A DNA stretch of 64,000 nt from Planctomycetota bacterium (GTDB taxonomy: Bacteria > Planctomycetota > UBA1135 > UBA2386). Shown here piece by piece: positions 1 to 64,000 of the stretch (position 1 is the stretch's first letter; the number at the start of each line of letters is the position of its first letter). The position numbers and the translations under genes are program-made. The notes below the pieces were generated by a model, which did not search any database, had not been told where the DNA came from, and saw only the letters and a list, made by a program, of their open reading frames with translations. Location: the NCBI GenBank assembly GCA_016794565.1, contig JAEUHQ010000103.1, positions 34,409 through 98,408 of the forward strand, written 5' to 3'.

Positions 1-501
1 ATCGCACCGGTCGTCGCCGGCGGCGGCAGTACGAACACCGCGCTGCTCGCTTGGGACGAGACGAACACGAGCTCGCCGTTCACCGGCAGCGTCGTCGGAC
101 GGTTCTTCGCGGCGATGGTCGGTGCGCCGCCGGTCTTCCTGAGCCCCGGCTGCGGCAACGGCGGCACGGCGAGCGCCACGGGCCCGTTCTCGCCGGGCAA
201 CGACCAGTTCGCGTTCGCCCTGTCCGGTGGCGACCCGACCGCGCCGTTCGCCCTGATCAGCCTCAGCCTCGGCGGCTCGTCGGTCCTCTGCGGCTGCGAA
301 CTCACGAACTTCCTCGTGCTCGAGGCCACGCTCGCGCAGGCCGGCAGCTCCACCTACGCGTTCAAGCCGTGGTGCGACCCGAGCTACCTCGGCACGGACA
401 TCGAGTTCCAGTGGCTGCTGTGGCCCGCCGCGCAGAGCCCGTGCCCGATCGTGGAGAACCTCGCCGCCAGCAACCGGATGCTCGTCACGCTGCAGCCGTA
501 G
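1..501 (+). CDS. Family A secreted paralog, copy A1 (C-terminal fragment; start lies upstream of window)
   Basis: Open in frame from window position 1 and ends at TAG 499-501. The C-terminal 128 aa (115-501) are ~90% identical to the C-terminus of the 2786-4954 product, including GCGNGG, LCGCELTNFLVLEATLAQAG and KPWCDPSYLGTDIEFQWLLWPAAQSPCP. Confidence 0.6.
   Translation: MAPVVAGGGSTNTALLAWDETNTSSPFTGSVVGRFFAAMVGAPPVFLSPGCGNGGTASATGPFSPGNDQFAFALSGGDPTAPFALISLSLGGSSVLCGCELTNFLVLEATLAQAGSSTYAFKPWCDPSYLGTDIEFQWLLWPAAQSPCPIVENLAASNRMLVTLQP
115..501 (+). repeat. Direct repeat copy 1 (~390 nt, ~90% identical to 4568-4954, with a perfect ~110-nt block)
   Basis: Nucleotide alignment of the 3' ends of A1 and A3. 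The stretch tacgcgttcaagccgtggtgcgacccgagctacctcggcacggacatcgagttccagtggctgctgtggcccgccgcgcagagcccgtgcccgatcgtggagaacctcgccgc is identical in both. Confidence 0.8.
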
Positions 502-584
502 GGCCGCTGCGCCGGGAACGCGAACTTCGTGCGAACGGCGCGCCCCTCCGGTTCGCTGCCCCCCGGGAGGCCTCGATCCGAGCC

Positions 585-2771
585 ATGAACCGCCATCTCC
601 CCCGCTGGGCAGCCGCCGCGGCGCTGTCCCTCCTCGCTCCGTCCGTCCTCGCCCAGAACCCCGGCACGTTCCACCTGCGCCTCAGGGAACAGGCTGCGCT
701 GCAGCAGCTCGACGGCGAACTCTGGGGCATCGGCCCCGACTTCAAGGCCGCGTTCCGCCCGGACGGTGTCGAGTTCACCCCGGCGCTCGGCCGGCGCGCG
801 GCGCGGAACCACCCGGTGACGCTGCGCACGGTCTCGGTCGGTCGCGGCACGACCGCGGCCGCGGTCCCGGCGGCGGTACCGGAGGCGGCCGGGCAGCGGG
901 CCCGCTACGACCGCGGCGACGTCGCGGAGCGCTACGACGTGACCCCACGCGGGCTCGAGCAGTCGTTCGTGTTCGACCGCCTTCCCGCCGGCGACGGCGA
1001 CCTCGTCGTGCGCGTCGCGGTCGAGACCGATCTGCCGCTGGTGCCAGGCACGGCGGACGGCCTCCGGTTCGAACTGCCCGAGGTCGGCGGCGTCGCGATC
1101 GGCGGCGTCACGGGCATCGATGCTGCGGGCGAGAACACGCGCGGAACGATCACCTGCGACGGCCGGGTCGTCGAACTCCGACTGCCCGCGGCATTCGTCG
1201 ACGGTGCAGCGCTGCCGCTCGTGCTCGATCCGCAGATCGGCGCGGTGTTCCCGGTGACGAGTTCGACGCAGGACTACCAGGATCCGGAACTGACGGCGCC
1301 CTGCGTCTCCGGCGACGTGTACCTCTGCGTCTTCGAACGTGAGTTCAGCGCGACCGACCGCGACATCCGCGGCATCCGCGTCGACGGGTCCGGCGCCGTC
1401 ACTGGTTCGTTGTTCGCGCTGACGACCGGCACGGGCGACGACCGCGATCCGACCGCCGCGGCCGTGCCGATGCGGAGCGCGTGGCTCGCGGTGTGGACGC
1501 GCGGCGGCGACCTGTTCACGCGCTCCGTCGCGTCGACGGGGACCGTGAGCAACGAGTTCACCGCGGTGTCGGGCGCCAACAACCAGATCGAACCCGACCT
1601 CGGCGGCGACGCGACGGGGACCGTGGACGACCTCGTGCTGGTGTTCCGCAACTCGTCGCTGAACGCGGTCCAGTGCAGCACGATGACGCTGTTCTCGAAC
1701 GGCATCATCGCGACGTCGGCGCCGGCGACACTCGGTACGACGATCGCCGGCAACAACATCGGCCGCCCGCGCATCGCGCACGACGGCGGCGCGCTCGGCC
1801 GCTACCTGATCGTCTACCCGCTGACGCCGGGCTTCAGCGGCAACACGAAACCGCAGCTCGTGCTGATCGACCGCGACGTGAACGTTCTCGCGACCGGCGC
1901 GATCACGAACGGTGGCAACGACAACGACCGGCCCGACGTCGACGGCGACGGCCGCAACTGGGTCGTGGTCTTCGAGGACGAGTTCATCGAGGGCACTCAG
2001 GACAACGACGTCGTCGCGATCGCGGTCTGGCATCACGAGGCCGGCGCATCGCTGCAGATCGGCGCGCCGCAGTTCGTCACGAACATCGCGAGCGTGAACG
2101 AGACGGACCCCGTCGTCGCGTGCTTCGGCAACGGCTCCGCGCTGGTCGGCTGGCGCCGGCACAGCGGTCTCGTCGCCGCGAACACCGACCTCTTCTGCAA
2201 GACGGTCGACCAGCTCAGCTGCACGACGTGCGAACCGACCGTGCTGCTCGCGAACACCACCAACATCGAGACCAACTTCGCGATCGAGTGCCACCCGTCG
2301 ACCGTGAACGAAGGGATCGTGCTGTGGGAAGTGTCGACGTCGAGCAGCGGCAACGGCGACCTCGACGCCGCGATCTGGGACGCGGAGGACGGCGACGTGG
2401 TGACCCCGTTCGGCGGCGAAGGCTGCGGTCCGAACATCTACTCCGTCGCGGGCTGCGCTCGCGTTGGCAACGCGGGGTTCCAGGTGTGGGTCCGCGGTTT
2501 GTCGATCCCGACGAGCTCCGTGTTCGTGCTGTCGCTGAGCCAGGGCTTCCTGCAGTGCGGCCCCTGCCGGATCTACCCCGACATCTACTCCGGCCTCGTG
2601 CTGTACCCCGTGGCCGGCATCAGCGGCGCGGTGGTCGGCCTCTCGATCCCGAGTGAGCCGGCGCTCAGCGGAATGCGGTTCTACACGCAGTACCTCGTGC
2701 CGGCCTCGGCCCCCCTGTGCACGTGGCTCGGTCGCGACGTCACCAACGCCCTCTCCATCACCATCCAGTGA
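585..2771 (+). CDS. Family A secreted paralog, copy A2 (728 aa): signal peptide, periodic VW-containing repeats, divergent Cys-containing C-terminal module
   Basis: ATG at 585 is in frame with ORF 51-2771. N-terminus MNRHLPRWAAAAALSLLAPSVLAQ is a signal peptide. Real-protein composition, unlike the upstream R-rich extension. Repeated motifs AWLAVW, NWVVVFEDEF, ALVGWRR every ~55 aa. The C-terminal ~120 aa carry CGPN..C..QCGPC cysteines. Confidence 0.7.
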   Translation: MNRHLPRWAAAAALSLLAPSVLAQNPGTFHLRLREQAALQQLDGELWGIGPDFKAAFRPDGVEFTPALGRRAARNHPVTLRTVSVGRGTTAAAVPAAVPEAAGQRARYDRGDVAERYDVTPRGLEQSFVFDRLPAGDGDLVVRVAVETDLPLVPGTADGLRFELPEVGGVAIGGVTGIDAAGENTRGTITCDGRVVELRLPAAFVDGAALPLVLDPQIGAVFPVTSSTQDYQDPELTAPCVSGDVYLCVFEREFSATDRDIRGIRVDGSGAVTGSLFALTTGTGDDRDPTAAAVPMRSAWLAVWTRGGDLFTRSVASTGTVSNEFTAVSGANNQIEPDLGGDATGTVDDLVLVFRNSSLNAVQCSTMTLFSNGIIATSAPATLGTTIAGNNIGRPRIAHDGGALGRYLIVYPLTPGFSGNTKPQLVLIDRDVNVLATGAITNGGNDNDRPDVDGDGRNWVVVFEDEFIEGTQDNDVVAIAVWHHEAGASLQIGAPQFVTNIASVNETDPVVACFGNGSALVGWRRHSGLVAANTDLFCKTVDQLSCTTCEPTVLLANTTNIETNFAIECHPSTVNEGIVLWEVSTSSSGNGDLDAAIWDAEDGDVVTPFGGEGCGPNIYSVAGCARVGNAGFQVWVRGLSIPTSSVFVLSLSQGFLQCGPCRIYPDIYSGLVLYPVAGISGAVVGLSIPSEPALSGMRFYTQYLVPASAPLCTWLGRDVTNALSITIQ

Positions 2772-2785
2772 ACGGGATCCCGACC

Positions 2786-4954
2786 ATGCGACTCTCCTCC
2801 TTCGCGCTCCTGCTCGTTCCGTTCACGCCGCTGCTCGCCCAGGAACCGCCGCGTCCCGCCTTCGATCTCCGCGCCACGTACGGCGTGATCCGCGCCGACG
2901 ATGGCACCGCGTGGACGATCGGCGAGGACTACAAGGCGTGCTGGACCGGCCGCGGCCTCACGTTCACGCCGGCCCTCGGCGAACGGGCGCGCGCGAACCG
3001 CGACCTCTCGCTGCGCGTCGATCGCGTGCAGCGCGGCGCAGTCACCGTTCTCGCTCCCGTCGACGCCGCGGCGCCCGAGATCGGCGAGCGTCACCTCGCG
3101 GTGGTTCGTGGCGAGGTCACCGAACGCTACGACGCGCGGCGGGACGGCGTCGAGCAGAGCTTCGTGTTCGCGACGCGGCCCGCGGGCGAAGGCGACCTCG
3201 TCGTGCGCCTCGCAGTGGAGACCACGATGACGGCCCGCACCGAGACCGACGGCACGCTGTTCTTCCACGACGGCGAAGTCGGCGGCGTCCGCATCGGCCA
3301 CGTCACCGGCGTCGACCGCGACGGTCGTCGCACCCGCGGCTCGCTGCGCACACTCGACGCGAGTGCGATCGAACTGCGGCTGCCCGCCGACTTCGTCGAC
3401 GGCGCCAGCTACCCGATGACGCTCGATCCGCTGCTGGCGACGGCGTTCCTCGTCGGCAGCGGCAACGACGACCAGCACGTCGACGCGGCGCACGGCGCGT
3501 TCGACGGCAACTGGCTCGTCGTGTGGCAGACCGTCTTCTCCTACTTCGACCAGGACATCCGCGCGCAGCGCGTCGCGAGCAACGGCTCACTCGTCGGCGC
3601 CGTGATGTCGCCGTTCCCCACCTCGACGCCCGAGACCAACCCGTCGGTGTGCTACGTGCGCAGCAAGAACATGCACGTGCTGTGCTGGAACGAAGCGACC
3701 GTCCCGTTCGGCCCGTTCACGCTGCGCGCGCGCAGCGTCGGCACGTCCGCGTTCGGCGCCGTCGTGAACGTCTCCGGCAGCGGCGGCGCCAGCGGCGGCA
3801 CGTTCCGCACGTGCGGCGATCGCTCCAACACCGGCAGCAAGGCCCTCGTCGTGTGGAACAGCACCGCAAACAGCGGCACGACGATCGTCGCGACGACGCT
3901 CGACCTCACCGCGACGGGTCTGCTCACCGCGAGTGCCGGCATCGACGTGTCCACCGCGACGGGCCTCTTCACCGACTCGTTCGTTCTCGGCAAGAGCCGC
4001 ACCCCCACCGGCCAGGTGCTGCTCGGCGCCGCGCTGCCGTTCTTCGCGGTGCTCTTCTACGCGCAGGCGCTCAGCTACGACGGCGCGATCGCCGGCACGA
4101 AGCTCGCGGTCGGAACGATCGGCCCGAACGGCTTCCGTACGATCGCGATCGACGGCGACGGCCCGCAGAACGTCGCCGTGTGGCGCGACTCGGCGAACAC
4201 GCTGCAATGCCGGACGGTGACGTGGAACGGCACCGCGCTCTCACTCGGCACGCAGACCACACTGACGAGCAACCCCGGCGTGTCGTGCGACATCGGACTC
4301 CTGGGCGAACGCTACGTCGCGGTATGGAGCGAACCGACCGCGAACCCGTTCGACGACGACCTCGTCGGCATCGCGCTGAAACCCGACTGCAGCGTCTGCA
4401 GCAACAAGTTCGCGTTGACACAGGTCGATCGACCGAGCGCGATGCTGCCGTGCGTCGCCCCGACGTTCGCGAGCGGCACGTCCGGCGGACAAGCGCTGAT
4501 CACGTGGGAAGAACGCGACATCACGCCGCCATTCCGCGGCAGCATCGCGGCTCAGCGCTTCGACGCGATGGTCGGCGCACCCGCCGTGTTCCTCAGCGCC
4601 GGTTGCGGCAACGGCGGCACCGCGACCACGGTCGGCCCGTTCTCGCCGGGCAACGACGACTTCGCGTTCAGCCTGTCCGGCGGCGACCCGACCGCGCCGT
4701 TCGCGTTGATCAGCCTGAGCCTCGGCGGCTCGTCGATCCTCTGCGGCTGCGAACTCACGAACTTCCTCGTCCTCGAGGCCACCCTGGCCCAGGCCGGCGC
4801 GTCGCGCTACGCGTTCAAGCCGTGGTGCGACCCGAGCTACCTCGGCACGGACATCGAGTTCCAGTGGCTGCTGTGGCCCGCCGCGCAGAGCCCGTGCCCG
4901 ATCGTGGAGAACCTCGCCGCGAGCAACCGCAGCCTCGTCACGCTGCGGCCGTGA
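2786..4954 (+). CDS. Family A secreted paralog, copy A3 (722 aa)
   Basis: ATG at 2786 (MRLSSFALLLVPFTPLLAQ signal peptide) is in frame with ORF 2717-4954. It starts 14 nt after the A2 stop. Repeats include WLVVWQT, ALVVWNS, NVAVWRD, YVAVWSE and ALITWEE. The C-terminal 128 aa are nearly identical to A1. Confidence 0.7.
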   Translation: MRLSSFALLLVPFTPLLAQEPPRPAFDLRATYGVIRADDGTAWTIGEDYKACWTGRGLTFTPALGERARANRDLSLRVDRVQRGAVTVLAPVDAAAPEIGERHLAVVRGEVTERYDARRDGVEQSFVFATRPAGEGDLVVRLAVETTMTARTETDGTLFFHDGEVGGVRIGHVTGVDRDGRRTRGSLRTLDASAIELRLPADFVDGASYPMTLDPLLATAFLVGSGNDDQHVDAAHGAFDGNWLVVWQTVFSYFDQDIRAQRVASNGSLVGAVMSPFPTSTPETNPSVCYVRSKNMHVLCWNEATVPFGPFTLRARSVGTSAFGAVVNVSGSGGASGGTFRTCGDRSNTGSKALVVWNSTANSGTTIVATTLDLTATGLLTASAGIDVSTATGLFTDSFVLGKSRTPTGQVLLGAALPFFAVLFYAQALSYDGAIAGTKLAVGTIGPNGFRTIAIDGDGPQNVAVWRDSANTLQCRTVTWNGTALSLGTQTTLTSNPGVSCDIGLLGERYVAVWSEPTANPFDDDLVGIALKPDCSVCSNKFALTQVDRPSAMLPCVAPTFASGTSGGQALITWEERDITPPFRGSIAAQRFDAMVGAPAVFLSAGCGNGGTATTVGPFSPGNDDFAFSLSGGDPTAPFALISLSLGGSSILCGCELTNFLVLEATLAQAGASRYAFKPWCDPSYLGTDIEFQWLLWPAAQSPCPIVENLAASNRSLVTLRP
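4568..4954 (+). repeat. Direct repeat copy 2 (partner of 115-501)
   Basis: Same alignment. The intervening A2 3' end (2390-2771) is much more diverged. Confidence 0.8.
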
Positions 4955-5044
4955 CGATCACTTCGGTGAGTGGTCCACGCGCCCGCAGGGAGATCTGTCC
5001 GTGCGAGCCGCAAGCATGGCCGCGACGGTCGGATCCTCCCGCGC

Positions 5045-6556
5045 TCAGCCCGGCAGCAACCCGCCTTCGAGCTTCACGTAGGCACGCATGCCCTGGCGGC
5101 CGCCTTCGCGGCCGAACCCACTCTCCTTGAAGCCACCGAACGGCGACGCGGCGTCGAAGCGGTTGAACGTGTTGTTCCAGACCACGCCCGCCTTCATGCG
5201 TTCGGCGCACCACAGGATGCGTGCGCCCTTGTCGGTCCAGATGCCCGCGGACAACCCGTAGCTCGTGTTGTTCGCCTTCTCGACGGCTTCTTCCGGCGTG
5301 CGGAACGTCAGCACCGCGAGCACCGGCCCGAACACCTCTTCCCGCGCGATGCGGTGGCTCATCGAGACGCCCGTGAACATCGTCGGCGGGAACCAGAATC
5401 CCTTGCCCGGCAGATCGCACGCGGCCTGGTGCATCGACGCTCCGCCCTCCGCGCCGGCGGCGCAGAGTTCGCGGATGCGCGCGAGCTGCGCCTTGCTGTG
5501 GATCGCGCCCATGTCCGTGTTCTTGTCGAGCGGGCTGCCGACGCGGATGCGCGCCATGCGCCGCTGCAGCTTCTCGACGAACAGATCGTGCACGCTCTCC
5601 TGCACGAGCAGGCGTGAACCGGCGCAGCAGACGTGCCCTTGGTTGAAGAAGATGCCGCGCACGACGCCCTCGACCGCCTGGTCGAGCGCCGCGTCCTCGA
5701 ACACGACGTGCGCCGCCTTGCCGCCGAGTTCGAGCGTCAGCTCGACACCACGGCCGGCGACCGCCTTCTGGATCTCCTTGCCGACTTCCGTGCTGCCCGT
5801 GAACGCGACCTTCGCGAGGCCCGGATGGCGAACGAGCGCCTGGCCGGTGCGGCCGTCGCCGGTGATCACGTTGACGACGCCGGGCGGCAGCCCCGCCTGC
5901 TGCAACACTTCGCAGAGGCGCAGCGCGGTGAGCGGCGACGTCTCCGCGGGCTTCAGCACGACCGTGTTCCCCGCCGCGAGAGCGGGCGCGATCTTCCACG
6001 CGGCCATCAGCAGCGGGAAGTTCCACGGGATCACCTGCCCCACCACACCGAGCGGTGCGGGAGTCTGTCCGGGGAACAGCAGGTCGAGCTTGTCGGCCCA
6101 GCCCGCGTGGTAGAAGAAGTGCTGCGCCGCGAGCGGCACGTCGACGTCGCGCGTCTCCTTGATCGGCTTGCCGTTGTCGAGCGTCTCGAGCACGGCGAAC
6201 TCGCGCGCCCGCTCGAGCAGGATGCGAGCGATGCGGAACAGGTAGCGCGCGCGGTCCTCGCCGGAGAGCGCCTTCCACTTCGGGAACGCACGCTGCGCGG
6301 CCTTCACCGCTGCGTCGACGTCCTTGTCGCCGGCTTGCGCGACCTCGGACAGCGTCTTCTCCGTCGCGGGGTCGATCGTCGCGAAGTGCTCGCCGGACTT
6401 CGGCTTCGTCCACGCGCCGTCGACGAACAGTTCGTGGCGAGGTGCGATCGTCACGTGATCGGTCGCTTCGGGTGCTTGCTCGTAACGCCACACGCGGCCG
6501 AACTCGAGCTCGGGCTTCGCCGCGGAATCCTGCGTCTTCTGGTCGTTCTTGGCCAT
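5045..6556 (-). CDS. NAD(P)-dependent aldehyde dehydrogenase (503 aa)
   Basis: Full ORF with ALDH-family motifs: catalytic region FFNQGHVCCAGSRLLV, ELGGKAA and GTVVLKPAE. Lies immediately downstream of deoC on the same strand. Confidence 0.9.
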   Translation of the reverse strand: MAKNDQKTQDSAAKPELEFGRVWRYEQAPEATDHVTIAPRHELFVDGAWTKPKSGEHFATIDPATEKTLSEVAQAGDKDVDAAVKAAQRAFPKWKALSGEDRARYLFRIARILLERAREFAVLETLDNGKPIKETRDVDVPLAAQHFFYHAGWADKLDLLFPGQTPAPLGVVGQVIPWNFPLLMAAWKIAPALAAGNTVVLKPAETSPLTALRLCEVLQQAGLPPGVVNVITGDGRTGQALVRHPGLAKVAFTGSTEVGKEIQKAVAGRGVELTLELGGKAAHVVFEDAALDQAVEGVVRGIFFNQGHVCCAGSRLLVQESVHDLFVEKLQRRMARIRVGSPLDKNTDMGAIHSKAQLARIRELCAAGAEGGASMHQAACDLPGKGFWFPPTMFTGVSMSHRIAREEVFGPVLAVLTFRTPEEAVEKANNTSYGLSAGIWTDKGARILWCAERMKAGVVWNNTFNRFDAASPFGGFKESGFGREGGRQGMRAYVKLEGGLLPG

Positions 6557-6571
6557 GGCGTGTGCTCCGCG

Positions 6572-7480
6572 TCAGTCGGCGCTGAAATCGGTCGGGCGCT
6601 GGTAGCGGCCCGTGCGTTCCTTCTCGAGCTGCATCAGCACGTCGTTCAGCAGGGAACTCGCTCCGAAGCGGAACCACTGCGGCGACAACCAGCGGTCGCC
6701 GCACGTCTCCGCGACGAGCACCAGGTACTTGAGCGCGTCCTTGCTGGTGCGGATGCCGCCCGCGGCCTTCACGCCGACCATGCGTCCGGTCTCGAGATAG
6801 TGGTCGCGCACCGCCTCGAGCATCAGCAGCACGACCGGCAACGTGCTCGCCGGTGCCACCTTGCCGGTGCTCGTCTTCAGGAAGTCGCCGCCCGCGAGCA
6901 ACGCGATGCGGCAGGCACGCCGGATGTTGTCGTACGTGCGTAGCTCGCCGGTCTCGAGGATCACCTTGAGGTGCGCGTCGCCGCAGACCTCCTTCACGGC
7001 GCAGATCTCGTCGAAGACCTGACCGTAGCGTCCGGCGAGGAAGGCGCCGCGGTCGATCACCATGTCGATCTCGGTGGCACCGGCGGCGACCGCGAGCTGC
7101 ACTTCGCGCAACTTGGTCGGCCGGTCGGTGCGTCCCGACGGGAAGCCGGTCGCGACGGCGGCCACCTGCACGGTGCTGCCGCGCACCGCCGCCGCGGCGA
7201 CCTCGACGAGATCCGGGTAGACGCACACTGCCGCGCACGACGGCACGTCGGCGCGGGCCGGCAACGGCCGCATCGCCTTCTGGCACAACTGCCGCACCTT
7301 GCCCGGCGAGTCCATGCCTTCGAGCGTGGTGAGGTCCATCATCGAGATGGCGAGGCAGAGACCCTGCACCTTCGCCTTCTTCTTGATGGATCGCGTGCCG
7401 AGATCGGCAGCGCGCGTCTCGAGCGCGACCGCGTCGACGGGCGGCACACGGAACTCGACGGGAGACAGCGAGTGGGACAT
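6572..7480 (-). CDS. deoC: Deoxyribose-phosphate aldolase (302 aa)
   Basis: Start MSHSLSPVEF, with cat at 7478-7480 on the plus strand. DeoC motifs LKVILETGEL and Schiff-base lysine region GGDFLKTSTGKV. The 5' extension of the ORF is R-rich artefact. Confidence 0.85.
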   Translation of the reverse strand: MSHSLSPVEFRVPPVDAVALETRAADLGTRSIKKKAKVQGLCLAISMMDLTTLEGMDSPGKVRQLCQKAMRPLPARADVPSCAAVCVYPDLVEVAAAAVRGSTVQVAAVATGFPSGRTDRPTKLREVQLAVAAGATEIDMVIDRGAFLAGRYGQVFDEICAVKEVCGDAHLKVILETGELRTYDNIRRACRIALLAGGDFLKTSTGKVAPASTLPVVLLMLEAVRDHYLETGRMVGVKAAGGIRTSKDALKYLVLVAETCGDRWLSPQWFRFGASSLLNDVLMQLEKERTGRYQRPTDFSAD

Positions 7481-7570
7481 CGCGGGACACGCGATCGTGC
7501 CGTATCCGCAAGGGGAAGTCACGGCCGCGGCCTCCAGTCGCCGCGGTGCCGGCGCCGATGACGCCGGGAC

Positions 7571-8452
7571 ATGATCGAAGTCCGCATTCCCCTGCACGAC
7601 CAGGGTACGGGTCACCGTGGCGAACTGCGCATCGCGGGTGGCGTGTGGGCGGGCGACGTCTGCGCCTTCGAGTTCGTCGAGACGCTGCACGGCATGTCCG
7701 GAACCGCTGTCTGCGACTGGCGCGAGCCGGAGACGCGACTGTTCGTCGACGACGGAGCTGCGGCCGACCCGAGCGCGAACCTGCTGCTCGACCGGATCCG
7801 CACCCTGCTGCTCCCGTTCCACCGCGGCTCGTGGAAGCGCGCCGCCGCCGCGCGGATCGCGGCGCTCCACACCTGCGATCACCGGGGCACGGGGACCGGC
7901 TCGACGGAGAGCGCCCGGCAGGCCGCGTTCGAGAAGGACGTTCTCGACCAGGTCGTGCGACTCGGCGAGCCGCGCAAGGTGCTCGACGTCGCGTGCTCGG
8001 TCGGCGAAGGCGTGAGGCAGCTGCGTGCGCGCGGCGTCGAAGCGTGGGGCTGCGACCCGAGTCCCGATCTCCACCGCATCGCGCTTCCCGACGTCGCCCG
8101 ATGGCTGCGTCGCGGCGCGGTCGACGCGCTCCCGTTCGGCCCCGAGGACGGATTCGACACCTTGCTCGCATTCGACGTCTTCCAGCACCTCGCCGAGGAC
8201 CGCATCGCGCGGATGGTCACCGAATTCGCGCGGCTCGGCGTGCAGCGCGTCGTCGCGCGCATCGCCCTGTGCGAGTTCTCCGATCCGGGCCACGTCACGC
8301 TGCGTCCGCTGTCGTGGTGGGATCGCCAGATGGCACCCTGGTTCCAGCGACGCGCGGGGAAGGCCCTTCCCGAAATGGCGATCGCGTCCGGTCTCGATCC
8401 CGCGAACTTCCTGCGCGTCTACGAACTCTCCAAGGTGCCCGCGGCGGTGTGA
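7571..8452 (+). CDS. Class I SAM-dependent methyltransferase (293 aa)
   Basis: MTase motif I VLDVACSVGEG and acidic motif II LAFDVFQHL. Normal amino-acid composition. Confidence 0.6.
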   Translation: MIEVRIPLHDQGTGHRGELRIAGGVWAGDVCAFEFVETLHGMSGTAVCDWREPETRLFVDDGAAADPSANLLLDRIRTLLLPFHRGSWKRAAAARIAALHTCDHRGTGTGSTESARQAAFEKDVLDQVVRLGEPRKVLDVACSVGEGVRQLRARGVEAWGCDPSPDLHRIALPDVARWLRRGAVDALPFGPEDGFDTLLAFDVFQHLAEDRIARMVTEFARLGVQRVVARIALCEFSDPGHVTLRPLSWWDRQMAPWFQRRAGKALPEMAIASGLDPANFLRVYELSKVPAAV

Positions 8453-8458
8453 CCGCGG

Positions 8459-8881
8459 TCAGCGTCGCCCGCGCTCCACGTCGGCGAACGTGAACGGGCG
8501 CGGCAGGAGCCGTCGCAGCGACGTGCGCCGCACCGCTCCTTTCGTGCCGGCGAGCAGCACGTGCTGCCCCTTGCCGAACTCGGCGAGCACCTGGCGACAG
8601 GCCCCGCACGGACTCGCCGGCTCGGCGAGGCCCGTCACGACCGCGACCGCGAACAACTCGGTGACGCCCGCGGCGACCGCGGCGAAGACGGCGGCGCGCT
8701 CGGCACAGATCGTGAGCCCGTAGCTCGCGTTCTCGACGTTGCAGCCGACGAAGACCCGGCCGTCGCCCGCCAGCACGGCGGCGCCGACCTTGAACTTCGA
8801 CGCGGGCGCGTAGGCGTTCGCCCGGACGGCGCGGGCGGCGGCGACGAGGCGGGCGGCGGTGGCGGCGTCGATCCGGCTCAC
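8459..8881 (-). CDS. cdd: Cytidine deaminase (140 aa)
   Basis: Zinc-binding motifs CAERAA and PCGACRQ of the homotetrameric cytidine deaminase family. Confidence 0.85.
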   Translation of the reverse strand: MSRIDAATAARLVAAARAVRANAYAPASKFKVGAAVLAGDGRVFVGCNVENASYGLTICAERAAVFAAVAAGVTELFAVAVVTGLAEPASPCGACRQVLAEFGKGQHVLLAGTKGAVRRTSLRRLLPRPFTFADVERGRR

Positions 8882-9432
8882 GCGTCACTCCGGTGCCGCG
8901 CACTGCGACCGGCGCCGGCGATCAGCGCCACGAGCGTCGCCACCTGGATGCCGATCTGCAGTGCACAGACCACGAACGGCAGCAGCGAACCGTGATGATC
9001 GACCGCGTGTTCGATGTCGACGAAGCCCTGGAGCAGCACGTAGCCGGCCGCCGCGGTCGCGATCGCGAGCACGACTCCGAACAGGCGCACGTCGGTCTGC
9101 AGACGATCGAGCAGGATGCCGAGGAACGCGACGATCGGCAGACCGCCCGTGAGTGTCGGCAACAACCACGACACGGGCTCGGGGCCGACGTCGACGAACA
9201 GGCACGCCCAGATCCCGACGATCGCGCCGATGCAGAAGAGCTTGCCCGCGTGGCCCGGCCAGATCGCCGCGAGACCGCAGCCCGCCGCGAAGAGCATCGG
9301 CAGGAGCCAGGCGAAGCGCGCCTTCACGGCGGGTTGCGGCAGGGAGACGATCTCGGTCATGGCCAGCCCGGCGAACGGGCCGCGGATCATCCCACGTCGG
9401 AGGACAGCGAGGAAGACCTGCGGCGGTAGCAT
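8878..9432 (-). CDS. Small integral membrane protein, unknown function (start uncertain; alternative ATG at 9360)
   Basis: 4-5 predicted transmembrane helices (LLPMLFAAGCGLAAIW, IGAIVGIWACLFV, LPIVAFLGILL, GVVLAIATAAAGYVLL). 4-nt overlap with the cdd start suggests coupling. Confidence 0.5.
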   Translation of the reverse strand: MLPPQVFLAVLRRGMIRGPFAGLAMTEIVSLPQPAVKARFAWLLPMLFAAGCGLAAIWPGHAGKLFCIGAIVGIWACLFVDVGPEPVSWLLPTLTGGLPIVAFLGILLDRLQTDVRLFGVVLAIATAAAGYVLLQGFVDIEHAVDHHGSLLPFVVCALQIGIQVATLVALIAGAGRSARHRSDA

Positions 9433-9455
9433 GCCGCGCCCCTTCCGACGACGGC

Positions 9456-10745
9456 ATGGACCAGGCCCTGCAAGACGCGCTGCGCGAACTCGGCAACGAG
9501 ACCGGATCCCCCCTCCGCATCGGCGGGATCGCAGCTCGCGACCTCGTCGCCGCGCACGGGAGCCCGCTCTACGTGTTCGACGCCGACGTGCTGCGCCGGC
9601 GCGTCCGCGAAGTGCGGGCGGCGCTCGGCCCGCGCGTCGAACTGCTGTGGTCCGTGAAGGCCAACCCTTCGCTCGCCGTCACGCGCTGCCTCCGCGACGA
9701 AGGCACCGGCGCCGAGATCGCGTCCCTCGGCGAACTGCACGTCGCGACCGCCGCGGGGCACCCGGCAGCCGAACTTCGCTTCGCCGGCCCCGGCAAGACG
9801 GACGCCGAGATCGACGCGGGCGTCGCTGCCGGGCTGACGTTCCACGCGGAGTCCGCCGACGAAGTCGGCGCGATCGCCGCCGCCGCGGACCGGAGCGGCC
9901 GGGCCGCGCGCGTCGCGGTGCGGATCAATCTGCCCGGCGAACTCGGCGGCTCGCGGCTGCGCATGGGCGGCAAGAGCAGCCGCTTCGGCGTCGACGAAGA
10001 CCGGGTGCCGGCCGTCGTGCGCACCATCGCCGGCCATCCGTCGCTGCGCCTCGCGGGCCTCCACGTCTACGGCGGCACCCAGGGATTCGACGCGGCGGCG
10101 TTCGTCCGCCACGCGAGCACCGTCGTCGCGAGATCCGCGGCATGGGAACACCAACTCGGCGTCGCGTTCGACGAACTCGACCTCGGCGGCGGCTTCGGCG
10201 TCGCGGCGTATGCGGGCGACCCGCGCTTCGACCTCGCCGCAGCGGGGCACGGCGTGCAGGAACTCGTGCACGCGAACGATCGCCCCGGGCGCCGCTGGTT
10301 CGTCGAACTCGGCCGCTACCTCTGCGCACCCGCCGGCGTCTACCTCGCGACGGTCGTGCGGACGAAGGACAGCGGCGGCGAACGCCACGTCGTGCTCGAC
10401 GGCGGCCTCCACCAGCACGCCGCCGCCGCGGGCTTCGGCGCGATCCTGCGTCGACCGCCGCTGCTCGTGCACACGGACGACCCGTGTGCGATCGGTACGA
10501 CAGTCACCGTCGGCGGCCCGCTGTGCACTTCGGCCGACCAGTTCGCGGAGCAGGCGGCGCTGCCGCCGCTCGCGAACGGCGACGTCGTGGCGATACTCGC
10601 CGCCGGCGCGTACGGGCTCACGTTCAGCCCGCACTCGTTCCTGAGCCACGCGACGCCGGCAGAAGTGATGGTCGACGCCGGCCGCGCCCGCGTGGTGCGC
10701 GCACGCGGGACTCCGTCGGACTCGCTGCGCGGCCAGGCCCCCTGA
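9456..10745 (+). CDS. PLP-dependent decarboxylase, alanine-racemase fold (diaminopimelate/ornithine decarboxylase family; 430 aa)
   Basis: ATG at 9456 (MDQALQDALREL) is in frame with ORF 9153. PLP-lysine region SVKANP and the GGG loop GGGFGV. YGGTQ motif, and CTSAD near the C-terminus, typical of LysA-like enzymes. Confidence 0.8.
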   Translation: MDQALQDALRELGNETGSPLRIGGIAARDLVAAHGSPLYVFDADVLRRRVREVRAALGPRVELLWSVKANPSLAVTRCLRDEGTGAEIASLGELHVATAAGHPAAELRFAGPGKTDAEIDAGVAAGLTFHAESADEVGAIAAAADRSGRAARVAVRINLPGELGGSRLRMGGKSSRFGVDEDRVPAVVRTIAGHPSLRLAGLHVYGGTQGFDAAAFVRHASTVVARSAAWEHQLGVAFDELDLGGGFGVAAYAGDPRFDLAAAGHGVQELVHANDRPGRRWFVELGRYLCAPAGVYLATVVRTKDSGGERHVVLDGGLHQHAAAAGFGAILRRPPLLVHTDDPCAIGTTVTVGGPLCTSADQFAEQAALPPLANGDVVAILAAGAYGLTFSPHSFLSHATPAEVMVDAGRARVVRARGTPSDSLRGQAP

Positions 10746-10760
10746 CCGGCGCGCCCGTGT

Positions 10761-12959
10761 ATGGTGCGTCGCATGCGAACTCCGATCGCCGCTGCCGCGA
10801 CGCTGACGTGCATGGCCGTGCTCGCCGCCCAGGAAGGCGTGCCGCGACCCCAGGGCCTCGTGCCCGAACAGATGTGGCCCGCGCCCGGGGAAAGCGACTG
10901 GAAGAAGCCCGTCGTCATCCAGTGGCAGCGCACGTGGGACGACGCCGTGCGCCTGTCGCAGGCGACGAAGCGCGCGATCCTCGTGTGCGTCAACATGGAC
11001 GGCGAGATCGCCAGCGAGCACTACGCCGGCATTCGCTATCGCGACCCCGAGATCGGCAAGCTGTACGAACCGTACGTCTGCGTGATCGCGTCGGTCTACC
11101 GCCACAACCCGCGCGACTACGACGACCAGGGGCGCCGCATCCCGTGCCCGCGCTTCGGCTGCGTCACGTGCGGCGAGCACATCGCCCTCGAACCGCTCGT
11201 GTACGAGAAGTTCCTGAAGGGCAAACGCATCGCGCCGCGCCACATCATGGTCGAGCTCGACGGCAGCGAGAGCTACGACATCTACTACCGGTGGGACACC
11301 GCATCGGTGTTCAAGGACATCGCGGACGGCATCACGAACCGGAAGGTGCAGACGGTGCCCCTCGTGAAAGGCGACCGTTCGCTGCTCGAGCGCCTCGAGA
11401 GTCCCGACAGCGCCGATCGACAGCAGGTCGAGAGCGAGTTCGCCAAGGCGACTCCCGAACAGCGCCGCGCGATGGTCGCCGCCGCGATCGGCGCCGGCGA
11501 ACTGGCGCCCGTCGAGATCCTGCGTCTCGCGGCGTGGGGCCTCGATCCGGCGCTGGCGCAGGAAGCGCGCAAGGGCATGGTCGTCGCCAAGGACCCGGGC
11601 ACCGTCAACCTGATCGCCGAGACGCTGCGCGCGCCGCTCGAACACGAGGAGCGCAAGGAGCTGGTCGCGGCCTTGGGCCGCTTCGGTTCGACGTCGACGT
11701 ACGCACAGGCGCTCGCGACCGCACATCAGGGTCTCGACGGCACGACCACCTCCATCGACACCGGCAAGTGGTCGCGCGCACTCGCCGCGCAGACCTACGC
11801 ACCGCCCGCGAGCGAGGATCTCACGACGGCGCTCGAGCAGAGCGACAAGGCCCTGGCCGCCGAGCCGTCGGACCCCGCGGCCCGGCTCGACGCAGCCGAA
11901 GCGAGCCTGCTGCAGGCGCTCGACACGACATCGAGCGGCGGGCGCGGATCGGCGCGGCGAACCGCGGCGGCCCGGCAGTCCCTGCTCTCCGATGCGGAAC
12001 GTCAGGCGAACCTGGCGATCGCGCAAGGTGCGACCGGCTGGCGCCCCACCGCGTTGCGGGCGATCGCCGCGTTCCACCTCGGGCGCGTGCCGGAGGCGCA
12101 CCAGCTCGCGGTCGCGGCGGCGCCCGACCTGCCCCCCGATGCGCCGGGTCGCGTCGCGATGGAAGTGCTCGCGCTGTTCGCCGTGGCCCGGCAGCACGCG
12201 ATCGTCGCCGCGGTGCGCAACAAGCAGACGTGGCCGCCGCAGTGGGCCGCCGACGTGCACGCGGCCTACGCCGTGCTCGCGCACCATCCGCTCGGCCGCG
12301 ACGAACACGCCGCGGATCACTACGACTTCCTGAAGTTCTTCAGCAGCCCCGAGACCGACGCGGTGCTCGACCGCGCCCTCGAGCGCTTCCCCGAGTCGGC
12401 GCTGCTGCACCAGCGGCTCCGCGACCGCATCCTCGAACGGCGCGACCCGGACGCACTCGAGGCCGAGTACGCACGCCGGTTGAACGCGCCGGAAGCGCGC
12501 CCGTCGCTGTCGTGGTTCGCCGGCTACGCGTCCCTCGTCGCAGCCGAGCAGAACCGCCGCAACCAGCGCCGCGAGAACGCTCTCGCCGCGTACCGGCGCG
12601 GCATCGAGCACTTCGAGACGTACGCGAAGCGCTCCGGCAACGAAGACGGCAACCACTACGTCGCGATGGCGAACGCCGGCATCGCGCGCCTGCAGCTCGA
12701 CGCCGGCGACCTGCCCGGCGCGCTGGCCTCGCTGCAGCTCGCCTTCCGCACCGCACCGCTCGCGGCGGCCGCGGTCGACGGGCTCGGCGTCACCGCGGTG
12801 CAGACCGCGGACATGCTGCGTGCGCGCGCCGTCGAGACGAACGCGCAGGACGTCGTACAGGCCGTCGACCAGGCCCTCACGGCACTGCCCGACGAGGCGC
12901 TGATCCCGCCCGAGTACGAACGCGCCTCCGGCAACACGAAGATCCGCCGCCGGCGGTGA
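10761..12959 (+). CDS. Secreted hypothetical protein (732 aa) with N-terminal Cys-rich region and helical-repeat C-terminal half
   Basis: Signal peptide MRTPIAAAATLTCMAVLAAQ. The Cys cluster CPRFGCVTCGEH, plus a CV 25 aa upstream. Ala/Leu-rich helical C-terminal part with real-protein composition. Confidence 0.65.
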   Translation: MVRRMRTPIAAAATLTCMAVLAAQEGVPRPQGLVPEQMWPAPGESDWKKPVVIQWQRTWDDAVRLSQATKRAILVCVNMDGEIASEHYAGIRYRDPEIGKLYEPYVCVIASVYRHNPRDYDDQGRRIPCPRFGCVTCGEHIALEPLVYEKFLKGKRIAPRHIMVELDGSESYDIYYRWDTASVFKDIADGITNRKVQTVPLVKGDRSLLERLESPDSADRQQVESEFAKATPEQRRAMVAAAIGAGELAPVEILRLAAWGLDPALAQEARKGMVVAKDPGTVNLIAETLRAPLEHEERKELVAALGRFGSTSTYAQALATAHQGLDGTTTSIDTGKWSRALAAQTYAPPASEDLTTALEQSDKALAAEPSDPAARLDAAEASLLQALDTTSSGGRGSARRTAAARQSLLSDAERQANLAIAQGATGWRPTALRAIAAFHLGRVPEAHQLAVAAAPDLPPDAPGRVAMEVLALFAVARQHAIVAAVRNKQTWPPQWAADVHAAYAVLAHHPLGRDEHAADHYDFLKFFSSPETDAVLDRALERFPESALLHQRLRDRILERRDPDALEAEYARRLNAPEARPSLSWFAGYASLVAAEQNRRNQRRENALAAYRRGIEHFETYAKRSGNEDGNHYVAMANAGIARLQLDAGDLPGALASLQLAFRTAPLAAAAVDGLGVTAVQTADMLRARAVETNAQDVVQAVDQALTALPDEALIPPEYERASGNTKIRRRR

Positions 12960-12993
12960 GCCGCGGCCGCACCGGCGCGGCTCGCATCCCGGG

Positions 12994-13806
12994 TCAGGCG
13001 TCCGCCAGCATCGCGTCGAGCGATCGCCGCGGCACGAACGCGCCGACGAGCGAGGCGTCACGCGGCCGCGCAGCGTCTTCGCACTCGACCGGCACGAGCA
13101 GCGACGCATCGAGGCCGTGGCGACCGAAGAAGCGGCACGCGAACTCCCAGCGCGAACAGCGTTCGGGCCCGGCAACGTGCACCAGCGGCGGTGCGCCGGG
13201 ATCGGCGACGAGCTCGGCGAGCGCAGCCGCAGCGTCCGCCGAGTGCAGCGGCGTGCGGTACTCGTTCGTGTACATGCGCGACGGACTGCCGGCGGCCGCC
13301 GCGGCGCGCAACGACGCCGATGCGCCGCGGCCTCGGTCGTCGGGCCCGAACAGCAGCGGCAGGCGAACCACGCGCCCACCGCGGCGCAGCGCGGCTTCTT
13401 CGCCTTCGGCCTTGGTCGCGCCGTACGCCGACAGCGGCGCCGGCGCCGAGGTCTCGGAGTACGGCGCGTGCCGGCCGTCGAACACGAGGTCGGTCGACAC
13501 GTGCAGCAGCCGCGAACCGAAACGACGCGCGAACTCCGCCGGAACGGCGACATTGATCGCACGCGCCGCATCGATGCTCCGTTCGCACTCGGGCTGGCGC
13601 GCCATCGCCGCGAGATTCAGGACGAGGTCCGGCCGCAACGCTTCCACGACCGCGGCGACCATGCCAGGAGCGGCGAGATCGACTGCCGCCTCGACACCCT
13701 TGCGCGCGGTCACGACGACCTCGTGACCCCGTTCGCGCAGCGCTTCCACCGCGGGACCGCCGAGGAAGCCGGTTGCTCCGGTGACGAGGATGCGGACGGC
13801 GGCCAT
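12994..13806 (-). CDS. NAD(P)-dependent sugar nucleotide reductase/epimerase, RfbD (dTDP-4-dehydrorhamnose reductase)-like (270 aa)
   Basis: Start MAAVRILVTGATGFLGG is a Rossmann GxxGxxG motif. Catalytic YxxxK in SAYGATKAEGE. cat at 13804-13806. Confidence 0.7.
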   Translation of the reverse strand: MAAVRILVTGATGFLGGPAVEALRERGHEVVVTARKGVEAAVDLAAPGMVAAVVEALRPDLVLNLAAMARQPECERSIDAARAINVAVPAEFARRFGSRLLHVSTDLVFDGRHAPYSETSAPAPLSAYGATKAEGEEAALRRGGRVVRLPLLFGPDDRGRGASASLRAAAAAGSPSRMYTNEYRTPLHSADAAAALAELVADPGAPPLVHVAGPERCSRWEFACRFFGRHGLDASLLVPVECEDAARPRDASLVGAFVPRRSLDAMLADA

Positions 13807-13833
13807 GGGCGCGTATGGTTGCAGCTGCGCCCC

Positions 13834-14742
13834 GTGAAGCAAAGCCCGCCTCCCCGCCGCGTTCTCCTGATCGCGAACCCGATCTCGGGCGGTGGCCGGG
13901 CCCGCACCCTCGCCCCTCGCCTCGCCGCCGCTCTCGTGCAGCGCGGCGTGGCTGCCGAAGTCCACTTCACGTCGGCCGCTGGGGACGGCGCGGCTCGGGC
14001 GCGCGCGGCGGCGATCGAGGCCTGGGACGGCGTCGTCGCGATGGGCGGTGACGGAACCGTCAACGAGCTGTTGAACGGCATGCCCGATCCGGGCCGCTCG
14101 CTCGGTGTGTTCCCGATCGGTACCGCGAACGTGCTCGCGAAGGAACTGCGCCTGCCCCACCGCCCCGACGCGGCGGCGGCCACGATCGCCGCGGGGCACC
14201 AGCGCAGCCTCGCGATCGGCGAGTGCAACGGCCGGCGGTTCCTGCTGTTCGTCGGCGCGGGAATCGACGGCTCGGTCGTGCAGCGGCTCGCCGCCGTGCG
14301 GTCGGGGACTCTCGGCAAACACAAATGGCTCGGTCCGATCCTGCACACGGTGTGGCACTGGCCGCGCCACTCGCTGGCTGTGACCTTCGCGGACGGGACC
14401 CGGCTCGAAGGGCTGCGGTCCGTGCTCGCGACCCGGGTCCGCAACTACGGCGGGGTGATGCAGCTCACGCCGGGCATCGATCCCGACGACGGCTTCCTGC
14501 ACGTCCTGTGCTTCCGCGCGGCCAGCCGGACACGATGGGTGTGGATGGGCGCGCGAGCGATGCTCGGCCGTTTGCGGCCGGGCCCGCTCCTCGAGGTGCG
14601 GGCGACGACCGCCGTGCGCATCGAAGGCAGCGCACCCTTCCAGATCGACGGCGACCATGGCGGTTCGTGTCCGGCGGATCTGCGCGTGCTGCCCGTGCGG
14701 GCGTCGATCTGGGCGCCCGCCGCGCACGCGCGGCGTCAGTGA
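13834..14742 (+). CDS. Diacylglycerol/lipid kinase catalytic-domain protein (YegS/BmrU family), GTG start (alternative TTG at 13819)
   Basis: No in-frame ATG exists; GTG at 13834 gives VKQSPPPRRVLLIANPISGGG. The DAGK_cat motif GGDGTVNE is present. Divergent from the RfbD-like gene with a 27-nt spacer. Confidence 0.65.
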   Translation: MKQSPPPRRVLLIANPISGGGRARTLAPRLAAALVQRGVAAEVHFTSAAGDGAARARAAAIEAWDGVVAMGGDGTVNELLNGMPDPGRSLGVFPIGTANVLAKELRLPHRPDAAAATIAAGHQRSLAIGECNGRRFLLFVGAGIDGSVVQRLAAVRSGTLGKHKWLGPILHTVWHWPRHSLAVTFADGTRLEGLRSVLATRVRNYGGVMQLTPGIDPDDGFLHVLCFRAASRTRWVWMGARAMLGRLRPGPLLEVRATTAVRIEGSAPFQIDGDHGGSCPADLRVLPVRASIWAPAAHARRQ

Positions 14743-15932
14743 TCGCCGACGCGACTCGAGAGCCCGTTGCTGGTGACGACTCCGAGGGTGTTGGCGAGGT
14801 CCCCCACGACGAACGGCGTCACGAGCGCGATCGCCTGCGCATGGATCGTGGTACCCGGCGGCATCGCGGGCGGAAAGCTCACGTCGAACCGGATCGTCGC
14901 CGCGGGAGCGACCGCGAAGAACACGACGTCGAACGACGCCAGGTAGGACGCGCAGCCCGGGGCTCCGAGCGCCGCGAGGTCGATCCCGCCGGCGACCTCG
15001 CTGGCGGCGAGGGCCAGGAACCCGAGCCGTACGCCGGACCCGACGATCGCTTCGGGTGCGTCCACCATGGTGTAGTGCACGAGCGTGCCAGCCTCCGAGG
15101 TGGAGACCGGCGGCGGCGCAGCCGCGAGACCGAGTGAGCGCAGGTCCGGCGACGTGACGATGGAATCACCGACGTGCAGCGGCGGCGGCACGAGCGATGG
15201 CCCGCCCGGCGAGTAGCCGACGAGGTGCGCCGAGCCGAACGGCGAACTCGTCGCGCCATCGACCGCGACCCAGACGTAGCGCACACGGCCCGAGTCGAGA
15301 CCGAACTGGAACTGGAACGTGCCGCGGTTCGGGACTCCGGCGGGGAAGTTCTCGACGTCGCGCCACGTGACGCAGAACCAGCTCTCGCCACCGGCGACGG
15401 CCTCGTGGGTCGTGATGCGACCGCTGCCCGGCTCCGCCGGGTTCCAGTCGTGCCACGCGAAGAACGCGGTGTCCGGCGCGGCGGCGAAGCGCGGGCTCGG
15501 TGTGAAGTCGTTCGGCGGCGAGTTCCACGCCCCCCCGTCGATACCCGGGCCGGTCGCGACGATGCCGTTGCTGTGCACCCAGATCGTCGACGCAGCGCCA
15601 TCGAGGGTCGGGAGCGGTCGCGGCAGCGCGACTGCAACCTGGCCGTCGTCGCTCGGCGGCAGGAGTGCCGCGTTCGCACCGGGCTGCAGGTAGCCGCCCA
15701 TGCCCCACGACCCCACGTAGCCGAGGCCCGAGGGATGGAGTTCCAACGAACGCCCGGTCAACACGAGCGATGCCACAGCGGCGTCGGGCAGCAGCACGAA
15801 GAAGGAGTCGCGCGCCGACTCGTGGCAGCCCTGACCGAAGGCGAGATGCGACGCCGCGCCGCCGTTCGGGTCCTGTGCCGGCAGCATCGCCGACACGAGG
15901 CAGACGATCCCGATCGTGGGTACCGCGCGCAT
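14736..15932 (-). CDS. Family B secreted paralog, copy B1 (398 aa; single internal module)
   Basis: Start MRAVPTIGIVCLVSAMLPAQ is a signal peptide, with cat at 15930-15932. Motifs shared with B2/B3: TIWVHSNG, CVTWRDV..TFQFQFGLDSGRVRYVW, and the C-terminal tail GAPGC...VTPF...VTSNGLSS. Convergent 7-nt overlap with the lipid-kinase gene. Confidence 0.65.
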   Translation of the reverse strand: MRAVPTIGIVCLVSAMLPAQDPNGGAASHLAFGQGCHESARDSFFVLLPDAAVASLVLTGRSLELHPSGLGYVGSWGMGGYLQPGANAALLPPSDDGQVAVALPRPLPTLDGAASTIWVHSNGIVATGPGIDGGAWNSPPNDFTPSPRFAAAPDTAFFAWHDWNPAEPGSGRITTHEAVAGGESWFCVTWRDVENFPAGVPNRGTFQFQFGLDSGRVRYVWVAVDGATSSPFGSAHLVGYSPGGPSLVPPPLHVGDSIVTSPDLRSLGLAAAPPPVSTSEAGTLVHYTMVDAPEAIVGSGVRLGFLALAASEVAGGIDLAALGAPGCASYLASFDVVFFAVAPAATIRFDVSFPPAMPPGTTIHAQAIALVTPFVVGDLANTLGVVTSNGLSSRVGDH

Positions 15933-16140
15933 GCCGAACGCTACCTCGCCGCCGAGGCACGGTGCCTGCAGCCCGCTCCCGGCGCCAGCGTGCGTCGCGA
16001 CGGCGCCCACGGGACCGGACCTCCCGACGCGCGGGCCGCGCGGCTCAGGTCGGGACGCTGCCAACAGAGCGGGCCCGCACCACCGTGAGGCGCGGGCCCG
16101 CGGGATCGAGGGCAGCTCGACCCGTTCGGCTTCGACCGGG

Positions 16141-16164
16141 CGAGCGAAGCCCGGGGTTCGCTCG
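16141..16164 (-). terminator. Putative GC-rich stem-loop 5 nt downstream of the B2 stop (no U-tract)
   Basis: cgagcgaa-gcccgggg-ttcgctcg forms a perfect 8-bp stem. A second dyad (two copies of the palindromic gcgggcccgc) lies at ~16068-16103. Confidence 0.25.
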
Positions 16165-16168
16165 GTCC

Positions 16169-18010
16169 TCAATAGGTATTGAAGATCGACTGCAGACCGT
16201 TGCTCAGCACGCCACCGAATGCGTTCTGGCCGTTGGGCAGGCTGAACGGCGTGAAGAGGCCCAGCACCTGACCATAGAAGCTGAGGCCCGGCGACAGCGG
16301 CTGCGGCATCGACAGCACGACCGACGACGTCGGAGCAGTGCCAGGCAGCGGGATCGTGACGTCGAGCGACAGGATGTTCAGGTTGCAGCCCGGCATGTCG
16401 AGGAAGCCCATGTCGAGGCCGCCGGGGAACGGAGCCACACTGAACATCAGGATGCCGAGGCCGATGCCGAGCGGCGGCACGAGGTCGATCATGTTCGAGG
16501 CCGTGTACGTGATCGGCACGGTCGGATTGCCGGGCGTGTAGATCGGCGCCGGGGACGCGGACAGGGCGAGGGCCTGGGTCGCGTTGTAGTCCGGCTGCGT
16601 GAGGAACGGCGGCACGGTCGCGAGGCTGATCGAACCCGGATCGAGCGACAGACCCGGCGAGTAGCCGACGACCATGTCGATACCGGCCGAGTTCTGCATC
16701 GCGTTCCACACGAACTTCACGTCGCCGTTGGCGAGGTTGAACTGCAACTGCCAGCGATCGGAGACGCCGGTCGTGTTGTAGCGGACGACGTTCTCCCACG
16801 TGATGTAGAGCACACCACCGACTTCCTGGCTCTTGATCGCTCCGCCCGCCGACGGGTCGTAGTCGGCATTGCTGCGGAAGGACGGGATCACCGCGTTGAG
16901 CAGTTCGAACACGTCGCCGTAGGCAGCGACGTTGTTGTTGCCGATGCCGCCCATGTTCACGAATCCGTTCGAGCACACCGACAGCGTGCCGACCGGACCT
17001 GCGGGCGTCGGGAAGGGGATGCTCGGCGTGACGTCGACTTCGGAGTCGTCGGTCAGCGCGAGCGTCGAGGCGCCACCGGTCGGCGCGACGTAGGTCCCGC
17101 CGCCCCACGTGACGAAGTAGCCCTGGCCAGCGGGCGACATCGTCATCGAGTTGCCCGCCAGGGTCGCCGACCCGGCCGGCGTGCCGAAGTACTGGTAGAA
17201 GGCCTGCGACGCGCGCGGTCCGTAGCAGCCGGAGCCGTACGCGACGTGGTCGGCGCCCGTGCACACGACCGACGAGGTGTAGCCACCGAGCCCGTTCGGC
17301 GAGAAACGCAGCGTCTTGCCGGCGAGCGGGAAGGCACCGAGGTATTCACCCCAGAGGATGCCGACGTTGCCCGAGTTGGCGCCCGCGAGCAGATCGGAGG
17401 CCACCTCCGCCCCCGTGCCCGCCGCGTTGCCGGCCGACACGCCGATCCAGACCGCGTCGACGGCGTTGCCGGGGCAGTTGATGTCGTACGCGTAGTCGAT
17501 GTTGCCGTTGCTGTACAGCGTGCAGCTGAAGCTGAACTGGTCGGTCGGGGTCTGGTACCGCGCGACGTTCTGCCACGTGATCGTGACCTGGTTCGCCGTC
17601 GCCGTGTTCACGAAGATCTCCCACGGGCCGAGCGTCGATTGCTGGATGTCGTCGCCGTAGACGACGAGGCGCGGCGAGCCGAACGCGGCACCGCGCAGTT
17701 CCCCGAGTGTGTCGATCAGGAACTGGATCGGAGCGACGAGGCCGTAGTTCGCGTCGGAGAGATAGACGTGCCCGTTCGAACCGACCCAGATGCGGTTGCA
17801 GACCTGGCCGGGCGCCGTGGTCGGCATCGGGAAGGTGAACCCGAGCTGGATCGGCAGGATGCTGCGGCCTTCGTCGTGGATCGGGTAGCCGCCCCACACC
17901 GAGTACATGGAACCGGATTGTGCGGCGCCGCCGATGTTGGTGAAGCACTGCGCCTGCGACACCGCGGCGAGGGCCGCCACGGCGGAGAAGGAAGCGATGA
18001 GACGATTCAT
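16169..18010 (-). CDS. Family B secreted paralog, copy B2 (613 aa; two internal modules)
   Basis: Complete ORF with signal peptide [22 protein letters not shown]. Duplicated module ITWQNVARY...[18 protein letters not shown] and ITWENVVRY...[17 protein letters not shown]-terminal tail [13 protein letters not shown]...LSNGLQS. Confidence 0.75.
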
Positions 18011-18216
18011 GGAGTTGCCTCTGGGACTTGGGGAGATTCCTGCCAGCGGTCGGAACGACCGGGGGGAGACGAGGAAGGAACCCGGGGAGGACGGTAGTCG
18101 AGGGCCAGGAAATGTCCACCCGGGCCGCCGCGCCGCCGCGCCCGAGCCGCCGCGCCAGCGCGTGGCGGCCGACTCCGAAGGAGCGACCCCGCGCCGAGGC
18201 CGCTAGGATCGTGCCG

Positions 18217-19053
18217 ATGGATCGACCTGCTCCTCGCGAAGTCCGCGTCGGCAACGTGCCGTTCGGCGGCGGCAATCCGTTCGCCCTGATCGCCGGCCCG
18301 TGTGTCATCGAGAACCGCGACCACGCGCTGCGCCACGCCGAGGCGCTGCAGCGAATCTGCCGCGCCGCCGGCGTCCCGCTCGTGTTCAAGAGCAGCTTCG
18401 ACAAGGCCAATCGCACCGCGGGAACGGCATATCGCGGCCTCGGCATCGACGAGGGTCTCGCGATCCTCGGCGAAGTGAAGCGCTCGTTCGGCGTGCCGGT
18501 CCTCACCGACGTGCACGAACGCGAACATTGCGCCACCGCGGCGGAGGTCGTCGACTGCCTGCAGATCCCGGCTTTCCTGTGCCGCCAGACCGACCTGCTG
18601 CTCGCAGCCGCGGCCACAGGTCGAACGGTCAACGTGAAGAAAGGTCAGTTCCTCGCGCCCGACGACGTCGGCAACGTGCTCGCGAAGGTCACCGGCGCCG
18701 GCAATCCGAACGCGATGATCACCGAACGGGGGGCGAGCTTCGGCTACCGAACGCTCGTCGTGGACTTCGCCGGGTTCCCCACGATGCGCGGGTTCGGCCA
18801 GCCCCTGGTCTTCGACGCCACGCACTCCGTGCAGCGACCGGGCGGCGCGGGCACGTCGACCGCGGGCGATCGCACGAAGGTCCCCTACCTCGCGCGCGCG
18901 GCCGTCGCCTGCGGCGTCGACGGTCTCTTCCTCGAGGTCCACGAAGACCCCGACCACGCTCCGAGCGACGGTCCCAACATGCTGCGGATGGACTCGCTCG
19001 CCGGCCTGCTCGGCGACCTCGTGCGGATCCAGTCGGCCGTGCGCGCGCGCTGA
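18217..19053 (+). CDS. kdsA: 3-deoxy-8-phosphooctulonate (KDO8P) synthase (278 aa)
   Basis: ATG at 18217 ([32 protein letters not shown]). KdsA motifs [19 protein letters not shown] and [10 protein letters not shown]. Confidence 0.9.
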
Positions 19054-19157
19054 TCCGCCGTGCGGCGCGCGGGGCCGACGATCCGATGCGACGGCCGCGC
19101 GGAGCTTTCACACGCGTTTCGCTTTGTCCTCGCTGCCAGCGGTCATGGTGGTCGTCG

Positions 19158-19301
19158 ATGGCGACGTCCACTCCCCCCGACCTCTGGCTGCTCTTCACCG
19201 CCGGAGCCTCGCTCTGCCTCCTCGCCGCGGCGTGGCGCCTGCGACGCGAGCCCTCGGGACCGGACCGGACCGACGCACCCGGCGCCACTCCGCCGAACTG
19301 A
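19158..19301 (+). CDS. Candidate small membrane protein (47 aa) in a 465-bp intergenic gap
   Basis: MATSTPPDLWLLFTAGASLCLLAAAWRLRREPSG: one hydrophobic helix followed by basic residues (positive-inside). No homology is assessable. Confidence 0.25.
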   Translation: MATSTPPDLWLLFTAGASLCLLAAAWRLRREPSGPDRTDAPGATPPN

Positions 19302-19517
19302 CGCAACGGGCAGAAACGGCGAACGGACGCACCGAGGCGACTCGCGACCGGGGTGGCCACCCCACCGGGGAAAGGCCGAAGGCGGGACGGCGGCGGCGAC
19401 CCGTCCATCGCAGCGCGGCGTTGCCGGAGCGCCCCGGCATCCCGCGACGACCGCCCTCGTTGCCTGCCGTCCGCGGGCTACTATTCGGTGCGCAGCACCT
19501 CGGCTGGCATCCCCCGC

Positions 19518-20636
19518 ATGCGGACCCGCGATTTCTGGACCCTCGCCGCGACGTTGTCGCTCATCGCCAGCCTGGGACTCGTGTTCCTCGGCCAGGAGAC
19601 CTGGGCCGACGGAACGCGCCCCGACGCTCACGAGCCGGCCCACGTCGCGACCTCCGAGACCCGGACCGCGAACGGCGCGCCGACCGACGCCGCCGCGGTC
19701 GTCTCCGCGCAAGGCCCCGAGGCAGCCCCGGCGATCGCTCGCAAGAGCGAAGCAGGGGTCACCGACGCGACGACGGGCGTGATCCGCGGCGACATCCCGA
19801 TCGCCGTGTCGATCCTCGACCGCATCCAGTCGATCACGATCCACGTCGAAGAGGGACGCAACGCGATCGACGGCGACGGCCAGTTCCGGCCGCGACGCAC
19901 GTTCCTCGAACACGCGAAGCTCGGTCCGGGCACGCCGACGTTCGAAGTGCGCAACGTCCCGTTCTCGGAGTATCCGTGGATCGTCACGGCCTTCGCGCCC
20001 GGCCTGAACGGCGGCCGCGCGACCGTGATGCTGAACGCCGAGCATCCCGTCGCGGACGTCGCTCTGCCCGTCACCCCGGCGGCGCCGTTCACCATCCTGC
20101 TGCGCGACCAGGACCAGGCGCCGTACGTCGGCGTCGAGATCGTGCTGCAGCCCGTCGGCGAACCCGCCGGCCGCCCGAAGAAGGTCGCGACGACGGACTC
20201 GTACGGCAGCGCGGTCTACGAGGATCTGCTCGGCGGCGAGTACCGCGCGTTCCTCTCGATCGCCGGCCAGCCTCTCGAGGATCCGCAGTCCTTCGTGGTC
20301 CCGACCGCGACGCACGTCGTCGCGAGCACGGTGCAGGGCCATGGCACTACGATCACCATCGCGCGCGGCATGCCGCTGCAGGTTCGGGTCGCGGACGTTC
20401 GCGGCTACGGACTCGCCGACGTGACGGTCACCGCCACCGCGACGGATCAGGTCCGGCACAAGGCGATCGAACTCACCACGGATGCGACCGGCGTCGTCAC
20501 ATTCCCGCGCCTCCTGCCCGGCACGTGGCAGATCGACGTCCAGCGCACCGACTACCAGCGCAGCACGCGGCAGGTCACCGCCCGCGCCGGCGAACCGATC
20601 GAACCGATCGAGTTCCAGCTCGTCCGCCTGCGCTGA
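19518..20636 (+). CDS. Signal-anchored protein with carboxypeptidase-regulatory-like (CarboxypepD_reg / Cna-B-like) beta-sandwich repeats (372 aa)
   Basis: ATG at 19518, N-terminal anchor MRTRDFWTLAATLSLIASLGLVFLG. Repeats of the type TDATGVVTFPRLLPGTWQIDVQRTDYQ and VTDATTGVIRGDI. The upstream ORF portion is R-rich artefact. Confidence 0.55.
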   Translation: MRTRDFWTLAATLSLIASLGLVFLGQETWADGTRPDAHEPAHVATSETRTANGAPTDAAAVVSAQGPEAAPAIARKSEAGVTDATTGVIRGDIPIAVSILDRIQSITIHVEEGRNAIDGDGQFRPRRTFLEHAKLGPGTPTFEVRNVPFSEYPWIVTAFAPGLNGGRATVMLNAEHPVADVALPVTPAAPFTILLRDQDQAPYVGVEIVLQPVGEPAGRPKKVATTDSYGSAVYEDLLGGEYRAFLSIAGQPLEDPQSFVVPTATHVVASTVQGHGTTITIARGMPLQVRVADVRGYGLADVTVTATATDQVRHKAIELTTDATGVVTFPRLLPGTWQIDVQRTDYQRSTRQVTARAGEPIEPIEFQLVRLR

Positions 20637-20711
20637 TTCGTACCGCCGGCACAGATCGTCAACGGCGATCGCTTCCGACGCGTCGTTGGCTTGGGTAGAT
20701 TCCGCCGGCCC

Positions 20712-21191
20712 ATGGCCCAGCCGCTCGTCGACCTCGCCGCCCTCGACCTGAGCAGGAACGTCGTCAGCGAAGAGGATCTGCGCCAGGTGCTCCCGCATCG
20801 GGGAACTTTCCAGCTGCTCGACGGCGTGTGCCACCTCGACCTCGAGCAAGGCGTGGCGGTCGGCTACAAGGACTGGCCGGCCGATGCCTGGTGGGCGAAG
20901 GATCACGTGCCGGGCAAGCCTCTGATGCCGGGCGTCCTGATGATCGAAGGCGCTGCCCAGATCGCGACGTTCCTCGTCAAGAAGGTCGCATCGTGGGAGA
21001 TCGACCGCTTCGTCGGACTCGCCGGCGTGAACGACGTGCGCGTGCGCGGCCAAGTCGTGCCGCCGGCGCGCGTCTACTTCGTGAGCGGCAACTGCAAGGT
21101 CTCGGGTCGCCGCATGGCGCGCATGCCGGCGCAGGTCTTCTGCAACGGGCAGATGACGATGGAACTCGAACTGCTCGGGGTGATGTTGTGA
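20712..21191 (+). CDS. FabZ/FabA-like 3-hydroxyacyl-ACP dehydratase (hotdog fold; 159 aa)
   Basis: MAQPLVDLAALDL...LPHRGTFQLLDGV...HVPGKPLMPGVLMIEGAAQ matches the dehydratase active-site His region and hotdog helix. Confidence 0.65.
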   Translation: MAQPLVDLAALDLSRNVVSEEDLRQVLPHRGTFQLLDGVCHLDLEQGVAVGYKDWPADAWWAKDHVPGKPLMPGVLMIEGAAQIATFLVKKVASWEIDRFVGLAGVNDVRVRGQVVPPARVYFVSGNCKVSGRRMARMPAQVFCNGQMTMELELLGVML

Positions 21192-23092
21192 CCGCTGCCG
21201 CAGCGGCCGCACCGGCGCCGCTGCCGCGCTGGTTCCTGCTGCTGCCGCTCGTCGTCGCCGCCGCCTGGTGGCCGCTGGCGCCGTACTGGAAGAGCGACGA
21301 CTTCCTGATGCTGCACCACGCGAACGACGCGGCGCGCGTGCTCGGCGACTTCGTCGGACCGCAGTACGGCGCGACCGACGTCTGGTACTTCTGGCGCCCG
21401 CTGATGACGGCGAGCTTCTGGCTCGAACTGCAGCTCGGCGGCGGGCCGTCGCCGATGCTGTCGCACACGACGAACGTGCTCGTGCACGCGGGCAGCGCGC
21501 TGCTCGTGGCCCTCCTGTGGCGGCGCTGGATCGGCGGAGCGCGCGGTTTCGTCGCCGGCCTCGTCTGGGGACTGATGCCGGGACACGAAGGCGCCATCAC
21601 GTGGGCCGTGGGCCGCAGCGACGTGCACGGCACGTTCTGGTCGCTGCTCGCGATGCTGTGGTTCTGTCGGCGTCTCGAGGGGCGCGCACCGTGGTGGCCG
21701 TCGCTCCTCGCGACGACGTGTGCGCTGATGACGAAGGAGATCGCGTTCGTGCTGCCGGCCGCGGCGACACTGCTCGCGTACTGCCGCGATCCGGGTCGCG
21801 GTGCAGGCACCGCCCTGCGCGCGGCGGCGCCGATCTGGGCGGTCTTCGCGGTGTGTTTCGGATGGCGATTCCTCGCGCTCGGTCGCCTCGGCGGCTACGG
21901 CGACATGCCGCTCGCGCCGCTCCCGATGCTGCTCGGCTTCGGCCACGTCGTCGCCGACCTGCTCGTACCGCTGCGCTACGCGGGAGCGACAGCGTCGCAC
22001 TGGGCGTGGCTCGGCGCGGCGCCGGTCGCGCTCGTGATGCTCTGGCACTTCGCGCGCGGCGGTCCGCGGCGGCTCGCCGCGTCGACCGCGATGTTCGTCG
22101 CCGCGTGTGCGCCGATGGCGCCGTTCTTCGCCGCCTTCGCGAACACGCACAACCTCCGCTACTACTGCCTCCCCACCGCCGCGCTCGCCGGACTGTTCGC
22201 GCTGCCGCACCGCTGGTCCGCCGCCGCGCTGCTGCTGCTCGCGGCGTGGACCGCGCCGTTCGTCGCGCTGCGCAGCGCGGTGCACGACGCCGACGCGAAG
22301 GCGCGCGCAATGCACGGTGCCCTGCTGCAGCTCGCCCGCACCACGCCCACCGAACCGATCTTCGTCGCCGGTCTGCCGACCAGCGAAGGCGCCGCGGCCG
22401 TCGTCTTCCACTTCGGCGTGGACCGCATGCTGGCGCCGCCCTTCACGGAGCGGACCCACCGGTTGCTGCCGCTGCGGCCGGTCGTCGCCGGCGGATTCTC
22501 GCTCGGCGAGGATCGTGCGGACTTCGAGGCGCTGCCGGCAGGTTCGACGTGGCAGTTCGCGCGACCCGATCTGCTCGCGCAGCGGACCGCAGTGTCGCCG
22601 TTGCCCGACCTGCCGATCGCCGGTGACGACCGCGGCGTCGTCGACGTGACCTCCGGGCGTCTCGCGGCGATGGAGAAGGACGAGCGCGGCCTGTGCCTCG
22701 ACACCGGCGTCGCGCGGACTCAGGCCTGCCGGCTCACGATCTTCACGGCGCTCGGCTACCTCGCATGCCTGTTCCCCGACCACGGGAAGGAAGGCGAACG
22801 GCACGGCGCCATCGACATGCTGCAGTTCTTCGCCGGCGAGCGTGCGCTCGGCCTGCCGCCCGAGACGGCACGGCCCACGTTCGCTTCGTTCGCCCCCGGC
22901 GCGTTCGCGACCTTCGCGCTCGGCATCCCGACCACCCACGACCTCGTGCCCGAGTTCCCCGCGCTCGTCGAAGTCGGCTCGATGCAGGGCGACACGTTCG
23001 TGCCGTCGCACAGGGCCCGCCGGCTGTTGACGCTCCGCTTCGACCGCGGCTATCAGGCATGGGTCCGGCGCGCTTTCAACCTCGGCGGCTGA
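21188..23092 (+). CDS. GT-C superfamily membrane glycosyltransferase (ArnT/PMT-like), GTG start overlapping the FabZ-like stop (634 aa)
   Basis: ~10 transmembrane helices in the N-terminal 400 aa, then a soluble C-terminal domain. GTG at 21188 overlaps TGA 21189-21191 (GTGA), and no in-frame ATG lies nearby. The upstream part of the ORF is R-rich artefact. Confidence 0.6.
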   Translation: MTAAAAAAPAPLPRWFLLLPLVVAAAWWPLAPYWKSDDFLMLHHANDAARVLGDFVGPQYGATDVWYFWRPLMTASFWLELQLGGGPSPMLSHTTNVLVHAGSALLVALLWRRWIGGARGFVAGLVWGLMPGHEGAITWAVGRSDVHGTFWSLLAMLWFCRRLEGRAPWWPSLLATTCALMTKEIAFVLPAAATLLAYCRDPGRGAGTALRAAAPIWAVFAVCFGWRFLALGRLGGYGDMPLAPLPMLLGFGHVVADLLVPLRYAGATASHWAWLGAAPVALVMLWHFARGGPRRLAASTAMFVAACAPMAPFFAAFANTHNLRYYCLPTAALAGLFALPHRWSAAALLLLAAWTAPFVALRSAVHDADAKARAMHGALLQLARTTPTEPIFVAGLPTSEGAAAVVFHFGVDRMLAPPFTERTHRLLPLRPVVAGGFSLGEDRADFEALPAGSTWQFARPDLLAQRTAVSPLPDLPIAGDDRGVVDVTSGRLAAMEKDERGLCLDTGVARTQACRLTIFTALGYLACLFPDHGKEGERHGAIDMLQFFAGERALGLPPETARPTFASFAPGAFATFALGIPTTHDLVPEFPALVEVGSMQGDTFVPSHRARRLLTLRFDRGYQAWVRRAFNLGG

Positions 23093-23135
23093 ACCCGCGG
23101 AGCGATTCGATATCCTGCGCCCCCCCACGGACGGC

Positions 23136-24803
23136 ATGCACCCAGCGACCCCGATGACCACGCCGACCCCGCCCGCCGCGTTGCGTGGGTTGCCGAGCAA
23201 CGTCGGGTGGACACTGACCGCGTTCGTCGTCGTCGCGCTGCTGATCCGCCTCCCCTTCCTCGACCACAGTGTGTGGTTCGACGAAGCATGCATGGCGAAC
23301 CAGCGCATCGGCACCTGGCCGCAGCTGCTGGCCGTTCTGTATCGCGACATCCATCCGCCGCTGTACGTCGCGTTCATGTTCTGCTGGAACAGCGTGTTCG
23401 GCGACGGCGAGGCGTCGATGCGCATGCCGCCGCTGATCGCCGGCCTCGTGTCCATCCCGCTCACGTACTGGGCCGGGCACCGGCTCGTCGGCCGCAACGC
23501 GGCGTTGTGGGCGTCGATGTTCCTCGCCCTCTCGCCCGTGCACGTCTGGTACTCGGGGGAAGCGCGCCTCTACGCGCCCATGGTCGCATGCGCGCTCGTC
23601 GCCGTCGGCACCTTCGATCGGATCCTCGATCCGACCCTGCCGCGCCGTCGCTGGCTGTGGTGGGTGCACCTCGCGAACGTCGCGGTGATGCTCTCGCTGC
23701 ACTACTACCTCGCGGTGCTGGTCGTCCTGCTGGCGGTAGCGGCCCCGCTGCTGCGCGGCTTCGACCGTACGGCGGTCGCCATCACGCTGTGGCACGGCGT
23801 CGGGCTGCTGCTGCTCGGCGCATTCGCAGCCGCGAAGATCGCGATCGGCGAGCTGGCGACCGACCAGGACTACCTCCGCGCCATGACCGCGAAGGAGCTG
23901 TACCTGTTCGTGTTCGACTGGTGCTGGACGGGGCACACGCTGCTCGCGGTCGACAACCTGCTCGACGACCTGGCCGCGTGGTCGCAGGAGGCGATCGGGA
24001 TCGTGCTGATCGCAGTGGGCGTCGTCCAGCTCGTGAAGGCTCGCCGAGCTCAGCCGGCGGGGCTGCTCGTTCCAGCGTTCGCGCTCGCGATCCCGACCTT
24101 CCTGTGGGGCGCTGCTCTCGTCGGCCTCGACAAGACGTACATCGAACGCAGTGCGCTGCCGTCGCTGCCGTTCGTCTACCTTCTCGCCGGCTGCGGACTC
24201 GCGAACCTGCCTTCGACGGCGCGCCGCACGGTCGGCGGCGCCGTGCTCCTCCTCTGCATCGCATCCCTCATCGCGCTGCACGCGTTCCACCAGGAGCACT
24301 GGACGGTCTACAAGCCGCACCCCGACTGGCGATCCGCCACCGCGTACCTGTCGCGCGAGATCGACCACGACGGCGCCGGGCGCGCGGTCTTCACGTCGAC
24401 TCCGAATCCACGATCGCTGTCGTACTACGACGACCGCATCCAGCACGTGCAGAACCTGACTTCGCCCGAGACCCCGGAGGCCGTCGGCGAGAAGGTCCGC
24501 AAGAGGCTCGGCCGGACCATCGGCGACTACGCCGAGGGCGTCTTCCGCGAGTTCGTCGCGCACGACGCCCGCCTGCTCGCGAATGCGAAGATGCTCGTGC
24601 ACCGGAGCGCCAGCGACCCGGACCGGCTACGTGCGCTCGCGCCGATGCCCGACGGCATCTGCTATCTCGTGCGCGACCACTGGCACCCGAACCCGGCCGT
24701 CGACCACACGATCGAGGACCTTCTCGTGAACCCGCGGGTGCAGGTGCTCGAGAGCAGACACTTCGTCGCGGTCTCCGTGCACAAGGTGAGGCTCTTGCCG
24801 TGA
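23136..24803 (+). CDS. GT-C glycosyltransferase of the ArnT/PMT (GT39/GT83) type (555 aa)
   Basis: First periplasmic loop carries a DE motif (VWFDEACMANQR) followed by IHPPLYVAFMF, as in 4-amino-arabinose and protein-O-mannosyl transferases. Multi-pass N-terminus plus a ~200-aa soluble C-terminal domain. Confidence 0.7.
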   Translation: MHPATPMTTPTPPAALRGLPSNVGWTLTAFVVVALLIRLPFLDHSVWFDEACMANQRIGTWPQLLAVLYRDIHPPLYVAFMFCWNSVFGDGEASMRMPPLIAGLVSIPLTYWAGHRLVGRNAALWASMFLALSPVHVWYSGEARLYAPMVACALVAVGTFDRILDPTLPRRRWLWWVHLANVAVMLSLHYYLAVLVVLLAVAAPLLRGFDRTAVAITLWHGVGLLLLGAFAAAKIAIGELATDQDYLRAMTAKELYLFVFDWCWTGHTLLAVDNLLDDLAAWSQEAIGIVLIAVGVVQLVKARRAQPAGLLVPAFALAIPTFLWGAALVGLDKTYIERSALPSLPFVYLLAGCGLANLPSTARRTVGGAVLLLCIASLIALHAFHQEHWTVYKPHPDWRSATAYLSREIDHDGAGRAVFTSTPNPRSLSYYDDRIQHVQNLTSPETPEAVGEKVRKRLGRTIGDYAEGVFREFVAHDARLLANAKMLVHRSASDPDRLRALAPMPDGICYLVRDHWHPNPAVDHTIEDLLVNPRVQVLESRHFVAVSVHKVRLLP

Positions 24804-25543
24804 CCGACGGCCCGACCGGCGCCATCGATCCCGAGCTGTCGGTCGTCGTCGCGTGCTATCAGGAGGAACGGCACCTCCGGGACTCGGTTCGCGAGCTGAC
24901 GACCACGCTCACCGCTCTCGGCCGCGCGTTCGAGCTGATCTTCGTCGAGGATGCGAGCGAGGACGGCACCGCGTCGGTCGTGCGCGACATCGTGGCGGAG
25001 CGACCGGAAGCACGCGCGATCTTCCACTCCGCGAACGTCGGCCGCGGGGGCACGGTGACCGAGGGCTTCCTCGCCGCGCGCGGCCGGGTCGTCGGCTTCC
25101 TCGACATCGACCTCGAAGTGCACTGCCGCCACCTGCCGGCGCTCCTCGCGGCGATCGACGCGGGCGCCGACGGGGCCACGGCGTTCCGTCACTACCGGGC
25201 GAGCCTGTGGCCGCCACACCTGCTGCGCGAACTGCTCAGCAAGGGCTACCGGTGGCTGTTCCGCCGCATGTTCGACGTGCCGTTCCACGACCCGGAAGCA
25301 GGGTTCAAGTTCTTCGTCCGCGAGAGGATCGTGCCCGTCGTCCGCACGACGCAGGACCGCGGCTGGTTCTGGGACAGCGAGATCATGGTGCTCGCCCACC
25401 GAGCCGGCCTCCGCGTCGTGGAGGTGCCGTGCCCGTTCGAGCGACGCACCGACAAGAAGTCGACCGTGCGTCTGTTCCGCGACGTGTGGCGCTACCTCGT
25501 CGCGATGCGTGCGTTCCGCGCACGGCTGCGCGCCGGGCGCTGA
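24800..25543 (+). CDS. GT2 polyprenol-phosphate glycosyltransferase (ArnC/DPM1/GtrB-like; 247 aa), GTG start overlapping upstream stop
   Basis: LSVVVACYQEE...FELIFVEDASEDGT...FLDIDLE are the GT-A DXD-type motifs of polyprenyl-phosphate sugar synthases. GTG 24800 overlaps TGA 24801-24803. Confidence 0.7.
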   Translation: MTDGPTGAIDPELSVVVACYQEERHLRDSVRELTTTLTALGRAFELIFVEDASEDGTASVVRDIVAERPEARAIFHSANVGRGGTVTEGFLAARGRVVGFLDIDLEVHCRHLPALLAAIDAGADGATAFRHYRASLWPPHLLRELLSKGYRWLFRRMFDVPFHDPEAGFKFFVRERIVPVVRTTQDRGWFWDSEIMVLAHRAGLRVVEVPCPFERRTDKKSTVRLFRDVWRYLVAMRAFRARLRAGR

Positions 25544-25546
25544 CCG

Positions 25547-26209
25547 TCACTCGGCGAACAACTGCACATCGAGCTGCAGCGACAGCCCGACCAGGTCCTC
25601 GAGGACACGCGGCTCGATCGCGAAGCCGCCCATCCGCTCCACGCAGCCGCGCAGCTGCACGGTCACGCCCGCCCACGTGACGCCCCGCATCGCAGCGACA
25701 TCGCGCCAGCCGCTGCGTGCGCGCAGCAGCGCGAGGAGCTCCGCGACCTTCTCCTCCGGCCAGTGGAAGCCGCGCGGCAGCACCTCGTGGATCCACAAGC
25801 CTTCGTCACGCACGTGCCGGCCGTGCGGGCCGGACTCGCCTTTCGCGAACGCACGCGTCGGCGCGAGGTCGAGTGCACGCGTGATGCGATCGGGCGGGAC
25901 GTCGTCGAGCACGAGACGCAGGCCGACGACCGCACCCGGCACGACGGTGAGCTCGCGTTCGTCCCAGCGCTCCCCCGTGCGGCGCCACTGCACCTCGAGG
26001 AAGAACGAATCCGGCTGCAGCCGGTAGCTCGTCACGCCGCGGTCGCCGTCCTGGTGCACGCGTCCCGGCGACGCGTGGCCCCACGCCGGCTGGCGCTCGA
26101 CGAGGGCGCGCACGAGGTCGTTGTTGCTGCAGCGCAGCCGCGACAGCGGCAGGTTCGGCAGCGCCCCGGCGGTCACTTCACGCCTCCGTCGCCGAGCCGC
26201 CCGCAGCAC
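25547..26209 (-). CDS. Hypothetical protein (start uncertain; possible GTG at 26176)
   Basis: Non-artefactual composition in the C-terminal ~170 aa. Overlaps the 3' end of the Pus10-like gene; convergent with the GT2 gene (4-nt gap). Confidence 0.45.
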   Translation of the reverse strand: MLRAARRRRREVTAGALPNLPLSRLRCSNNDLVRALVERQPAWGHASPGRVHQDGDRGVTSYRLQPDSFFLEVQWRRTGERWDERELTVVPGAVVGLRLVLDDVPPDRITRALDLAPTRAFAKGESGPHGRHVRDEGLWIHEVLPRGFHWPEEKVAELLALLRARSGWRDVAAMRGVTWAGVTVQLRGCVERMGGFAIEPRVLEDLVGLSLQLDVQLFAE

Positions 26210-27023
26210 CCGGCAACGGCCCTTGCACGTCGTCCGTCAGGATCTCCTCGACGTCGAGCACGGCGCAGGTGCAGGGCACCTGCAGCAGCGACGACAGCGA
26301 CGGGGAGGTGCGCCCTTCGTCGCCGGAGATCCACTCCTTCACGTACGTCCCGTGCTGGCACGACACGCGCAGTTCGAGGGAGTCGGGCGTGAGCGCGCGG
26401 AGGTCGAGAATGCGGACGTCGCGGATGCGATCGAGATCGGCCCGGCGATGCGAGACGCGTTGCGGCGTGCGCTGCACGATCGTGCCCGCGAACGTCGACG
26501 CCGCGGCGAGTGCCTCCGGCGTCGGCGCCGCGGAGCACGCGACTTCGGCGCGGTAGATCTTGTCGAAGTTGGTCTGCTTCCAGTAGACGACGCGCTCGCG
26601 CGTCACGCGCACGAACGGCGCGAGTTCGATGGCGCCTTCGGAGCGGGCGACGATGTCCTGCCGCAGCGCCTCGAGGTCGAGGTCCGGGCGCCGGGCGCCG
26701 ACGACCTCGAACACGAACGGCCGGCCGCGGCCCAGCATCAGCACGTCGATGTCCTCGCGCCCCGCGCCGTGGAAGCTGCCTGCCTTCGCCTGCATCTGCG
26801 GCAGCACGCGGCGGGCGATGATCTCCTGCACCGACTCCTTCGTCAGCTTGCCGAAGCCATCGCACTGCGGGCAGTCCTTGCGACGCCGCCGATCGCCCTT
26901 GCAGCGCGGGCAGTAGAAGACCGTCTGCGGCAGTCCGCGGCGCAGCTTGCGGTAGCGCGACTCGAGCCAGACGTCGGTGCGCGGGGTCGGGAACGAGAGA
27001 TCGGTCGGCAGCGGCTCTGCCAT
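26178..27023 (-). CDS. Minimal Pus10-like tRNA pseudouridine synthase (281 aa; zinc ribbon plus catalytic domain, no THUMP)
   Basis: CPRCKGDRRRRKDCPQCDGFG is a CxxC...CxxC zinc ribbon. FHGAGREDIDVLMLGRGRPFVFEV matches my recollection of the Pus10 catalytic-Asp motif (GREDVDVRMLG.GRPF). Confidence 0.55.
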   Translation of the reverse strand: MAEPLPTDLSFPTPRTDVWLESRYRKLRRGLPQTVFYCPRCKGDRRRRKDCPQCDGFGKLTKESVQEIIARRVLPQMQAKAGSFHGAGREDIDVLMLGRGRPFVFEVVGARRPDLDLEALRQDIVARSEGAIELAPFVRVTRERVVYWKQTNFDKIYRAEVACSAAPTPEALAAASTFAGTIVQRTPQRVSHRRADLDRIRDVRILDLRALTPDSLELRVSCQHGTYVKEWISGDEGRTSPSLSSLLQVPCTCAVLDVEEILTDDVQGPLPGAAGGSATEA

Positions 27024-27081
27024 GGGGCGGGCAAGTGTGCCCCTCGTTCGACCGGAGGCAAGCGCCGCGAGCCGCGCGGGG

Positions 27082-27510
27082 TCAGCTGGTCGCCGGCGCC
27101 GGGGCGGCCTGTCGGTTCTGCTTGCGCAGCGTCGAGTTCTTGCGTTCCGTCCGGCGCTCGAGGAAACGGCCCAGCAGGCCGAAGAACTCGCGCACGTCGA
27201 TCGGCACCTGCAGGAACGAGTGGATGTTGCACTTGCTCTTCTCGACGGCCATGTCGCGCACGTTGCGCGGCGCCGTCAGGACGAACAGCTCGCTGCTCGT
27301 GTCGAACGAGCGCAGGTGGTGCAACAGCTTGACGGTGTCCTTCTCACGCGGATCGACGCCGAGGAAGACGCAGTCGAAGGCCTTGCCGCGCGCTTCATTG
27401 ATGCCCGCGTAACCCGTGCCGACGGTCACGTGGAACTCGGGGAACTGCTGCAGACCGACCTTCACCTGGTCGCGCACCAGAGGATCCTTCTCGACGAGCA
27501 ACACTTCCAT
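27082..27510 (-). CDS. Single-domain response regulator receiver protein (143 aa)
   Basis: Start MEVLLVEKDP (cat at 27508-27510). Putative phospho-acceptor Asp in FDCVFLGVDP and conserved T/S in FVLTAP. The ORF's 5' extension is a Pro/Ser-rich artefact. Confidence 0.65.
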   Translation of the reverse strand: MEVLLVEKDPLVRDQVKVGLQQFPEFHVTVGTGYAGINEARGKAFDCVFLGVDPREKDTVKLLHHLRSFDTSSELFVLTAPRNVRDMAVEKSKCNIHSFLQVPIDVREFFGLLGRFLERRTERKNSTLRKQNRQAAPAPATS

Positions 27511-27622
27511 GGCGGAGCCTGCTATCGGCACCTCCGGGGTCCGCCGCGCACGTTCTCGCGGTCGCGGCGATGGCATCGGGCGCTTGACCTGCTCCCTGCC
27601 GTGCAGTGTCGTGCCCGCGCCC

Positions 27623-28588
27623 ATGAACTTCCTCGCCGGCGTCGACGAAGCAGGACTCGGTCCGATCCTCGGACCGCTGGTCGTCGCCGGCGTCGCGATG
27701 ACCGGTCCCGAGGGCACCGATCCGTGGAAGGCACTCGCGCGTCACGTCGCGAAGACGAAGCACACGAAGGGCAAGGTGCGCGTCGCGGACAGCAAGCAGG
27801 TGAACCAGGGTCCACACGGCGCCTGCCGGCTCGAAGAGACCGCGCTCGTCTTCTGGACCGCCATGCACGGCGAGCTTCCCGCCTCGCTCGAGGAGCTGCT
27901 CGGGAGGATCGGCGTCGACGTCGCGCACCTGCGCCGCTGCCCCTGGTACGAGGACCTCGCACTCTGTCTGCCGCGCGCTGCCGACGCCGGATTCGTGCAA
28001 CTGCACGGCGCCCTCGTGCGACGCGCGCTCGACAAGGCCGGCATCGCACTCGTCGACCTGGCTCTCCGCCCCGTGGACGTCGAAGAGTGGAACGACCTCA
28101 TCGCCGACACCGACAACAAGAGTCGAGCGCACTTCCGCGCCTACTCCGAAGTGATCGCGCGCCTGCTGGCCCACGCTCCGGCACGATTCGAGCCGGGAGC
28201 CCACGGCCACCTCGTCGCCGACCGCTGCGGGGGTCGCATGCACTACGCCGGCGACCTCGCCCGGCTGTGTCCAGGAGCGACGGTCACCACGGTCACCGAG
28301 ACGCCGGAAGTGTCGTCCTACCGCCTGCACCGCCCCGGCGGCGAGGTCGCGATCACGTTCGCGGAACGCGGCGAGAGCCGCTCCTTCCCGACCGCGCTCG
28401 CGAGCTGCTTCGCGAAATACCTGCGCGAACTGATGGTCGAGGCGATGAACCGATGGTTCTGCGCCCGCGTGCCGGGACTGCAGCCGACCGCCGGCTACTA
28501 CACCGACGGCCATCGCTTCCTCGACGACGTCGAGCCGCTCCTGCGCGATGCTTCGTTGCCGCGCGGGCGACTCGTGCGCGTGCGCTGA
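27623..28588 (+). CDS. RNase HII-family protein with ~100-aa C-terminal extension (321 aa)
   Basis: MNFLAGVDEAGLGPILGPLVVAGV matches the RNase HII DEAGRGP catalytic motif. Second Asp in VADSKQV; possible fourth in ADTDNKS..AYSEVIARL. Confidence 0.55.
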   Translation: MNFLAGVDEAGLGPILGPLVVAGVAMTGPEGTDPWKALARHVAKTKHTKGKVRVADSKQVNQGPHGACRLEETALVFWTAMHGELPASLEELLGRIGVDVAHLRRCPWYEDLALCLPRAADAGFVQLHGALVRRALDKAGIALVDLALRPVDVEEWNDLIADTDNKSRAHFRAYSEVIARLLAHAPARFEPGAHGHLVADRCGGRMHYAGDLARLCPGATVTTVTETPEVSSYRLHRPGGEVAITFAERGESRSFPTALASCFAKYLRELMVEAMNRWFCARVPGLQPTAGYYTDGHRFLDDVEPLLRDASLPRGRLVRVR

Positions 28589-28605
28589 GCCCCGGCGCCC
28601 GCGGT

Positions 28606-29079
28606 TCAGCTCTCGACGAACCCGGAGTCGTCGAGGAGGTCGCCGCCCGAGGCGGCGGCCACCGCGAGCTGGTCGCAGCGTTCGTTCTCGGGATCCCCGG
28701 TGTGGCCGCGCACCCACTTCCACGTCACGTCGTGCGGCTCGAGCGCGCGCAGCAGCCGCACCCACAGATCCTGGTTCTTCACCGGCTGCTTGTTCGCGGT
28801 CTTCCACCCGCGCTTCTGCCAGCCATCGATCCAGTTCTTCGTGAAGGCGTGCACGACGTACTGCGAGTCGGACCACGCCGTCACCGCGCACGGACGCTTC
28901 AATGACTCGAAGCCGACGATCGCGCCGAGCAGCTCCATGCGGTTGTTGGTCGTGCGACGGTAGCCGGCCGACAGCTCCTTCCGGTGCCCGCCCGCGAGCA
29001 GCACCGTGCCGTACCCACCGGGGCCGGGATTGCCGAGGCACGCACCGTCGCTGTAGATCGTGACCACGGTCGCCGTCAT
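28606..29079 (-). CDS. rnhA: Ribonuclease HI (157 aa)
   Basis: [31 protein letters not shown] and SDSQYVV are the RNase H catalytic D/E/D motifs. cat at 29077-29079. Confidence 0.9.
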
Positions 29080-29684
29080 GGCTCCGGAATACCGGGCCGA
29101 TGCGCCGCGGACAACGTCGCGGCGAATCGCTCGAGCTCCGGCCACAGTTCGTCGAAGTCCGCGGCGAATGCCGCGCGCTCCCGCCGCAGGATCTCGCCGC
29201 CCGCGGCGAGCGGCGTCGGGCGTGCGACGCGGCCCGCCATGCGCTCGAGCACGGCGTCGATGCCCGCGAGCGTCGAGTACTCGAAGAGCCAGCGTTCGCG
29301 CCGCATCCACGGCAGCACGCTCCGCAGACGCGGCGGCAGGTGCGCTTCGTTTCGCGCCAGCAGATCGTGCACGTCGTCGACGAACTGCGTCAGCGGACGG
29401 CCATCGCCGAAGCGATCCCAACCGCTCGCGAGGAAGTGGTCGAAGTACACGTCGACGAGCACTCCGGCGAAGCGACGGAACGGCGGCTCGAACCGACCGC
29501 GGGCGCGGCGCACCACCGTGTGCGCGTCGACGAAGCGGTCGATCGCCCGGTGCTGCTCGATTCCGGCGCGCACGTCGTCGTGCAGCAGCGCCGTGTCGAC
29601 GCCGCGAACGAAGTCGCCGGCGAGATTGCCGACCCGCACGAGCGGGGCAGCGGGCGCGAGTCGCAGGTGTGCCAGCCAGTTCAC
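29076..29684 (-). CDS. Acyl carrier protein phosphodiesterase (AcpH)-like, GTG start (202 aa)
   Basis: [10 protein letters not shown]...[10 protein letters not shown] resembles the AcpH N-terminus (MNFLAHLHLA). 4-nt overlap with the rnhA start. Confidence 0.55.
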
Positions 29685-29792
29685 GCCGGCAGCATCCGCC
29701 GCAGTGCACGGCGCGCCAACGTGCGACCCGGAAACGCGAACGGGCGCCCGCGGCGCCCGTTCACGATGCCGGCGAGCCGGCACACGCGCTCG

Positions 29793-31691
29793 TCAGAACA
29801 GGTTGCAGAGCGAACGGACGCCGTTGCTCAGCACGCCGCCGAACGCGTTCTGGCCGTTCGGCAGGCTGTTCGGCGCGAAGAGCGACAGCGCCTGCGAGTA
29901 GAAGCTCACGCCGGGAGCCAGCGGCTGCGGGATCGACAGCGTCGCCGTCGCGGTCGGCGCCGTGCCCGACATCGGGACCGTCACGTCCAGCGACAGGATG
30001 TTCAGGTTGCAGCCGGGCATGCCGAGGAAGCCCATGTCCAGGCCGCCCGGGAACGGGGCGACGCTGAACATCAGCAGCGTGATGCCTACGCCGAACGGCG
30101 GAACGACGTCGACGACGTTCGTCGCCGTGTAGGTGACCGGCACGGTCGGACCGCCGAGCGTGAACACCGGGTCCGGCGACGCCGACAGCGCGAGCGGCTG
30201 CAGGACAGTGTCCGGCGAGGTGATTGCAGGCGTTCCCGTCGCGAGGCTGATCGAGCCAGGGTCGTTGGAGGGGCCGGCCGGCGAGTAACCCACGACCGTG
30301 CCGCCGAACGGCGTCGTCGCGGTCATCAGGTCCCACACGATCAGGACCTCACCGGTGTTGAGGTTCAACTGGAACTGGAAGCGGTCCGTGTCCTGCGTCG
30401 TGAAGTAGCGGACGAGGTCGATGTAGGAGACGACGAGCAGCGTGCCGCCGACCGTCGGAACCTCTTCCCAGCTGATCGAGCCGGTGACACCCGGGTCGTA
30501 GTCCGCGTTGCTGCGGAAGCTCGGCACGAACGCGTTGAGGAGTTCGTACACCGAGCCGTAGGCCCAGACCGGATTCGAGCCGGACGGGCCCATGTTCACG
30601 AAGCCGTTCGAGCACACCGACACCGTCGGCACGGCGCCGCTGATGGTCGGGAAGGCGAGCGACGGGGTGATGTCCGCTTCGCTGTCGTCCGTGAGGAACA
30701 GCTGGTTCGCGCCGCCGGTGGGAGCGATCCACGCGCCGCCGCCCCACGTCACGAGGTAGCCGGTGACGAGCGGGTTGAAGCGCACCGAGTTGCCGGTGAG
30801 GCCGGCGGACGACGACGGGCCGTCGGGGAAGTACTCGTAGATGGCCTGCGACGCGGACACGTAGTCGTAGCAGCCGCTGCCGTACGGATCGTTGCGGGCG
30901 CCCGCGCAGATCAGGTTCGACGTGAAGCCGCCGATGCCGTTCGGCGAGAAGCGCACCGTCGTGCCGGCGAGGTCGAACGGATTGCCGAAGAACGGATCGA
31001 ACGTCTGGTAGAGCAGGCCGAGCGTGCCGGAGTCGGCATTGCCGCTGAGATCGCTCTCCGGCGTGGCGAACGAACCGACGCCACCGCCGATGGACACGCC
31101 GACGATGTACGGAGTGCTGCCCGCCAGCGCAGTCGCCGAGTCGTACGAGACGTCGATCTCGCCCGACGCGTAGAGCGTGCAGCTGATGTTGAACGAGCCG
31201 GTCGGGCTGCCGCCCGAGTAGAGCCACACGTCGACCCACGTGACCCTGCACTGGCCGGGCACCGACTGGTCGATGGCAACCTGCCACGCGCTGTTCGTGC
31301 CGAAGTCGAGGTCGCTGCCGAACGCCGCGATGCGCGGCGAGGCGATCGAGCTGAAGCCGCGCAGCTCGTCGAGGTAGGTGATGCCGTAGTCGGTCGGCTG
31401 CAGCAACCCGTAGTTGCCGTCGGTCAGGTAGATCTCGCCGTTCGACGAGACGTAGATGCGGTCGATGGTCCGCGGGGCTCCCGCCATCGGGAACACGAAG
31501 CCGAGCGGGACCGACGGCACGGTCAGGCCTTCGTCCGACACCGTGTAGAAGGATGTCGTCGGCAGCAGCGTTGCAGCAGCGCCGGAGGGAGCTCCGAGAC
31601 ACTGCGCCGCGGCTGCGGACGCGAGGAGAGACGCCACGAGCACACTGGGGGCATGGAAAGACACAGGAACCTCCGTTTGGAGACGAGTCAT
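29793..31691 (-). CDS. Family B secreted paralog, copy B3 (632 aa)
   Basis: Start MTRLQTEV (cat at 31689-31691) with signal peptide ...LLASAAAAQC. Collinear with B2 throughout: duplicated VTW...F.FQLNL module and tail [13 protein letters not shown]...LSNGVRS. Blocks of >30 nt are identical to B2 at 29985-30060 vs 16361-16440. Confidence 0.75.
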   Translation of the reverse strand: MTRLQTEVPVSFHAPSVLVASLLASAAAAQCLGAPSGAAATLLPTTSFYTVSDEGLTVPSVPLGFVFPMAGAPRTIDRIYVSSNGEIYLTDGNYGLLQPTDYGITYLDELRGFSSIASPRIAAFGSDLDFGTNSAWQVAIDQSVPGQCRVTWVDVWLYSGGSPTGSFNISCTLYASGEIDVSYDSATALAGSTPYIVGVSIGGGVGSFATPESDLSGNADSGTLGLLYQTFDPFFGNPFDLAGTTVRFSPNGIGGFTSNLICAGARNDPYGSGCYDYVSASQAIYEYFPDGPSSSAGLTGNSVRFNPLVTGYLVTWGGGAWIAPTGGANQLFLTDDSEADITPSLAFPTISGAVPTVSVCSNGFVNMGPSGSNPVWAYGSVYELLNAFVPSFRSNADYDPGVTGSISWEEVPTVGGTLLVVSYIDLVRYFTTQDTDRFQFQLNLNTGEVLIVWDLMTATTPFGGTVVGYSPAGPSNDPGSISLATGTPAITSPDTVLQPLALSASPDPVFTLGGPTVPVTYTATNVVDVVPPFGVGITLLMFSVAPFPGGLDMGFLGMPGCNLNILSLDVTVPMSGTAPTATATLSIPQPLAPGVSFYSQALSLFAPNSLPNGQNAFGGVLSNGVRSLCNLF

Positions 31692-31859
31692 GGACACCGG
31701 TCGCAACTGGGAACGAGGGCGCGCCGGTGGTGGTCGGGAACCTACTCCAACCGCGCAAGCGCGTCGACTCCGCTTGTCGGTGACGGATTTGTCCCACCGC
31801 GCGCGCGGAAGCACACGCGTGCCTCGGTCGCAGGCCGTGCCTACACTCCCCGCCCGCCG

Positions 31860-34800
31860 ATGAGCACCGAACTGCCCACGAAGTACGACCCGCAGACCCT
31901 GGAGCCGGCCGTGACGGCGCGATGGCTCGACCACAAGGCGTTCGCCGCGCTGCCTGACGGCCGTGCGAATCGCTACGTCGTGATGATGCCGCTGCCGAAC
32001 GTCACCGGCGCCCTCCACATGGGGCACGCGATGGACAACGTCATGCAGGACCTGCTCATCCGCTGGCACCGCATGCAGGGTGACAACACCCTGTGGCAGG
32101 CCGGCACCGACCACGCCGGCATCGCGACGCAGGCCGTCGTCGAGAAGCGCCTGAAGGAGATCGAGAACAAGACGCGCCACGACGTCGGCCGCGCGGGTCT
32201 GGTGCAACGCATCCACGACTGGGCGGCCCAGAGCAAGAAACGCATCGTCGGCCAGCAGCAGGCCATGGGCTGCTCGTGCGACTGGGACCGCGCCCGCTTC
32301 ACGATGGACGACGTCTGCGCCCGCTCCGTGCGCCACACGTTCTTCGCGATGTTCAAGGACGGCCTGATCTTCCGCGGCAACCGCCTCGTGAACTGGGACT
32401 GCGCGCTGCAGACCGCCGTCGCCGACGACGAGCTCTACAAGGCGACGGTGCAGGGCAAGTTCCACTACCTGCGCTACCCCGTGGTCGCTGCGGCGGCGGG
32501 CGAACCACAGCACGTGGTCGTCGCGACCACCCGCCCCGAGACGATGCTCGGCGACACAGCGGTGGCCGTGCATCCCGAGCCGACCAAGGCGCTGCGTGCG
32601 GCCGTCGAGGCGCAGCGTCGCACGGTCGCCGACGCCCCGGCGAAGGAGCGCGCGGACGCGGAGCGCGAACTCGAACGGCTCGAGCAGCGCCTCCGCGACC
32701 TGCTGCCGACGCTCGAACGGATCGCGCAGATGGCGAAGGCGGGCCGCAAGGTGAAGCTGCCGCTCGTGGATCGAGAGATCCCGATCGTGCTCGACGCATG
32801 GGCCGACCCGTCGCTCGGCACCGGCTGCGTGAAGATCACGCCGGCGCACGACCCCAACGACTACCAGGTGTGGCAGCGCCACCCGCAGATCGGCGCGGTC
32901 AACGTGCTGAACCCGGACGGCACGATCAGCGACCAGGGCGGCCCGTACCGCGGCCAGGATCGCTTCGTGGCACGGAAGAACGTGATGGCCGACCTCGAGC
33001 GACTGGGGCTCGTCGAACGGATCGAGGACCGCACGATCGAGATCGACCACAGCGATCGCAGCAAGACGATCGTCGAGCCGTACCTGAGCAAACAGTGGTT
33101 CGTGCGCATGGGCGACGTCGAGGGCGGCGTCGTGATGGGCCGCGGCACGAACAAGGAGTTCCGCAGCGCCGGCTTGGCGCAGGCGGCGCTCGACGCGTCG
33201 GCCGGCACACTGCCGCCGTTCGCCGACGGCAGCGCGCGAAAGGCGGTCGCGTTCCATCCCGATCCCGAGCGCTACCGGAAGATGTACGACCAGTGGCTCG
33301 CCGAGAAGCGCGACTGGTGCATCAGCCGCCAGCTCTGGTGGGGTCACCGCATTCCGGTGTGGCGCGGTGACATGGCGACCAACCGCCTGTTGATGCTCGA
33401 GCCCATGCTCGGCTCGCAGCTCGCACGCAACGACGTCGCCGCATGGGTGCTGCTGCCGGACGGCACACGCCTGTCGCCGAAGGACGCGTTCGCGCAGTGC
33501 AAGGGCCCGGGCGCGCCGACGTCCGTCGAAGTGCAGGTCTGCTTCCTCGATGCGAAGAACGACGAGATGCTCGGCGCGATCCTCCAGGGCGCCGGACTGC
33601 AGCTCGATCCCGACGTGCTCGACACGTGGTTCAGCAGCGCGCTGTGGCCGCACAGCACGCTCGGCTGGCCCGACCCGCAGACGGCGAAGGTCGACCCCGG
33701 CCAGACCTCGCTCGCCGCGAACGGCATCACGCCCGACGCGCTGTCGTACTGGTACCCGGGTTCGTGCCTCGTCACGGGCCGCGACATCATCACCCTGTGG
33801 GTCGCGCGCATGGTGATGACGGGCCTCTACAACCTCGGCGACGTGCCGTTCACCAGCGTGTTCCTGCACGCGACCATCCTCGACGGCAAGGGCGAGCGGA
33901 TGAGCAAGAGCAAGGGCAACGGCATCGACCCGCTCGACATCATCCAGCGCTACGGCGCCGATGCGCTGCGCTACGTCGTGTGCGAACTGCAGACGGGCAC
34001 GCAGGACATCCGGCTGCCGGTGCAGGCGATCTCCCCGTTCACGAAGCCCGGCGAACCCGAGCAGCTCGTCGATCTGGCGACCGCGAAGCCGGGCCCCTAC
34101 CTCGGCACCTTCCTCGATCCCGCGACGAAGCAACCGATGGACCTCATCGGCCAGTACACGGCCGAGGGCATCACGCCGGCGAAGGCGACCAGCGAACGCT
34201 TCGCCGTCGGCGGCAACTTCTGCAACAAGCTCTTCAACGCGGCGCGCTTCGCGTTCCTGAACCTCGAAGGCACCGCTTTCCGACCGCTCGAAGTCGGCAA
34301 GCTGCCGATCGAGGACCGCTGGATCCTGTCGCGCCTGCAGGCGGCGATCGCCTCGGTGCAGAAGAGCCTCGAGGCGTACAACCCGTCGGCGGCCATCGGG
34401 ACGGCGCGCGACTTCTTCTGGAACGAACTCTGCGACTGGTACCTCGAGATGGTGAAGCCGCGCTTCAAGGACGGCGCCGATGCCGCGGGGCGCGCCGACG
34501 CACAGCAGGTGCTGGCGGCGGTGATGGACCAGACGCTGCGGCTGCTGCACCCGTTCGTGCCGTTCCTCACCGAGACGCTGTGGACGAAGCTGAACGAACT
34601 CGCTCCGCGGCGCGGCGTGGTGACGGAGTTCGTGCCGAGCGCGATGCTGGTGCAGGCGAAGTGGCCCACGGGTGACGCGCGCTGGCCCGCCCCGTCGATC
34701 GAGCGCGACATCGCGTCGATGCGAGACTGGTGCGTCGCGATCCGCGAGACCCGGGCGCGCTACCAGGTGCCGCCGCGCGATCGCCTCGTAGCCCGCTTCT

Positions 34801-35162
34801 CGGCGGCTGGCGACGCCGCGACGACGCTGCGAGCCACCGCGTCCCTGCTCGCGCACATGAGCGGCCTCGCCGAGATCACCATCGACACGAACGCCGAGCG
34901 CACGCCGGACAGCGCGACCGTCGTGCTCGGTGCCTGCAAGGCGTTCCTGCTCGGCGTCGTCGACCTCGCCAAGGAGAAGGCCAGGCTCGACAAGGAAGCC
35001 GAGAAGCTGCGCTCCCAGATCGCCGGCATCGAGAAGAAGCTGGGCAACGAGGGCTTCGTCGCGAAGGCCCCGCCCGCCGTCATCGAGAAGGAGCGCGCTG
35101 CGCTGGCGGCGCTGCAAGCGCAGCTCGCCGGTGTCGAGCAGAGTCTTCGCGACCTCGCCTGA
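31860..35162 (+). CDS. valS: Valine--tRNA ligase (1100 aa)
   Basis: MSTELPTKYDP...PNVTGALHMGHA (HIGH motif), KMSKSKGN (KMSKS motif) and a C-terminal coiled coil. In frame with the 2020-aa ORF, whose 5' part is artefact. Confidence 0.95.
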   Translation: MSTELPTKYDPQTLEPAVTARWLDHKAFAALPDGRANRYVVMMPLPNVTGALHMGHAMDNVMQDLLIRWHRMQGDNTLWQAGTDHAGIATQAVVEKRLKEIENKTRHDVGRAGLVQRIHDWAAQSKKRIVGQQQAMGCSCDWDRARFTMDDVCARSVRHTFFAMFKDGLIFRGNRLVNWDCALQTAVADDELYKATVQGKFHYLRYPVVAAAAGEPQHVVVATTRPETMLGDTAVAVHPEPTKALRAAVEAQRRTVADAPAKERADAERELERLEQRLRDLLPTLERIAQMAKAGRKVKLPLVDREIPIVLDAWADPSLGTGCVKITPAHDPNDYQVWQRHPQIGAVNVLNPDGTISDQGGPYRGQDRFVARKNVMADLERLGLVERIEDRTIEIDHSDRSKTIVEPYLSKQWFVRMGDVEGGVVMGRGTNKEFRSAGLAQAALDASAGTLPPFADGSARKAVAFHPDPERYRKMYDQWLAEKRDWCISRQLWWGHRIPVWRGDMATNRLLMLEPMLGSQLARNDVAAWVLLPDGTRLSPKDAFAQCKGPGAPTSVEVQVCFLDAKNDEMLGAILQGAGLQLDPDVLDTWFSSALWPHSTLGWPDPQTAKVDPGQTSLAANGITPDALSYWYPGSCLVTGRDIITLWVARMVMTGLYNLGDVPFTSVFLHATILDGKGERMSKSKGNGIDPLDIIQRYGADALRYVVCELQTGTQDIRLPVQAISPFTKPGEPEQLVDLATAKPGPYLGTFLDPATKQPMDLIGQYTAEGITPAKATSERFAVGGNFCNKLFNAARFAFLNLEGTAFRPLEVGKLPIEDRWILSRLQAAIASVQKSLEAYNPSAAIGTARDFFWNELCDWYLEMVKPRFKDGADAAGRADAQQVLAAVMDQTLRLLHPFVPFLTETLWTKLNELAPRRGVVTEFVPSAMLVQAKWPTGDARWPAPSIERDIASMRDWCVAIRETRARYQVPPRDRLVARFSAAGDAATTLRATASLLAHMSGLAEITIDTNAERTPDSATVVLGACKAFLLGVVDLAKEKARLDKEAEKLRSQIAGIEKKLGNEGFVAKAPPAVIEKERAALAALQAQLAGVEQSLRDLA

Positions 35163-35180
35163 TCCGGCGGACGGCGCCGT

Positions 35181-36218
35181 TCAGCGGATCTTGTCGTCGT
35201 AGAGCGAGGCGAGGTCCTGCAGCCGCGCGCCCTTCTCGTCGCAGACCGCGAACTGGTCCGCGTAGAGGCCCGCCGAGCCGAACTGGCCGCTCTTGTCGAT
35301 CCCGTAGAACTTCACCTGGAAGGCGGGCCGCCCCTGGTCGTCGAGCAGTCGCTTCACCTTGGTCAGTCGCACCACGCGTTTCACGGCCTCCATGCACGCA
35401 TCCGTCGGCGACTTGCCGAGCGCCATCTGGTGCACGACGAATGCGCCGCCGTTCGACAGGATGCACGCTTCGCCGCGGCCCGTCGAACCGCCGGTGCCGA
35501 CGTCGTTGTCGCAGTAGTTGCCGCAGCCGAGCAGCGGCGAGTCGCCGACGCGCCCCGGGATCTTGAACGCGAGGCCCGACGTGGTCGTGCACGAACCGAC
35601 GTCGCCGTTCGCGGCGACCGCGCCCAGGTGGATCGTGCCGGTCTTGTGTGCGTACTTCTTGAACCACTCCTTGCCGTGCTCGCCGTTCTCCTCCGGCGAC
35701 ACCCACTTGTCGATCGACGACCGCTTCTCGCGCCACTCGATCCACTTCTGCCGCGACTTCTCCGTGAGCAGGTTCTCGGCGACGAAGCCGTGCGCGAGGG
35801 CAAACCGCAGCGCTCCCTCGCCGACGAGCAGCACGTGGTCGGTGTGGCGCATCACCTTCAGCGCCACCTGCGCCGGGTTCTTGATGCTCTGCAGCGCGCC
35901 CACCGCGCCGCCGAGACCCGACGGACCGTCCATCACGCATGCATCGAGTTCGACGACGCCCTCCTCGTTCGGCAGGCCGCCGAGACCGACGCTGTCGTCC
36001 TCGGGATCGTTCTCGACGAGTTCGACTCCGGCGACCGCGGCGTCGACCGGGCGCCATCCCTCGTTCATGCGCTGCACGGCCAGTTCGACCGCCTTCACGC
36101 CGTTCTCGCTCGCGATCGCGACGGGAGAACGCAGTCGCCGCGGAGCGACGAACGCAGGTGCGACGAACGCGCCGGCTGCCGCCGACTGGAGGAAACGACG
36201 CCGGGAGAAGTCGCTCAT
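35181..36218 (-). CDS. Ntn-hydrolase of the asparaginase-2 family (glycosylasparaginase/isoaspartyl peptidase) with Tat signal (345 aa)
   Basis: MSDFSRRRFLQSAAAGAF is a twin-arginine signal. Autoproteolytic/nucleophile region HKTGTIHLGAVAANGDVGSCTTTSG and GGSTGRGEA. Confidence 0.85.
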   Translation of the reverse strand: MSDFSRRRFLQSAAAGAFVAPAFVAPRRLRSPVAIASENGVKAVELAVQRMNEGWRPVDAAVAGVELVENDPEDDSVGLGGLPNEEGVVELDACVMDGPSGLGGAVGALQSIKNPAQVALKVMRHTDHVLLVGEGALRFALAHGFVAENLLTEKSRQKWIEWREKRSSIDKWVSPEENGEHGKEWFKKYAHKTGTIHLGAVAANGDVGSCTTTSGLAFKIPGRVGDSPLLGCGNYCDNDVGTGGSTGRGEACILSNGGAFVVHQMALGKSPTDACMEAVKRVVRLTKVKRLLDDQGRPAFQVKFYGIDKSGQFGSAGLYADQFAVCDEKGARLQDLASLYDDKIR

Positions 36219-36315
36219 CCGGGCGAAGCTACACCGCCGACGCCCGCCGATCACCGTTGTCGGGAACGTCGCCGCGCGATTGAACCGCCGGCAGTCGGCG
36301 CCGTTGCGCGCCCCC

Positions 36316-37545
36316 ATGCACTCGCTCCCGACCATCGCGTTCGCGGCGTTCGTGGCCGCCCCGCCCCTCGTCGCCCAGGCTCCGTCGATCCGGAAGGACC
36401 CGCCGCAGGAACGGGCTCCGGCGTCGCCGGTGAAGCCCGTGCTCGCGCTCGGCGATGCGGGGATGGCGCGCGCTGCGCTCGCCAGGACGAAGCCGAAGGC
36501 CGCGGCGGCGATCCTGCTCGGCGTCGAGTGGCTCGTCGCGCACCAGAACAAGGATGGCCGCTGGGACTCCGACGGATTCGTGGCGCACGACGGCGACTCG
36601 CCGAGCGGCGGCCCCGGCAACCCGACGCAGGATGTCGCGGTCACGGGACTCGCGGTCCTCGCCCTCGCCCGCGAAGGTCGCGCGCCGGCCGACGACCCCC
36701 GGCGCGAGCCGCTGCTCCGTGCGGTGCACTGGCTCGTCGAGCAGCAGGAGGACAACGGGAGGCTCGGCCCGGCCACCGTGCACGACTTCGTGTACGGCCA
36801 CGCGATCGGCGCGTTCGCACTGTGCGCGGCGGTCGCGGCCACCGACAGCGACGAAGCGCGCGGTGCGGCGCAGAACGCACTCGCGCACCTCGAGGCGCAC
36901 CGCAACCCGTTCGGGGTGTGGCGCTACCAGCCCCGCGACAACGACAACGACTCCTCGGTCACGACGTGGGCCACGATGGCCTTGCTCGCCGGCGCGGAGG
37001 TCGGGATCGCGCCGCCGGCCCGCGCGCTGCAGCAGGTCGCCACGTGGTTCGACCTGGTCACCGACGAAGGCGGTCGCGCGGGCTACACGAAGCGCGGCGA
37101 GGCGAGTTCGCGCCAGGTGCGGACCGCGGGCCAGTTCCCGCCCGACCGCGGCGAAGCGATGACCGCGGCCGCACTGTGGTGTCGTTCGGCCCTCGGGCAG
37201 AACGCGACCGGCAACCCGGTGATCGCGGCCGGCGCGAAGCTGCTCCTCGGCAAGCCCCCCAGGTGGGATCCGGCCAGCGGCGACGTCGACTACTGCTACT
37301 GGCTGTTCGGTACGGAGGCGATGCGACGCCTCGGCGGCGCGGACCGCGACGCGTGGAACGACGAGCTGCTCGCGGCCATCCTGCCGGGCCAACGCACCGA
37401 CGCGACAGCAGCGGGCTCCTGGGATCCGGTCGATCCGTGGGGCGGCGACGGTGGACGTCTGTACTCGACTGCGCTCGCTGTCATGGCCCTGCAGGGCCTC
37501 TACGCCTTGAACGACACGAGCAAGGCGGACGCCGAGCCCAGGTGA
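36316..37545 (+). CDS. Secreted prenyltransferase/squalene-oxidase-repeat (alpha/alpha-toroid) protein (409 aa)
   Basis: Signal peptide MHSLPTIAFAAFVAAPPLVAQA. Repeated QxxxGxW-like motifs (QNKDGRWDSDGF, QQEDNGRLG, RNPFGVWRY, GSWDPVDPWGG). Confidence 0.7.
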   Translation: MHSLPTIAFAAFVAAPPLVAQAPSIRKDPPQERAPASPVKPVLALGDAGMARAALARTKPKAAAAILLGVEWLVAHQNKDGRWDSDGFVAHDGDSPSGGPGNPTQDVAVTGLAVLALAREGRAPADDPRREPLLRAVHWLVEQQEDNGRLGPATVHDFVYGHAIGAFALCAAVAATDSDEARGAAQNALAHLEAHRNPFGVWRYQPRDNDNDSSVTTWATMALLAGAEVGIAPPARALQQVATWFDLVTDEGGRAGYTKRGEASSRQVRTAGQFPPDRGEAMTAAALWCRSALGQNATGNPVIAAGAKLLLGKPPRWDPASGDVDYCYWLFGTEAMRRLGGADRDAWNDELLAAILPGQRTDATAAGSWDPVDPWGGDGGRLYSTALAVMALQGLYALNDTSKADAEPR

Positions 37546-37582
37546 TCCTGGCTCCGCGCGCGAACGCACCTACGCTGCGGCG

Positions 37583-39265
37583 GTGATCCCCGACCTGCGC
37601 GCGGACTTGCAGAGGCTCTTCGGCCACGCGGCGTTCCGCGGCCCGCAGGAGCAGGTGGTGCGGCACTTCCTCGGCGGCGGCTCGGCACTCGTCCTGATGG
37701 CGACCGGCGAGGGCAAGTCCCTCTGCTACCAGCTGCCGGCGTTCACGGGCGACGGACTCACGATCGTGGTGTCGCCGCTGATCGCGTTGATGGACGACCA
37801 GGTCGCCGCGCTGCAGAAGCGCTCGCTGTCCGCGACGTGCATCCACAGCATGGTCGAGCGCGGTGAACGCGAACGCCGCCTCGCGCGCGCCGTGGCCGGC
37901 GACGTACGACTGCTCTACGTGACGCCGGAGCGCTTCCGCGTCGACGGGTTCCTCGCTTCGCTGCGAACGGCTCGCACCGCGCGCTTCGTCGTCGACGAAG
38001 CGCACTGCGTCAGCCACTGGGGTCACGACTTCCGCCCCGACTACCTGCGGCTCGGCGAAGTGCGGCACGAACTCGGCGATCCGCCGTGCCTCGCTCTCAC
38101 CGCAACCGCGACGCCGGACGCGCAGCGCGACATCCGGTCGGTGCTCGGGCTCGACGACGCGCCGCTGTTCCACACCGGGATCGCGCGCGACAACCTGTTC
38201 CTGTCGGTCGCACAGTGCGACGACGACGAGGGCAAGCGCGCGCGACTCGGAGAAGTCCTCGGGAGGACCGGCGGCCCGGCGATCGTCTACTGCGCCCTGA
38301 TCAAGGACCTGCTCCACCTGGAAAGCGAACTGCAGCGCCGCGGCATGCGGCCGCTCGTCTACCACGGCGGACTGTCGGCGCACGAACGCCGCACGCAGCA
38401 GCGCGTGTTCCAGGACAGCGGCGACGCCCTGATGCTCGCGACGAACGCGTTCGGCATGGGCGTCGACAAGGCCGACATCCGCGCGATCGTGCACTGGCAG
38501 ATCCCGCGCACCCTCGAGGCGTACTACCAGGAGATCGGTCGCGCCGGGCGCGACGGGCAGGGATCGTTCTGCGAACTGCTCTACCGCGAGGACGACGTCT
38601 CGATCCAGCGCGACTTCACCGAGTGGGCGAATCCGACCGCGGACTTCGCGGCGGCGATCGTGCACCACATGGCCGCCCTCGGCGACCGCCTGCACGCACT
38701 CGACGTGGAGACACTGCGCGAGACCTTCCTGACGAAGAACCGCCACGACGGCCGCGTCGAGACGGTGCTGCGGCTGCTGGCCAGCGCCGGGTGCACGAAC
38801 GGCGAGCCCGGTCACGACCTCGTGCTCGTGCGCGAACCCGACGAGGACGAACTGCGCGAGTGGCTGCCCGACGACAAACGCAGACGCGACCTGATGGGAC
38901 TGCTCCGCATGGTGCGTTACGCGACCGAGAATGCGTGCAGGAAGCTGACGATCCACCAGCACTTCGGCTTCGACGACGTGCCCGCGAACTGCGGCTCGTG
39001 CGACGTGTGCGCCGACGCCGCACGCTGGCGGGATGCGCGCATGCCGCCGGCTCGCGCACTGTCCTTCGCGCGAGCAGCGGTCGGCGCCGATCCGGCGCCC
39101 GTACAGAGGGGCGAGTGGATCGACGTCGACGGCCTCGGTCCCTGCTGCGTCGTACGCGTGCACCGCCGAGGCCGCTCCTGGCGCGCCGACGTCGAAGCGG
39201 CGAGGGACCTCACGACCCGCTCGATCGAGCTGCGCCGCCGCACGTGGCGCCGCGTCGATCGGTGA
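37583..39265 (+). CDS. recQ: RecQ-family ATP-dependent DNA helicase (560 aa)
   Basis: Helicase motifs ATGEGKS (I), DEAH (FVVDEAHCVSHWGHDFRPDY), LTATAT (III) and QEIGRAGRDG (VI). C-terminal zinc-binding Cys cluster. Confidence 0.85.
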   Translation: MIPDLRADLQRLFGHAAFRGPQEQVVRHFLGGGSALVLMATGEGKSLCYQLPAFTGDGLTIVVSPLIALMDDQVAALQKRSLSATCIHSMVERGERERRLARAVAGDVRLLYVTPERFRVDGFLASLRTARTARFVVDEAHCVSHWGHDFRPDYLRLGEVRHELGDPPCLALTATATPDAQRDIRSVLGLDDAPLFHTGIARDNLFLSVAQCDDDEGKRARLGEVLGRTGGPAIVYCALIKDLLHLESELQRRGMRPLVYHGGLSAHERRTQQRVFQDSGDALMLATNAFGMGVDKADIRAIVHWQIPRTLEAYYQEIGRAGRDGQGSFCELLYREDDVSIQRDFTEWANPTADFAAAIVHHMAALGDRLHALDVETLRETFLTKNRHDGRVETVLRLLASAGCTNGEPGHDLVLVREPDEDELREWLPDDKRRRDLMGLLRMVRYATENACRKLTIHQHFGFDDVPANCGSCDVCADAARWRDARMPPARALSFARAAVGADPAPVQRGEWIDVDGLGPCCVVRVHRRGRSWRADVEAARDLTTRSIELRRRTWRRVDR

Positions 39266-39272
39266 TCCGGGG

Positions 39273-39821
39273 TCACCGACCGATGCCCGCGAGCCATGCG
39301 TCGCGCCGGGCACGGCACAAGCGCACGTGCGCCTCCACGTCCAGCGGCCGCACCCAGTCGTGACCGATGCGCGCCCAGTCCGGGTCGTTCGGATCGACTC
39401 CGATCTCCCGCACGGCGTCCGCGACGGTGACGAAGAACTGCCGCCGGTACGGCAGCAGGAAGCCGCCGTCGCGACCGCGGTCCTCAGCAGCCTCGCCGTA
39501 CGTCGCGAACCAGCGGTTCACGAAAGCGCCCATGCGATCCGTGTGCACGGGCACCGCGAGCAGTTCCGGCAAGGATCGGGTGACGAGAGTGCGCCAGTCG
39601 TCGAAGCCCCGCTCCGCGGCGATCACGTCGAGCGCCTCGGCGCGGGCCACCGACGGCTCCGCGCGCACGATCGCTTCGATGTCGTCGTTCGCGAATCTCG
39701 GCAGACGGGCGAACCGCACCGCTGCCGCGCGCGCGGCGCGCGGGTCCGGCCCGCCGAGATCGCGCTGCAGGTCGCGCGCCGAACGACGACACCGTTCGAC
39801 CAGGGCCTCGTCGTCGCTCAC
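39273..39821 (-). CDS. Hypothetical protein (183 aa), GTG start, last gene of the STK operon
   Basis: Protein-like composition from VSDDEALVERC onward. 4-nt overlap with the upstream YkgJ-like gene. cac at 39819-39821. Confidence 0.45.
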   Translation of the reverse strand: MSDDEALVERCRRSARDLQRDLGGPDPRAARAAAVRFARLPRFANDDIEAIVRAEPSVARAEALDVIAAERGFDDWRTLVTRSLPELLAVPVHTDRMGAFVNRWFATYGEAAEDRGRDGGFLLPYRRQFFVTVADAVREIGVDPNDPDWARIGHDWVRPLDVEAHVRLCRARRDAWLAGIGR

Positions 39822-40204
39822 CCTTCCGCTCCCGTCGCTTCGATGCCGGGGCACGTGCGCATCACGAGGTCGCGCAGCGCGGCATCGGTCCTGATCTCGG
39901 GCCAGAACGGCCACGTGCGGCAGCGCGCCGGTCGCACGTCGTAGATCGAACAGCCGGCGGGCGCGCCGTCCTGCAGGAAGACGCAGCGGTTGCCGAAGCC
40001 GTCCTTCAGGCGTTGGCCGTCCTGCTGCAGGTAGCGGCTCGCGAACGCCCGTTCGTCCATGCCGAGCGCGGCCGCGATCGCCGTGCGCTCGGCGGCATCG
40101 ACGCGCACGAAGCCGCCGGGGATCGCGCAGCAGTTGCCCGAGCGGCGGCAGCGGAAACGGAACGGGAAACCCGCGCGCTCGACCGGTTCGTCCATCGCGG
40201 TCAC
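39818..40204 (-). CDS. YkgJ-family (CxxCxxCC-type, UPF0153) putative Fe-S/zinc-chelating protein (128 aa)
   Basis: FRCRRSGNCCAIPG and CSIYDVRPARCRTWPFWP match the YkgJ/flagellin-N-methylase-like cysteine pattern. Confidence 0.7.
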   Translation of the reverse strand: MTAMDEPVERAGFPFRFRCRRSGNCCAIPGGFVRVDAAERTAIAAALGMDERAFASRYLQQDGQRLKDGFGNRCVFLQDGAPAGCSIYDVRPARCRTWPFWPEIRTDAALRDLVMRTCPGIEATGAEG

Positions 40205-41238
40205 GAACGTCGGCGGCGGTCGCCGAGCTTCGGCACGCGGCGCTTCGCGGCCTCCTCGAGTTCGCGCTGATGCCGGCGCTGGTCGAGGAACGCGCGGATC
40301 TCGGTACGCAATTGCACGGGGTCCTGGAATCGCATCGCCGGATCCTTCGCCATCATCTTCTCGAGGAAGTAGTGCAGCTGCGGCGACAGGTCGAGCGCCC
40401 GGATGCGTTCGCCGGACAACGACTCGAGCACCTGCTTGGCGAGCACTTCTTCGCTGGTGCGCCCTTCGAACGGCAGCGATCCGGTCGTCAGGTGGTACAG
40501 GGTGGCACCGAGTGCGTAGATGTCGGCGCGCACATCGAGCGCGCCGCTGCCGCGCGCCTGCTCCGGCGCGATGTAGTGCACGGTGCCCGCAGTCGTGTCA
40601 CCGGACGCACCTCCGCCGCTGTCGATCGCGAACCCGAGGTCGATCAGCACCGCACCGCGCGCCTCGGACCACAGGATGTTCCCCGGCTTCACGTCTCGGT
40701 GCACGAGGCCACGCGAGTGCAACGCCTCGAGCGCCCCGGCGACGTCGACGACGACCCGCAGCGCGATCTCCTCGTCGAGGCGACCGCTCTCGGCGAGCAC
40801 GTCCTGCAGGCAACGCCCCTCGAGCAGTTCCATCGCGAAGAAGATCGTCGCCCCCTCGCGCGCCACGCGCAGTCCCTTCACCACGTTCGGGTGTCCGATC
40901 TCCTGCAGCAGCTTCGCTTCGCGCACGAACCGCTCCGTCTGCACCGGATCGGTCGCGAGTTCCGGCCGCAAGACCTTCAGGGCGACGCGGCGACTGTCGA
41001 TCTTGTCGACGGCGGCGAACACGCGCCCGACACCGCCCTCGCCGATCAGCTCGCCCAGTTCGTAGCGCGACAGGCTCGGTCGCACGCCGCCTTCGGTGCG
41101 GACCCATTCGTCCCACTGCGCTTCCGTGCACGCGCCGGACCGCACGAGATGACGTCCGGGCTCACCGGAGGCCAACGCCGCGCGCGCCGCATCCGCGGAC
41201 AACACGCCGCGGTGCACGAGCTGCGCGAGCAACTTCAT
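40201..41238 (-). CDS. Ser/Thr protein kinase (346 aa; alternative upstream start at 41334)
   Basis: Hanks motifs GEGGVGRVF (I), ALKVL (II), HRDVKPGNIL (VIb), DLGFA (VII) and APE (VIII). Confidence 0.8.
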   Translation of the reverse strand: MKLLAQLVHRGVLSADAARAALASGEPGRHLVRSGACTEAQWDEWVRTEGGVRPSLSRYELGELIGEGGVGRVFAAVDKIDSRRVALKVLRPELATDPVQTERFVREAKLLQEIGHPNVVKGLRVAREGATIFFAMELLEGRCLQDVLAESGRLDEEIALRVVVDVAGALEALHSRGLVHRDVKPGNILWSEARGAVLIDLGFAIDSGGGASGDTTAGTVHYIAPEQARGSGALDVRADIYALGATLYHLTTGSLPFEGRTSEEVLAKQVLESLSGERIRALDLSPQLHYFLEKMMAKDPAMRFQDPVQLRTEIRAFLDQRRHQRELEEAAKRRVPKLGDRRRRS

Positions 41239-41363
41239 CCGCGAATTCACGAGGCTCCAGGAGCGGGCACGCAAGGCACTTCGACGTTTCGTCCGCGACT
41301 CGTCAAGTCCGGCGGGCGCACGCCCGAAAAACACCGCAGACAGGATCCGGACGAGGCCACGAC

Positions 41364-42716
41364 TTGAAGCATCCAGGAGCTGCGTTCGTCATCAAGTACT
41401 TCGACTTGATCGACGAGTTCATCAAAGTCCGCTGCTGCTCGGAGGACCTGCTGCAGGAGCTGCACGCGACTCCGATCACGAACAAGTCGAACTACCGCCA
41501 GCGCGTCGTGCGCTCGTGCGTGCCGACGTTCGAGGCCGAGATACTCGCCGCGGTGCGCAAGATGGACGAGGGCTACGACCTCGAGATCGTCGAGGAGCTG
41601 CTCTACCAGATCTGCATCGACGTGAACCCGTCGCTCGAGATCCACCAGGTGAGCATCCCCTCGCCCGGCGGCTCGAAGGCCGCGGTCGAGCCCGAGGACC
41701 TGTTCCTGCCGCGCCCGGGCAACGAGTCCGCGCGCCAGAACCTGTTCCGCCGCGTCACGAACCTCGAACGCAGCCTGCGCTCGCAGATCATCGGCCAGGA
41801 CGATGCGATCCGAGCCCTGGTGCGCGCAGTGAAGAAGGCCGCGGTCGGGCTGAAGCGACCCACGCACCCCGTCGGCACGTTCCTGCTCGTCGGACGGACC
41901 GGGACGGGCAAGACGGAACTCGCGAAGGCGGTGGCCCGCAACCTCTTCGACGATCCGTCGGCGATGATCCGCGTCGACTGCAGCGAGTACGCGCTGCCGC
42001 ACGAGTACGCGAAGCTGATCGGTTCGCCGCCGGGATACATCGGGCACAACGAGGGCGGCTTCCTCACCGAAGCGATCAAGAAGAAGCCGACGAGCGTCGT
42101 GCTCTTCGACGAGATCGAGAAGGCGCACTACAAGGTCCACAACCTCCTGCTGCAGCTCCTCGACGAAGGCATCATCACGGACAGCAAGGGCCAGACGGTC
42201 TCGTTCCACCAGGCGCTGATCCTGATGACGAGCAACCTCGGCATCGAGAAGATCGACCAGGTGCGCACGCGGATGGGTTTCTCCGCCGCCCACCGGCGGC
42301 AGAGCCTCAAGGACGTCGACCTGCGCACGGTCACGTTCGAGGCGCTGCGCGAGTCGTTCCGCCCCGAGTTCGTGAACCGCATCGACGAAGTCGTGATGTT
42401 CAATCCGCTGGACGAGAAGGTGTGCCAGCGCATCGCGGGCAACATGCTCCGCGAGGTCGCGGACCTGCTGAAGCGGCGCGGCATCACCGTGACGTTCTCG
42501 CCCGGCGTGCGCGTGCTGCTCGCGAAGCAGGGCTTCTCCGAGGAGTTCGGCGCCCGCGAACTGCGCCGCCTCATCAAGCGCCGGATCGAGGATCCCATCA
42601 CCGAGATGATCCTCGACCACGACCTCGGGCCCGGCAGCGAAGTGACGGTCCGCGTGAAGAGCGGCGACTACGCCTTCGCGTGCAGCGAGCCCGTGCCCGC
42701 GGCGCAGCCCGCCTGA
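41364..42716 (+). CDS. Single-ring AAA+ ATPase resembling the ClpA/ClpB D2 module with a ~150-aa novel N-terminal region (TTG start, 450 aa)
   Basis: GQDDAIRALVRAVKKAAVGL, Walker A GRTGTGKTELAK, Walker B VVLFDEIEKAH, sensor and C-terminal D2-small-domain-like region. No in-frame ATG before MDEGYD. Upstream part of the 885-aa ORF is artefact. Confidence 0.6.
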   Translation: MKHPGAAFVIKYFDLIDEFIKVRCCSEDLLQELHATPITNKSNYRQRVVRSCVPTFEAEILAAVRKMDEGYDLEIVEELLYQICIDVNPSLEIHQVSIPSPGGSKAAVEPEDLFLPRPGNESARQNLFRRVTNLERSLRSQIIGQDDAIRALVRAVKKAAVGLKRPTHPVGTFLLVGRTGTGKTELAKAVARNLFDDPSAMIRVDCSEYALPHEYAKLIGSPPGYIGHNEGGFLTEAIKKKPTSVVLFDEIEKAHYKVHNLLLQLLDEGIITDSKGQTVSFHQALILMTSNLGIEKIDQVRTRMGFSAAHRRQSLKDVDLRTVTFEALRESFRPEFVNRIDEVVMFNPLDEKVCQRIAGNMLREVADLLKRRGITVTFSPGVRVLLAKQGFSEEFGARELRRLIKRRIEDPITEMILDHDLGPGSEVTVRVKSGDYAFACSEPVPAAQPA

Positions 42717-42809
42717 CCGGCCGAAAGCGGCTCCGCGCACGTTCGCGCGTGACGCACGGCACGGGGGGCTCTACCCTCGCGGCCGAGGGTCCCCGCCTTC
42801 GCCACCGCA

Positions 42810-44066
42810 ATGCTCCTGTTCGTCGTCGCCGTCGCCATCTCGCTGGTGGTGTCGTTTCTCTGCTCGATCTCGGAGGCGACGCTGCTGAGTGTCGGCGCGG
42901 CACGCATCGAGGGACTCGCCCACTCGGGCAGTCGGGCCGGGCACCTGCTGCGCCGCTTTCGCCGCGAGCCGGACCGGCCGATCGCGGCGATCCTCGTGCT
43001 CAACACCGTCGCGAACTCCGGCGGCGCGGCGATCGCGACGGACCAGTTCTCGGTGGCGTTCCCCGGCGTCTCGCCCGCCTGGTTCGCGGCGGCGTTCGTC
43101 GTCACCGTGCTCGCGTTCACCGAGATCGTGCCGAAGACGATCGGCGTGATGCACGCGAACGCACTCGCGGTCCCGGTCGCGCTCGGCGTGCAGGCGGTGA
43201 CCGTACTGCTCGGACCGGTGCTCTTCGTCACGCGACAGATGTCGCGGCTGCTCGCCAAGGAAGGTGCGGTGCACACGACGTCGCTCGAGGAGATCCGGGT
43301 CCTCGCGACGGCCGGGCGCAGCCAGGGCGCGTTCGGCGCGATCACCGCCGAGCTGATCGAGAACGCGACTCGCCTGCGCGACACGATGGCGCGCGACGTG
43401 ATGGTGCCACGCGACCGCGTCGTGTTCCTGTCGGGCAAGGCGTCCACGGAGCAGAACCTGCAGCTCGTCCGCCGCGCCGGCCACAGCCGCTATCCGTACA
43501 CGCCCGACGGCGAGCTGGACCGCGTGACCGGATTCGTGCTGACGAAGGAACTGCTCTTCTCGCTGCGCGAGACCGTCGAGCCCGACTGGACGGAACTCCA
43601 GGTCCCGCTGCTCGTGTTTCCCGAGACCGCGACGCTCAACCACGTGCTCCGACGCTTCCAGCGCGAGAAGCGCCACATGGCGATCGTCGTGGACGAGTAC
43701 GGCTCGACCCACGGCATCATCACGCTCGAGGACGTGCTCGAGGAGATCGTCGGCGAGATCGAGGACGAACTCGACACCGAAGAGACGCTGATCGTCGACC
43801 GTCCCGACGGTTCGCTGCTGTGTCGCGGCTTCGCCGACGTCGAGACGGTCTTCGCGCGACTCGGCATCGCCGGCGTCGAGACGGAGAGCAAGACGCTGTC
43901 GGGCTTCCTCGCGGAACGCCTCGGGAGCGTTCCGACCGCGGGATCGGAGGTCGACTGCGAGGGCTTCCGTTTCGAGGTCACGAAAGCGAACAACCGTCGG
44001 GCCGAACGCATTCGCGTGACACCGCTCACGAACGGCGACGGCGCGGCCCGCGGAATCGGGAACTGA
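42810..44066 (+). CDS. CNNM/CorC/TlyC-family transporter (DUF21-CBS-CorC_HlyC; 418 aa)
   Basis: N-terminal 4-TM DUF21, CBS pair (ARDVMVPRDRVVFL...), and C-terminal transporter-associated domain. Confidence 0.85.
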   Translation: MLLFVVAVAISLVVSFLCSISEATLLSVGAARIEGLAHSGSRAGHLLRRFRREPDRPIAAILVLNTVANSGGAAIATDQFSVAFPGVSPAWFAAAFVVTVLAFTEIVPKTIGVMHANALAVPVALGVQAVTVLLGPVLFVTRQMSRLLAKEGAVHTTSLEEIRVLATAGRSQGAFGAITAELIENATRLRDTMARDVMVPRDRVVFLSGKASTEQNLQLVRRAGHSRYPYTPDGELDRVTGFVLTKELLFSLRETVEPDWTELQVPLLVFPETATLNHVLRRFQREKRHMAIVVDEYGSTHGIITLEDVLEEIVGEIEDELDTEETLIVDRPDGSLLCRGFADVETVFARLGIAGVETESKTLSGFLAERLGSVPTAGSEVDCEGFRFEVTKANNRRAERIRVTPLTNGDGAARGIGN

Positions 44067-44136
44067 CGCAACAGAGCGCAGATGCGCGCGGCTACAAGTT
44101 CGTGACGCCCGGCTCGTCCCGGCCGGGGAACTCACG

Positions 44137-44676
44137 ATGACCACCGTATTCCTCTACTGCGCGGCCATCGGCGGAACCTGCCTCGTTCTCCAGTTCCTGC
44201 TGCTCGTGTTCGGAGTCGGCGGCGACACCGACGTCGACGGCGGCCACGGCGCAGGCCACGACCAGGGCGCGTTCCTCAAGTTGTTCTCGCTGCAGACGGT
44301 CTCGACGTTCGCGACGTTCTTCGGCCTCGTCGGTCTCGGCACCGACAAGCTCGGCTGGTCGCCGCTGTCCGTCGCCGCCACCGCGACGCTTGCCGGCGGC
44401 TCCGCTCTCTGGTTCGTCGCGGGCCTGATGCGCTCGCTCGCGAAGCTGCAGTCGCAGGGCAACGTCGACCTCGCGAACGCGATCGGCCACACCGCGAACG
44501 TCTACCTCCGCGTGCCGCCCGCCGGCCACGGCTACGGCCGCGTGCTGATGCAGGTGCAGGGGCGCACCGTCGAATGCCGCGCCATGAGTCGCGGCAACGA
44601 GATCCCGACCGGCGCCGCGGTCCGCGTCGTCGCCCACACCGACGGCGACGTGCTCGTCGTCGAACCGGCCGCGTGA
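44137..44676 (+). CDS. NfeD-like membrane protein (179 aa), partner of flotillin
   Basis: N-terminal TM helices plus a C-terminal OB-fold-like soluble part (GRVLMQVQGRTVECRAMSRGNEIPTGAAVRVV). Immediately upstream of the SPFH gene. Confidence 0.65.
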   Translation: MTTVFLYCAAIGGTCLVLQFLLLVFGVGGDTDVDGGHGAGHDQGAFLKLFSLQTVSTFATFFGLVGLGTDKLGWSPLSVAATATLAGGSALWFVAGLMRSLAKLQSQGNVDLANAIGHTANVYLRVPPAGHGYGRVLMQVQGRTVECRAMSRGNEIPTGAAVRVVAHTDGDVLVVEPAA

Positions 44677-44729
44677 TCCGCGGCCACCTCGCTCTTCCGT
44701 CCGTCCCGACAACCCCGAAGGAGGATTCC

Positions 44730-46319
44730 ATGTACGCACTGCTGCAATCCGGACAACTCACACCGGACTCGATCCTGCTGCTCTCGATCGCCGCGACCGC
44801 ACTCATCCTGTTCGGCTTCGTGATCCTCGTCGTGAAGCGCTACAAGCGCTGCCCGAGCAACCAGATCCTCGTGATCTACGGCAAGATCGCGTCGGGCCAG
44901 TCGGCGCGGTGCCTGCACGGCGGCGGCGCGTTCGTGTGGCCGCTGATCCAGGACTACGCGTTCCTGTCGCTCGATCCGATGCAGATCGAGATCCCTCTGC
45001 GCGGCGCGCTCTCGGCGGAGAACATCCGCGTCAACGTGCCATCGGTGTTCACCGTCGCGATCGGCACCGACGCCGCCGTGATGCAGACCGCCGCGATCCG
45101 CCTGCTCGGCCTCGAGCCGCGTCAGGTCATGAAGCAGGCCGAGGACATCATCCTGGGGCAGCTTCGCCAGGTGATCGCGTCGATGACCATCGAGGACATC
45201 AACAGGAACCGCGACAAGTTCCTCGACAACGTGCAGACCTCGCTGCTGCCCGAGCTCGAGAAGATCGGTCTCGTCCTGATCAACGTGAACATCACCGACA
45301 TCACGGACGAGTCGGGCTACATCGAGGCGATGGGACGCAAGGCTGCCTCCGAAGCGATCCAGTCCGCGGAGATCGACGTCGCGCAGCAGCAGAAGCGCGG
45401 CTCGATCGGCGTCGCCGACGCGAAGCGCGAACAGGACGTGCTGGTCGCCAGCGCGGAGAAGGTGCGTGAGATCGGCACGAAGGAGGCGGAGCGGGAGAAG
45501 CTCGTGCGTCTCGCCGAACTCGCCAAGGAGACCGGCATCGGCAAGAGCCGCGCCGAACTCGAACAGCAGAGCGCGATCAAGGACCAGGAACGGCAGATGC
45601 GCATCCAGGTCGCCGACGCCGAGGCGCAGGCCGTGTCCGGCGAGAACGTCGCCCGCGCGAAGGTGGTCGACGCCGAGGCCGCACTGAAGGTGCGCCAGGC
45701 GGAAGCGTACCAGCTCGCCGAGACGCGGCGGCGCGAAGCGGAGGCCAACGTCCGCGAAGCGCAGTACCTCGCCGAAGCGCGCGCCGCGGCGGCGATGGCC
45801 AGCAAGGTGGAGAGCGAGCAGCGCGCCGAACTCGAGGCCGCGGCGAAGGCGCAGAAGGCGAAGCTCATCGTCGACGCCGAGGCGCAGGCCGAACAGGTGC
45901 GCCTGCGCGCCCAGGCCGAGGCCGCCGCGACGTTCGCCCGGCTCGAAGCCCAGGCGCGCGGCGAGTACGAGATCCTCGCGAAGAAGGCCGAGGGTCTGCA
46001 GCGCATCGTCGAAGGCTGCGGCGGCGCGCAGCAGGCCTTCCAGCTCCTGATGCTCGAGCATCTGCCGCAGATGGCCGAGACCGCCGCGAAGGCGATCGCG
46101 AACGTGAAGTTCGACAAGGTCGTCGTGTGGGACGGCGGCGGTCAGAACGGCAAGAACGCGACCGCCGGCTTCCTGCAGGGGCTCGCGGGCAGCCTGCCGC
46201 CGATGCTGCAGATGATGAAGGACATCGGCGGCGTCGAGATGCCGCCGTTCTTCGGCAAGCTCACGGGCAGCCCCGACGTCGCGGCGGCAGCGGGCGCCGC
46301 GCCGGGCAAGCCGGCCTGA
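44730..46319 (+). CDS. Flotillin/SPFH (band 7) family protein, YqiK-like (529 aa)
   Basis: ATG at 44730 preceded by gaaggagga (Shine-Dalgarno). N-terminal TM, SPFH domain, and long Ala/Glu-rich coiled coil (EAEAQA repeats). Confidence 0.9.
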   Translation: MYALLQSGQLTPDSILLLSIAATALILFGFVILVVKRYKRCPSNQILVIYGKIASGQSARCLHGGGAFVWPLIQDYAFLSLDPMQIEIPLRGALSAENIRVNVPSVFTVAIGTDAAVMQTAAIRLLGLEPRQVMKQAEDIILGQLRQVIASMTIEDINRNRDKFLDNVQTSLLPELEKIGLVLINVNITDITDESGYIEAMGRKAASEAIQSAEIDVAQQQKRGSIGVADAKREQDVLVASAEKVREIGTKEAEREKLVRLAELAKETGIGKSRAELEQQSAIKDQERQMRIQVADAEAQAVSGENVARAKVVDAEAALKVRQAEAYQLAETRRREAEANVREAQYLAEARAAAAMASKVESEQRAELEAAAKAQKAKLIVDAEAQAEQVRLRAQAEAAATFARLEAQARGEYEILAKKAEGLQRIVEGCGGAQQAFQLLMLEHLPQMAETAAKAIANVKFDKVVVWDGGGQNGKNATAGFLQGLAGSLPPMLQMMKDIGGVEMPPFFGKLTGSPDVAAAAGAAPGKPA

Positions 46320-46332
46320 GCGTGCGCACCGT

Positions 46333-47460
46333 TCACTGACGGCCGCGCCAGGTCAGCCGCACCCCCGACGCGCCGGTCCAGGTGATGCCGACCGGCACGC
46401 TCGGCACGAACGTGTCTGGTCGCTCGACCCGGAACGCCCCGGCGCTGCTGCTCGTGATCCCGAGCCGCGTCATCAACTGCCCGCGGAACGTCGTGCCGTC
46501 GAGCGTCTTCGCTTCGCGGACGTAGGTGACTCCCTCGATCACGGCGTTCCCGTTGCGGATCCCGACGAGCGTGCAGCCAGGTGCGAGGATCGCGAGGTTG
46601 CCCGTGTCCGCCGTCCCCCCGCGAACCTGAACCGAACCGTTGACCTGGATCGTCGGAACGCCGAGCAGTTCGGTCAGCGGCGGATACAGACACGGCACGA
46701 CCAGCGTGCCGGTGATCGTGCAGTTGTCGAGCGTCAGCGTCTGGCCGAGCAGCAGGTTGACGACCACGATCCCCGACAGCGTCTTGCCGCTCACCGTCGT
46801 CGTGCCCGTGTAGGTCGTCACCGGCACCGTCCACCCGACGCCCAGCGTGAACGGCAGGGTGTTCCAGGGCGGAGTCGTGAGCGCGGTGACGCCGTACAGG
46901 GTCGCACCCGACTTGTGCACGACCCGGCCCGCGGCCAGCGCGGCGGTCGTGACGAGTTCGAGGTCCCCGCCCATCTGCGCGGGCCGCGCGGCGCTGAACG
47001 CCGGCGGCGACGACGTCTCGCCGAAGTACGCGGATCCGACGACGGTCATCTCGTCGGTGAAGGTGCTCTTGTCGGAGAAGCTCAGCAGCGCGTGCGGGAA
47101 CGGAGCCGCCTCGACGGTCGCGTCGGCCCCGACACGAACGACCGCACCGTACGCGCTGCCGCCGCCGAGCAGGTTCGGGGTCTGTGCCGATCGCACTTGT
47201 GCCGCGACGACGACGCCGGGCGTGAGTTCGGCGCGCCGCGACACGTCGGCGATCCCGCCCGACTTCACGATCGCGGCAGCCCACTCGACGCCCGAACGCG
47301 CCGCACGCTCGGCCCGTTCGAGATCCTGGCCGTTGCCCTGCACCCGCAGCGACATCTCGGCCGTGGACAGGAGCGCCACGGACAGCGCGCTGAACGTGAC
47401 CGCCAGGATCAGCACGACCACGAGGATCACGCCGTGTTCGTCTCTTCGCGACCGGTCCAT
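46333..47460 (-). CDS. PilX-like minor pilin/pseudopilin (375 aa)
   Basis: Start MDRSRRDEHGVILVVVLILAVTFSALSVALL (cat at 47458-47460) resembles the PilX N-terminal domain. Thr/Gly-rich beta-rich C-terminus. Confidence 0.55.
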   Translation of the reverse strand: MDRSRRDEHGVILVVVLILAVTFSALSVALLSTAEMSLRVQGNGQDLERAERAARSGVEWAAAIVKSGGIADVSRRAELTPGVVVAAQVRSAQTPNLLGGGSAYGAVVRVGADATVEAAPFPHALLSFSDKSTFTDEMTVVGSAYFGETSSPPAFSAARPAQMGGDLELVTTAALAAGRVVHKSGATLYGVTALTTPPWNTLPFTLGVGWTVPVTTYTGTTTVSGKTLSGIVVVNLLLGQTLTLDNCTITGTLVVPCLYPPLTELLGVPTIQVNGSVQVRGGTADTGNLAILAPGCTLVGIRNGNAVIEGVTYVREAKTLDGTTFRGQLMTRLGITSSSAGAFRVERPDTFVPSVPVGITWTGASGVRLTWRGRQ

Positions 47461-47533
47461 GCCATGGGCATCGGCCAGGAGTGCCCCGCGAGTGCAGTCG
47501 GGTCCGCTCATCGACCCTGCCGATACCGAGGCC

Positions 47534-48070
47534 ATGAAGCGCCGGCACCGATGGGCCGCGAACGACTGCTCGGGAGCGACGCTCATCGACCTGATGCTCG
47601 TCGTGACGATCCTCGGCATCGTCACGGCGGTGGCCGTACAGACCTTCGACACCGACGAGATGGCCGTCGATGCACTGGCGCGCCAGATCGTCGCCGACAT
47701 CTACCGTTCGCAGAGCCTCGCCATCCGGACCAACACCGGTGTCGGCGTCGCGTTCGACAAGACGGCGAACACGTCGAAGTTCGTTCTCGCGGACGGTTCG
47801 GATCCGGCGACGCAGGAGGCGACGCTCAAAGCGCGCCCCGAAGCCGATGCGGCGGCGGTGGACGAACTCGTCGCCGCGCGCTCCATCGGCAACAAGGCCT
47901 ACGACGACGGCAGGATCACCGCCGTCGACTTCGGTGGAGCGTCCAAGGTCGTCTTCGCGGCCGACGGCCGCGCCGCCGCGCCGGGTTACGTGCAGGTCGT
48001 TCAGGGCGACGCATGGCTCCGGGTCCGCGTCGACGACGTGACGGGTCGGGTGACCATCACCGGCCCCTGA
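47534..48070 (+). CDS. GspH/FimT-like pseudopilin (178 aa)
   Basis: MKRRHRWAANDCSGATLIDLMLVVTILGIVTAVAV is a prepilin-type N-terminus, with a GspH-like C-terminal beta domain. Divergent from the PilX-like gene. Confidence 0.6.
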   Translation: MKRRHRWAANDCSGATLIDLMLVVTILGIVTAVAVQTFDTDEMAVDALARQIVADIYRSQSLAIRTNTGVGVAFDKTANTSKFVLADGSDPATQEATLKARPEADAAAVDELVAARSIGNKAYDDGRITAVDFGGASKVVFAADGRAAAPGYVQVVQGDAWLRVRVDDVTGRVTITGP

Positions 48071-48151
48071 TCCGCCCCTCGTTCGGCGACAGCCTCAAGC
48101 CCGGCCACAGCAGGCGCCGATGCACGAGCGTCGATCACCATGGATCACCCG

Positions 48152-48655
48152 ATGCGCAAAGTCGAGTCAGCATTCACCCTCGTCGAACTCCTCATCGTGG
48201 TCGTGATCCTCGGCATCCTCGCCGCGGTCGCGATCCCGCAGTTCTCCGACAGCACCGAGGAGGCGCGCGCGAGCAACCTCCAGTCGAACCTCGCGGTCAT
48301 GCGGAACGCGATCGAGTTCTACCGCACGAACCACCGCGGCAAGTATCCGGGCTATCCGTCCGGCGGCGGCGCTCCGACCGCTTCCGACGCCACGAACCAG
48401 CTGACGCTCGCGAGCCAGGCCACCGGCGCCACCGCGGCCCCCGGCACGGCGGGCTACGACTACGGGCCCTACATCCGCGAGCAGCTCCCGGAGAACCCGA
48501 TCAACGGGCTCAACACGATCCTGATCGTCGCCGATGCCGCGGCGTTCCCGGCCGCCGACGACTCGACGGGATGGATCTTCCACCCGAAGACGGGCCGCCT
48601 GCGCGCCAACTCGACGGGCACCGCGCCGTCCGGCAAGAACTACTACGACTTCTGA
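48152..48655 (+). CDS. GspG-like major pseudopilin / type IV pilin (167 aa; alternative ATG at 48140)
   Basis: MRKVESA|FTLVELLIVVVILGILAAVAIPQF is a class III signal with Glu+5. GspG-like body (NLQSNLAVMRNAIEFY...GPYIREQLPENP). Confidence 0.8.
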   Translation: MRKVESAFTLVELLIVVVILGILAAVAIPQFSDSTEEARASNLQSNLAVMRNAIEFYRTNHRGKYPGYPSGGGAPTASDATNQLTLASQATGATAAPGTAGYDYGPYIREQLPENPINGLNTILIVADAAAFPAADDSTGWIFHPKTGRLRANSTGTAPSGKNYYDF

Positions 48656-48773
48656 GGCCGTGAACGATCCATGGCCGGCGCCCCCCCAGCGCATCCCCCG
48701 GCACCTGCCCGAGGAGGCCGGTGCACCCCGACCGCGCGGCTGAGGCCGTTCGCCGGAGTGCCCGGGCGCGGCC

Positions 48774-49802
48774 GTGTCGCGTAGCCGCTCCGCCATCGCG
48801 ATCGACATCGGCGACCGCGCCGTCCGCCTCCTGCAGCTCGAACGCCGCGGCGGCACGCTCCGCGTTCGCGCGGCGGCGGCCGAGGCGCTGGAGCCCGCCG
48901 CGACCCCGCCCGACGCGAACGCGCGCCGGGCGCAGGTGGTCGAAGCCGCCCGCCGCGCGCTGCGTCGCGGCGGCTTTCGTGGCGACAGCGCGGTGACCGC
49001 CCTGCGCCTCCGCGACATCGCGACGCGCCACGTGCGCATCGCCAACGACGAACTCGAGCGCGCCGGGGACATCATCGCCCAGAAGGTGCAGGATCCGACG
49101 AGCGCCGCGACCGAACTCGCCATCTGCCCGATCCCCGTCGCCGAACTCTTCGACCAGGGTGAACGCAAGCGCGAGTTCCTCTGCTGCATCGCCAGGGCCG
49201 ACGCCATCCGCGCACTCATCGAGACCACCGAGGCAATCGGGCTGGTGCCGGACGCGGTCGACCTCGAGCCCTGCGCGCTCGTGCGACCGTTCGTGCGCTG
49301 CTCGCCGGGTGACTCGTTCCTGCACCTCGACATCGGCGACTCGGACACCCGGATCACCGTCGTCCGCGCCGGCAACCCGATCCTGATGCGCATCGTGCGG
49401 ACGGGCGCTGCCGATCTCTCGGACCTGCTGCGCGAACGACTGCAGATCGACGTGGATCGCATCCTGGAGCCTGCCGACGCCGACACCGCATCCAGCCTCC
49501 ACTATGCGATCGTCGGCGCACTCGCGGCACCGCTCGAGCGACTGCTCGTGCGAGTGACGGACGGCGTGCGCTACTGCGGCGCTCTCTTCCAGGGCCGCGC
49601 GGTCAATCTGATGCGGGTCAGCGGCCGCCCGGCGCGCTGGCCCGGTCTCGTCGCCTACCTCGGGCGGCGCGCGGGAATCACCACCGAACGCGCCGAGCCG
49701 TTCGCCGGCATCGAGCCGCCGCCGTCCGTGGGGAACGGCGAAGCGACACTGGCCGGCTTCGACACTGCGCTCGGCCTCGCACTGCGGAGCGTCGCGTCGT
49801 GA
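48774..49802 (+). CDS. pilM: PilM-like actin-fold assembly ATPase (GTG start)
   Basis: AIAIDIGDRAVRLLQLE is the PilM N-terminal motif; actin-like fold length (342 aa). First gene of a long coupled operon. Confidence 0.65.
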   Translation: MSRSRSAIAIDIGDRAVRLLQLERRGGTLRVRAAAAEALEPAATPPDANARRAQVVEAARRALRRGGFRGDSAVTALRLRDIATRHVRIANDELERAGDIIAQKVQDPTSAATELAICPIPVAELFDQGERKREFLCCIARADAIRALIETTEAIGLVPDAVDLEPCALVRPFVRCSPGDSFLHLDIGDSDTRITVVRAGNPILMRIVRTGAADLSDLLRERLQIDVDRILEPADADTASSLHYAIVGALAAPLERLLVRVTDGVRYCGALFQGRAVNLMRVSGRPARWPGLVAYLGRRAGITTERAEPFAGIEPPPSVGNGEATLAGFDTALGLALRSVAS

Positions 49803-50359
49803 CCACCGACGTCGACTTCCTGCCGGCGAGCTACCGCGGCGGCACCGTGCGGCGCCGCGAACGGAGAGAACGGCTCTGGCTGGCGATACCGGTCGTCGTC
49901 GCGTCCATCGCCGTCGACGTGGTGCTGCGCATCCGCGTCGCCGGCGTCCGCGAGATGGCGCGCCTCGCCCGCGAGCATGCGACGTTCGGCACCCGGCTGA
50001 ACGAGGAGGCTCAGGAGCTCGCGACGAAGGCGGCCACGATCCGCGCCGAGATCGAGTCCCTGGCGAAACCGCTCGATGCGCGCCGCATGACGCGACTCGT
50101 CGACGAACTGCTCGCCGATCGCCCCGACGGCGTCGCGCTGCACGAACTCTCCGTGCATCAGCAGCCCTGGTCTTCCGCGGCTCCCACGATCGACGTTGCG
50201 GCGCACTGCGCCGATCCGGAGGCGCTCAAGGTCTACCTCGCGGCCCTGCGATCGGCCGACACGCTGCCGCAGCTGTCCTGCGAACGCACCGACGCGCAGG
50301 GCGACGGCAAGGCGTTCGCGTTCGCGCTGAAGGCGAAGGACCCGAGGAGGGCACGATGA
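49799..50359 (+). CDS. pilN: PilN-like inner-membrane pilus assembly protein (GTG start overlapping pilM stop)
   Basis: Single TM (LWLAIPVVVASIAVDVVL) followed by a coiled coil. GTGA overlap at 49799-49802. Confidence 0.55.
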   Translation: MTTDVDFLPASYRGGTVRRRERRERLWLAIPVVVASIAVDVVLRIRVAGVREMARLAREHATFGTRLNEEAQELATKAATIRAEIESLAKPLDARRMTRLVDELLADRPDGVALHELSVHQQPWSSAAPTIDVAAHCADPEALKVYLAALRSADTLPQLSCERTDAQGDGKAFAFALKAKDPRRAR

Positions 50360-50877
50360 ACCGCACCGTGTCCACCCTGCTGACCCTCGTGGGCATCGCC
50401 GGCTCGTACCACCTCGTACTCGGCCGCCTGCATCTGGCCGAGATCCGCGACCTGCAGCGCGAGATCGACGGTTCGTACGCACGCTACGACCGCGCCGAAG
50501 AGGAAGCGACCCATGTCGCGACGCTGAAGAACGCCGTCGCGGCGCTCGCGGAGGCGCGCGACGATCTGCAGAGGCGCACGTCGCGCGATCCTCTTTCCGT
50601 GCCGACGGCCGCGCAGACCCGCAGCGTGCTCGAAGAACACGGCCTCGCGGTCGAACGCGCCGAACCGATGGGCGCCGACCCGTCGCTCGGCATGCCGCAT
50701 CAGCGCACGCGCGTCGTCGCGACCGGCGCGTTCGCCGACCTGTTCGCGGCGATCACGGCGATCGAGAACGACGCCGTCCCCACGCGCATCACCGACCTTT
50801 CGATCCAGACCAACACCGAGCCCGCGCGCGTCCGGACCGAGATGACGCTCGTCCGAGCATGGAGCGTGGACCGATGA
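50356..50877 (+). CDS. pilO: PilO-like pilus assembly protein
   Basis: TM (TLLTLVGIAGSYHLVL) plus coiled coil. ATGA overlap with the pilN stop. Confidence 0.55.
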   Translation: MNRTVSTLLTLVGIAGSYHLVLGRLHLAEIRDLQREIDGSYARYDRAEEEATHVATLKNAVAALAEARDDLQRRTSRDPLSVPTAAQTRSVLEEHGLAVERAEPMGADPSLGMPHQRTRVVATGAFADLFAAITAIENDAVPTRITDLSIQTNTEPARVRTEMTLVRAWSVDR

Positions 50878-51449
50878 CCGCATCCCCTCGCGACGCGAAA
50901 GCCGCCGGCGGAACGGTCCTGCACCGACTGCGCCGGATGCAGAAGCGCAACCTCGTGCTGCTGCTGCTCGCGCCGTTGCTCGTCGGGCTCTGGCTGCCGC
51001 TCCTCCGCGGCAAGCCGGCCCGCACCGTGAAGCCGCCGACGAACTCGTCCGCACCGGTCGAGACGCCCGCGGCACCGGCGGGCGAAGCCGTGATCCCGCT
51101 GTCGCCGATCGAAGCCGCGACCGCGATCCAGGACCGCCTGGCCGGACTCTCCGCCCCGTTCCAGCCGCGCTGGTCGGCGCTGCGCGGCGGCGAGCCGTTC
51201 CGACCGTTCGAGGTTGTCCCGACCGTCACGGTCGCCGACGGCGACCAGACCTTCACTCCCACGGCGATCGTGCTCAGCACCGGCAAGCCGCCCATCGCGA
51301 TCATCGCCGGCCAGACGTACCGCCCCGGCGACTCGCTCGGCGGGCGTTCGATCGTCGCGATCGAAGAACGCCGCGTCGTCTACCGCGAGGGGAACAAGAC
51401 CTTCGCCGTCCCCCTGCCCGACCCCGCCCTGCGAGGTGACCATGACTGA
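50874..51449 (+). CDS. PilP-like protein
   Basis: N-terminal anchor (LVLLLLAPLLVGLWLPLL), Pro-rich linker and C-terminal beta domain (IAIIAGQTYRPGDSLGGRSIVAIEERRVVY). ATGA overlap with pilO. Confidence 0.5.
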   Translation: MTASPRDAKAAGGTVLHRLRRMQKRNLVLLLLAPLLVGLWLPLLRGKPARTVKPPTNSSAPVETPAAPAGEAVIPLSPIEAATAIQDRLAGLSAPFQPRWSALRGGEPFRPFEVVPTVTVADGDQTFTPTAIVLSTGKPPIAIIAGQTYRPGDSLGGRSIVAIEERRVVYREGNKTFAVPLPDPALRGDHD

Positions 51450-53094
51450 TCTCCGCACCATCGCCGCGCTGCTGGCGACCACCGCGATCGCCATCGCCCA
51501 GGAGCAGGAGAAGCTCATCACGCTGAACGTACGCGACGAGAGCATCGCGAACGTCCTGCAGGCGCTGTCGACCCAGCACCGGATCAGCCTCGTCACCAAC
51601 GACAAAGTGGCGGGCAAGGTGACCATCAACCTCTACGACGTGCCGCTCGACGACGCACTGCGCCAGGTCCTGGCGACACAGGATCTCGACTTCGTGAAGC
51701 AGGGCGCGTTCTACCGCGTGATGACGGTCGAGCAGAGGAAGGCGCTGCTGAAGGAGCAGGACCCGATCGAGACCCGCGTCTTCGTGCTGAACCACCTGAC
51801 CGCGACGGAGGCGCAGCCGCTGCTCCAGCCGCTGCTGTCGGCCGACGGCCGTTTCGCCGCGTCCACCGTGTCGGCCGCTTCGAGCGGCGGTTCGGGCTCG
51901 GGCGGCGGCACGACGACCGCGCCGTCGAGCGGCCAGCGCCAGACCATCGTCGTCGTCGACCACCGCTCCAACCTCGACGGTCTCGCGAAGACCGTGGCGG
52001 AGCTGGACCGGCCGCCGCAGCAGGTGCTGCTCGAAGCGACGATCCTCAGCATCGACCTCGGCGAGGACAACCGGCTCGGTGTCGACCTCAACGTGCTCGG
52101 CGGCATCGACTTCAACCAGGTCGGTGCGACCTCCGACCTCACCGGCATCACCGGCTACCAGGCCTCGGGGTCGCAATTCGACGGCTCGCTCGTGAGCGGC
52201 CAGACGTTCGGCTTCGCCGGCTCGCCCATCTCGCAGGGCTTGTCGCTCGGCTTCATCAAGAACAGCGTGGCGGCGTTCGTCGAAGCACTCGAGCAGACCA
52301 CGAACGCCACGATCGTCAGCAACCCGCGCGTGATCGCACTCAACGGCGAGCAGGCGGAGATCATCGTCGGCGGACGGCTCGGCTACACGACGGTCACGCA
52401 GACGCAGACGAGTTCGATCGAGACGGTCGAGTTCCTCGACACCGGCACGCAGCTCGTGTTCCGGCCCTTCGTCGGGGAGGACGGCTGGATCCGGATGGAC
52501 GTGCATCCGCAGAACAGTGCCGGCGTGATCGACCCGGTGTCCGGAGTGCCGTCCGAGAACACAACCGAGATCACGACGAAGATCCTGATGCGCGACGGCC
52601 AGACGCTGATCCTCGGCGGACTGATCGGCGAGTCGGTGACGACCGTGCGCAGCCAGATCCCGATCCTCGGCAACATCCCGCTGCTCGGGGCCCTGTTCGG
52701 CCGCACGCTCGAGACGGTGAACCGGCGCGAGCTGGTCATCCTCCTGACGCCGCACATCCTGGATCCCGTCGAGGCGCAGAACCGTGCCGACGCCGTGCAA
52801 CGGCGCTTCGCCGCGGTCCGTCGCAGTCACTGGGACTCGTTGTCGCCGTACATCCGGCCGATGATCGCGCGCAGCCATCTCGCCGACGCCGCGGTGTGGC
52901 GTGCGCGCGGCGAACTCGACCGGGCGCTCGGCTCGGTGGAGCGCGCCCTGGTCCTCAACCCGACCGAGGCCGACGCGGCCGTGCTGCGCGAGACCCTGAT
53001 CGAGGCGCTGGCCCTCGAACGCCTCCCGATCGACGAAGCCGGCGCGTCGCTGACGATCCTCGAGTCACTGCCCGCGCCCGGAGGAGCCCGCTGA
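51442..53094 (+). CDS. pilQ: Secretin (PilQ/GspD family; 550 aa)
   Basis: Signal peptide MTDLRTIAALLATTAIAIAQ, N-domains, and secretin C-domain (VSNPRVIALNGEQAEIIVGGRLGY...ILMRDGQTLILGGLI...IPILGNIPLLGALFG). Confidence 0.85.
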   Translation: MTDLRTIAALLATTAIAIAQEQEKLITLNVRDESIANVLQALSTQHRISLVTNDKVAGKVTINLYDVPLDDALRQVLATQDLDFVKQGAFYRVMTVEQRKALLKEQDPIETRVFVLNHLTATEAQPLLQPLLSADGRFAASTVSAASSGGSGSGGGTTTAPSSGQRQTIVVVDHRSNLDGLAKTVAELDRPPQQVLLEATILSIDLGEDNRLGVDLNVLGGIDFNQVGATSDLTGITGYQASGSQFDGSLVSGQTFGFAGSPISQGLSLGFIKNSVAAFVEALEQTTNATIVSNPRVIALNGEQAEIIVGGRLGYTTVTQTQTSSIETVEFLDTGTQLVFRPFVGEDGWIRMDVHPQNSAGVIDPVSGVPSENTTEITTKILMRDGQTLILGGLIGESVTTVRSQIPILGNIPLLGALFGRTLETVNRRELVILLTPHILDPVEAQNRADAVQRRFAAVRRSHWDSLSPYIRPMIARSHLADAAVWRARGELDRALGSVERALVLNPTEADAAVLRETLIEALALERLPIDEAGASLTILESLPAPGGAR

Positions 53095-54296
53095 TGGCGA
53101 CGTTCCGATCGCTCCTCTTCGCCGTGCCGGCGCTGCTCTGCTTCGCGTGCACGACGACATCGCCCGAGCACCACCAGCCGCTCGACGCGGGTGAGTGGCG
53201 CAACTCGAAGTCGCGCATGTACCAGGACCTCGCACTGCAGTGCCTGCAGGCGAGGGACCACGAACGCGCCCAGCGCCTGTTGCAGCAGGCGGTGCAGTAC
53301 GACGGCAAGGACACCCAGACCCTCGAGCTGCTGATGCGACTGTCGTGGGCCCGCGGCGACATCGCGACCGCCGACGGCAGTGCGCGCATGCTGCTCGCGG
53401 CTCGCCCCGACTCGATCGCCGCGCTGTGCACGCTCGGGGCGGTGCACGAAACGTCGGGCCGCTTCGACGATGCGGAACGCTGCTACCGCGACGCGGTCGC
53501 GAAGACGAAGGACGACCCGCGGGCGTTCGTCGACCTGCACCGTTTCCTGCTGGCCCGCGGCCGCAGCGACGAAGCCGCCGCCCTGCGGCAGGAGACGACG
53601 TCGCGCTTCCCGCGCGCCGCCGAGCCCCACCTCGATCTCGCGTCCGACCTGGCGGCCAAGAACCAGTGGGACGACGCGCGCGTCGCGTTCGACGCGGCGC
53701 TCGACGCGCGGCCGGACGACCCGGCCGCCGCGACCGGCGTCGCACTCGCCTCCGTGATGAGTCGCCGCCCCGAACGGGCGCTGGCGCTCGCCGAACGCAT
53801 GCCCCCGCACGCGCGAGCCGCCGATCCCTCGCTGCTCCTGACGCTCGCCGCCGCGCACCTCCAGACCGGCGACTACGCGGCCGCGCTGCGGGAACTCGAC
53901 CTCGGCGCCGCCTCGGGACAACCGGAGCGCGCCGCCACCTCGATACTGCGCGGCGAGGTCCTCTATCGCACCGGCGACCTGGACGCAGCCAAAGCGTCGT
54001 TCGAGCGCGCGATCTCCCTCGAGCCCGAAGCGAGTCGCGCGCACGCCGGCCTCGGACGCGTCTACGCCCGCCAGCGCAACTGGCACGCCGCGGCGCGGAG
54101 CCTCGAACGCGCCGTCTCGCTGCAGGCCGGCAACGGCGCCAACCACGCTCTGCTCGCGGCCGCTCTCGCGGCGACCGGCGATCGCGAGGGCGCGGCCCGC
54201 CACGCGGCACGGGCGAAGCAGCTCCCGGGGACGGAAGGTCTGCTCGCGCAGTTCGACAGGCTCTGGCCCGGTCTGGCCGAAGGAGGCGCCCGATGA
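53094..54296 (+). CDS. TPR-repeat protein with signal peptide (PilF/PilW-like secretin pilotin candidate; 400 aa)
   Basis: ATGA overlap with the secretin stop. MATFRSLLFAVPALLCFAC, then multiple TPR-like helical repeats. Confidence 0.7.
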   Translation: MATFRSLLFAVPALLCFACTTTSPEHHQPLDAGEWRNSKSRMYQDLALQCLQARDHERAQRLLQQAVQYDGKDTQTLELLMRLSWARGDIATADGSARMLLAARPDSIAALCTLGAVHETSGRFDDAERCYRDAVAKTKDDPRAFVDLHRFLLARGRSDEAAALRQETTSRFPRAAEPHLDLASDLAAKNQWDDARVAFDAALDARPDDPAAATGVALASVMSRRPERALALAERMPPHARAADPSLLLTLAAAHLQTGDYAAALRELDLGAASGQPERAATSILRGEVLYRTGDLDAAKASFERAISLEPEASRAHAGLGRVYARQRNWHAAARSLERAVSLQAGNGANHALLAAALAATGDREGAARHAARAKQLPGTEGLLAQFDRLWPGLAEGGAR

Positions 54297-55651
54297 TCGG
54301 GTCCCTTCTCACGACCGTCCCCGCGTGGGCGTGGGGCGTCGCCGGAGCCGCGCTCGGCGCGACGGCCGCGGCGCTGCGTCCGCGCCGCGAACGCCGCCCG
54401 CTGTCGGCTCTGTGGGACGCCCTCGGCAAGTCCGCCGACGACTGCCTGCAGCCCGGCGTCGATGCGTGGCAGGGCGTTCTCGACGTGGTCCGCGGCCAGA
54501 GCGACGGAGCGCGGGAGAGCCAGCGGATCCACCTGCGCGCGGTGGCCGCCGAAACGCAGCTCGAGATGACCAACGCCGTGCTCGCCGCGCTGCAGGACGG
54601 CGTCGTCGTCTTCGACGACACCGAGCGCGTGCTGTACGCGAACGCGACGGCGCGCAGCGTGCTGCAGCTCGGCGACCGGACGAACATCACGCTGGAGCAG
54701 GCGGAGACGCGCTTCGAGATCGTCGAAGGCATTCGCTCCATCCTCGACGCCGATCTCGCCCGCAACGTGAAGACGTGCCGGATCGAGTGGGACGCGGGCG
54801 ACCGCCGCCACGTCTACCTGCTGCGCTCACTCGAGACGCCGCCGTCCCCCGCGATGCGGCACGCGCAGGTCGTCGTCCTCGAGAACTGGACGGCCGAAGA
54901 ACGTGCGTCGCGCGCCAAGTCGGAGTTCATCTACGGTGTGTCGCACGAGCTGAAGACTCCGCTCACTGCGATCCAGGCGTCGCTCGAACTCGCCAACGAA
55001 GCCGACGGCCTCTCGACGGAGGACCGGGACAAGCTCATCCGCGTCTCGTACGAAGAGTCCGTTCGCCTGTCGCAGATGGTGGCCGAACTGCTCGACCTCG
55101 CGCGCGTCGAAGCCGGCATCACCGAGTTCAAGCACGAACAGGTCGACATGCGCGAGCTGTTCCAGAGCCTGCTCGTGCTGCACCAGCCACTCGCCGACCG
55201 GAAGCAGATCGTGCTGCGCTGGGACATCAGCGACTACCTCGCCGACCTGGTCGGCGACGCGCGGCTGCTGCGGCAGGCCATGGTCAACATCGTCGGCAAC
55301 GCCGTGAAGTACACGAAGAGCGGCGGCGAAGTGAGCCTGACGGCGCGCCTCGAAGGCGCCGAGCTCGTCGTCCGCGTGCGCGACACGGGCATCGGCATCG
55401 CAGCGGAAGACCTGCCGCGCATCTTCGAGAAGTTCTTCCGGGCGCAGAGCGCGGAGCAGTCGACGATCCAGGGCACCGGCCTCGGCCTGCCGATGGCCCG
55501 CTACATCGTCGAACGCCACCGCGGCCGCATCGAACTGTCCTCCGAACTCGGGGTCGGAACGGAGTTCCGCGTCTACCTGCCGGTGCTGAACGTCGATACG
55601 GACGAGCAGGGCAGCTCGACCCTGCTGGCAGTGGACGGCGTGACGAGGTGA
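54293..55651 (+). CDS. Sensor histidine kinase (HisKA + HATPase_c; 452 aa)
   Basis: H-box FIYGVSHELKTPLTAI, N-box VNIVGNAVKYT, G-boxes DTGIGI and GTGLGLPMA. ATGA overlap with the TPR gene. Confidence 0.85.
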   Translation: MIGSLLTTVPAWAWGVAGAALGATAAALRPRRERRPLSALWDALGKSADDCLQPGVDAWQGVLDVVRGQSDGARESQRIHLRAVAAETQLEMTNAVLAALQDGVVVFDDTERVLYANATARSVLQLGDRTNITLEQAETRFEIVEGIRSILDADLARNVKTCRIEWDAGDRRHVYLLRSLETPPSPAMRHAQVVVLENWTAEERASRAKSEFIYGVSHELKTPLTAIQASLELANEADGLSTEDRDKLIRVSYEESVRLSQMVAELLDLARVEAGITEFKHEQVDMRELFQSLLVLHQPLADRKQIVLRWDISDYLADLVGDARLLRQAMVNIVGNAVKYTKSGGEVSLTARLEGAELVVRVRDTGIGIAAEDLPRIFEKFFRAQSAEQSTIQGTGLGLPMARYIVERHRGRIELSSELGVGTEFRVYLPVLNVDTDEQGSSTLLAVDGVTR

Positions 55652-55653
55652 CC

Positions 55654-56031
55654 ATGGACAAGCGACACATCCTGATCGTCGACGACGACCCCGGCATCCG
55701 GCTCGCGGTGTCGCTGAAGCTGCGCACCGCGGGATTCGCCGTGAGCGAGGCGACCGACGGCGTCGAGGCCCTCGAGTTCTTCAGGACGAAGAGCGCGGAC
55801 CTGGCGGTGCTCGACGTCGGCATGCCACGCATGGACGGCTACTCCGTCGCTCGTGCGATGAAGGACGACCCCGCCACCGCCGCCGTGCCCCTCGTGATCC
55901 TGACCGCGCAGAACCTCGATGTGCCAGCCCATGTCGCGCCGCAGATCGGGCGACACCGCTTCCTGACGAAGCCGTTCAGTCCGCGCGAACTCGTGAGGGC
56001 CGTGCAGGAACTGCTGCAGGGAGACGCGTGA
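55654..56031 (+). CDS. CheY-like single-domain response regulator (125 aa)
   Basis: ILIVDDDPGIR...LAVLDVGMPRMDG...LVILTA...TKPF: all conserved receiver residues are present. Confidence 0.85.
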   Translation: MDKRHILIVDDDPGIRLAVSLKLRTAGFAVSEATDGVEALEFFRTKSADLAVLDVGMPRMDGYSVARAMKDDPATAAVPLVILTAQNLDVPAHVAPQIGRHRFLTKPFSPRELVRAVQELLQGDA

Positions 56032-56375
56032 TGCCCGTCACGACCCAGGAAGACGGGATGCTCGCGACGGTGTTCGTCGACGGAGCGCTCGACTCCCAGA
56101 CCGGGTCGGCACTCGACGGATCGACGCGCACCGTGATGGACAAGGGCCACCGCCGCCTCCTCGTCAACCTGCAGAAGACGAAGCAGGCGAACTCCGCGGG
56201 CCTCGAATCGCTCGTCAAGATCGCCTCGCAGGTCACGGCAGTCGGCGGGCGTCTCGCTCTCGTCGGACCGCCGCCGCTCCTCCTCGACATCCTGAGAGCG
56301 ACCCGCCTCGAGAGGCGATTCGCCGTCTTCGAATCGACCGAGCAGGCGATGCAGAACCTGCGCATGGAGTCCTGA
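56028..56375 (+). CDS. STAS-domain anti-sigma-factor-antagonist-like protein (115 aa; GTG 56028 or ATG 56031)
   Basis: SpoIIAA-like pattern with conserved phosphorylatable Ser region (KQANSAGLESLVKI). GTGATG overlaps the response regulator stop. Confidence 0.65.
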   Translation: MMPVTTQEDGMLATVFVDGALDSQTGSALDGSTRTVMDKGHRRLLVNLQKTKQANSAGLESLVKIASQVTAVGGRLALVGPPPLLLDILRATRLERRFAVFESTEQAMQNLRMES

Positions 56376-56376
56376 C

Positions 56377-58080
56377 GTGCCCGCCCTGCTCGGAATGACG
56401 GGCAAACTGGGCGACATCCTCCTGTCGCACGGATGGGTCGATCGCGACGAGCTGCGCCGCGCGTCCCTGCCCGACGAGAAGCTGCCCGGCGAACGCCTCG
56501 GCGACACGCTGCTGCGCCTCAACCTGGCGTCGGACGAGAACGTGCGCGAGGCCCTGGCGATCCAGTACCGTCTGCCCTTCCTCCGCGTGACGCGCCGCCA
56601 CGTCGACCGCGAGGTCCTGAATCTGCTGCCGCGCGAGTTCGTCGTCTCGAGCCGCATCGTGCCGATGTTCCGTGTCGCGGGCACGCTGACGGCGGCGGTC
56701 GACGACCCTACGAACCTGTGGGCGATCGACGAGGCCACGCGCCTCAGCGGGTGCGAGGTGCAGCTCGTCGTCACGAGCGCGGCCAGCATCCACTCGCTGC
56801 TCGAAGACCTGATGGACGACGGGCCGGGATCGTTCGAGATCGACGACTTCGTCGGCGACGTCGAGGAAGGAGACGTCCAGGTCATCGAGGAGAAGGGCGA
56901 CGACTCGGTCAACCTGCAGGAGCTGGCCGACATGTCGCCGGTCGTGCGACTGGTCAACTTCATCCTGTTCCGCTCGATCGGCGACCGCGCGAGCGACATC
57001 CACGTCGAACCGGACGACCACGTGCTGCGAGTGCGCCACCGCATCGACGGCGAGCTGCGTGAACTGATGCGGCCGCCGACCGGCATGCACGCCGCGATCG
57101 TGTCGCGGCTGAAGGTCATGGCCGACCTCGACATCAGCGAACGACGGAAGCCGCAGGACGGACGCTTCCGCGTGCGCCTCGAGACGCGCGCCGTCGACGT
57201 ACGCATGTCCACGCTCCCGACCGTGCAGGGCGAGAAGGTCGTGTTGCGCATCATGGACCGCGGCAACATGCGCATCACGCTGAGCAACCTGGGCATCGGC
57301 CACCAGCGGTTGCAGGCGATCCACGACCTCATCCATCGCCCCGACGGCATCATCCTCGTCGCGGGACCGACGGGCAGCGGCAAGACGACGACGCTCTACG
57401 CCGCGCTCGAGGAGATCAACGAGCCGGGCAAGAACATCTGCACCGTCGAGAACCCGGTCGAATACAACCTGCGCGGCGTCAACCAGGTCCAGGCCAATCA
57501 GAAGGGCGGCCTCGGCTTCCCCGAAGCCCTCCGTTCGCTGCTTCGCCAGGATCCCGACGTGCTGATGGTCGGCGAGATCCGCGATGCGGAGACCGCGACC
57601 ATCGCCGTGCAGGCGTCGCTGACGGGCCACCTCGTGCTGGCCACGCTGCACACGAACGACGCGGTCAGCGCCGTCACGCGACTCATCAACATGGGCATCG
57701 AGCCCTACCTGATCGGCGCGGCGCTGCGCGGCGTGCTGTCGCAGCGTCTCGTGCGCTGCCTCTGCCCCACCTGCCGCGAGCCGTACAATCCGCCGCAAGC
57801 GCTGCGTCGCCGCATCGGATCGCTGCCGGACGGCCAGTACTACCAGCCCCGCGGCTGCGACGCGTGCAAGGGCACCGGATACAGCGGCCGCATCGGCATC
57901 TACGAACTGCTCGTCGTCAGCGACGACTTCGCCGACCTCGTGAGCCGCAACCCGACGCTCGGCGACCTCCGCCGCGCCGCACAACAGCAGGGCCTGATGA
58001 GCCTGCTCAACGACGGCCTGCGCAAGGCCAGCGAGGGCATCACGTCCCTCGACGAACTGCTCAGGGTGGTGTCGGTGTGA
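56377..58080 (+). CDS. Type II secretion / type IV pilus assembly ATPase (GspE/PilB family; GTG start)
   Basis: Walker A GPTGSGKTT, Asp box, Walker B VLMVGEIRD, His box LTGHLVLATLHTN and tetracysteine CPTC...CDAC. Confidence 0.9.
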   Translation: MPALLGMTGKLGDILLSHGWVDRDELRRASLPDEKLPGERLGDTLLRLNLASDENVREALAIQYRLPFLRVTRRHVDREVLNLLPREFVVSSRIVPMFRVAGTLTAAVDDPTNLWAIDEATRLSGCEVQLVVTSAASIHSLLEDLMDDGPGSFEIDDFVGDVEEGDVQVIEEKGDDSVNLQELADMSPVVRLVNFILFRSIGDRASDIHVEPDDHVLRVRHRIDGELRELMRPPTGMHAAIVSRLKVMADLDISERRKPQDGRFRVRLETRAVDVRMSTLPTVQGEKVVLRIMDRGNMRITLSNLGIGHQRLQAIHDLIHRPDGIILVAGPTGSGKTTTLYAALEEINEPGKNICTVENPVEYNLRGVNQVQANQKGGLGFPEALRSLLRQDPDVLMVGEIRDAETATIAVQASLTGHLVLATLHTNDAVSAVTRLINMGIEPYLIGAALRGVLSQRLVRCLCPTCREPYNPPQALRRRIGSLPDGQYYQPRGCDACKGTGYSGRIGIYELLVVSDDFADLVSRNPTLGDLRRAAQQQGLMSLLNDGLRKASEGITSLDELLRVVSV

Positions 58081-59222
58081 AGACCCTCGACCAGGTCACC
58101 GTCGCGCCGATCCGCACGCGCGCCCCGGCACCGCCGGCCGGCGAGCGCCCGGCGACGCCACCCCCCGCACAAGCGGGCAAGAGCGACGCGGCGAGGATCC
58201 GGCTCGGCCAGAAGGAACGCTTCGCGCTCCTCGAGCAGTTCGCGACGTTGATCGACAGCGGCATCCAGATCGCGCCGGCGCTGCAGTCGATGCGGCAGCA
58301 GGCCGCCGACCAGCGCCTCGCGACCGTGCTCGGCACGCTCGAGCAGGGCGTGGTGGCCGGCCTCCCGCTCTCCGCGGTGATGGCTTCGATGCCGCGCGCC
58401 TTCTCCCCCGTGCTGACGCAGATGGTGCGGGCCGGGGAAGCGACCGGACAGCTCGGCGAGATCCTCGCGCGTTCGGTCGAGACGATGGAGCTCGAGGCGA
58501 CGATGCGGTCGAAGGTCCGCTCCGCGATGATCTACCCGGGTGTGATGCTGACCCTGACCGTCGGCGTCGTCGTCTTCCTGCTCACGTACATCGTCCCGAA
58601 GTTCGAGAAGCTGTTCCGCGGCAAACCGCTTCCGGCGCCGACCCGCGCGCTGCTCGCCATCGGCGAGACTTCGCGCGTGTGGGGACCGTGGATCCTCGTC
58701 GGTCTGCTCGTCGTCGCGGTCGCCGCCGTCCTGTTCGTCCGCACCTCGCGGGGCGGGCGCGTCTTCGACGGCGTGATGCTCCATGTGCCCGTCGTGCGCG
58801 GCATCTACCGCACGGCGGCGATCACACGCAGCATCCGCACCTTCGGCCTCCTGTTGCAGTCCGGCGTGCCGATGCACCAGGCGCTCGAACACACCGAAGA
58901 AGTCGCCGCGAGCCCCGCACTCGCCGCCCTCTGGCGCCGCGCCCGCAACAACGTCGTGAACGGACGCTCGCTGCTCGAAGCCGTGCGCGGCAGCCCGCTG
59001 CTCGGCCCGACGTTCGAGCAGCTCGTCGCGGCCGGGGAAGCGACGGCGACGCTCGACCGCGTCATGCTGAAGGCGACACGCCAGTACACGAAGGAGCTCG
59101 AACGCCGCATCCACGACCTGATCACGCTGGTCGAGCCGGCGATGGTGATCGTCATGGGCGGCGTCGTCGGCTTCGTCGCACTGTCGATCATGCTTCCCAT
59201 CTTCCAGATGTCTCGAGGCTGA
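58077..59222 (+). CDS. GspF/PilC-family inner-membrane platform protein (GTG start overlapping upstream stop; 381 aa)
   Basis: Two T2SSF repeats (GLPLSAVMASMPRAFSPVLTQMVRAGEATGQL and GRSLLEAVRGSPLLGPTFEQLVAAGEATATL) with 3 TM segments. Confidence 0.85.
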   Translation: MKTLDQVTVAPIRTRAPAPPAGERPATPPPAQAGKSDAARIRLGQKERFALLEQFATLIDSGIQIAPALQSMRQQAADQRLATVLGTLEQGVVAGLPLSAVMASMPRAFSPVLTQMVRAGEATGQLGEILARSVETMELEATMRSKVRSAMIYPGVMLTLTVGVVVFLLTYIVPKFEKLFRGKPLPAPTRALLAIGETSRVWGPWILVGLLVVAVAAVLFVRTSRGGRVFDGVMLHVPVVRGIYRTAAITRSIRTFGLLLQSGVPMHQALEHTEEVAASPALAALWRRARNNVVNGRSLLEAVRGSPLLGPTFEQLVAAGEATATLDRVMLKATRQYTKELERRIHDLITLVEPAMVIVMGGVVGFVALSIMLPIFQMSRG

Positions 59223-59224
59223 GC

Positions 59225-60793
59225 GTGACGTCCTCCGACCAGCCGTTCGTGCCCGTCGGGCTGCCGCCCGAGTCGAGCCCGCAGGACTCGCTCGACGAGC
59301 GCGTCGGGCTGCACCTGCTCGACGCACTCGACTCGCTCGCCGCGGTCTACGAGTCGGCAGCGCACTTCGCCCGCGTCGACTCCGAGATCCCCGTCGAGGA
59401 GTACACGCTCGACCGGTGCCTCGAATCCGTGCACTGCAACACCGGCGCGTTGTGGATCCACGAAGGCGACTCGCTGGTCCTGCACGGCGACCGCAACGGC
59501 GCGGCCGCGAGGCTCTCGCTGCCGGCAGTGCTCGCGACGCTGGCGCGGGACACCGCGTCGATGCACAACGGAGGCGACGCCAGGGCTCTTCTGCGCCCGG
59601 ACGCCGACGACCAGAACGTGCTCGTCTGCCCGATCGGGACGGAGCGGCGCCGGCTCGGCTTCGTGGTGATCCTCTCCCCACGTTCGATGCTGTTCGACAC
59701 CGGCGACGTGAAGCTCGCGGCAGCGGTGACATCGCAGGCCGCGATCGCGCTGAGCCGCGCGTGGCACCACCGCGCCGTCGAGATCGAACGGCAGAAGCTG
59801 CAGCTCGTGGTCCAGAACCACAGCGACGGCATCGCGGTCGTCGATCGCCGCGGCACGACCACACTGTGCAACCCCATCGCACAGCTGTACTGCGGCACCT
59901 CCGACCTGCTGCCACTGCTCACGTCGAGCGACCCGACGTGCACGATGGAGGCCCTCGGACGCGGTCCGACCGAACGCGAACTCACGATTCGCGCCGGCGG
60001 CCAGACCAGGATCGTGGGAATCACGTCGCGCGACGTCCGCGACCGCGACGGCGCCCTCGCGAACGTGATCCTGATGCTCCGGGACCTCACGGCGCTGCGC
60101 CGCGAGGAGCAGCTGAAGCGCGACTTCCTGTCGCTGATCTCGCACAAGTTCCGGACGCCGCTCACCGCCATGATCTGCGCCGTGCAGATGCTGGAGGCGG
60201 GCGACGGCATCGAACGGGACGAGTTCGCCGCCGAGATGACGCGGCGCACGCACGAGCTCAGCGTGATGGTCGACCGGCTCCTCTACTTCACCGAGCTGCT
60301 GGAGGGGTCGTGGTCCCGGAAGGGCACGTCGGACCTCCGCCAGCTCGGCGCGGAGCTGCAGGCGCAGTTCACCGCGCAGCCCGGCGACGGCACGCTCGAA
60401 CTGGACCTCGCCGCGGACGCCATCGAAGTCCCCGTCCCGCCGGCACGCCTCCGCGTCGCCCTGATGAACCTCGTCGACAACGCGGTGAAGTTCGGCTCGA
60501 CCGGCGCACCGTGGGTCCGCATGTCCTCGCGACGCACGGAAGACGGCGGTTTCGTCGTCGCGATCGAGGACCGCGGCCCCGGCATCCCCGCGGACGCCCG
60601 CCCGCACCTCTTCTCGTCGTTCCGTCAGCTCGAGAGCGAGTTCACGGGCAGCGTCGCCGGCGCCGGCATCGGGCTCGCCATCACGCGCGAGATCGCGAAC
60701 GGTCTCGGCGGGACACTCGAACACCACGACGCGTCGCCGCACGGCTGCGTGTTCACGCTCCGCTTCCCCCCGGCAGAGAGCTCCCCCCGATGA
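59225..60793 (+). CDS. GAF/PAS-sensor histidine kinase (cytoplasmic; 522 aa; GTG start)
   Basis: H-box LISHKFRTPLTAM, N-box NLVDNAVKFG, G-boxes DRGPGI and GAGIGLAI. N-terminal GAF-like and PAS-like regions, with no TM segment. Confidence 0.8.
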   Translation: MTSSDQPFVPVGLPPESSPQDSLDERVGLHLLDALDSLAAVYESAAHFARVDSEIPVEEYTLDRCLESVHCNTGALWIHEGDSLVLHGDRNGAAARLSLPAVLATLARDTASMHNGGDARALLRPDADDQNVLVCPIGTERRRLGFVVILSPRSMLFDTGDVKLAAAVTSQAAIALSRAWHHRAVEIERQKLQLVVQNHSDGIAVVDRRGTTTLCNPIAQLYCGTSDLLPLLTSSDPTCTMEALGRGPTERELTIRAGGQTRIVGITSRDVRDRDGALANVILMLRDLTALRREEQLKRDFLSLISHKFRTPLTAMICAVQMLEAGDGIERDEFAAEMTRRTHELSVMVDRLLYFTELLEGSWSRKGTSDLRQLGAELQAQFTAQPGDGTLELDLAADAIEVPVPPARLRVALMNLVDNAVKFGSTGAPWVRMSSRRTEDGGFVVAIEDRGPGIPADARPHLFSSFRQLESEFTGSVAGAGIGLAITREIANGLGGTLEHHDASPHGCVFTLRFPPAESSPR

Positions 60794-61272
60794 GTCGCAC
60801 CGCGGACGGCTTCACCTACTTCGAGGTGCTGCTCGCATCGATCATCCTGGCGGGCGCGGTCACGTGCATGGGGCTGGCGCTCGAACAGTCGGCGTCGGTC
60901 ACGTCGAACGCGCCGATCGTCGCCACCGCCGACTATCTGCTGCAGGACGGCTTCGCGTGGGTGCGTTCGCTGCCTCGCGTCGACCGATCGGGCTCGACGG
61001 CCATCGGCATGGAAGCGGGCGAAACCGCGATCGCGGACGTCGACGACGTCGACGACCTCGCCGGCGTGTCCGAGGCCGACCCGGTCGATCGGAACGGCAC
61101 GGGCTACGGCGCGGACTGGAGCCGTTCGTTCACCGTCGAGTCCGTGACGCTGGCCGATCCCACGGTCGCGGCGGCCGCCGGCTCGACGCCGCTGCTTCGC
61201 ATCCGGATCGTCGTCAAGTACCAGAAGATCGAGAAGGCGGCGGACACGATCCTCCTCTCACGAACGCCATGA
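60790..61272 (+). CDS. Prepilin-type pseudopilin (GspI-like; 160 aa)
   Basis: MSRTADG|FTYFEVLLASIILAGAV is a canonical G|F...E+5 class III signal. ATGA overlap with the upstream kinase stop. Confidence 0.55.
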   Translation: MSRTADGFTYFEVLLASIILAGAVTCMGLALEQSASVTSNAPIVATADYLLQDGFAWVRSLPRVDRSGSTAIGMEAGETAIADVDDVDDLAGVSEADPVDRNGTGYGADWSRSFTVESVTLADPTVAAAAGSTPLLRIRIVVKYQKIEKAADTILLSRTP

Positions 61273-61838
61273 CCCGGCAGGACGGCTTCACGCTGCTCGA
61301 ACTGCTGCTCGCCGTCGCGATGCTGGCCGGCGTCGCGGTGGCCGCGATGGCCGCGCTCGAGCAGCTCACCGACGCGGACGCCCGCGCCACGCAGAACATC
61401 GAATCCACCGTCGGCGTGTATCGCGCGCTGCAGACGTTCCGGGCGGACGTCGCCTACTCGGCGAACATCGAGGTCACCGACAGCCGCTGCATCGTGACGC
61501 AGGCCGACGGGACCGCCGTCGACTACACCGTGCTCGCGGGCGGTTCCGAACTGCACCGCAACGTCTACGCGAGCCGGCTCCTGGTGCCGCTCCTCGTCGT
61601 CGACGCGCTCACGCCGGCGAGCTACGGGGCGCGCGGCCACCTGAAGGAGTCGGACTTCCGCACGGCGGCGATCCTGCAGGGCACACGGGCCGTGTCCTTC
61701 GAACCCATTCTCGGCCGCCGCACGGGCACGGCGACCGGCGCGAAGGTGCTGATCCTGCACACGACGTCGCACGGCAAGCAGATCGCGAACGCGTGCGCGA
61801 TGTGCTGGCCCCTCGTCGAACGCGACGCGAAGCCCTGA
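61269..61838 (+). CDS. Prepilin-type pseudopilin (GspJ-like; 189 aa)
   Basis: MTRQDG|FTLLELLLAVAMLAGVAV; ATGA overlap with the previous gene. Confidence 0.55.
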   Translation: MTRQDGFTLLELLLAVAMLAGVAVAAMAALEQLTDADARATQNIESTVGVYRALQTFRADVAYSANIEVTDSRCIVTQADGTAVDYTVLAGGSELHRNVYASRLLVPLLVVDALTPASYGARGHLKESDFRTAAILQGTRAVSFEPILGRRTGTATGAKVLILHTTSHGKQIANACAMCWPLVERDAKP

Positions 61839-61839
61839 C

Positions 61840-63684
61840 TCACCTCGCCGGACCGCCGCCCGCACGAAGCGCGTCGAACACCGCCTTCGCGACCGGCTTC
61901 GGCAGCCCGGGCATCGCCTCGATGTCCGCCAACGCCGCGGCGCGCAGCGCCGACAGCGAGCCGAAGTGACGCAGGATCGCGCGGCGCCGCGTCGGGCCGA
62001 TGCCCGGCACGTCGTCGAGTTCGCTGCCGATGCGGCCCCGCCGCGCACGGTGGTACGTGATGGCGAAGCGGTGCGCTTCGTCGCGCAGCCCCGCGACGAG
62101 CAGCGTTTCCGGCGCTTGCGCCGGCAGGGGAACCGCCGACTCGCGACCCGGCGCGAAGATGCGCTCGCCGCTCTCGCTGCGCGCGTCGCCGATGCCGCGC
62201 AGGCGGCTCTTCGCGAGGCCGCACAACGGCACTTCGTCCCCGAGCCCCAGATCGGCGACCGCTCGCACCGCCGCGGCGAGCTGACCCTGCCCGCCGTCGA
62301 CGACGAGCAGGTCCGGCAGGTCCTCGTCGTCGCGCTCGAGGCAGAGCTGCAGACTGCGCCGCACGGCCTCCTCCATCGCCGCGAAGTCGTCCCCCGCGTT
62401 CGCGGCGGAGATGCGGAAACGCCGGTACTGCGCCTTCGCCGGCTCGCCGCTCACGAAGCACACGCGCGACGCGACCGTGTTCGTGCCCTGCATCGTCGAG
62501 ACGTCGAGGCAGTGCAGACGCTGCGGCGGTTCCGGCAGATCGAGCAGTCGCGCGAGGCGCTCGGCGCCGGCGCGGCGCCGCGCTTCGGCGTCCGCCGCCA
62601 TCGCGTCGGCGAGCGCCGCGTTCTGCTGCGCGAGTTCGAGGTGGCGCCGCTTCTCGCCGCGCTGCGGCACGTGCAGTTCGACCCTGCCGCCGCGCTTCAG
62701 CTCCAGCCACGTGCCGATGATCGTCGTCTCGGCCGGCAGAACCGGTACGAGCACCGTTCCCGGCACGAAGCGGTCGCCTTCGTAGAAGCGGCCGAGCAGT
62801 TCGCCGACGAGCAGGTCGTCGGGCAGTTCGCTGCGGAAGGAGAACCGGCGGCAACTCTCCAGCGCACCGCCGCGGAACGCGAGGAACGCGACCGCGACCT
62901 CGTCGCCGGCGCGGTGGAGACCCAGCGAGTCCTCGTCCCCCGCGTCGGCCACGACGGCCTGCGGCTCGGCGACCAGTTGCAGCGCCTGCATCTGTTCCTT
63001 CAGCGCCTGCGCACGCTCGAACTCGAGCGACTCTATCGCGCCCGCCATGCGCTGCCGCAGGTCCGTGAGCACGCCACCGACCTCGCCGCGCAGGATGCGC
63101 ACGGCGTGATCGAGCAGCGCGTCGTACGCTTCGCGCGAGACGAGGCCGACGCACGGCGCGGGACACCGGCCGATCTGGTGCTTGATGCACGGGCGTGTGC
63201 GGTTGTCGAAGACGCTGTCGGTGCAGTCGCGCAGCGGCACGATCTTGTGCAGGAGGCGCAGCGTGCGCCGCACCGCCTTGGCCGAGGCGAACGGGCCGAA
63301 GTACTGGGCCCCGTCGTCCTGCCGCCGGCGCACCAGGCGGAACCACGGCCATGCCTCGCGCCGATCGAGCCGCAGCAGGAGGAACGCCTTGTCGTCCTTC
63401 AGCTTCAGGTTGTAGCGCGGCTGCCTCTTCTTGATGACCGTGTTCTCCAGCAGCAACGCCTCCTGCTCGGTCGCGGTCGCGACGAACTCGACGTCGGTGG
63501 CTTCGTGCGCGAGGAAGCGCATCTGGAAGCGCCCGTCGCCGCCGTCCCGCAGGTAGCTGCGGACGCGCGCGCGCAGGTCCGCGGCCTTGCCGACGTACAA
63601 CGCCTCGCCCGCCGCATCGAGGAACGTGTAGACGCCGGGCCCGGTCGGGAAGCGCGCGACCTTGTCGACGATGCGGGAGTCCAT
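61840..63684 (-). CDS. uvrC: Excinuclease ABC subunit C (614 aa)
   Basis: GIY-YIG N-terminus (GPGVYTFLDAAGEALYVGKAADLRARV), UVR domain (LEFERAQALKEQMQAL), endonuclease V-like and C-terminal HhH (IGPTRRRAILRHFGSL). Start MDSRIVDK (cat at 63682-63684). Confidence 0.9.
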   Translation of the reverse strand: MDSRIVDKVARFPTGPGVYTFLDAAGEALYVGKAADLRARVRSYLRDGGDGRFQMRFLAHEATDVEFVATATEQEALLLENTVIKKRQPRYNLKLKDDKAFLLLRLDRREAWPWFRLVRRRQDDGAQYFGPFASAKAVRRTLRLLHKIVPLRDCTDSVFDNRTRPCIKHQIGRCPAPCVGLVSREAYDALLDHAVRILRGEVGGVLTDLRQRMAGAIESLEFERAQALKEQMQALQLVAEPQAVVADAGDEDSLGLHRAGDEVAVAFLAFRGGALESCRRFSFRSELPDDLLVGELLGRFYEGDRFVPGTVLVPVLPAETTIIGTWLELKRGGRVELHVPQRGEKRRHLELAQQNAALADAMAADAEARRRAGAERLARLLDLPEPPQRLHCLDVSTMQGTNTVASRVCFVSGEPAKAQYRRFRISAANAGDDFAAMEEAVRRSLQLCLERDDEDLPDLLVVDGGQGQLAAAVRAVADLGLGDEVPLCGLAKSRLRGIGDARSESGERIFAPGRESAVPLPAQAPETLLVAGLRDEAHRFAITYHRARRGRIGSELDDVPGIGPTRRRAILRHFGSLSALRAAALADIEAMPGLPKPVAKAVFDALRAGGGPAR

Positions 63685-63838
63685 CACGGGCGGGGCGAGC
63701 GTCGGCTCGATCGACTCGGAGTGCAAGCGCCACGGGCGCGCTCGGCATCGCAGCCTCGGCGATCCGCGGTCCGTGTCCGTCCGGATCACGGCGCCGGTCG
63801 GCGTCGGGCACGCGTCCCGGCGCCGACCCGCGGGAGGA

Positions 63839-64000
63839 TCACAGCAGCTCCATGTCCATCTTCTCGAGCCGGTAGACCTCGTCGCGGATGCGCGCGGCGA
63901 GTTCGAAATCGAGGTTCTTCGCCGCCGCCATCATCTCGGTGCGCAGCTGCTTCGTGTGCTGCAGCAGTTCCTTGTGGTCCGCGAACTGCCGCCGCTGCGC
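63839..64000 (-). CDS. uvrB: C-terminal UVR-domain end of an excinuclease subunit, most likely UvrB (partial; continues beyond window)
   Basis: Minus-strand translation ends ...QLRTEMMAAAKNLDFELAARIRDEVYRLEKMDMELL*, matching the UvrB C-terminal UVR motif (M..AA.NLEFE.AA.IRD). Confidence 0.5.
   Translation of the reverse strand, partial: AQRRQFADHKELLQHTKQLRTEMMAAAKNLDFELAARIRDEVYRLEKMDMELL

Follow-up and report, generated by a model that had tools for sequence, protein, structure and literature searches.

Three consecutive genes in the MAG of an uncultured planctomycete, A1, A2 and A3, are, as their sequences indicate, tandem-duplicated members of an uncharacterised family encountered so far only in uncultured Planctomycetota. 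With a probability of about 0.5, we read their products as diversifying exported binding proteins equipped with a lineage-wide C-terminal domain (CTD) for sorting or anchoring, and the CTD itself may be a new tag of that kind. Protein delivery to the unusual envelope and surface of planctomycetes is poorly understood. A domain shared by ~11,000 cluster representatives offers a concrete handle on it: the domain bioinformatically defines a candidate secretome, and phylogenetic profiling could lead to its machinery. The propeller family (at least hundreds of clusters, tandem arrays and rapidly diverging propellers) is a candidate set of surface binders.

A tandem array of three-domain proteins

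ORF calls across the window, meaning the whole 64-kb stretch of DNA that was analysed, place the three genes and their domains as follows.

1–501, + strand: A1, 3' portion (final 166 codons and stop), with the last propeller blade and the CTD
585–2771, + strand: A2, complete CDS, 728 aa (P0050, JNK78_10100)
585–653, + strand: A2 signal peptide, aa 1–23, MNRHLPRWAAAAALSLLAPSVLA followed by Q (...SVLA/Q), read from the sequence with a putative cleavage site
660–1232, + strand: A2 N-terminal all-beta domain, conserved, ending ...PLVLDP216
1233–2372, + strand: A2 seven-bladed propeller region, by homology to the A3 model, with motifs LCVF247, LAVW301, VLVF351, LIVY408, VVVF460, LVGW520 and IVLW578
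2373–2768, + strand: A2 CTD, Ig-like, divergent subtype, five Cys (C614, C624, C658, C661, C712), CTD HMM 1.8e-32
2786–4954, + strand: A3, complete CDS, 722 aa (P0001, JNK78_10105)
2786–2839, + strand: A3 signal peptide, aa 1–18, MRLSSFALLLVPFTPLLA followed by Q (...PLLA/Q), likewise a sequence reading with a putative cleavage site
2843–3430, + strand: A3 N-terminal all-beta domain, aa 20–215
3431–4573, + strand: A3 seven-bladed beta-propeller, aa 216–596, with a conserved DGDG loop (aa 456–459) and a CxxC motif (C535/C538)
4574–4951, + strand: A3 CTD, Ig/FN3-like beta-sandwich, aa 597–722 (C607, C653, C655, C681, C704), ending at the stop codon, CTD HMM 7.8e-37

The window edge truncates A1, which at full length is the 728-aa paralogue P0005 (locus tag JNK78_10095). 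Gaps of 83 nt (A1–A2) and 14 nt (A2–A3) separate the genes, and A2 and A3 match a full-family HMM at 9e-231 and 4.5e-235, respectively. A sequence-only reading of this DNA had described three consecutive, same-strand, paralogous genes at these positions, with signal peptides and without mobile-element genes beside them, and it agrees with the ORF calls and the HMM, with signal peptides recognisable by eye in A2 and A3, and with a neighbourhood of metabolic and methyltransferase genes (aldehyde dehydrogenase, DeoC, methyltransferase and cytidine deaminase in Pfam scans of window ORFs) in which no mobile-element gene flanks the array. Neither an Rfam nor a tRNA scan of the window gave a match, and a scan of positions 1–5300 detected no promoter or terminator. 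The shared aldehyde dehydrogenase was dropped as a baseline for synonymous divergence, the two genes not being orthologous.

The AF2 model of A3 is all-beta (pLDDT 93.1, pTM 0.91). Its propeller blades carry the motifs LVVW244, VLCW298, LVVW354, AVLF421, VAVW463, VAVW511 and LITW571, a periodic hydrophobic-V-W pattern that had been picked out earlier as ~6 repeats of a beta-propeller-like core; the pattern and the propeller stand, the count becomes seven blades by both motifs and model, and a ~190-aa N-terminal beta domain had been missed. This N-domain is the best-conserved region across the family, with near-invariant residues in A3 at E113, G136-D137-L138-V140, D177, P210 and D214-P215, and some relatives in the related loci pair it with different middle regions. 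A2 and A3 are 41% identical over their first ~300 aa (BLASTP, 5e-52) and, domain by domain, 48% (47.6%) identical in the N-domain, ~18–19% in the propeller and 21% in the CTD; the corresponding values for A1 and A3 are 52, 39 and 90%. The sequence-only reading had proposed profile searches of the repeat region and the C-terminal module as a check, with a confident match of the whole protein to a characterised family as grounds for refutation; the searches found no Pfam, NCBIfam or PDB sequence match: none for any domain of A1–A3 in Pfam and NCBIfam at E≤1, none in Pfam for 43 family members at E≤0.1, and none for the family profile among PDB sequences at E≤10.

The signal peptides, together with 14 Cys in each of A2 and A3, support export of the A1–A3 proteins. 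Exit would follow the Sec pathway, with the signal peptide probably cleaved before a conserved Gln, and the mature chain would fold into three beta domains (N-terminal sandwich, propeller and CTD) stabilised by predicted disulfides.

By heuristic calls, the signal peptides in this organism end in [A/G/S]-Q, in a 'Q-rule'-like manner. Signal peptides with Gln at +1 have so far been described for Bacteroidetes only (PMC11285876, PMC5837995), and the Q-rule-like signal peptides found here challenge the view that the feature is confined to that group.

Occurrence of the family and distribution of the CTD

A word-index search for the family returned 91 matches, all of ~710–760 aa, and all matches with a named source are hypothetical proteins of Planctomycetes/Planctomycetota MAGs. 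We recovered 79 genomic loci, nearly all from uncultured Planctomycetota MAGs and several per genome, among which tandem arrays, ranging from 2 copies to 5 or more, are frequent; these loci were retrieved from the 10 closest family members and are biased towards close relatives. The related arrays have different neighbourhoods. Clustering of neighbouring genes across 80 loci revealed no shared sorting machinery, and only Ser/Thr kinase–FGE–sulfatase fusions and ECF-sigma-like proteins recur. Since both are abundant in planctomycetes generally, we rejected them as specific partners.

The CTD is a separate C-terminal domain of ~125–133 aa with five Cys, unannotated in that it is absent from Pfam and NCBIfam. 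In A3 it is modelled with a pLDDT of 95.9, and structure comparison describes its fold as a generic Ig/FN3-like sandwich with no specific match. The A1 CTD (CTD HMM 1.3e-37) is 90.5% identical to that of A3, marking a slowly evolving 3' cassette in the A1/A3 subtype, and the A2 CTD, with the motif GCG..GC..CGPC..LC, is 21% identical to it and detected by the same profile. The proteins end in beta strands of the folded domain (...SNRSLVTLRP, ...TNALSITIQ), with no terminal TM helix. The sequence-only reading had delimited a ~125-aa C-terminal Cys module and distinguished it from PEP-CTERM, MYXO-CTERM and T9SS signals, a distinction borne out at E≤1 in Pfam and NCBIfam and by the lack of a terminal helix. 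The module is indeed a separate domain, with a Cys count of five rather than 5–6; the pattern GCGNGG...LCGCEL...KPWCDP...SPCP applies to A1 and A3 and fails for the divergent A2, and the anticipated disulfide-rich cap gives way to the modelled Ig/FN3-like sandwich.

Absence of the module elsewhere had been named beforehand as grounds for abandoning the idea; the CTD is widespread on many other proteins. An exhaustive profile search retrieved 10,950 cluster representatives at E≤1e-3 (1,521 at E≤1e-10), and in the best 150 of these 10,950 the match stops no more than ~6 residues short of the protein end, without exception (150/150). Word-index homology searches with the CTD alignment and with the single CTD of an FG-GAP carrier returned none, which reflects a limit of the index rather than absence, as the thousands of profile matches show. 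Across 926 kb of related loci the CTD is present in 113 ORFs, with ~100 matches ending 0–5 residues from the stop codon, and it is single-copy. Heuristic calls recognise a signal-peptide-like N-terminus in 117 of 123 evaluable CTD-bearing ORFs. Twenty-eight carriers in the 926 kb have neither the N-domain nor the propeller, and their passengers include FG-GAP/VCBS, PD40 and DUF5122/Rax2 propellers, LamG, Ig+PKD+LamG and a trypsin-like peptidase. The CTDs of 10 other carriers had no match in NCBIfam or Pfam. A 613-aa exported protein in the window (16169–18010, − strand) has a CTD-like ending by eye and was not counted as a carrier, because it escapes the iterated CTD HMM.

Function and competing explanations

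In the reading we favour, the N-domain and propeller would form a ligand-binding head that is lectin-, adhesin- or receptor-like, and as the propeller duplicated and diverged, the cell would acquire a repertoire of specificities. Because the CTD is lineage-wide, strictly C-terminal and single-copy, and sits on many unrelated exported passengers, we infer that it would act as a shared handle by which proteins are brought to the cell envelope or surface, or kept there. A tentative and somewhat unlikely extension is that a large uncultured Planctomycetota lineage has an envelope-sorting system, so far undescribed, for which the CTD serves as cargo tag. It would be a functional T9SS analogue of independent origin, accompanied by a Q-rule (Gln or pyroglutamate at the N-terminus) on Sec substrates, with A1–A3 as one diversifying cargo family; it would move proteins across the outer membrane, attach them to the surface covalently or non-covalently, or do both. 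The A1–A3 proteins might also be retained in the periplasm, which would count against the favoured reading.

Rather doubtful, in our assessment, is the view that the CTD is a popular Ig-like structural, spacer or carbohydrate-binding domain spread by shuffling, with no targeting role, on otherwise ordinary periplasmic or secreted propeller proteins. The generic Ig/FN3 fold without a specific match fits this view and means that the terminal position, taken by itself, could stem from past shuffling of domains; the lack of dedicated machinery near the genes in the 80-locus neighbour search, and a model that is rigid across domains, with a pTM of 0.91 suggesting a CTD firmly packed on the propeller, likewise argue against a sorting role. 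However, Ig-like domains with structural or carbohydrate-binding roles are usually found in various places within a protein and in tandem, whereas the CTD is single-copy and reaches the stop codon in essentially all of the 113 carriers and terminal in the best 150 of 10,950 matches, on very different passengers that are nearly all signal-peptide proteins. Were the CTD purely structural, the finding would shrink to a DUF-type family of modest interest.

We consider it unlikely that A1–A3 are extracytoplasmic enzymes, either carbohydrate-active hydrolases or lyases or CylK-like transferases, with an active site either on the face of the propeller or where it meets the N-domain, and the CTD as an Ig-like accessory for substrate binding or structure. 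The top Foldseek matches are sialidases that combine a CBM-like sandwich with a propeller, and the N-domain, the most conserved part, holds the near-invariant E113, D137, D177 and D214. Against this stand the 5–12% identity to all such structures together with the empty PDB sequence search, the lack of any CAZy-type Pfam match in the 43 members, the six blades of sialidases versus seven here, and the occurrence of the N-domain with other middle regions; a propeller identity of ~18% between adjacent paralogues is easier to reconcile with variable binding surfaces than with a conserved active site. The sequence-only reading had also proposed, as an inference, that the array encodes cargo of a type IV filament locus or a surface adhesin family, and an adhesin or other surface role stays plausible. 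A type IV pilus/T2SS-like locus does lie at ~46.8–61.8 kb of the window, where Pfam scans identify pilin-like N_methyl proteins, PilM, a secretin, a T2SSE ATPase, T2SSF and PilS/R-like two-component genes, and A1–A3 would fit the profile of T2SS substrates, which pass through the periplasm as folded, Sec-exported intermediates. Nevertheless, it is highly improbable that A1–A3 are the cargo of this system: ~42 kb with ~35 unrelated, housekeeping-type genes (ValRS, a RecQ-like helicase, DAHP synthase and CNNM among them) intervene, so that genetic linkage is lacking; no type IV filament genes recur next to the arrays of the 80 related loci, whose neighbourhoods differ; known T2SS cargo has no C-terminal tag; and PilM and the PilS/R-like genes make the locus look more like a pilus system.

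Comparison with known propellers and sorting signals

The propellers of PLL, BP39L and CV39L lectins, YncE and integrin-alpha/FG-GAP proteins are 7–11% identical to A3, and the N-domain and CTD of A1–A3 are not found in any of these. Neither A1–A3 nor the 43 members match FG-GAP or lectin Pfam families; an FG-GAP/integrin-alpha assignment was set aside for want of a Pfam FG-GAP repeat match, and a sialidase/BNR assignment on account of seven blades versus six, no BNR Pfam match and a Foldseek TM-score of ~0.3. The Friedel-Crafts alkylating enzyme CylK (7RON) also joins an N-terminal domain to a seven-bladed propeller, but at 12% identity only the propeller aligns, and neither the Ca-binding N-domain of CylK nor its catalytic residues were recognised in A1–A3; the profile finds no CylK match among PDB sequences at E≤10, and the genes next to the array do not suggest a natural-product cluster.

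PEP-CTERM, MYXO-CTERM, GlyGly-CTERM and LPXTG signals share with the CTD a C-terminal, lineage-restricted position on many secreted proteins. They consist of ~25–35 aa with a motif, a TM helix and a basic tail, whereas the CTD is a folded beta domain of ~125 aa, and a tripartite CTERM signal was rejected for A1–A3, as the CTD ends in a beta strand, has no hydrophobic helix and gives no NCBIfam match.

A T9SS is not known in Planctomycetota. The T9SS CTD models (PF18962, TIGR04183 and TIGR04131) match neither A1–A3 at E≤1 nor, at E≤0.1, the 43 members, nor the 10 other carriers, and Pfam scans of ~30 window ORFs name no T9SS component (SprA, PorV, PorU or PorK–N). T9SS CTDs are also shorter, at ~70–100 aa versus ~125–133 aa with conserved Cys here, and are flexibly tethered and cleaved, unlike the CTD in the rigid A3 model. 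Yet the T9SS CTD of Bacteroidota cargo (PF18962/TIGR04183) is likewise a strictly C-terminal, single-copy, Ig-like sandwich, present in one lineage on unrelated Sec-exported passengers that number hundreds or thousands (for the T9SS, PMC11285876 and PMC5837995), and the planctomycete CTD, though not a member of that family, would follow the same handle logic.

Family A array and domain anatomy

The window (~70% G+C) opens with three plus-strand open reading frames (ORFs) of family A, found as the sequence-only reading had delimited them:

1-501 (including the stop codon), +, A1, ORF cut by the window edge
585-2771, +, A2, ORF of 728 aa
2786-4954, +, A3, ORF of 722 aa

Protein identity traces them to a source metagenome-assembled genome (MAG) named 'Planctomycetes bacterium' (locus tags JNK78_10095, 10100 and 10105). 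Co-transcription is likely because the intergenic distances are only 83 nt (A1/A2) and 14 nt (A2/A3); a consensus scan of the array detected no promoter or terminator. The family HMM matched A2 at 9e-231 and A3 at 4.5e-235, and HMM searches yielded no further family or C-terminal-module matches in the 64-kb window. Tandem arrays of two to at least five copies are frequent among 80 related loci, and a close relative, MAG GCA_964538915.1, carries four copies in tandem. Adjoining the array is a nucleoside and deoxyribose catabolism cluster (5045-8884, minus strand; aldehyde dehydrogenase, DeoC aldolase and cytidine deaminase); in a related MAG (locus L001, 942-3176), the array flanks are a thymidine phosphorylase and an aldehyde dehydrogenase non-orthologous to that of the window.

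Searches of A1-A3 against Pfam-A and NCBIfam gave no match at E<=1, Pfam gave no match shared by 43 diverse family members, and the family profile matched no PDB sequence at E<=10. The 91 word-index homologues are nearly all 710-760 aa long, and all those with a source name are a 'hypothetical protein' of a Planctomycetes/Planctomycetota MAG. A1-A3 belong to a Planctomycetota family that lacks annotation and whose fold types are known, and the array observation is real and non-trivial.

An 81-member family alignment and an AlphaFold2 model of A3 (all-beta; pLDDT 93.1, pTM 0.91) delineate four parts, namely a signal peptide (ending ...LLA/Q in A3 and ...VLA/Q in A2) and three domains:

aa ~20-215 of A3, N-terminal beta domain (N-domain), closing with a near-invariant LDP
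aa 216-596 of A3, propeller, seven hydrophobic-V-W repeats
aa 597-722 of A3, C-terminal domain (CTD), 5 Cys

The propeller thus has seven blades instead of the roughly six repeats previously counted, and also holds a conserved DGDG loop and a CxxC. The N-domain, not set apart in that count, is a separate domain containing the most conserved family residues (E113, GDLVV136-140, D177, P210 and D214-P215). Two database proteins (P0120 and P0138) are variants of 512-543 aa comprising signal peptide, propeller and CTD without the N-domain, which is therefore dispensable in some members. A2 and A3 contain 14 Cys each, a number that would fit an oxidising extracytoplasmic location. Foldseek favours two-domain proteins combining a sandwich and a propeller (sialidases with a CBM, integrin headpiece), with TM-scores of only ~0.3.

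Identity between paralogues, by domain
A1 versus A3: N-domain 52%, propeller 39%, CTD 90.5%
A2 versus A3: N-domain 48%, propeller 19%, CTD 21%

The propeller diverges fastest, a pattern expected of what may be a variable binding surface. Given the contrasting CTD identities, the Cys motif initially described (GCGNGG...LCGCEL...KPWCDP...SPCP) holds for an A1/A3 subtype and not for A2, whose own subtype (GCG..GC..CGPC..C) is still matched by the same CTD profile (1.8e-32). The A1/A3-subtype CTD (window ~100-498 in A1 and ~4550-4951 in A3; L001 10001-12175) evolves slowly, being 90-95% identical among paralogues and among orthologues versus 39-66% for the remaining protein. At its boundary nucleotide identity rises from ~55% to ~90%, and the same-codon fraction at identical residues reaches 0.84-0.86 (background ~0.68-0.71), in comparisons of paralogues as in those of orthologues. 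A 3' cassette undergoing gene conversion or recombination could account for this synonymous conservation, as could constraint at the nucleotide level.

Carriers of the C-terminal domain

An exhaustive HMMER search of 1.84 billion cluster representatives with a 56-sequence CTD profile matched 10,950 proteins at E<=1e-3, of which 1,521 reached E<=1e-10, and extended to the protein C-terminus in all 150 matches listed. Species-representative genomes supplied 79 loci, almost all of them from uncultured Planctomycetota MAGs (genomes up to 7-8 Mb), one genome often contributing several, and we resolved architectures by local HMMs on six-frame ORFs of related loci (926 kb in total).

Architectures of CTD-containing ORFs
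N-domain + propeller + CTD: 68
N-domain + CTD: 13
propeller + CTD: 4, most cut by a locus edge
CTD only: 28

In ~100 of these 113 matches the CTD ends 0-5 residues from the stop codon. Passengers of the CTD-only carriers are mutually unrelated (FG-GAP/VCBS propellers, PD40 repeats, DUF5122/Rax2 propellers, LamG, Ig+PKD+LamG and a trypsin-like peptidase), and no Pfam or NCBIfam model covers the CTD of these carriers. HMM iteration brought the carriers to 133; a signal-peptide-like N-terminus is present in 117 of the 123 with an intact 5' end.

These signal peptides close in [A/G/S/C]-Q in 109 of the 117 carriers. Of 81 family members, ~72 share this ending, Q19 being conserved to at least 90%, and so do four exported proteins of the window unrelated to the family, the secretin among them. 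Such signal peptides lie at 585-656 (A2), 2786-2842 (A3), 10761-10850(+), ~17920-18010(-), 19353-19450(+) and 51214-51290(+) of the window, and also in related loci L003-L077. They resemble the 'Q-rule' (a +1 Gln that then becomes pyroglutamate) reported as Bacteroidetes-specific (PMC5837995). The window also encodes a 732-aa exported protein (10761-12959, plus strand; signal peptide ...VLAAQ) without a Pfam family, of family-A-like size and unrelated by HMM. A 613-aa exported protein (16169-18010, minus strand), without a Pfam match, ends in residues (...FYGQVLGL...) resembling the CTD end and is not detected by the iterated CTD HMM.

Genomic surroundings

A type IV filament locus possibly linked to the array had been noted; its components were found, a type IV pilus/T2SS-like locus with interleaved two-component genes occupying 46847-61838:

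46.8-48.7 kb, GspH-like protein and N_methyl pilin
48.8-49.8 kb, PilM
51.2-53.1 kb, secretin
53.2-56.0 kb, histidine kinase and response regulator
56.4-58.1 kb, T2SSE ATPase
57.9-59.2 kb, T2SSF
following T2SSF, a further kinase (GAF histidine kinase)
60.9-61.8 kb, second N_methyl protein

Nothing connects this locus with the array, from which it is separated by housekeeping genes including aldehyde dehydrogenase, DeoC, cytidine deaminase, Orn/DAP decarboxylase, DAG kinase and DAHP synthase, together with ValRS, a RecQ-like helicase, a Ser/Thr kinase, CNNM/CorC and an SPFH protein. The open frame at 29100-35162 (plus strand) is 2020 aa long, and its valyl-tRNA synthetase domains begin only at ~aa 939. 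Its long 5' part probably belongs to a separate gene upstream or extends the ORF spuriously owing to high GC.

Across related loci, 32 ORFs at 29 of 80 loci encode Ser/Thr kinases with a C-terminal FGE-sulfatase-like domain <6 kb from family genes (for example L037 2952-5783 and L001 17432-20674, among loci L001-L076). Their recurrence may represent enrichment, or simply how common such kinases are among planctomycetes.

Role of the C-terminal domain

A domain that occurs once per protein, always at its end, on many exported proteins that share a lineage but are otherwise unrelated has the hallmark of sorting or anchoring; the distribution of this lineage-wide terminal domain thus argues for, without proving, such a role. 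Three observations count against sorting. Clustering of all neighbour genes at the 80 loci retrieved as recurrent neighbours only the kinase-FGE-sulfatase fusions and ECF-sigma-like proteins, neither of which is plausible as a translocon; the high pTM suggests that the CTD would be packed rigidly in family A; and its Ig-like fold is generic. Because of these results we keep open two other explanations: in one, family A proteins are enzymes; in the other, the CTD serves no more than a structural purpose.

If the CTD does sort or anchor proteins, its nearest analogue in logic is the T9SS CTD, although by sequence it does not belong to that family. We rate the CTD-tagged secretome as a kind already known, and the unrecognised planctomycete CTD as a new variant thereof.

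Follow-up and report, generated by a model that had tools for sequence, protein, structure and literature searches.

A putatively exported protein family with NIDO-like modules and a common C-terminal Ig-like domain in an uncultivated lineage of Planctomycetota

Metagenome-assembled genomes (MAGs) of Planctomycetota encode many proteins with signal peptides to which no location can be assigned (PMC11495043). Two neighbouring genes in a 64-kb stretch of DNA from a Planctomycetota MAG (the whole stretch that was analysed, in the following termed the window) raise the question of what such proteins are made of and where in the cell envelope they may belong. The two genes, B1 and B2, are annotated only as 'hypothetical protein', and both reading frames are real, as a preliminary description of this DNA had assumed: they start with ATG, lie on the minus strand, code for 398 aa and 613 aa, and have a third-position GC content of 0.89 (B1) and 0.91 (B2), which is typical for coding DNA in a genome with 70% GC. 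The features of the locus are the following, with the C-terminal Ig-like domain referred to as the tail:

18028..19053, plus strand: kdsA-like gene (KDO-8-phosphate synthase), transcribed divergently from B2; DAHP_synth_1 in the syntenic locus L001
16169..18010, minus strand: B2 coding sequence (JNK78_10160), 613 aa plus stop, from the ORF list, exact match to MBL8749512.1
17951..18010, minus strand: B2 signal peptide, residues 1-20, followed by QC, read from the sequence
17261..17947, minus strand: B2 NIDO-like module 1, residues 22-250, with C22 and C250 at its ends
17225..17248, minus strand: B2 H..YGxGC strand (HVAYGSGC), residues 255-262, a conserved motif
16598..17224, minus strand: B2 NIDO-like module 2, residues 263-471, flanked by the YGxGC strand and the tail
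16172..16597, minus strand: B2 C-terminal Ig-like domain, residues 472-613, with C542, LPNGQNAFG and SNG
15933..16168, minus strand: B2-B1 spacer, 236 nt
14736..15932, minus strand: B1 coding sequence (JNK78_10155), 398 aa plus stop
15876..15932, minus strand: B1 signal peptide, residues 1-19 (VSAMLPA, then QD), read from the sequence
15825..15848, minus strand: B1 H..FGxGC strand (HLAFGQGC), residues 29-36
15162..15824, minus strand: B1 NIDO-like module, residues 37-257 (module-2 HMM, E 4.6e-59)
14739..15161, minus strand: B1 C-terminal Ig-like domain, residues 258-398, with C327 (tail HMM, E 3.2e-37)

That B1 and B2 are paralogs, as had been claimed, is borne out by BLASTP, which aligns residues 27-393 of B1 with residues 253-608 of B2 at 32% identity (E 3e-39). 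The two genes had been described as an adjacent pair, which they are, but a third full-length paralog, B3, is encoded in the same window:

29793..31664, minus strand: B3, third paralog, 623 aa from the GTG at 31664, recognized by HMM matches
30891-31601, minus strand: B3 module 1
30207-30887, minus strand: B3 module 2
29796-30221, minus strand: B3 tail

The HMM matches of the modules and the tail of B3 have E values of 7.5e-80, 7.5e-86 and 2.4e-59, and the GTG start is accompanied by a GGAGG site, with an alternative ATG at position 31691. B2 and B3 consist of a C-terminal cassette with one extra module in front, and B1 is the bare cassette, comprising a signal peptide, the cassette, and nothing else. 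Between B2 and B3, conservation climbs towards the C-terminus: module 1 is 40% identical, module 2 is 56% identical, and the tail is 72% identical. The possibility that B1 arose recently from B2 by truncation has been rejected, as B1 is closer to other proteins than to B2: its identity is 62% to one-module proteins, the nearest of which is P0135 (396 aa), about 45% to the cassettes of other two-module proteins, and only 32% to B2. In total, 58 homologs of B2 were found, and the family comprises 69 loci across 31 genomes, nearly all of them labelled as Planctomycetota MAGs, where the genes often form tandem arrays. B1, B2 and B3 belong to a multi-copy family of probably exported all-beta proteins of this uncultivated lineage, and a literature search on bacterial or planctomycete NIDO domains and on C-terminal sorting returned nothing about it.

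The region between B2 and B1 had been regarded as rich in hairpins, but the spacer folds no better than shuffled sequence (z = -1.49). It contains one 13-bp GC stem-loop (16069-16101) that is kept in the sister genome (locus L001), as is the ribosome-binding region with a GAGG Shine-Dalgarno-like site before the ATG of B1, and there is no match to an Rfam family anywhere in the window. In at least 10 genomes, the kdsA-like gene is the direct neighbour of the B2 ortholog, and the arrangement of kdsA, B2, and the genes for DAGK and an epimerase is likewise syntenic in at least 10 genomes. The neighbours are genes of envelope biogenesis (kdsA, GT2, PMT_2, FabA). Ser/Thr kinase genes also recur at the syntenic B2 locus, and as they lie beyond kdsA and are absent from the window, this recurrence is read as synteny, and a functional link to these kinases has been rejected.

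As to the nature of the proteins, the family could not be placed in the preliminary description, and this still holds at the level of direct searches, since B1 and B2 stay below the threshold of every Pfam and NCBIfam model. Searching PDB sequences with the family profile gave chance matches only (E>=0.24), and when the profiles of the tail and the module were used in word-indexed searches, these yielded short fragments only and no new annotation. It is the tail that stays without a family; the repeated module can be assigned to the NIDO-like domains, as a divergent member. The internal duplication that had been noticed in B2 is real: profiles of the two modules, built from 34 homologs, align over 148 columns (hhalign 97.5%, E 7e-12), although a BLASTP of B2 against itself does not make the repeat visible. 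Its unit is about 210-230 aa long, and thus larger than the approximately 170 aa first proposed. All motifs that had been quoted, including TIWVHSNG, PGC, TPF and SNG, are found in the sequences, but xIWVxSNG is no separate N-terminal motif: it is part of the module and occurs three times, at residues 74-81 of B2, as TLSVCSNG in B2, and in B1. In B2 and B3, module 1 is bracketed by C22 and C250, and 86 of the 93 copies of the module have both residues.

The best reading of the repeated module is that it represents a divergent NIDO (nidogen-like, PF06119) domain. The order of motifs in the module is of the NIDO type (F.FP..G....V.SNG...L, then PR.a.fw.Dl, vTW..V..y, and.FQ..L...G.v.f.Y). B2 itself matches Pfam NIDO with 11 bits (E 0.44, residues 139-175), which is below the gathering threshold of 25 bits, and B1 has no match at E<=1. 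The homolog P0052 (E 2.6e-24 to B2) passes this threshold with 25.6 bits (E 1.4e-5), and its match spans profile positions 78-149 in the region that is equivalent to module 2 of B2. P0174 reaches 23.8 bits at profile positions 3-57, the consensus of module 1 matches positions 82-115 with an E value of 0.015, and the weaker matches are all colinear with the module. Among 84 members of the family, NIDO is the most common Pfam match (3/84, best E 1.1e-6), and there are no other Pfam matches on the tail or the modules. The assignment is a purely sequence-based one, as no solved structure resembles the module, and Foldseek searches against the PDB returned nothing at E<=1e-3.

The tail had rightly been recognized as shared and conserved, but instead of a stretch of about 75 aa it is a domain of about 140 aa, an Ig-like beta-sandwich in fold, which begins with LALSASPAP and closes the protein. 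Within the tail there is a single Cys, as had been noted (C542 in B2, C327 in B1), yet this residue has an invariant partner further upstream, in a short H..YGxGC strand that always precedes the tail and that in the B family is positioned upstream of the module. In B2, Y258, G259, G261 and C262 of this strand are invariant or nearly so. C262 and C542 occur together in 146 proteins, are both missing in 2, and in no case is only one of them present, and from this co-conservation C262 is the presumed disulfide partner of C542. In proteins that have no module, the H..YGxGC strand stands directly before the tail, and as the Cys pair co-occurs, the second NIDO-like module can be understood as an insertion that is nested in the C-terminal domain. 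The cassette hence consists of the H..YGxGC strand, the inserted second NIDO-like module, and the Ig-like sandwich. AlphaFold2 models have a mean pLDDT of 86.5 for B2 and of 89.4 for B1, and the pTM of 0.81 of the B1 model indicates that the cassette probably forms one rigid unit.

The tail is an undescribed C-terminal domain for which no Pfam or NCBIfam model exists: its consensus had no match in Pfam at E<=10 and none in NCBIfam or among PDB sequences. In line with the preliminary description, it belongs to no characterised family and is found on proteins with signal peptides. With a cutoff of E<=1e-3, a tail profile retrieved 3370 cluster representatives, and with E<=1e-10 it retrieved 649. 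Of the 198 copies of the tail that were examined, 193 end no more than 5 residues away from the C-terminus of the protein, and all but one of the 150 proteins listed have a single-stretch match. The domains that precede it vary and include an M4 peptidase with PPC, a DUF5122 propeller, FG-GAP, LamG, GSDH, ThuA, DUF4082 with DMFA2_C, SdrD_B, and, in one relative, a nidogen-type G2F domain; in this lineage, the tail is combined with domains of the peptidase, propeller, lectin-like, and dehydrogenase types. This presence on thousands of other secreted proteins suggests that the tail is a common surface-anchoring or sorting tag, and its strictly C-terminal position is also compatible with a terminal binding or oligomerisation domain. 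It has to be considered in this context that the tail, alone or with the nested module, could be a ligand or glycan binder of the CBM or lectin type that directs enzymes and binding proteins to an external substrate and not to the envelope of the cell itself, in which case B1-B3 would be soluble or matrix lectins. CBMs usually vary in their position and often occur in tandem, whereas this domain is terminal and nearly always single, there is no match to a curated CBM or lectin family by sequence, and no other part is as well conserved among the paralogs as the tail, a pattern that is easier to reconcile with one common partner than with diverse substrates. It is for these reasons rather unlikely that the domain acts as a binder of this type.

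For export, B1 and B2 have the signal peptides that had been proposed, with the classical n-h-c organization and an end at A↓Q. Judged by eye, the basic n-region, the hydrophobic h-region and the A-x-A-type site are those of Sec (type I) substrates, and in B2 the residues A20, Q21 and C22 of the A-x-A↓Q cleavage site are conserved to at least 90%. AlphaFold2 renders these peptides as helices of low confidence (pLDDT <50, residues 1-20 of B2 and 1-21 of B1), and of the 159 complete family proteins, 129 have an N-terminus that a crude heuristic recognizes as similar to a signal peptide. A lipoprotein nature has been rejected, as a lipobox (L-[AS]-[GA]-C) has its Cys at position +1, whereas B2 (AVSQA↓QC) has the Cys at +2 after Gln and B1 continues with MLPA↓QD. 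PEP-CTERM and LPXTG signals have been rejected as well, since the ends of B1 and B2 have no such motif, no hydrophobic helix and no basic residues. NCBIfam sorting-signal models matched neither protein, and the C-terminus VTSNGLSSRVGDH of one of the two is modelled as a beta-strand, as is the end of the other paralog. An aromatic terminal residue reminiscent of a beta-signal is not diagnostic, as F, Y or W ends only 56% of the proteins.

The Sec signal peptide is thus the only evident export signal, and genes for secretion systems, sortases or exosortase-like proteins were found neither in the 64-kb window nor in the flanks examined. Both aspects agree with the view that B1-B3 are ordinary periplasmic proteins in which the tail is a lineage-specific structural or oligomerisation domain without a targeting role, as does the presence of GSDH and ThuA, which are typically periplasmic, among the passengers. 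Such a view is nevertheless improbable, as the M4 peptidase with propeptide and PPC, FG-GAP, SdrD_B and DUF4082 are typical for extracellular or surface proteins, and as it does not explain why the tail is strictly terminal and so highly conserved. It is similarly doubtful that the tail serves in crossing the outer membrane as a secretion signal which an undescribed translocon recognizes and which is afterwards cleaved off, in analogy to the CTD of type IX secretion. Components of a type IX secretion system (T9SS; PorK/L/M/N, Sov, PorU/V) were not seen in the window and its flanks up to 10 kb, and a retention of the tail is favoured because it hosts an entire inserted domain, because of the presumed covalent clamp, and because there are cassette-only proteins such as B1.

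The best reading, for which we see roughly equal chances of being right or wrong, is that B1-B3 are Sec-exported, disulfide-clamped proteins of the envelope or surface, with the tail as their shared anchoring or sorting domain. The type-I signal peptide would be cleaved at A↓Q after export via Sec, and oxidative folding would follow in the periplasm. The Ig-like tail, together with the YGxGC strand, would then serve as a common address or anchor that docks to a shared partner in the envelope, and it would be kept on the mature protein and not be cleaved, while the NIDO-like modules, which vary more, would be exposed and would bind ligands or form a matrix. A more far-reaching and rather tentative idea is that the YGxGC strand and the tail may constitute the signal for recognition and attachment in an undescribed sorting or surface-display system of one Planctomycetota lineage, a functional analogue of the T9SS CTD or of PEP-CTERM/exosortase, with the B family as its most abundant and possibly matrix- or coat-forming cargo.

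A compact and recognizable C-terminal domain that has no Pfam or NCBIfam model thus marks thousands of those proteins whose location could not be assigned so far. If the tail is an anchor or sorting tag, the surface proteome of this uncultivated lineage would become directly predictable, and the machinery that reads the tag could be searched for. Bacterial NIDO-like modules and a relative with G2F are documented here on tail-bearing proteins; to our knowledge, NIDO and G2F domains are otherwise found for the most part in extracellular-matrix proteins of animals, and they lack a solved structure and a clear function. The nested layout, clamped by predicted disulfides, clearly illustrates the insertion of one domain into another.

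The module shares its order of motifs and its extracellular, all-beta setting with the NIDO domains of nidogen, alpha-tectorin, MUC4 and SNED1. These domains are eukaryotic and the function of NIDO itself is poorly defined, whereas the B module, compared by sequence only, is found in a bacterial host, is bracketed by Cys residues, and has one copy that is nested. Compared with the terminal carbohydrate-binding and FN3/Big-type accessory modules of secreted enzymes, the tail matches none of these families, and it is strictly terminal and nearly always single instead of being variable in position or arranged in tandem. PEP-CTERM/exosortase, LPXTG, MYXO-CTERM and GlyGly-CTERM are also C-terminal elements that are common to many secreted proteins of one lineage, yet in these signals a motif is followed by a transmembrane helix and clustered basic residues, all of which the B proteins lack; the latter end in a folded beta-strand. 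The type IX CTD of Bacteroidota (Por_Secre_tail, PF18962 / TIGR04183) is likewise Ig-like, is present once per protein at the extreme C-terminus, is linked to varied cargo, and has many copies per genome, but its Pfam and NCBIfam models match neither B1 nor B2 at E<=1, and the B tail has no sequence similarity to it, belongs to a different phylum, has about 140 instead of about 80 aa, and differs by its upstream YGxGC strand, its conserved Cys pair, and the domain that it often hosts as a nested insertion.

By exact protein matches the window, of ~70% GC, belongs to a 'Planctomycetes bacterium' MAG. Third-position GC of the adjacent genes B2 and B1 is of coding type (0.89-0.91), each gene has a GAGG-like ribosome-binding site, and a third full-length paralog, B3, was found in the same window with the family HMMs.

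16169-18010, minus strand: B2, ORF of 613 aa, exact protein match MBL8749512.1 (JNK78_10160), annotated 'hypothetical protein'
16069-16101, minus strand: perfect 13-bp GC stem-loop, GCGGGCCCGCGCC…GGTGCGGGCCCGC, in the B2-B1 spacer, conserved in the sister genome
14736-15932, minus strand: B1, ORF of 398 aa, exact protein match MBL8749511.1 (JNK78_10155), annotated 'hypothetical protein'
29793-31664, minus strand: B3, 623 aa if read from the GTG start, which has a GGAGG site
29079-29792, minus strand: acpH-like gene, flanking B3
31860-35162, plus strand: valS, flanking B3 on the other side

The paralogy that had been proposed for B1 and B2 is confirmed, as residues 27-393 of B1 align with residues 253-608 of B2 at 32% identity (E 3e-39), and all motifs quoted in the preliminary description are found in the two proteins. 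B1 did not arise by recent truncation of B2, since it is closest to P0135, another one-module protein (62%). Also the duplication inside B2 is real: it is not revealed by BLASTP, and with profiles from 34 homologs (family alignment A1) module 1, which is free-standing, and module 2, which precedes the tail, align over 148 columns (hhalign probability 97.5%, E 7e-12). B3 lies 12 kb away from the B2-B1 pair and is additional to the genes named before; its E-values are 7.5e-80 for module 1, 7.5e-86 for module 2 and 2.4e-59 for the tail, and its identity to B2 climbs toward the C-terminus, from 40% in module 1 over 56% in module 2 to 72% in the tail. Further family members, P0009 (JNK78_03770) and P0207 (JNK78_03755), are encoded on other contigs of the same MAG.

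The closest public genome, GCA_964538915.1, keeps the B2-B1 pair in the same neighbourhood. The spacer of 236 nt had been called hairpin-rich, which holds for one conserved stem-loop but not for the whole, as it folds no better than shuffled sequence (z = -1.49). The sister MAG keeps the stem-loop and ~40 nt after it, and likewise the ribosome-binding region of B1, whereas the spacer is otherwise divergent, with an indel of 88 nt. The stem-loop could serve to terminate transcription or to stabilise the mRNA between the two genes; Rfam gave no family match across the entire window.

Pfam and NCBIfam scans leave B1 and B2 unplaced, and the sole Pfam trace in them is NIDO (PF06119) at residues 139-175 of B2 (E 0.44). 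The link is credible because relatives match NIDO, always colinear with the module: P0052, a homolog with a single module (E 2.6e-24 against B2), scores 25.6 bits at profile positions 78-149 (gathering threshold 25), P0174 23.8 bits at positions 3-57, P0015 E 0.019 at positions 76-120, and the module-1 consensus E 0.015 at positions 82-115. NIDO is also the Pfam family matched most often in 84 further members (3 members, best E 1.1e-6). The two NIDO-like modules of B2 are homologous to each other, and they belong, as divergent members, to a superfamily that is known but poorly understood.

The NIDO-like module directly precedes the tail in 167 of 198 proteins. Full-length proteins without a detectable module have a short motif, [AS].H..YGxGC[YH].P, immediately upstream of the tail, and as B1 and B2 have the same motif before the module and not directly before the tail, the second NIDO-like module is inserted into the C-terminal domain, separating its first strand from what follows. 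The Cys of this strand and the tail's only Cys are both present in 146 proteins, both absent in 2, and in none is there only one (both columns covered), as would be expected if a disulfide held the insertion together at its base. The pTM of 0.81 of the B1 model fits one rigid unit. In B2, module 1 is bracketed by two cysteines, C250 and C22, the latter just past the point where the signal peptide is cleaved (A|Q-C), and 86 of 93 copies have the two, suggesting a disulfide here as well.

The conserved C-terminal tail exists as described, but its size has to be corrected to ~140 aa, from L.LSASPAPV to the last residue. It is predicted as a beta-sandwich and has no Pfam match even at E 10. The tail profile A2 (139 positions), run against 1.84 billion cluster representatives, matches 3370 proteins at E<=1e-3, of which 649 reach E<=1e-10 and 96 reach E<=1e-30. 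The match stops at most 5 residues from the C-terminus in 193 of the 198 tail-bearing proteins examined and is a single stretch in all but one of 150 proteins, among the matches listed. These proteins have ~100 aa (fragments) up to 1936 aa, and their N-terminal passengers include an M4 peptidase with propeptide and PPC, a C25-like peptidase, DUF5122/Rax2 propellers, FG-GAP repeats, DUF4082 with DMFA2_C and Big_5, SdrD_B with LamG, GSDH, ThuA and nidogen-type G2F. The tail is a strictly terminal Ig-like domain that, together with the YGxGC strand, is common to many unrelated passengers and is able to accommodate a module nested within it. In one metagenomic relative, P0152 (381 aa), the signal peptide is followed by a G2F domain (PF07474, E 1e-16, 61.7 bits), and this by a YGVGC strand with the tail, so that relatives of the family that have the tail carry nidogen-type domains of both kinds, NIDO-like and G2F.

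A pattern scan with one genome per species found 69 family loci in 31 genomes, several per genome and with tandem arrays of up to five copies; the genes are real, conserved and multi-copy. All but two of the loci carry a Planctomycetota (or member) label. The other labels, Luminiphilus sp. MAG (L062) and uncultured bacterium (L061/L066), may be explained by contaminated bins or by a family that is more widely distributed. In at least 10 genomes the B2 ortholog has a divergent kdsA upstream and DAGK and an epimerase downstream, and in the sister genome the genes around it are envelope-related (GT2, PMT_2, FabA). Further ORFs were noted in the window.

19353-20636, plus strand: 427-aa ORF; its counterpart at L001, the syntenic locus of the sister genome, is CarboxypepD_reg-like and has 372 aa
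10746-12959, plus strand: long ORF, 738 codons stop to stop, coding-type GC3
20699-23092, plus strand: long ORF, 798 codons stop to stop, coding-type GC3
40204-41388, minus strand: nearest kinase-like ORF in the window

In 9 genomes the first ORF is conserved next to the kdsA/B2 locus, and it may be the other secreted family of the preliminary description. The two long ORFs have no Pfam match at E<=1e-3, and 732-aa and 635-aa genes, also without Pfam matches, stand at the corresponding positions of L001. At seven loci (L007, L009, L013, L014, L032, L047, L048) a Ser/Thr protein kinase gene lies between the CarboxypepD_reg-like gene and kdsA (~5000-7900 in each), upstream of the B2 ortholog. 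Neither the window nor the sister MAG has this gene. Such kinase genes recur in family loci, yet they lie beyond kdsA and are absent here, and are therefore treated as synteny and not as a functional link. A check for secretion or sortase-like machinery, proposed earlier, covered the window and its flanks, where no such gene was seen.

A literature search found nothing on the B1/B2 family; in a survey of activated-sludge MAGs, Planctomycetota were rich in signal-peptide proteins of unknown location (PMC11495043). The B-family proteins have signal peptides, and one rival reading takes them as plain periplasmic proteins. In alignment A1 and the sequences, the signal peptide of a tail-bearing protein ends nearly always in …A|Q (AQC, PAQ, SAQ), which implies an N-terminal Gln, possibly as pyroglutamate, on the mature proteins. 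A cleavable T9SS-like signal would be another reading of the tail, but the nesting of a domain, the clamp by the Cys pair and the existence of proteins like B1, in which strand, module 2 and tail make up the protein after the signal peptide (cassette-only), argue that the tail would stay on the mature protein. An anchor or docking role is accordingly more probable than that of an export signal which is cleaved off. The tail could also be a terminal ligand-binding module. That it acts as a sorting or anchoring domain is suggested because it is nearly always a single terminal match, is the best-conserved part, and sits on peptidases, propellers and lectin-like domains; it would be of greater interest if a dedicated sorting system were proven to use it as its tag. 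The tail is an undescribed domain put to familiar use, and in its behaviour it is like the C-terminal sorting and anchoring domains of other phyla.

Follow-up and report, generated by a model that had tools for sequence, protein, structure and literature searches.

Described Pus10 enzymes and the bacterial Psi55 synthase

Reviews published from 2017 to 2025 place Pus10 in archaea and eukaryotes and describe it as absent from bacteria (PMC7912444, PMC9957541, PMC12710931, PMC6380271), and Psi54 was reported in 2019 to be absent from bacterial tRNA (PMC6380271). Archaeal Pus10 (TIGR01213, COG1258), as in Methanocaldococcus jannaschii and Pyrococcus furiosus, has a length of about 400-480 aa and contains a THUMP domain (PF22023) and an N-terminal four-Cys zinc ribbon besides its catalytic domain. 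In M. jannaschii Pus10 (MjPus10), the ribbon residues are Cys31, Cys34, Cys106, and Cys109; human PUS10 (2V9K) also has such a ribbon and carries a large N-terminal THUMP/Zn accessory domain. The core of MjPus10 comprises R273, the catalytic D275, D277, Y339, I412, K413, and L440, of which L440 is required for activity (Joardar et al. 2013, PMC3753934). For both sites, MjPus10 can use a 17-mer T stem-loop by itself as substrate (PMC3753934). Deletion of the forefinger-loop segments ffl1 (Cys227-Arg231) and ffl2 (Cys238-Val249) of MjPus10 abolishes Psi54 activity while Psi55 activity is kept, and H376/R377 form a thumb "hook" that favors Psi54. Similarly, basic residues of the THUMP domain and the Zn-binding Cys residues have been reported to be important for Psi54 and not for Psi55, and the role of the THUMP domain in Pus10 is still debated, and no structure of Pus10 with bound RNA is available (PMC12710931).

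Two other groups of proteins are relevant for comparison. Reduced Pus10 proteins of 320-390 aa are found in DPANN archaea (Ca. Iainarchaeum, Diapherotrites); they have a shortened N-terminus in which the THUMP match is weak or undetectable, and they have no N-terminal Zn ribbon. In bacteria, the usual Psi55 enzyme is TruB, which presumably follows a similar substrate logic in that the T stem-loop alone is recognized. TruB carries a PUA domain and lacks a Zn knuckle.

A bacterial gene encodes the Pus10 catalytic domain

We analyzed a 64-kb stretch of DNA, here referred to as the window, in which an original prediction had placed a 281-aa Pus10-like pseudouridine synthase at 26178-27023 and had described it as a bacterial protein that appears to lack the THUMP domain. 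The open reading frame was confirmed on the minus strand with an ATG start, and its third-position GC content (GC3, 0.86) is like that of real genes in the window (window GC 70.4%). We refer to this gene as Pus10-mini. The gene and its neighbors are as follows:

26178..27023, minus strand: Pus10-mini CDS, 281 aa, ATG start, catalytic domain only
25547..26176, minus strand: DUF4279 gene (Pfam DUF4279, E 6.7e-07), downstream; a variable neighbor, present in 10/84 loci
27082..27510, minus strand: receiver-like gene, 142 aa (Response_reg 24.6 bits, cutoff 30.2), 58 nt upstream of Pus10-mini
27623..28588, plus strand: divergent RNase HII-like gene, in which RNase HII models match the N-terminal motif only

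An overlap between Pus10-mini and the downstream open reading frame had also been proposed. This overlap is an artefact of the longest-ORF start (GTG at 26209); gene callers use the GTG at 26176, and with that start the DUF4279 gene begins 1 nt past the Pus10-mini stop codon (TGAaGTG). Scanning 25300-27900 for promoters and terminators, we found no promoter-like site, and the terminator-like sites were weak and intragenic only.

Profile, sequence, and fold agree on the identity of the protein. Pfam Pus10_C (PF21238) matches residues 20-261 with an E value of 4.6e-57 and covers profile positions 2-231 of 232. The NCBIfam equivalog model TIGR01213, "tRNA pseudouridine(54/55) synthase Pus10," gives 264.8 bits against a curated cutoff of 200 bits; because this match is confined to model positions 160-401 of 402, the N-terminal 40% of canonical Pus10 is missing. 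Among PDB sequences, human PUS10 (2v9k) is the sole strong match (phmmer E 1.6e-26), and the motifs REDxD(V), KxY, GTYxKE, and LDV align between the two proteins. An AlphaFold2 model built from 25 sequences (pLDDT 88.7, pTM 0.81) has 2v9k as its top Foldseek match in the PDB (E 1.1e-21, TM 0.73, with an rmsd of 2.8 A across 250 columns), which makes human PUS10 the closest match of the predicted structure as well. TruA, TruB, Cbf5, Pus1, and Pus3 trail with E values of about 1e-6 to 1e-4. The fold of the superfamily is common to the window protein and TruB (E around 1e-5 to TruB-RNA complexes); TruB is nevertheless a different family, as the TruB model TIGR00431 gives 12.8 bits, far under its cutoff of 151.45. 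We conclude that the window protein is the Pus10 catalytic domain and nothing more, and that this assignment is secure. The Pus10-like reading of the original prediction is therefore supported, and none of the profile or structure searches assigned the protein to a different fold.

The accessory N-terminal region is missing

In the window protein, the catalytic domain begins after just 19 residues, compared with ~65-130 residues in the DPANN reduced Pus10 proteins. Searches of the window protein and of its homolog from the cultured isolate Saltatorellus ferox Poly30 with PF22023 (Pus10_THUMP_arc) and PF02926 gave no match. With PF22023, long archaeal homologs score 60-72 bits, and the DPANN-type forms of 340-390 aa score weakly at 26-30 bits. 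What lies upstream of Pus10-mini is the separate receiver-like gene, and the absence of THUMP, as proposed originally, is confirmed. The same boundary is seen in other loci: in many bacterial loci the frame stays open for no more than 4-20 codons upstream of the match, versus 154-221 in archaeal loci, in which the ORFs span 400-447 aa. The N-terminal Zn ribbon is likewise absent from the window protein, and in the alignment the LCxxCxGR...CxxC segments are present in the long archaeal proteins only. Judged from these sequences, the THUMP-less architecture is clade-wide.

Active-site residues are conserved throughout the bacterial clade

To describe residue conservation, we used a set of 221 catalytic domains comprising 74 from the bacterial clade and 147 of the archaeal type. 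The active-site features of the window protein are as follows:

26715..26774, minus strand: catalytic motif FHGAGREDIDVLMLGRGRPF (R89, D91, D93), aligning to human PUS10 SSGREDVDVRTLGNGRPF
26751-26753, minus strand: codon of the catalytic D91
26553..26555, minus strand: conserved Tyr, Y157; the equivalent MjPus10 Y339 packs against the target ribose
26334..26351, minus strand: GTYVKE motif (V228, K229), equivalent to MjPus10 I412/K413; the Lys is salt-bridged to the catalytic Asp
26256..26258, minus strand: conserved stacking Leu, L256, counterpart of MjPus10 L440

Every residue of the MjPus10 core thus has a counterpart in the window protein (R89, D91, D93, Y157, V228, K229, and L256). R89, D91, and Y157 are invariant in 221/221 domains. 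Within the bacterial clade, whose members are 41-78% identical, R89, D91, Y157, K229, and L256 are each found in 74/74 sequences; position 93 is Asp in 65/74 and Asn in 9/74, while position 228 is Val in 55/74 and Ile in 19/74. The motif FHGAGREDIDVLMLGRGRPF had been picked out as the Pus10 active-site Asp motif; it is present at residues 84-103, and its Asp, D91, lies within R-x-D-x-D and is conserved in all domains compared. This conservation indicates that the active site is under strong purifying selection in the bacterial clade.

The forefinger knuckle and thumb loop resemble those of archaeal Pus10

Two regions of the catalytic domain that are predicted to contact RNA, on the basis of mutagenesis of MjPus10, were located in the window protein:

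26862..26912, minus strand: forefinger-loop four-Cys knuckle, C38-P-R-C41 ... C51-P-Q-C54, with the 9-residue basic spacer KGDRRRRKD
26436..26471, minus strand: thumb-loop motif RTPQRVSHRRAD (H192, R193, R194)

The two CxxC pairs (CPRC at residues 38-41 and CPQC at residues 51-54) had been described as a zinc ribbon. The four Cys are present as described; however, they are found in the bacterial (74/74) as well as the archaeal-type sequences (146-147/147) and, being common to the catalytic domains of both groups, they form a forefinger knuckle, which is distinct from the zinc ribbon at the Pus10 N-terminus. Based on spacing from the catalytic Asp rather than on sequence alignment, the knuckle probably corresponds to ffl1/ffl2 of MjPus10. 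The four Cys represent a putative Zn-binding site. Unlike the window protein, human PUS10 lacks the four Cys in its forefinger region (LPQTPWIIDGERKL).

In 52/74 bacterial sequences, 9 aa separate the second Cys from the third, versus 4 aa in 128/147 archaeal-type sequences; the mean charge of this spacer is +4.0 versus +1.5. The total charge of the bacterial catalytic domain is not above that of the archaeal homologs. We speculate that this 5-residue Arg-rich insertion may partly offset the lost RNA contacts. In the thumb loop, H192 is conserved in 72/74 and both R193 and R194 in 74/74 sequences of the bacterial clade.

Taken over its whole length, the window protein resembles archaeal Pus10 in its active-site residues, the position of the CxxC-x4-CxxC forefinger knuckle, and the thumb HRR, with catalytic domains that are 36-47% identical. 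It differs from archaeal Pus10 in lacking the N-terminal Zn ribbon and the PF22023 THUMP domain, in its length of 281 aa, in the Arg-rich knuckle insertion, and in its bacterial host. With the DPANN reduced Pus10 proteins, which are among the nearest sequences at about 43-45% identity, it shares a shortened N-terminus.

Short Pus10 proteins form one clade in Planctomycetota

The window is bacterial throughout and contains genes for type IV pili, UvrC, ValRS, RecQ, and a Ser/Thr kinase. The genome is that of a Planctomycetota MAG from the Saltatorellus clade, in line with the original placement of the gene in a bacterium, and the identical protein is encoded in the Planctomycetota MAG assembly GCA_041917415.1. 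A search of a large protein database returned 2087 relatives (E <= 1e-5), of which the best 120 are all 267-322 aa long; names among these 120 include [quoted passage not shown] the JGI name "tRNA pseudouridine synthase 10," and "hypothetical." A cluster mate of the window protein, MBL8749521.1, is named "hypothetical protein [Planctomycetes bacterium]." Scanning GTDB genomes, with each species represented once, we identified 569 relatives. The best ~70 are from Planctomycetota (41-78% identity), followed by methanogens and DPANN archaea (42-45% identity). Carriers include complete chromosomes of 6.6-7.7 Mb, among them MAG chromosomes of 6.6 and 7.2 Mb, and S. ferox Poly30 (NZ_CP036434.1), whose homolog of about 281 aa consists of Pus10_C only and scores 244.9 bits with TIGR01213 (cutoff 200). 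The distribution had been suspected to be unusual, and it is: contrary to the reviews, ~70 bacterial species genomes carry a short Pus10.

Outside the clade, several proteins designated "Pus10" have lengths of 244-274 aa (P0131, P0250, P0173, and others). These were considered and set aside as probable fragments, their nearest relatives or cluster mates being long.

In a neighbor-joining (NJ) tree, the 71 bacterial loci and 3 metagenomic representatives form one clade among archaeal Pus10 proteins with no labeled archaeon inside, and in an 85-taxon subsample the bacterial clade has a bootstrap of 100/100. Horizontal transfer from archaea had been raised in the original prediction. The nesting of one fully supported clade among archaeal Pus10 proteins points to a single and ancient archaeon-to-bacteria transfer, received by an ancestor of the lineage, and we infer that the N-terminal domain was lost at transfer or earlier. 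The DPANN-like reduced Pus10 proteins are adjacent to the clade in the NJ tree and were considered as sister group or donor; because this arrangement has a bootstrap of only 2-3/100, we claim no donor.

Gene order is deeply conserved. The RNase HII-like gene is the most conserved anchor of synteny, lying upstream on the opposite strand in 65/84 loci. On the downstream side, 62/84 loci have a FabZ-like gene, again on the opposite strand. This conserved synteny supports vertical inheritance. The receiver-like gene lies directly upstream in 30/84 loci, and in S. ferox its position is taken by an oppositely oriented Lgt-like gene; the receiver-like gene may be an operon partner of Pus10-mini, in closer relatives only. 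The window contains no tRNA genes, and one was found across 60 loci.

The family assignment is straightforward and is already made by the NCBI and JGI pipelines. What is new is a Pus10 that is both THUMP-less and bacterial. Full-text literature searches combining Pus10 with Planctomycetes, or with horizontal transfer to bacteria, returned no description of the clade, and the description of Saltatorellota does not mention Pus10. Given the existing pipeline names and these searches, the clade is annotated, yet unremarked in the literature that these searches covered.

Predicted function of the bacterial Pus10

We propose that the gene product is probably a Pus10-family pseudouridine synthase that is active on its own, is reduced to the catalytic domain, and acts on the T-arm. 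Extrapolating from its homologs, the forefinger and thumb loops would grip the T stem-loop of the tRNA, the target uridine would be flipped out, and D91 would isomerize U55 and possibly U54. Docking of the acceptor stem and CCA end, which is the usual contribution of the THUMP domain, would be dispensed with, and the Arg-rich knuckle insertion might compensate for it in part. Because a T stem-loop suffices as substrate for MjPus10, and the THUMP and Zn-binding residues are reported not to be important for Psi55, an enzyme without a THUMP domain is plausible and, with tRNA as the target predicted by homology, Psi55 is the safest prediction for the position. Psi54 formation may also be possible, given that the protein retains the ffl segments as well as the His-Arg hook. 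For this position, however, the determinants are in conflict, with the retained forefinger and hook arguing for it and the missing THUMP domain against it.

We searched 1.33 Mb of clade loci and the window, sequences that cover the Pus10 neighborhoods only, by tblastn with Escherichia coli TruB, RbfA, RpsO, PNPase, IF-2, and NusA; no TruB operon was detected. TruB also goes unmentioned in a phylogenomic study of planctomycetes, supplements included. We tentatively raise the scenario, itself rather doubtful, that the archaeal-derived THUMP-less Pus10 displaced TruB for Psi55 in the Saltatorellus lineage or that it installs Psi54. If either were true, the Pus10 catalytic domain alone would suffice in vivo, and a universally conserved pair of T-loop modifications would have been rewired across domains.

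Other implications concern the clade itself. Against the statements in the reviews, a whole bacterial clade retains Pus10 under strong purifying selection, and it would provide a clean example of a tRNA modification enzyme that passed from archaea to bacteria long ago. The clade also represents a natural THUMP deletion experiment; if the 281-aa core works alone, it would define the minimal unit for recognition of the T-arm. With S. ferox Poly30 available in culture and its genome complete, both the pseudouridines of its tRNA and the consequences of a gene deletion are directly measurable.

Alternative explanations

An active enzyme could have been retargeted to a substrate other than tRNA or to another position, for instance a motif resembling the T-loop in rRNA, tmRNA, or some other RNA. 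This would fit the loss of THUMP, the domain that docks the acceptor end of tRNA, the fact that TruB usually already covers Psi55 in bacteria, and the long-term retention of the gene, which implies a non-redundant role. We regard retargeting as rather unlikely, since the entire active site, together with the forefinger knuckle and thumb HRR, is conserved as in the tRNA-modifying archaeal Pus10, MjPus10 needs the T stem-loop only, and the gene context points to no other substrate. It is also conceivable, although improbable, that the missing accessory domain is replaced in trans, either by a separate THUMP-like protein or by the receiver-like protein. The 142-aa receiver-like gene is indeed close, on the same strand, and kept in 30 loci; on the other hand, it is missing from this position in distant members, including S. 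ferox with its Lgt-like gene on the other strand, and no THUMP match was obtained among the neighbors tested.

Nuclear human PUS10 has roles that are independent of catalysis (PMC9957541), and by analogy the bacterial protein could be a catalytically dead RNA-binding protein or chaperone. Conservation of the catalytic Asp and all supporting residues in 74/74 sequences that are only 41-78% identical is the pattern expected from selection on catalysis, and makes this reading very improbable. Finally, we considered that the gene might stem from archaeal contamination of the MAG, might be a truncated pseudogene, or might conceal a THUMP domain behind a mis-called start, as most carriers are MAGs and the few short "Pus10" proteins outside the clade resemble fragments of long archaeal genes. 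Such an artefact has a negligible probability and is already refuted: all 64 kb of the window are bacterial, the gene is present on complete chromosomes and in a cultured isolate, its synteny with bacterial genes is conserved, in-frame stop codons lie 4-20 codons upstream in many loci, and the composition of the gene matches that of its host.

Gene neighborhood of Pus10-mini

Among the 84 related loci compared, the most conserved neighbor of the gene for Pus10-mini, the 281-aa Pus10 protein without THUMP, is a gene for an RNase HII-like protein, which lies upstream in divergent orientation in 65. The neighboring genes in the window, and one from the cultured Saltatorellus ferox Poly30 (locus L063), are as follows:

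27623-28588, + strand, RNase HII-like protein, 321 aa (N-terminal motif match)
27082-27510, − strand, single-domain receiver-like protein, 142 aa (sub-cutoff Pfam match)
25547-26176, − strand, DUF4279 gene
L063 8955-9920, − strand, Lgt-like membrane protein gene (S. ferox)

RNase HII models match just the first ~28 residues of the 321-aa protein, which contain the GVDEAGxGPxxGP motif, and the remainder has no match. Matches in the PDB are weak and are to archaeal and eukaryotic RNase HII/H2A.

The receiver-like gene is separated by 58 nt from Pus10-mini on the same strand, and it is kept upstream in the closer relatives only (30 loci). Its product scores 24.6 bits, below the Pfam cutoff of 30.2, and where receivers usually have the Lys of their "KP" motif it appears to carry another residue (FLQVP); because of this apparent replacement, the protein may be a pseudo-receiver. 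While the window's subclade has the receiver-like gene in this slot, the gene that separates Pus10-mini from the RNase HII-like gene in S. ferox lies on the opposite strand and was labeled Lgt-like by reading its sequence.

Downstream, the DUF4279 GTG start lies 1 nt past the Pus10 stop (TGAaGTG), and this spacing suggests that the two genes are translationally coupled. Since only 10 of the 84 loci contain the DUF4279 gene, it is a variable insertion.

Distribution of reduced Pus10 proteins

Pus10-mini is also present in seven MAGs that serve as species representatives and bear the titles Brocadiaceae, Singulisphaera, Myxococcota, or Paracoccaceae (L005, L010, L012, L021, L022, L053, and L069). 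A FabZ-like gene lies downstream in all seven, and the RNase HII-like gene is present in all six loci that include the upstream flank. All seven were placed within the bacterial Pus10-mini clade of Saltatorellus-lineage Planctomycetota, and therefore these titles are probably wrong.

A DPANN-type archaeal Pus10 group (P0126, P0129, P0177, and L072; 320-390 aa) lacks the N-terminal Zn ribbon, and the match to the THUMP profile is weak or undetectable. Judged from these sequences, domain reduction is thus also found within archaea.

Other genes in the window

Five large ORFs (~455-920 aa) have coding-like GC3 and gave no Pfam match at E ≤ 0.001:

3-2771, + strand
2657-4954, + strand
10746-12959, + strand
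16169-18202, − strand
46333-47700, − strand

The window also contains a type IV pilus gene set:

48071-58080, + strand, genes for a pilin-like protein that has a methylation motif at its N terminus, PilM, a secretin, and a PilB-type ATPase
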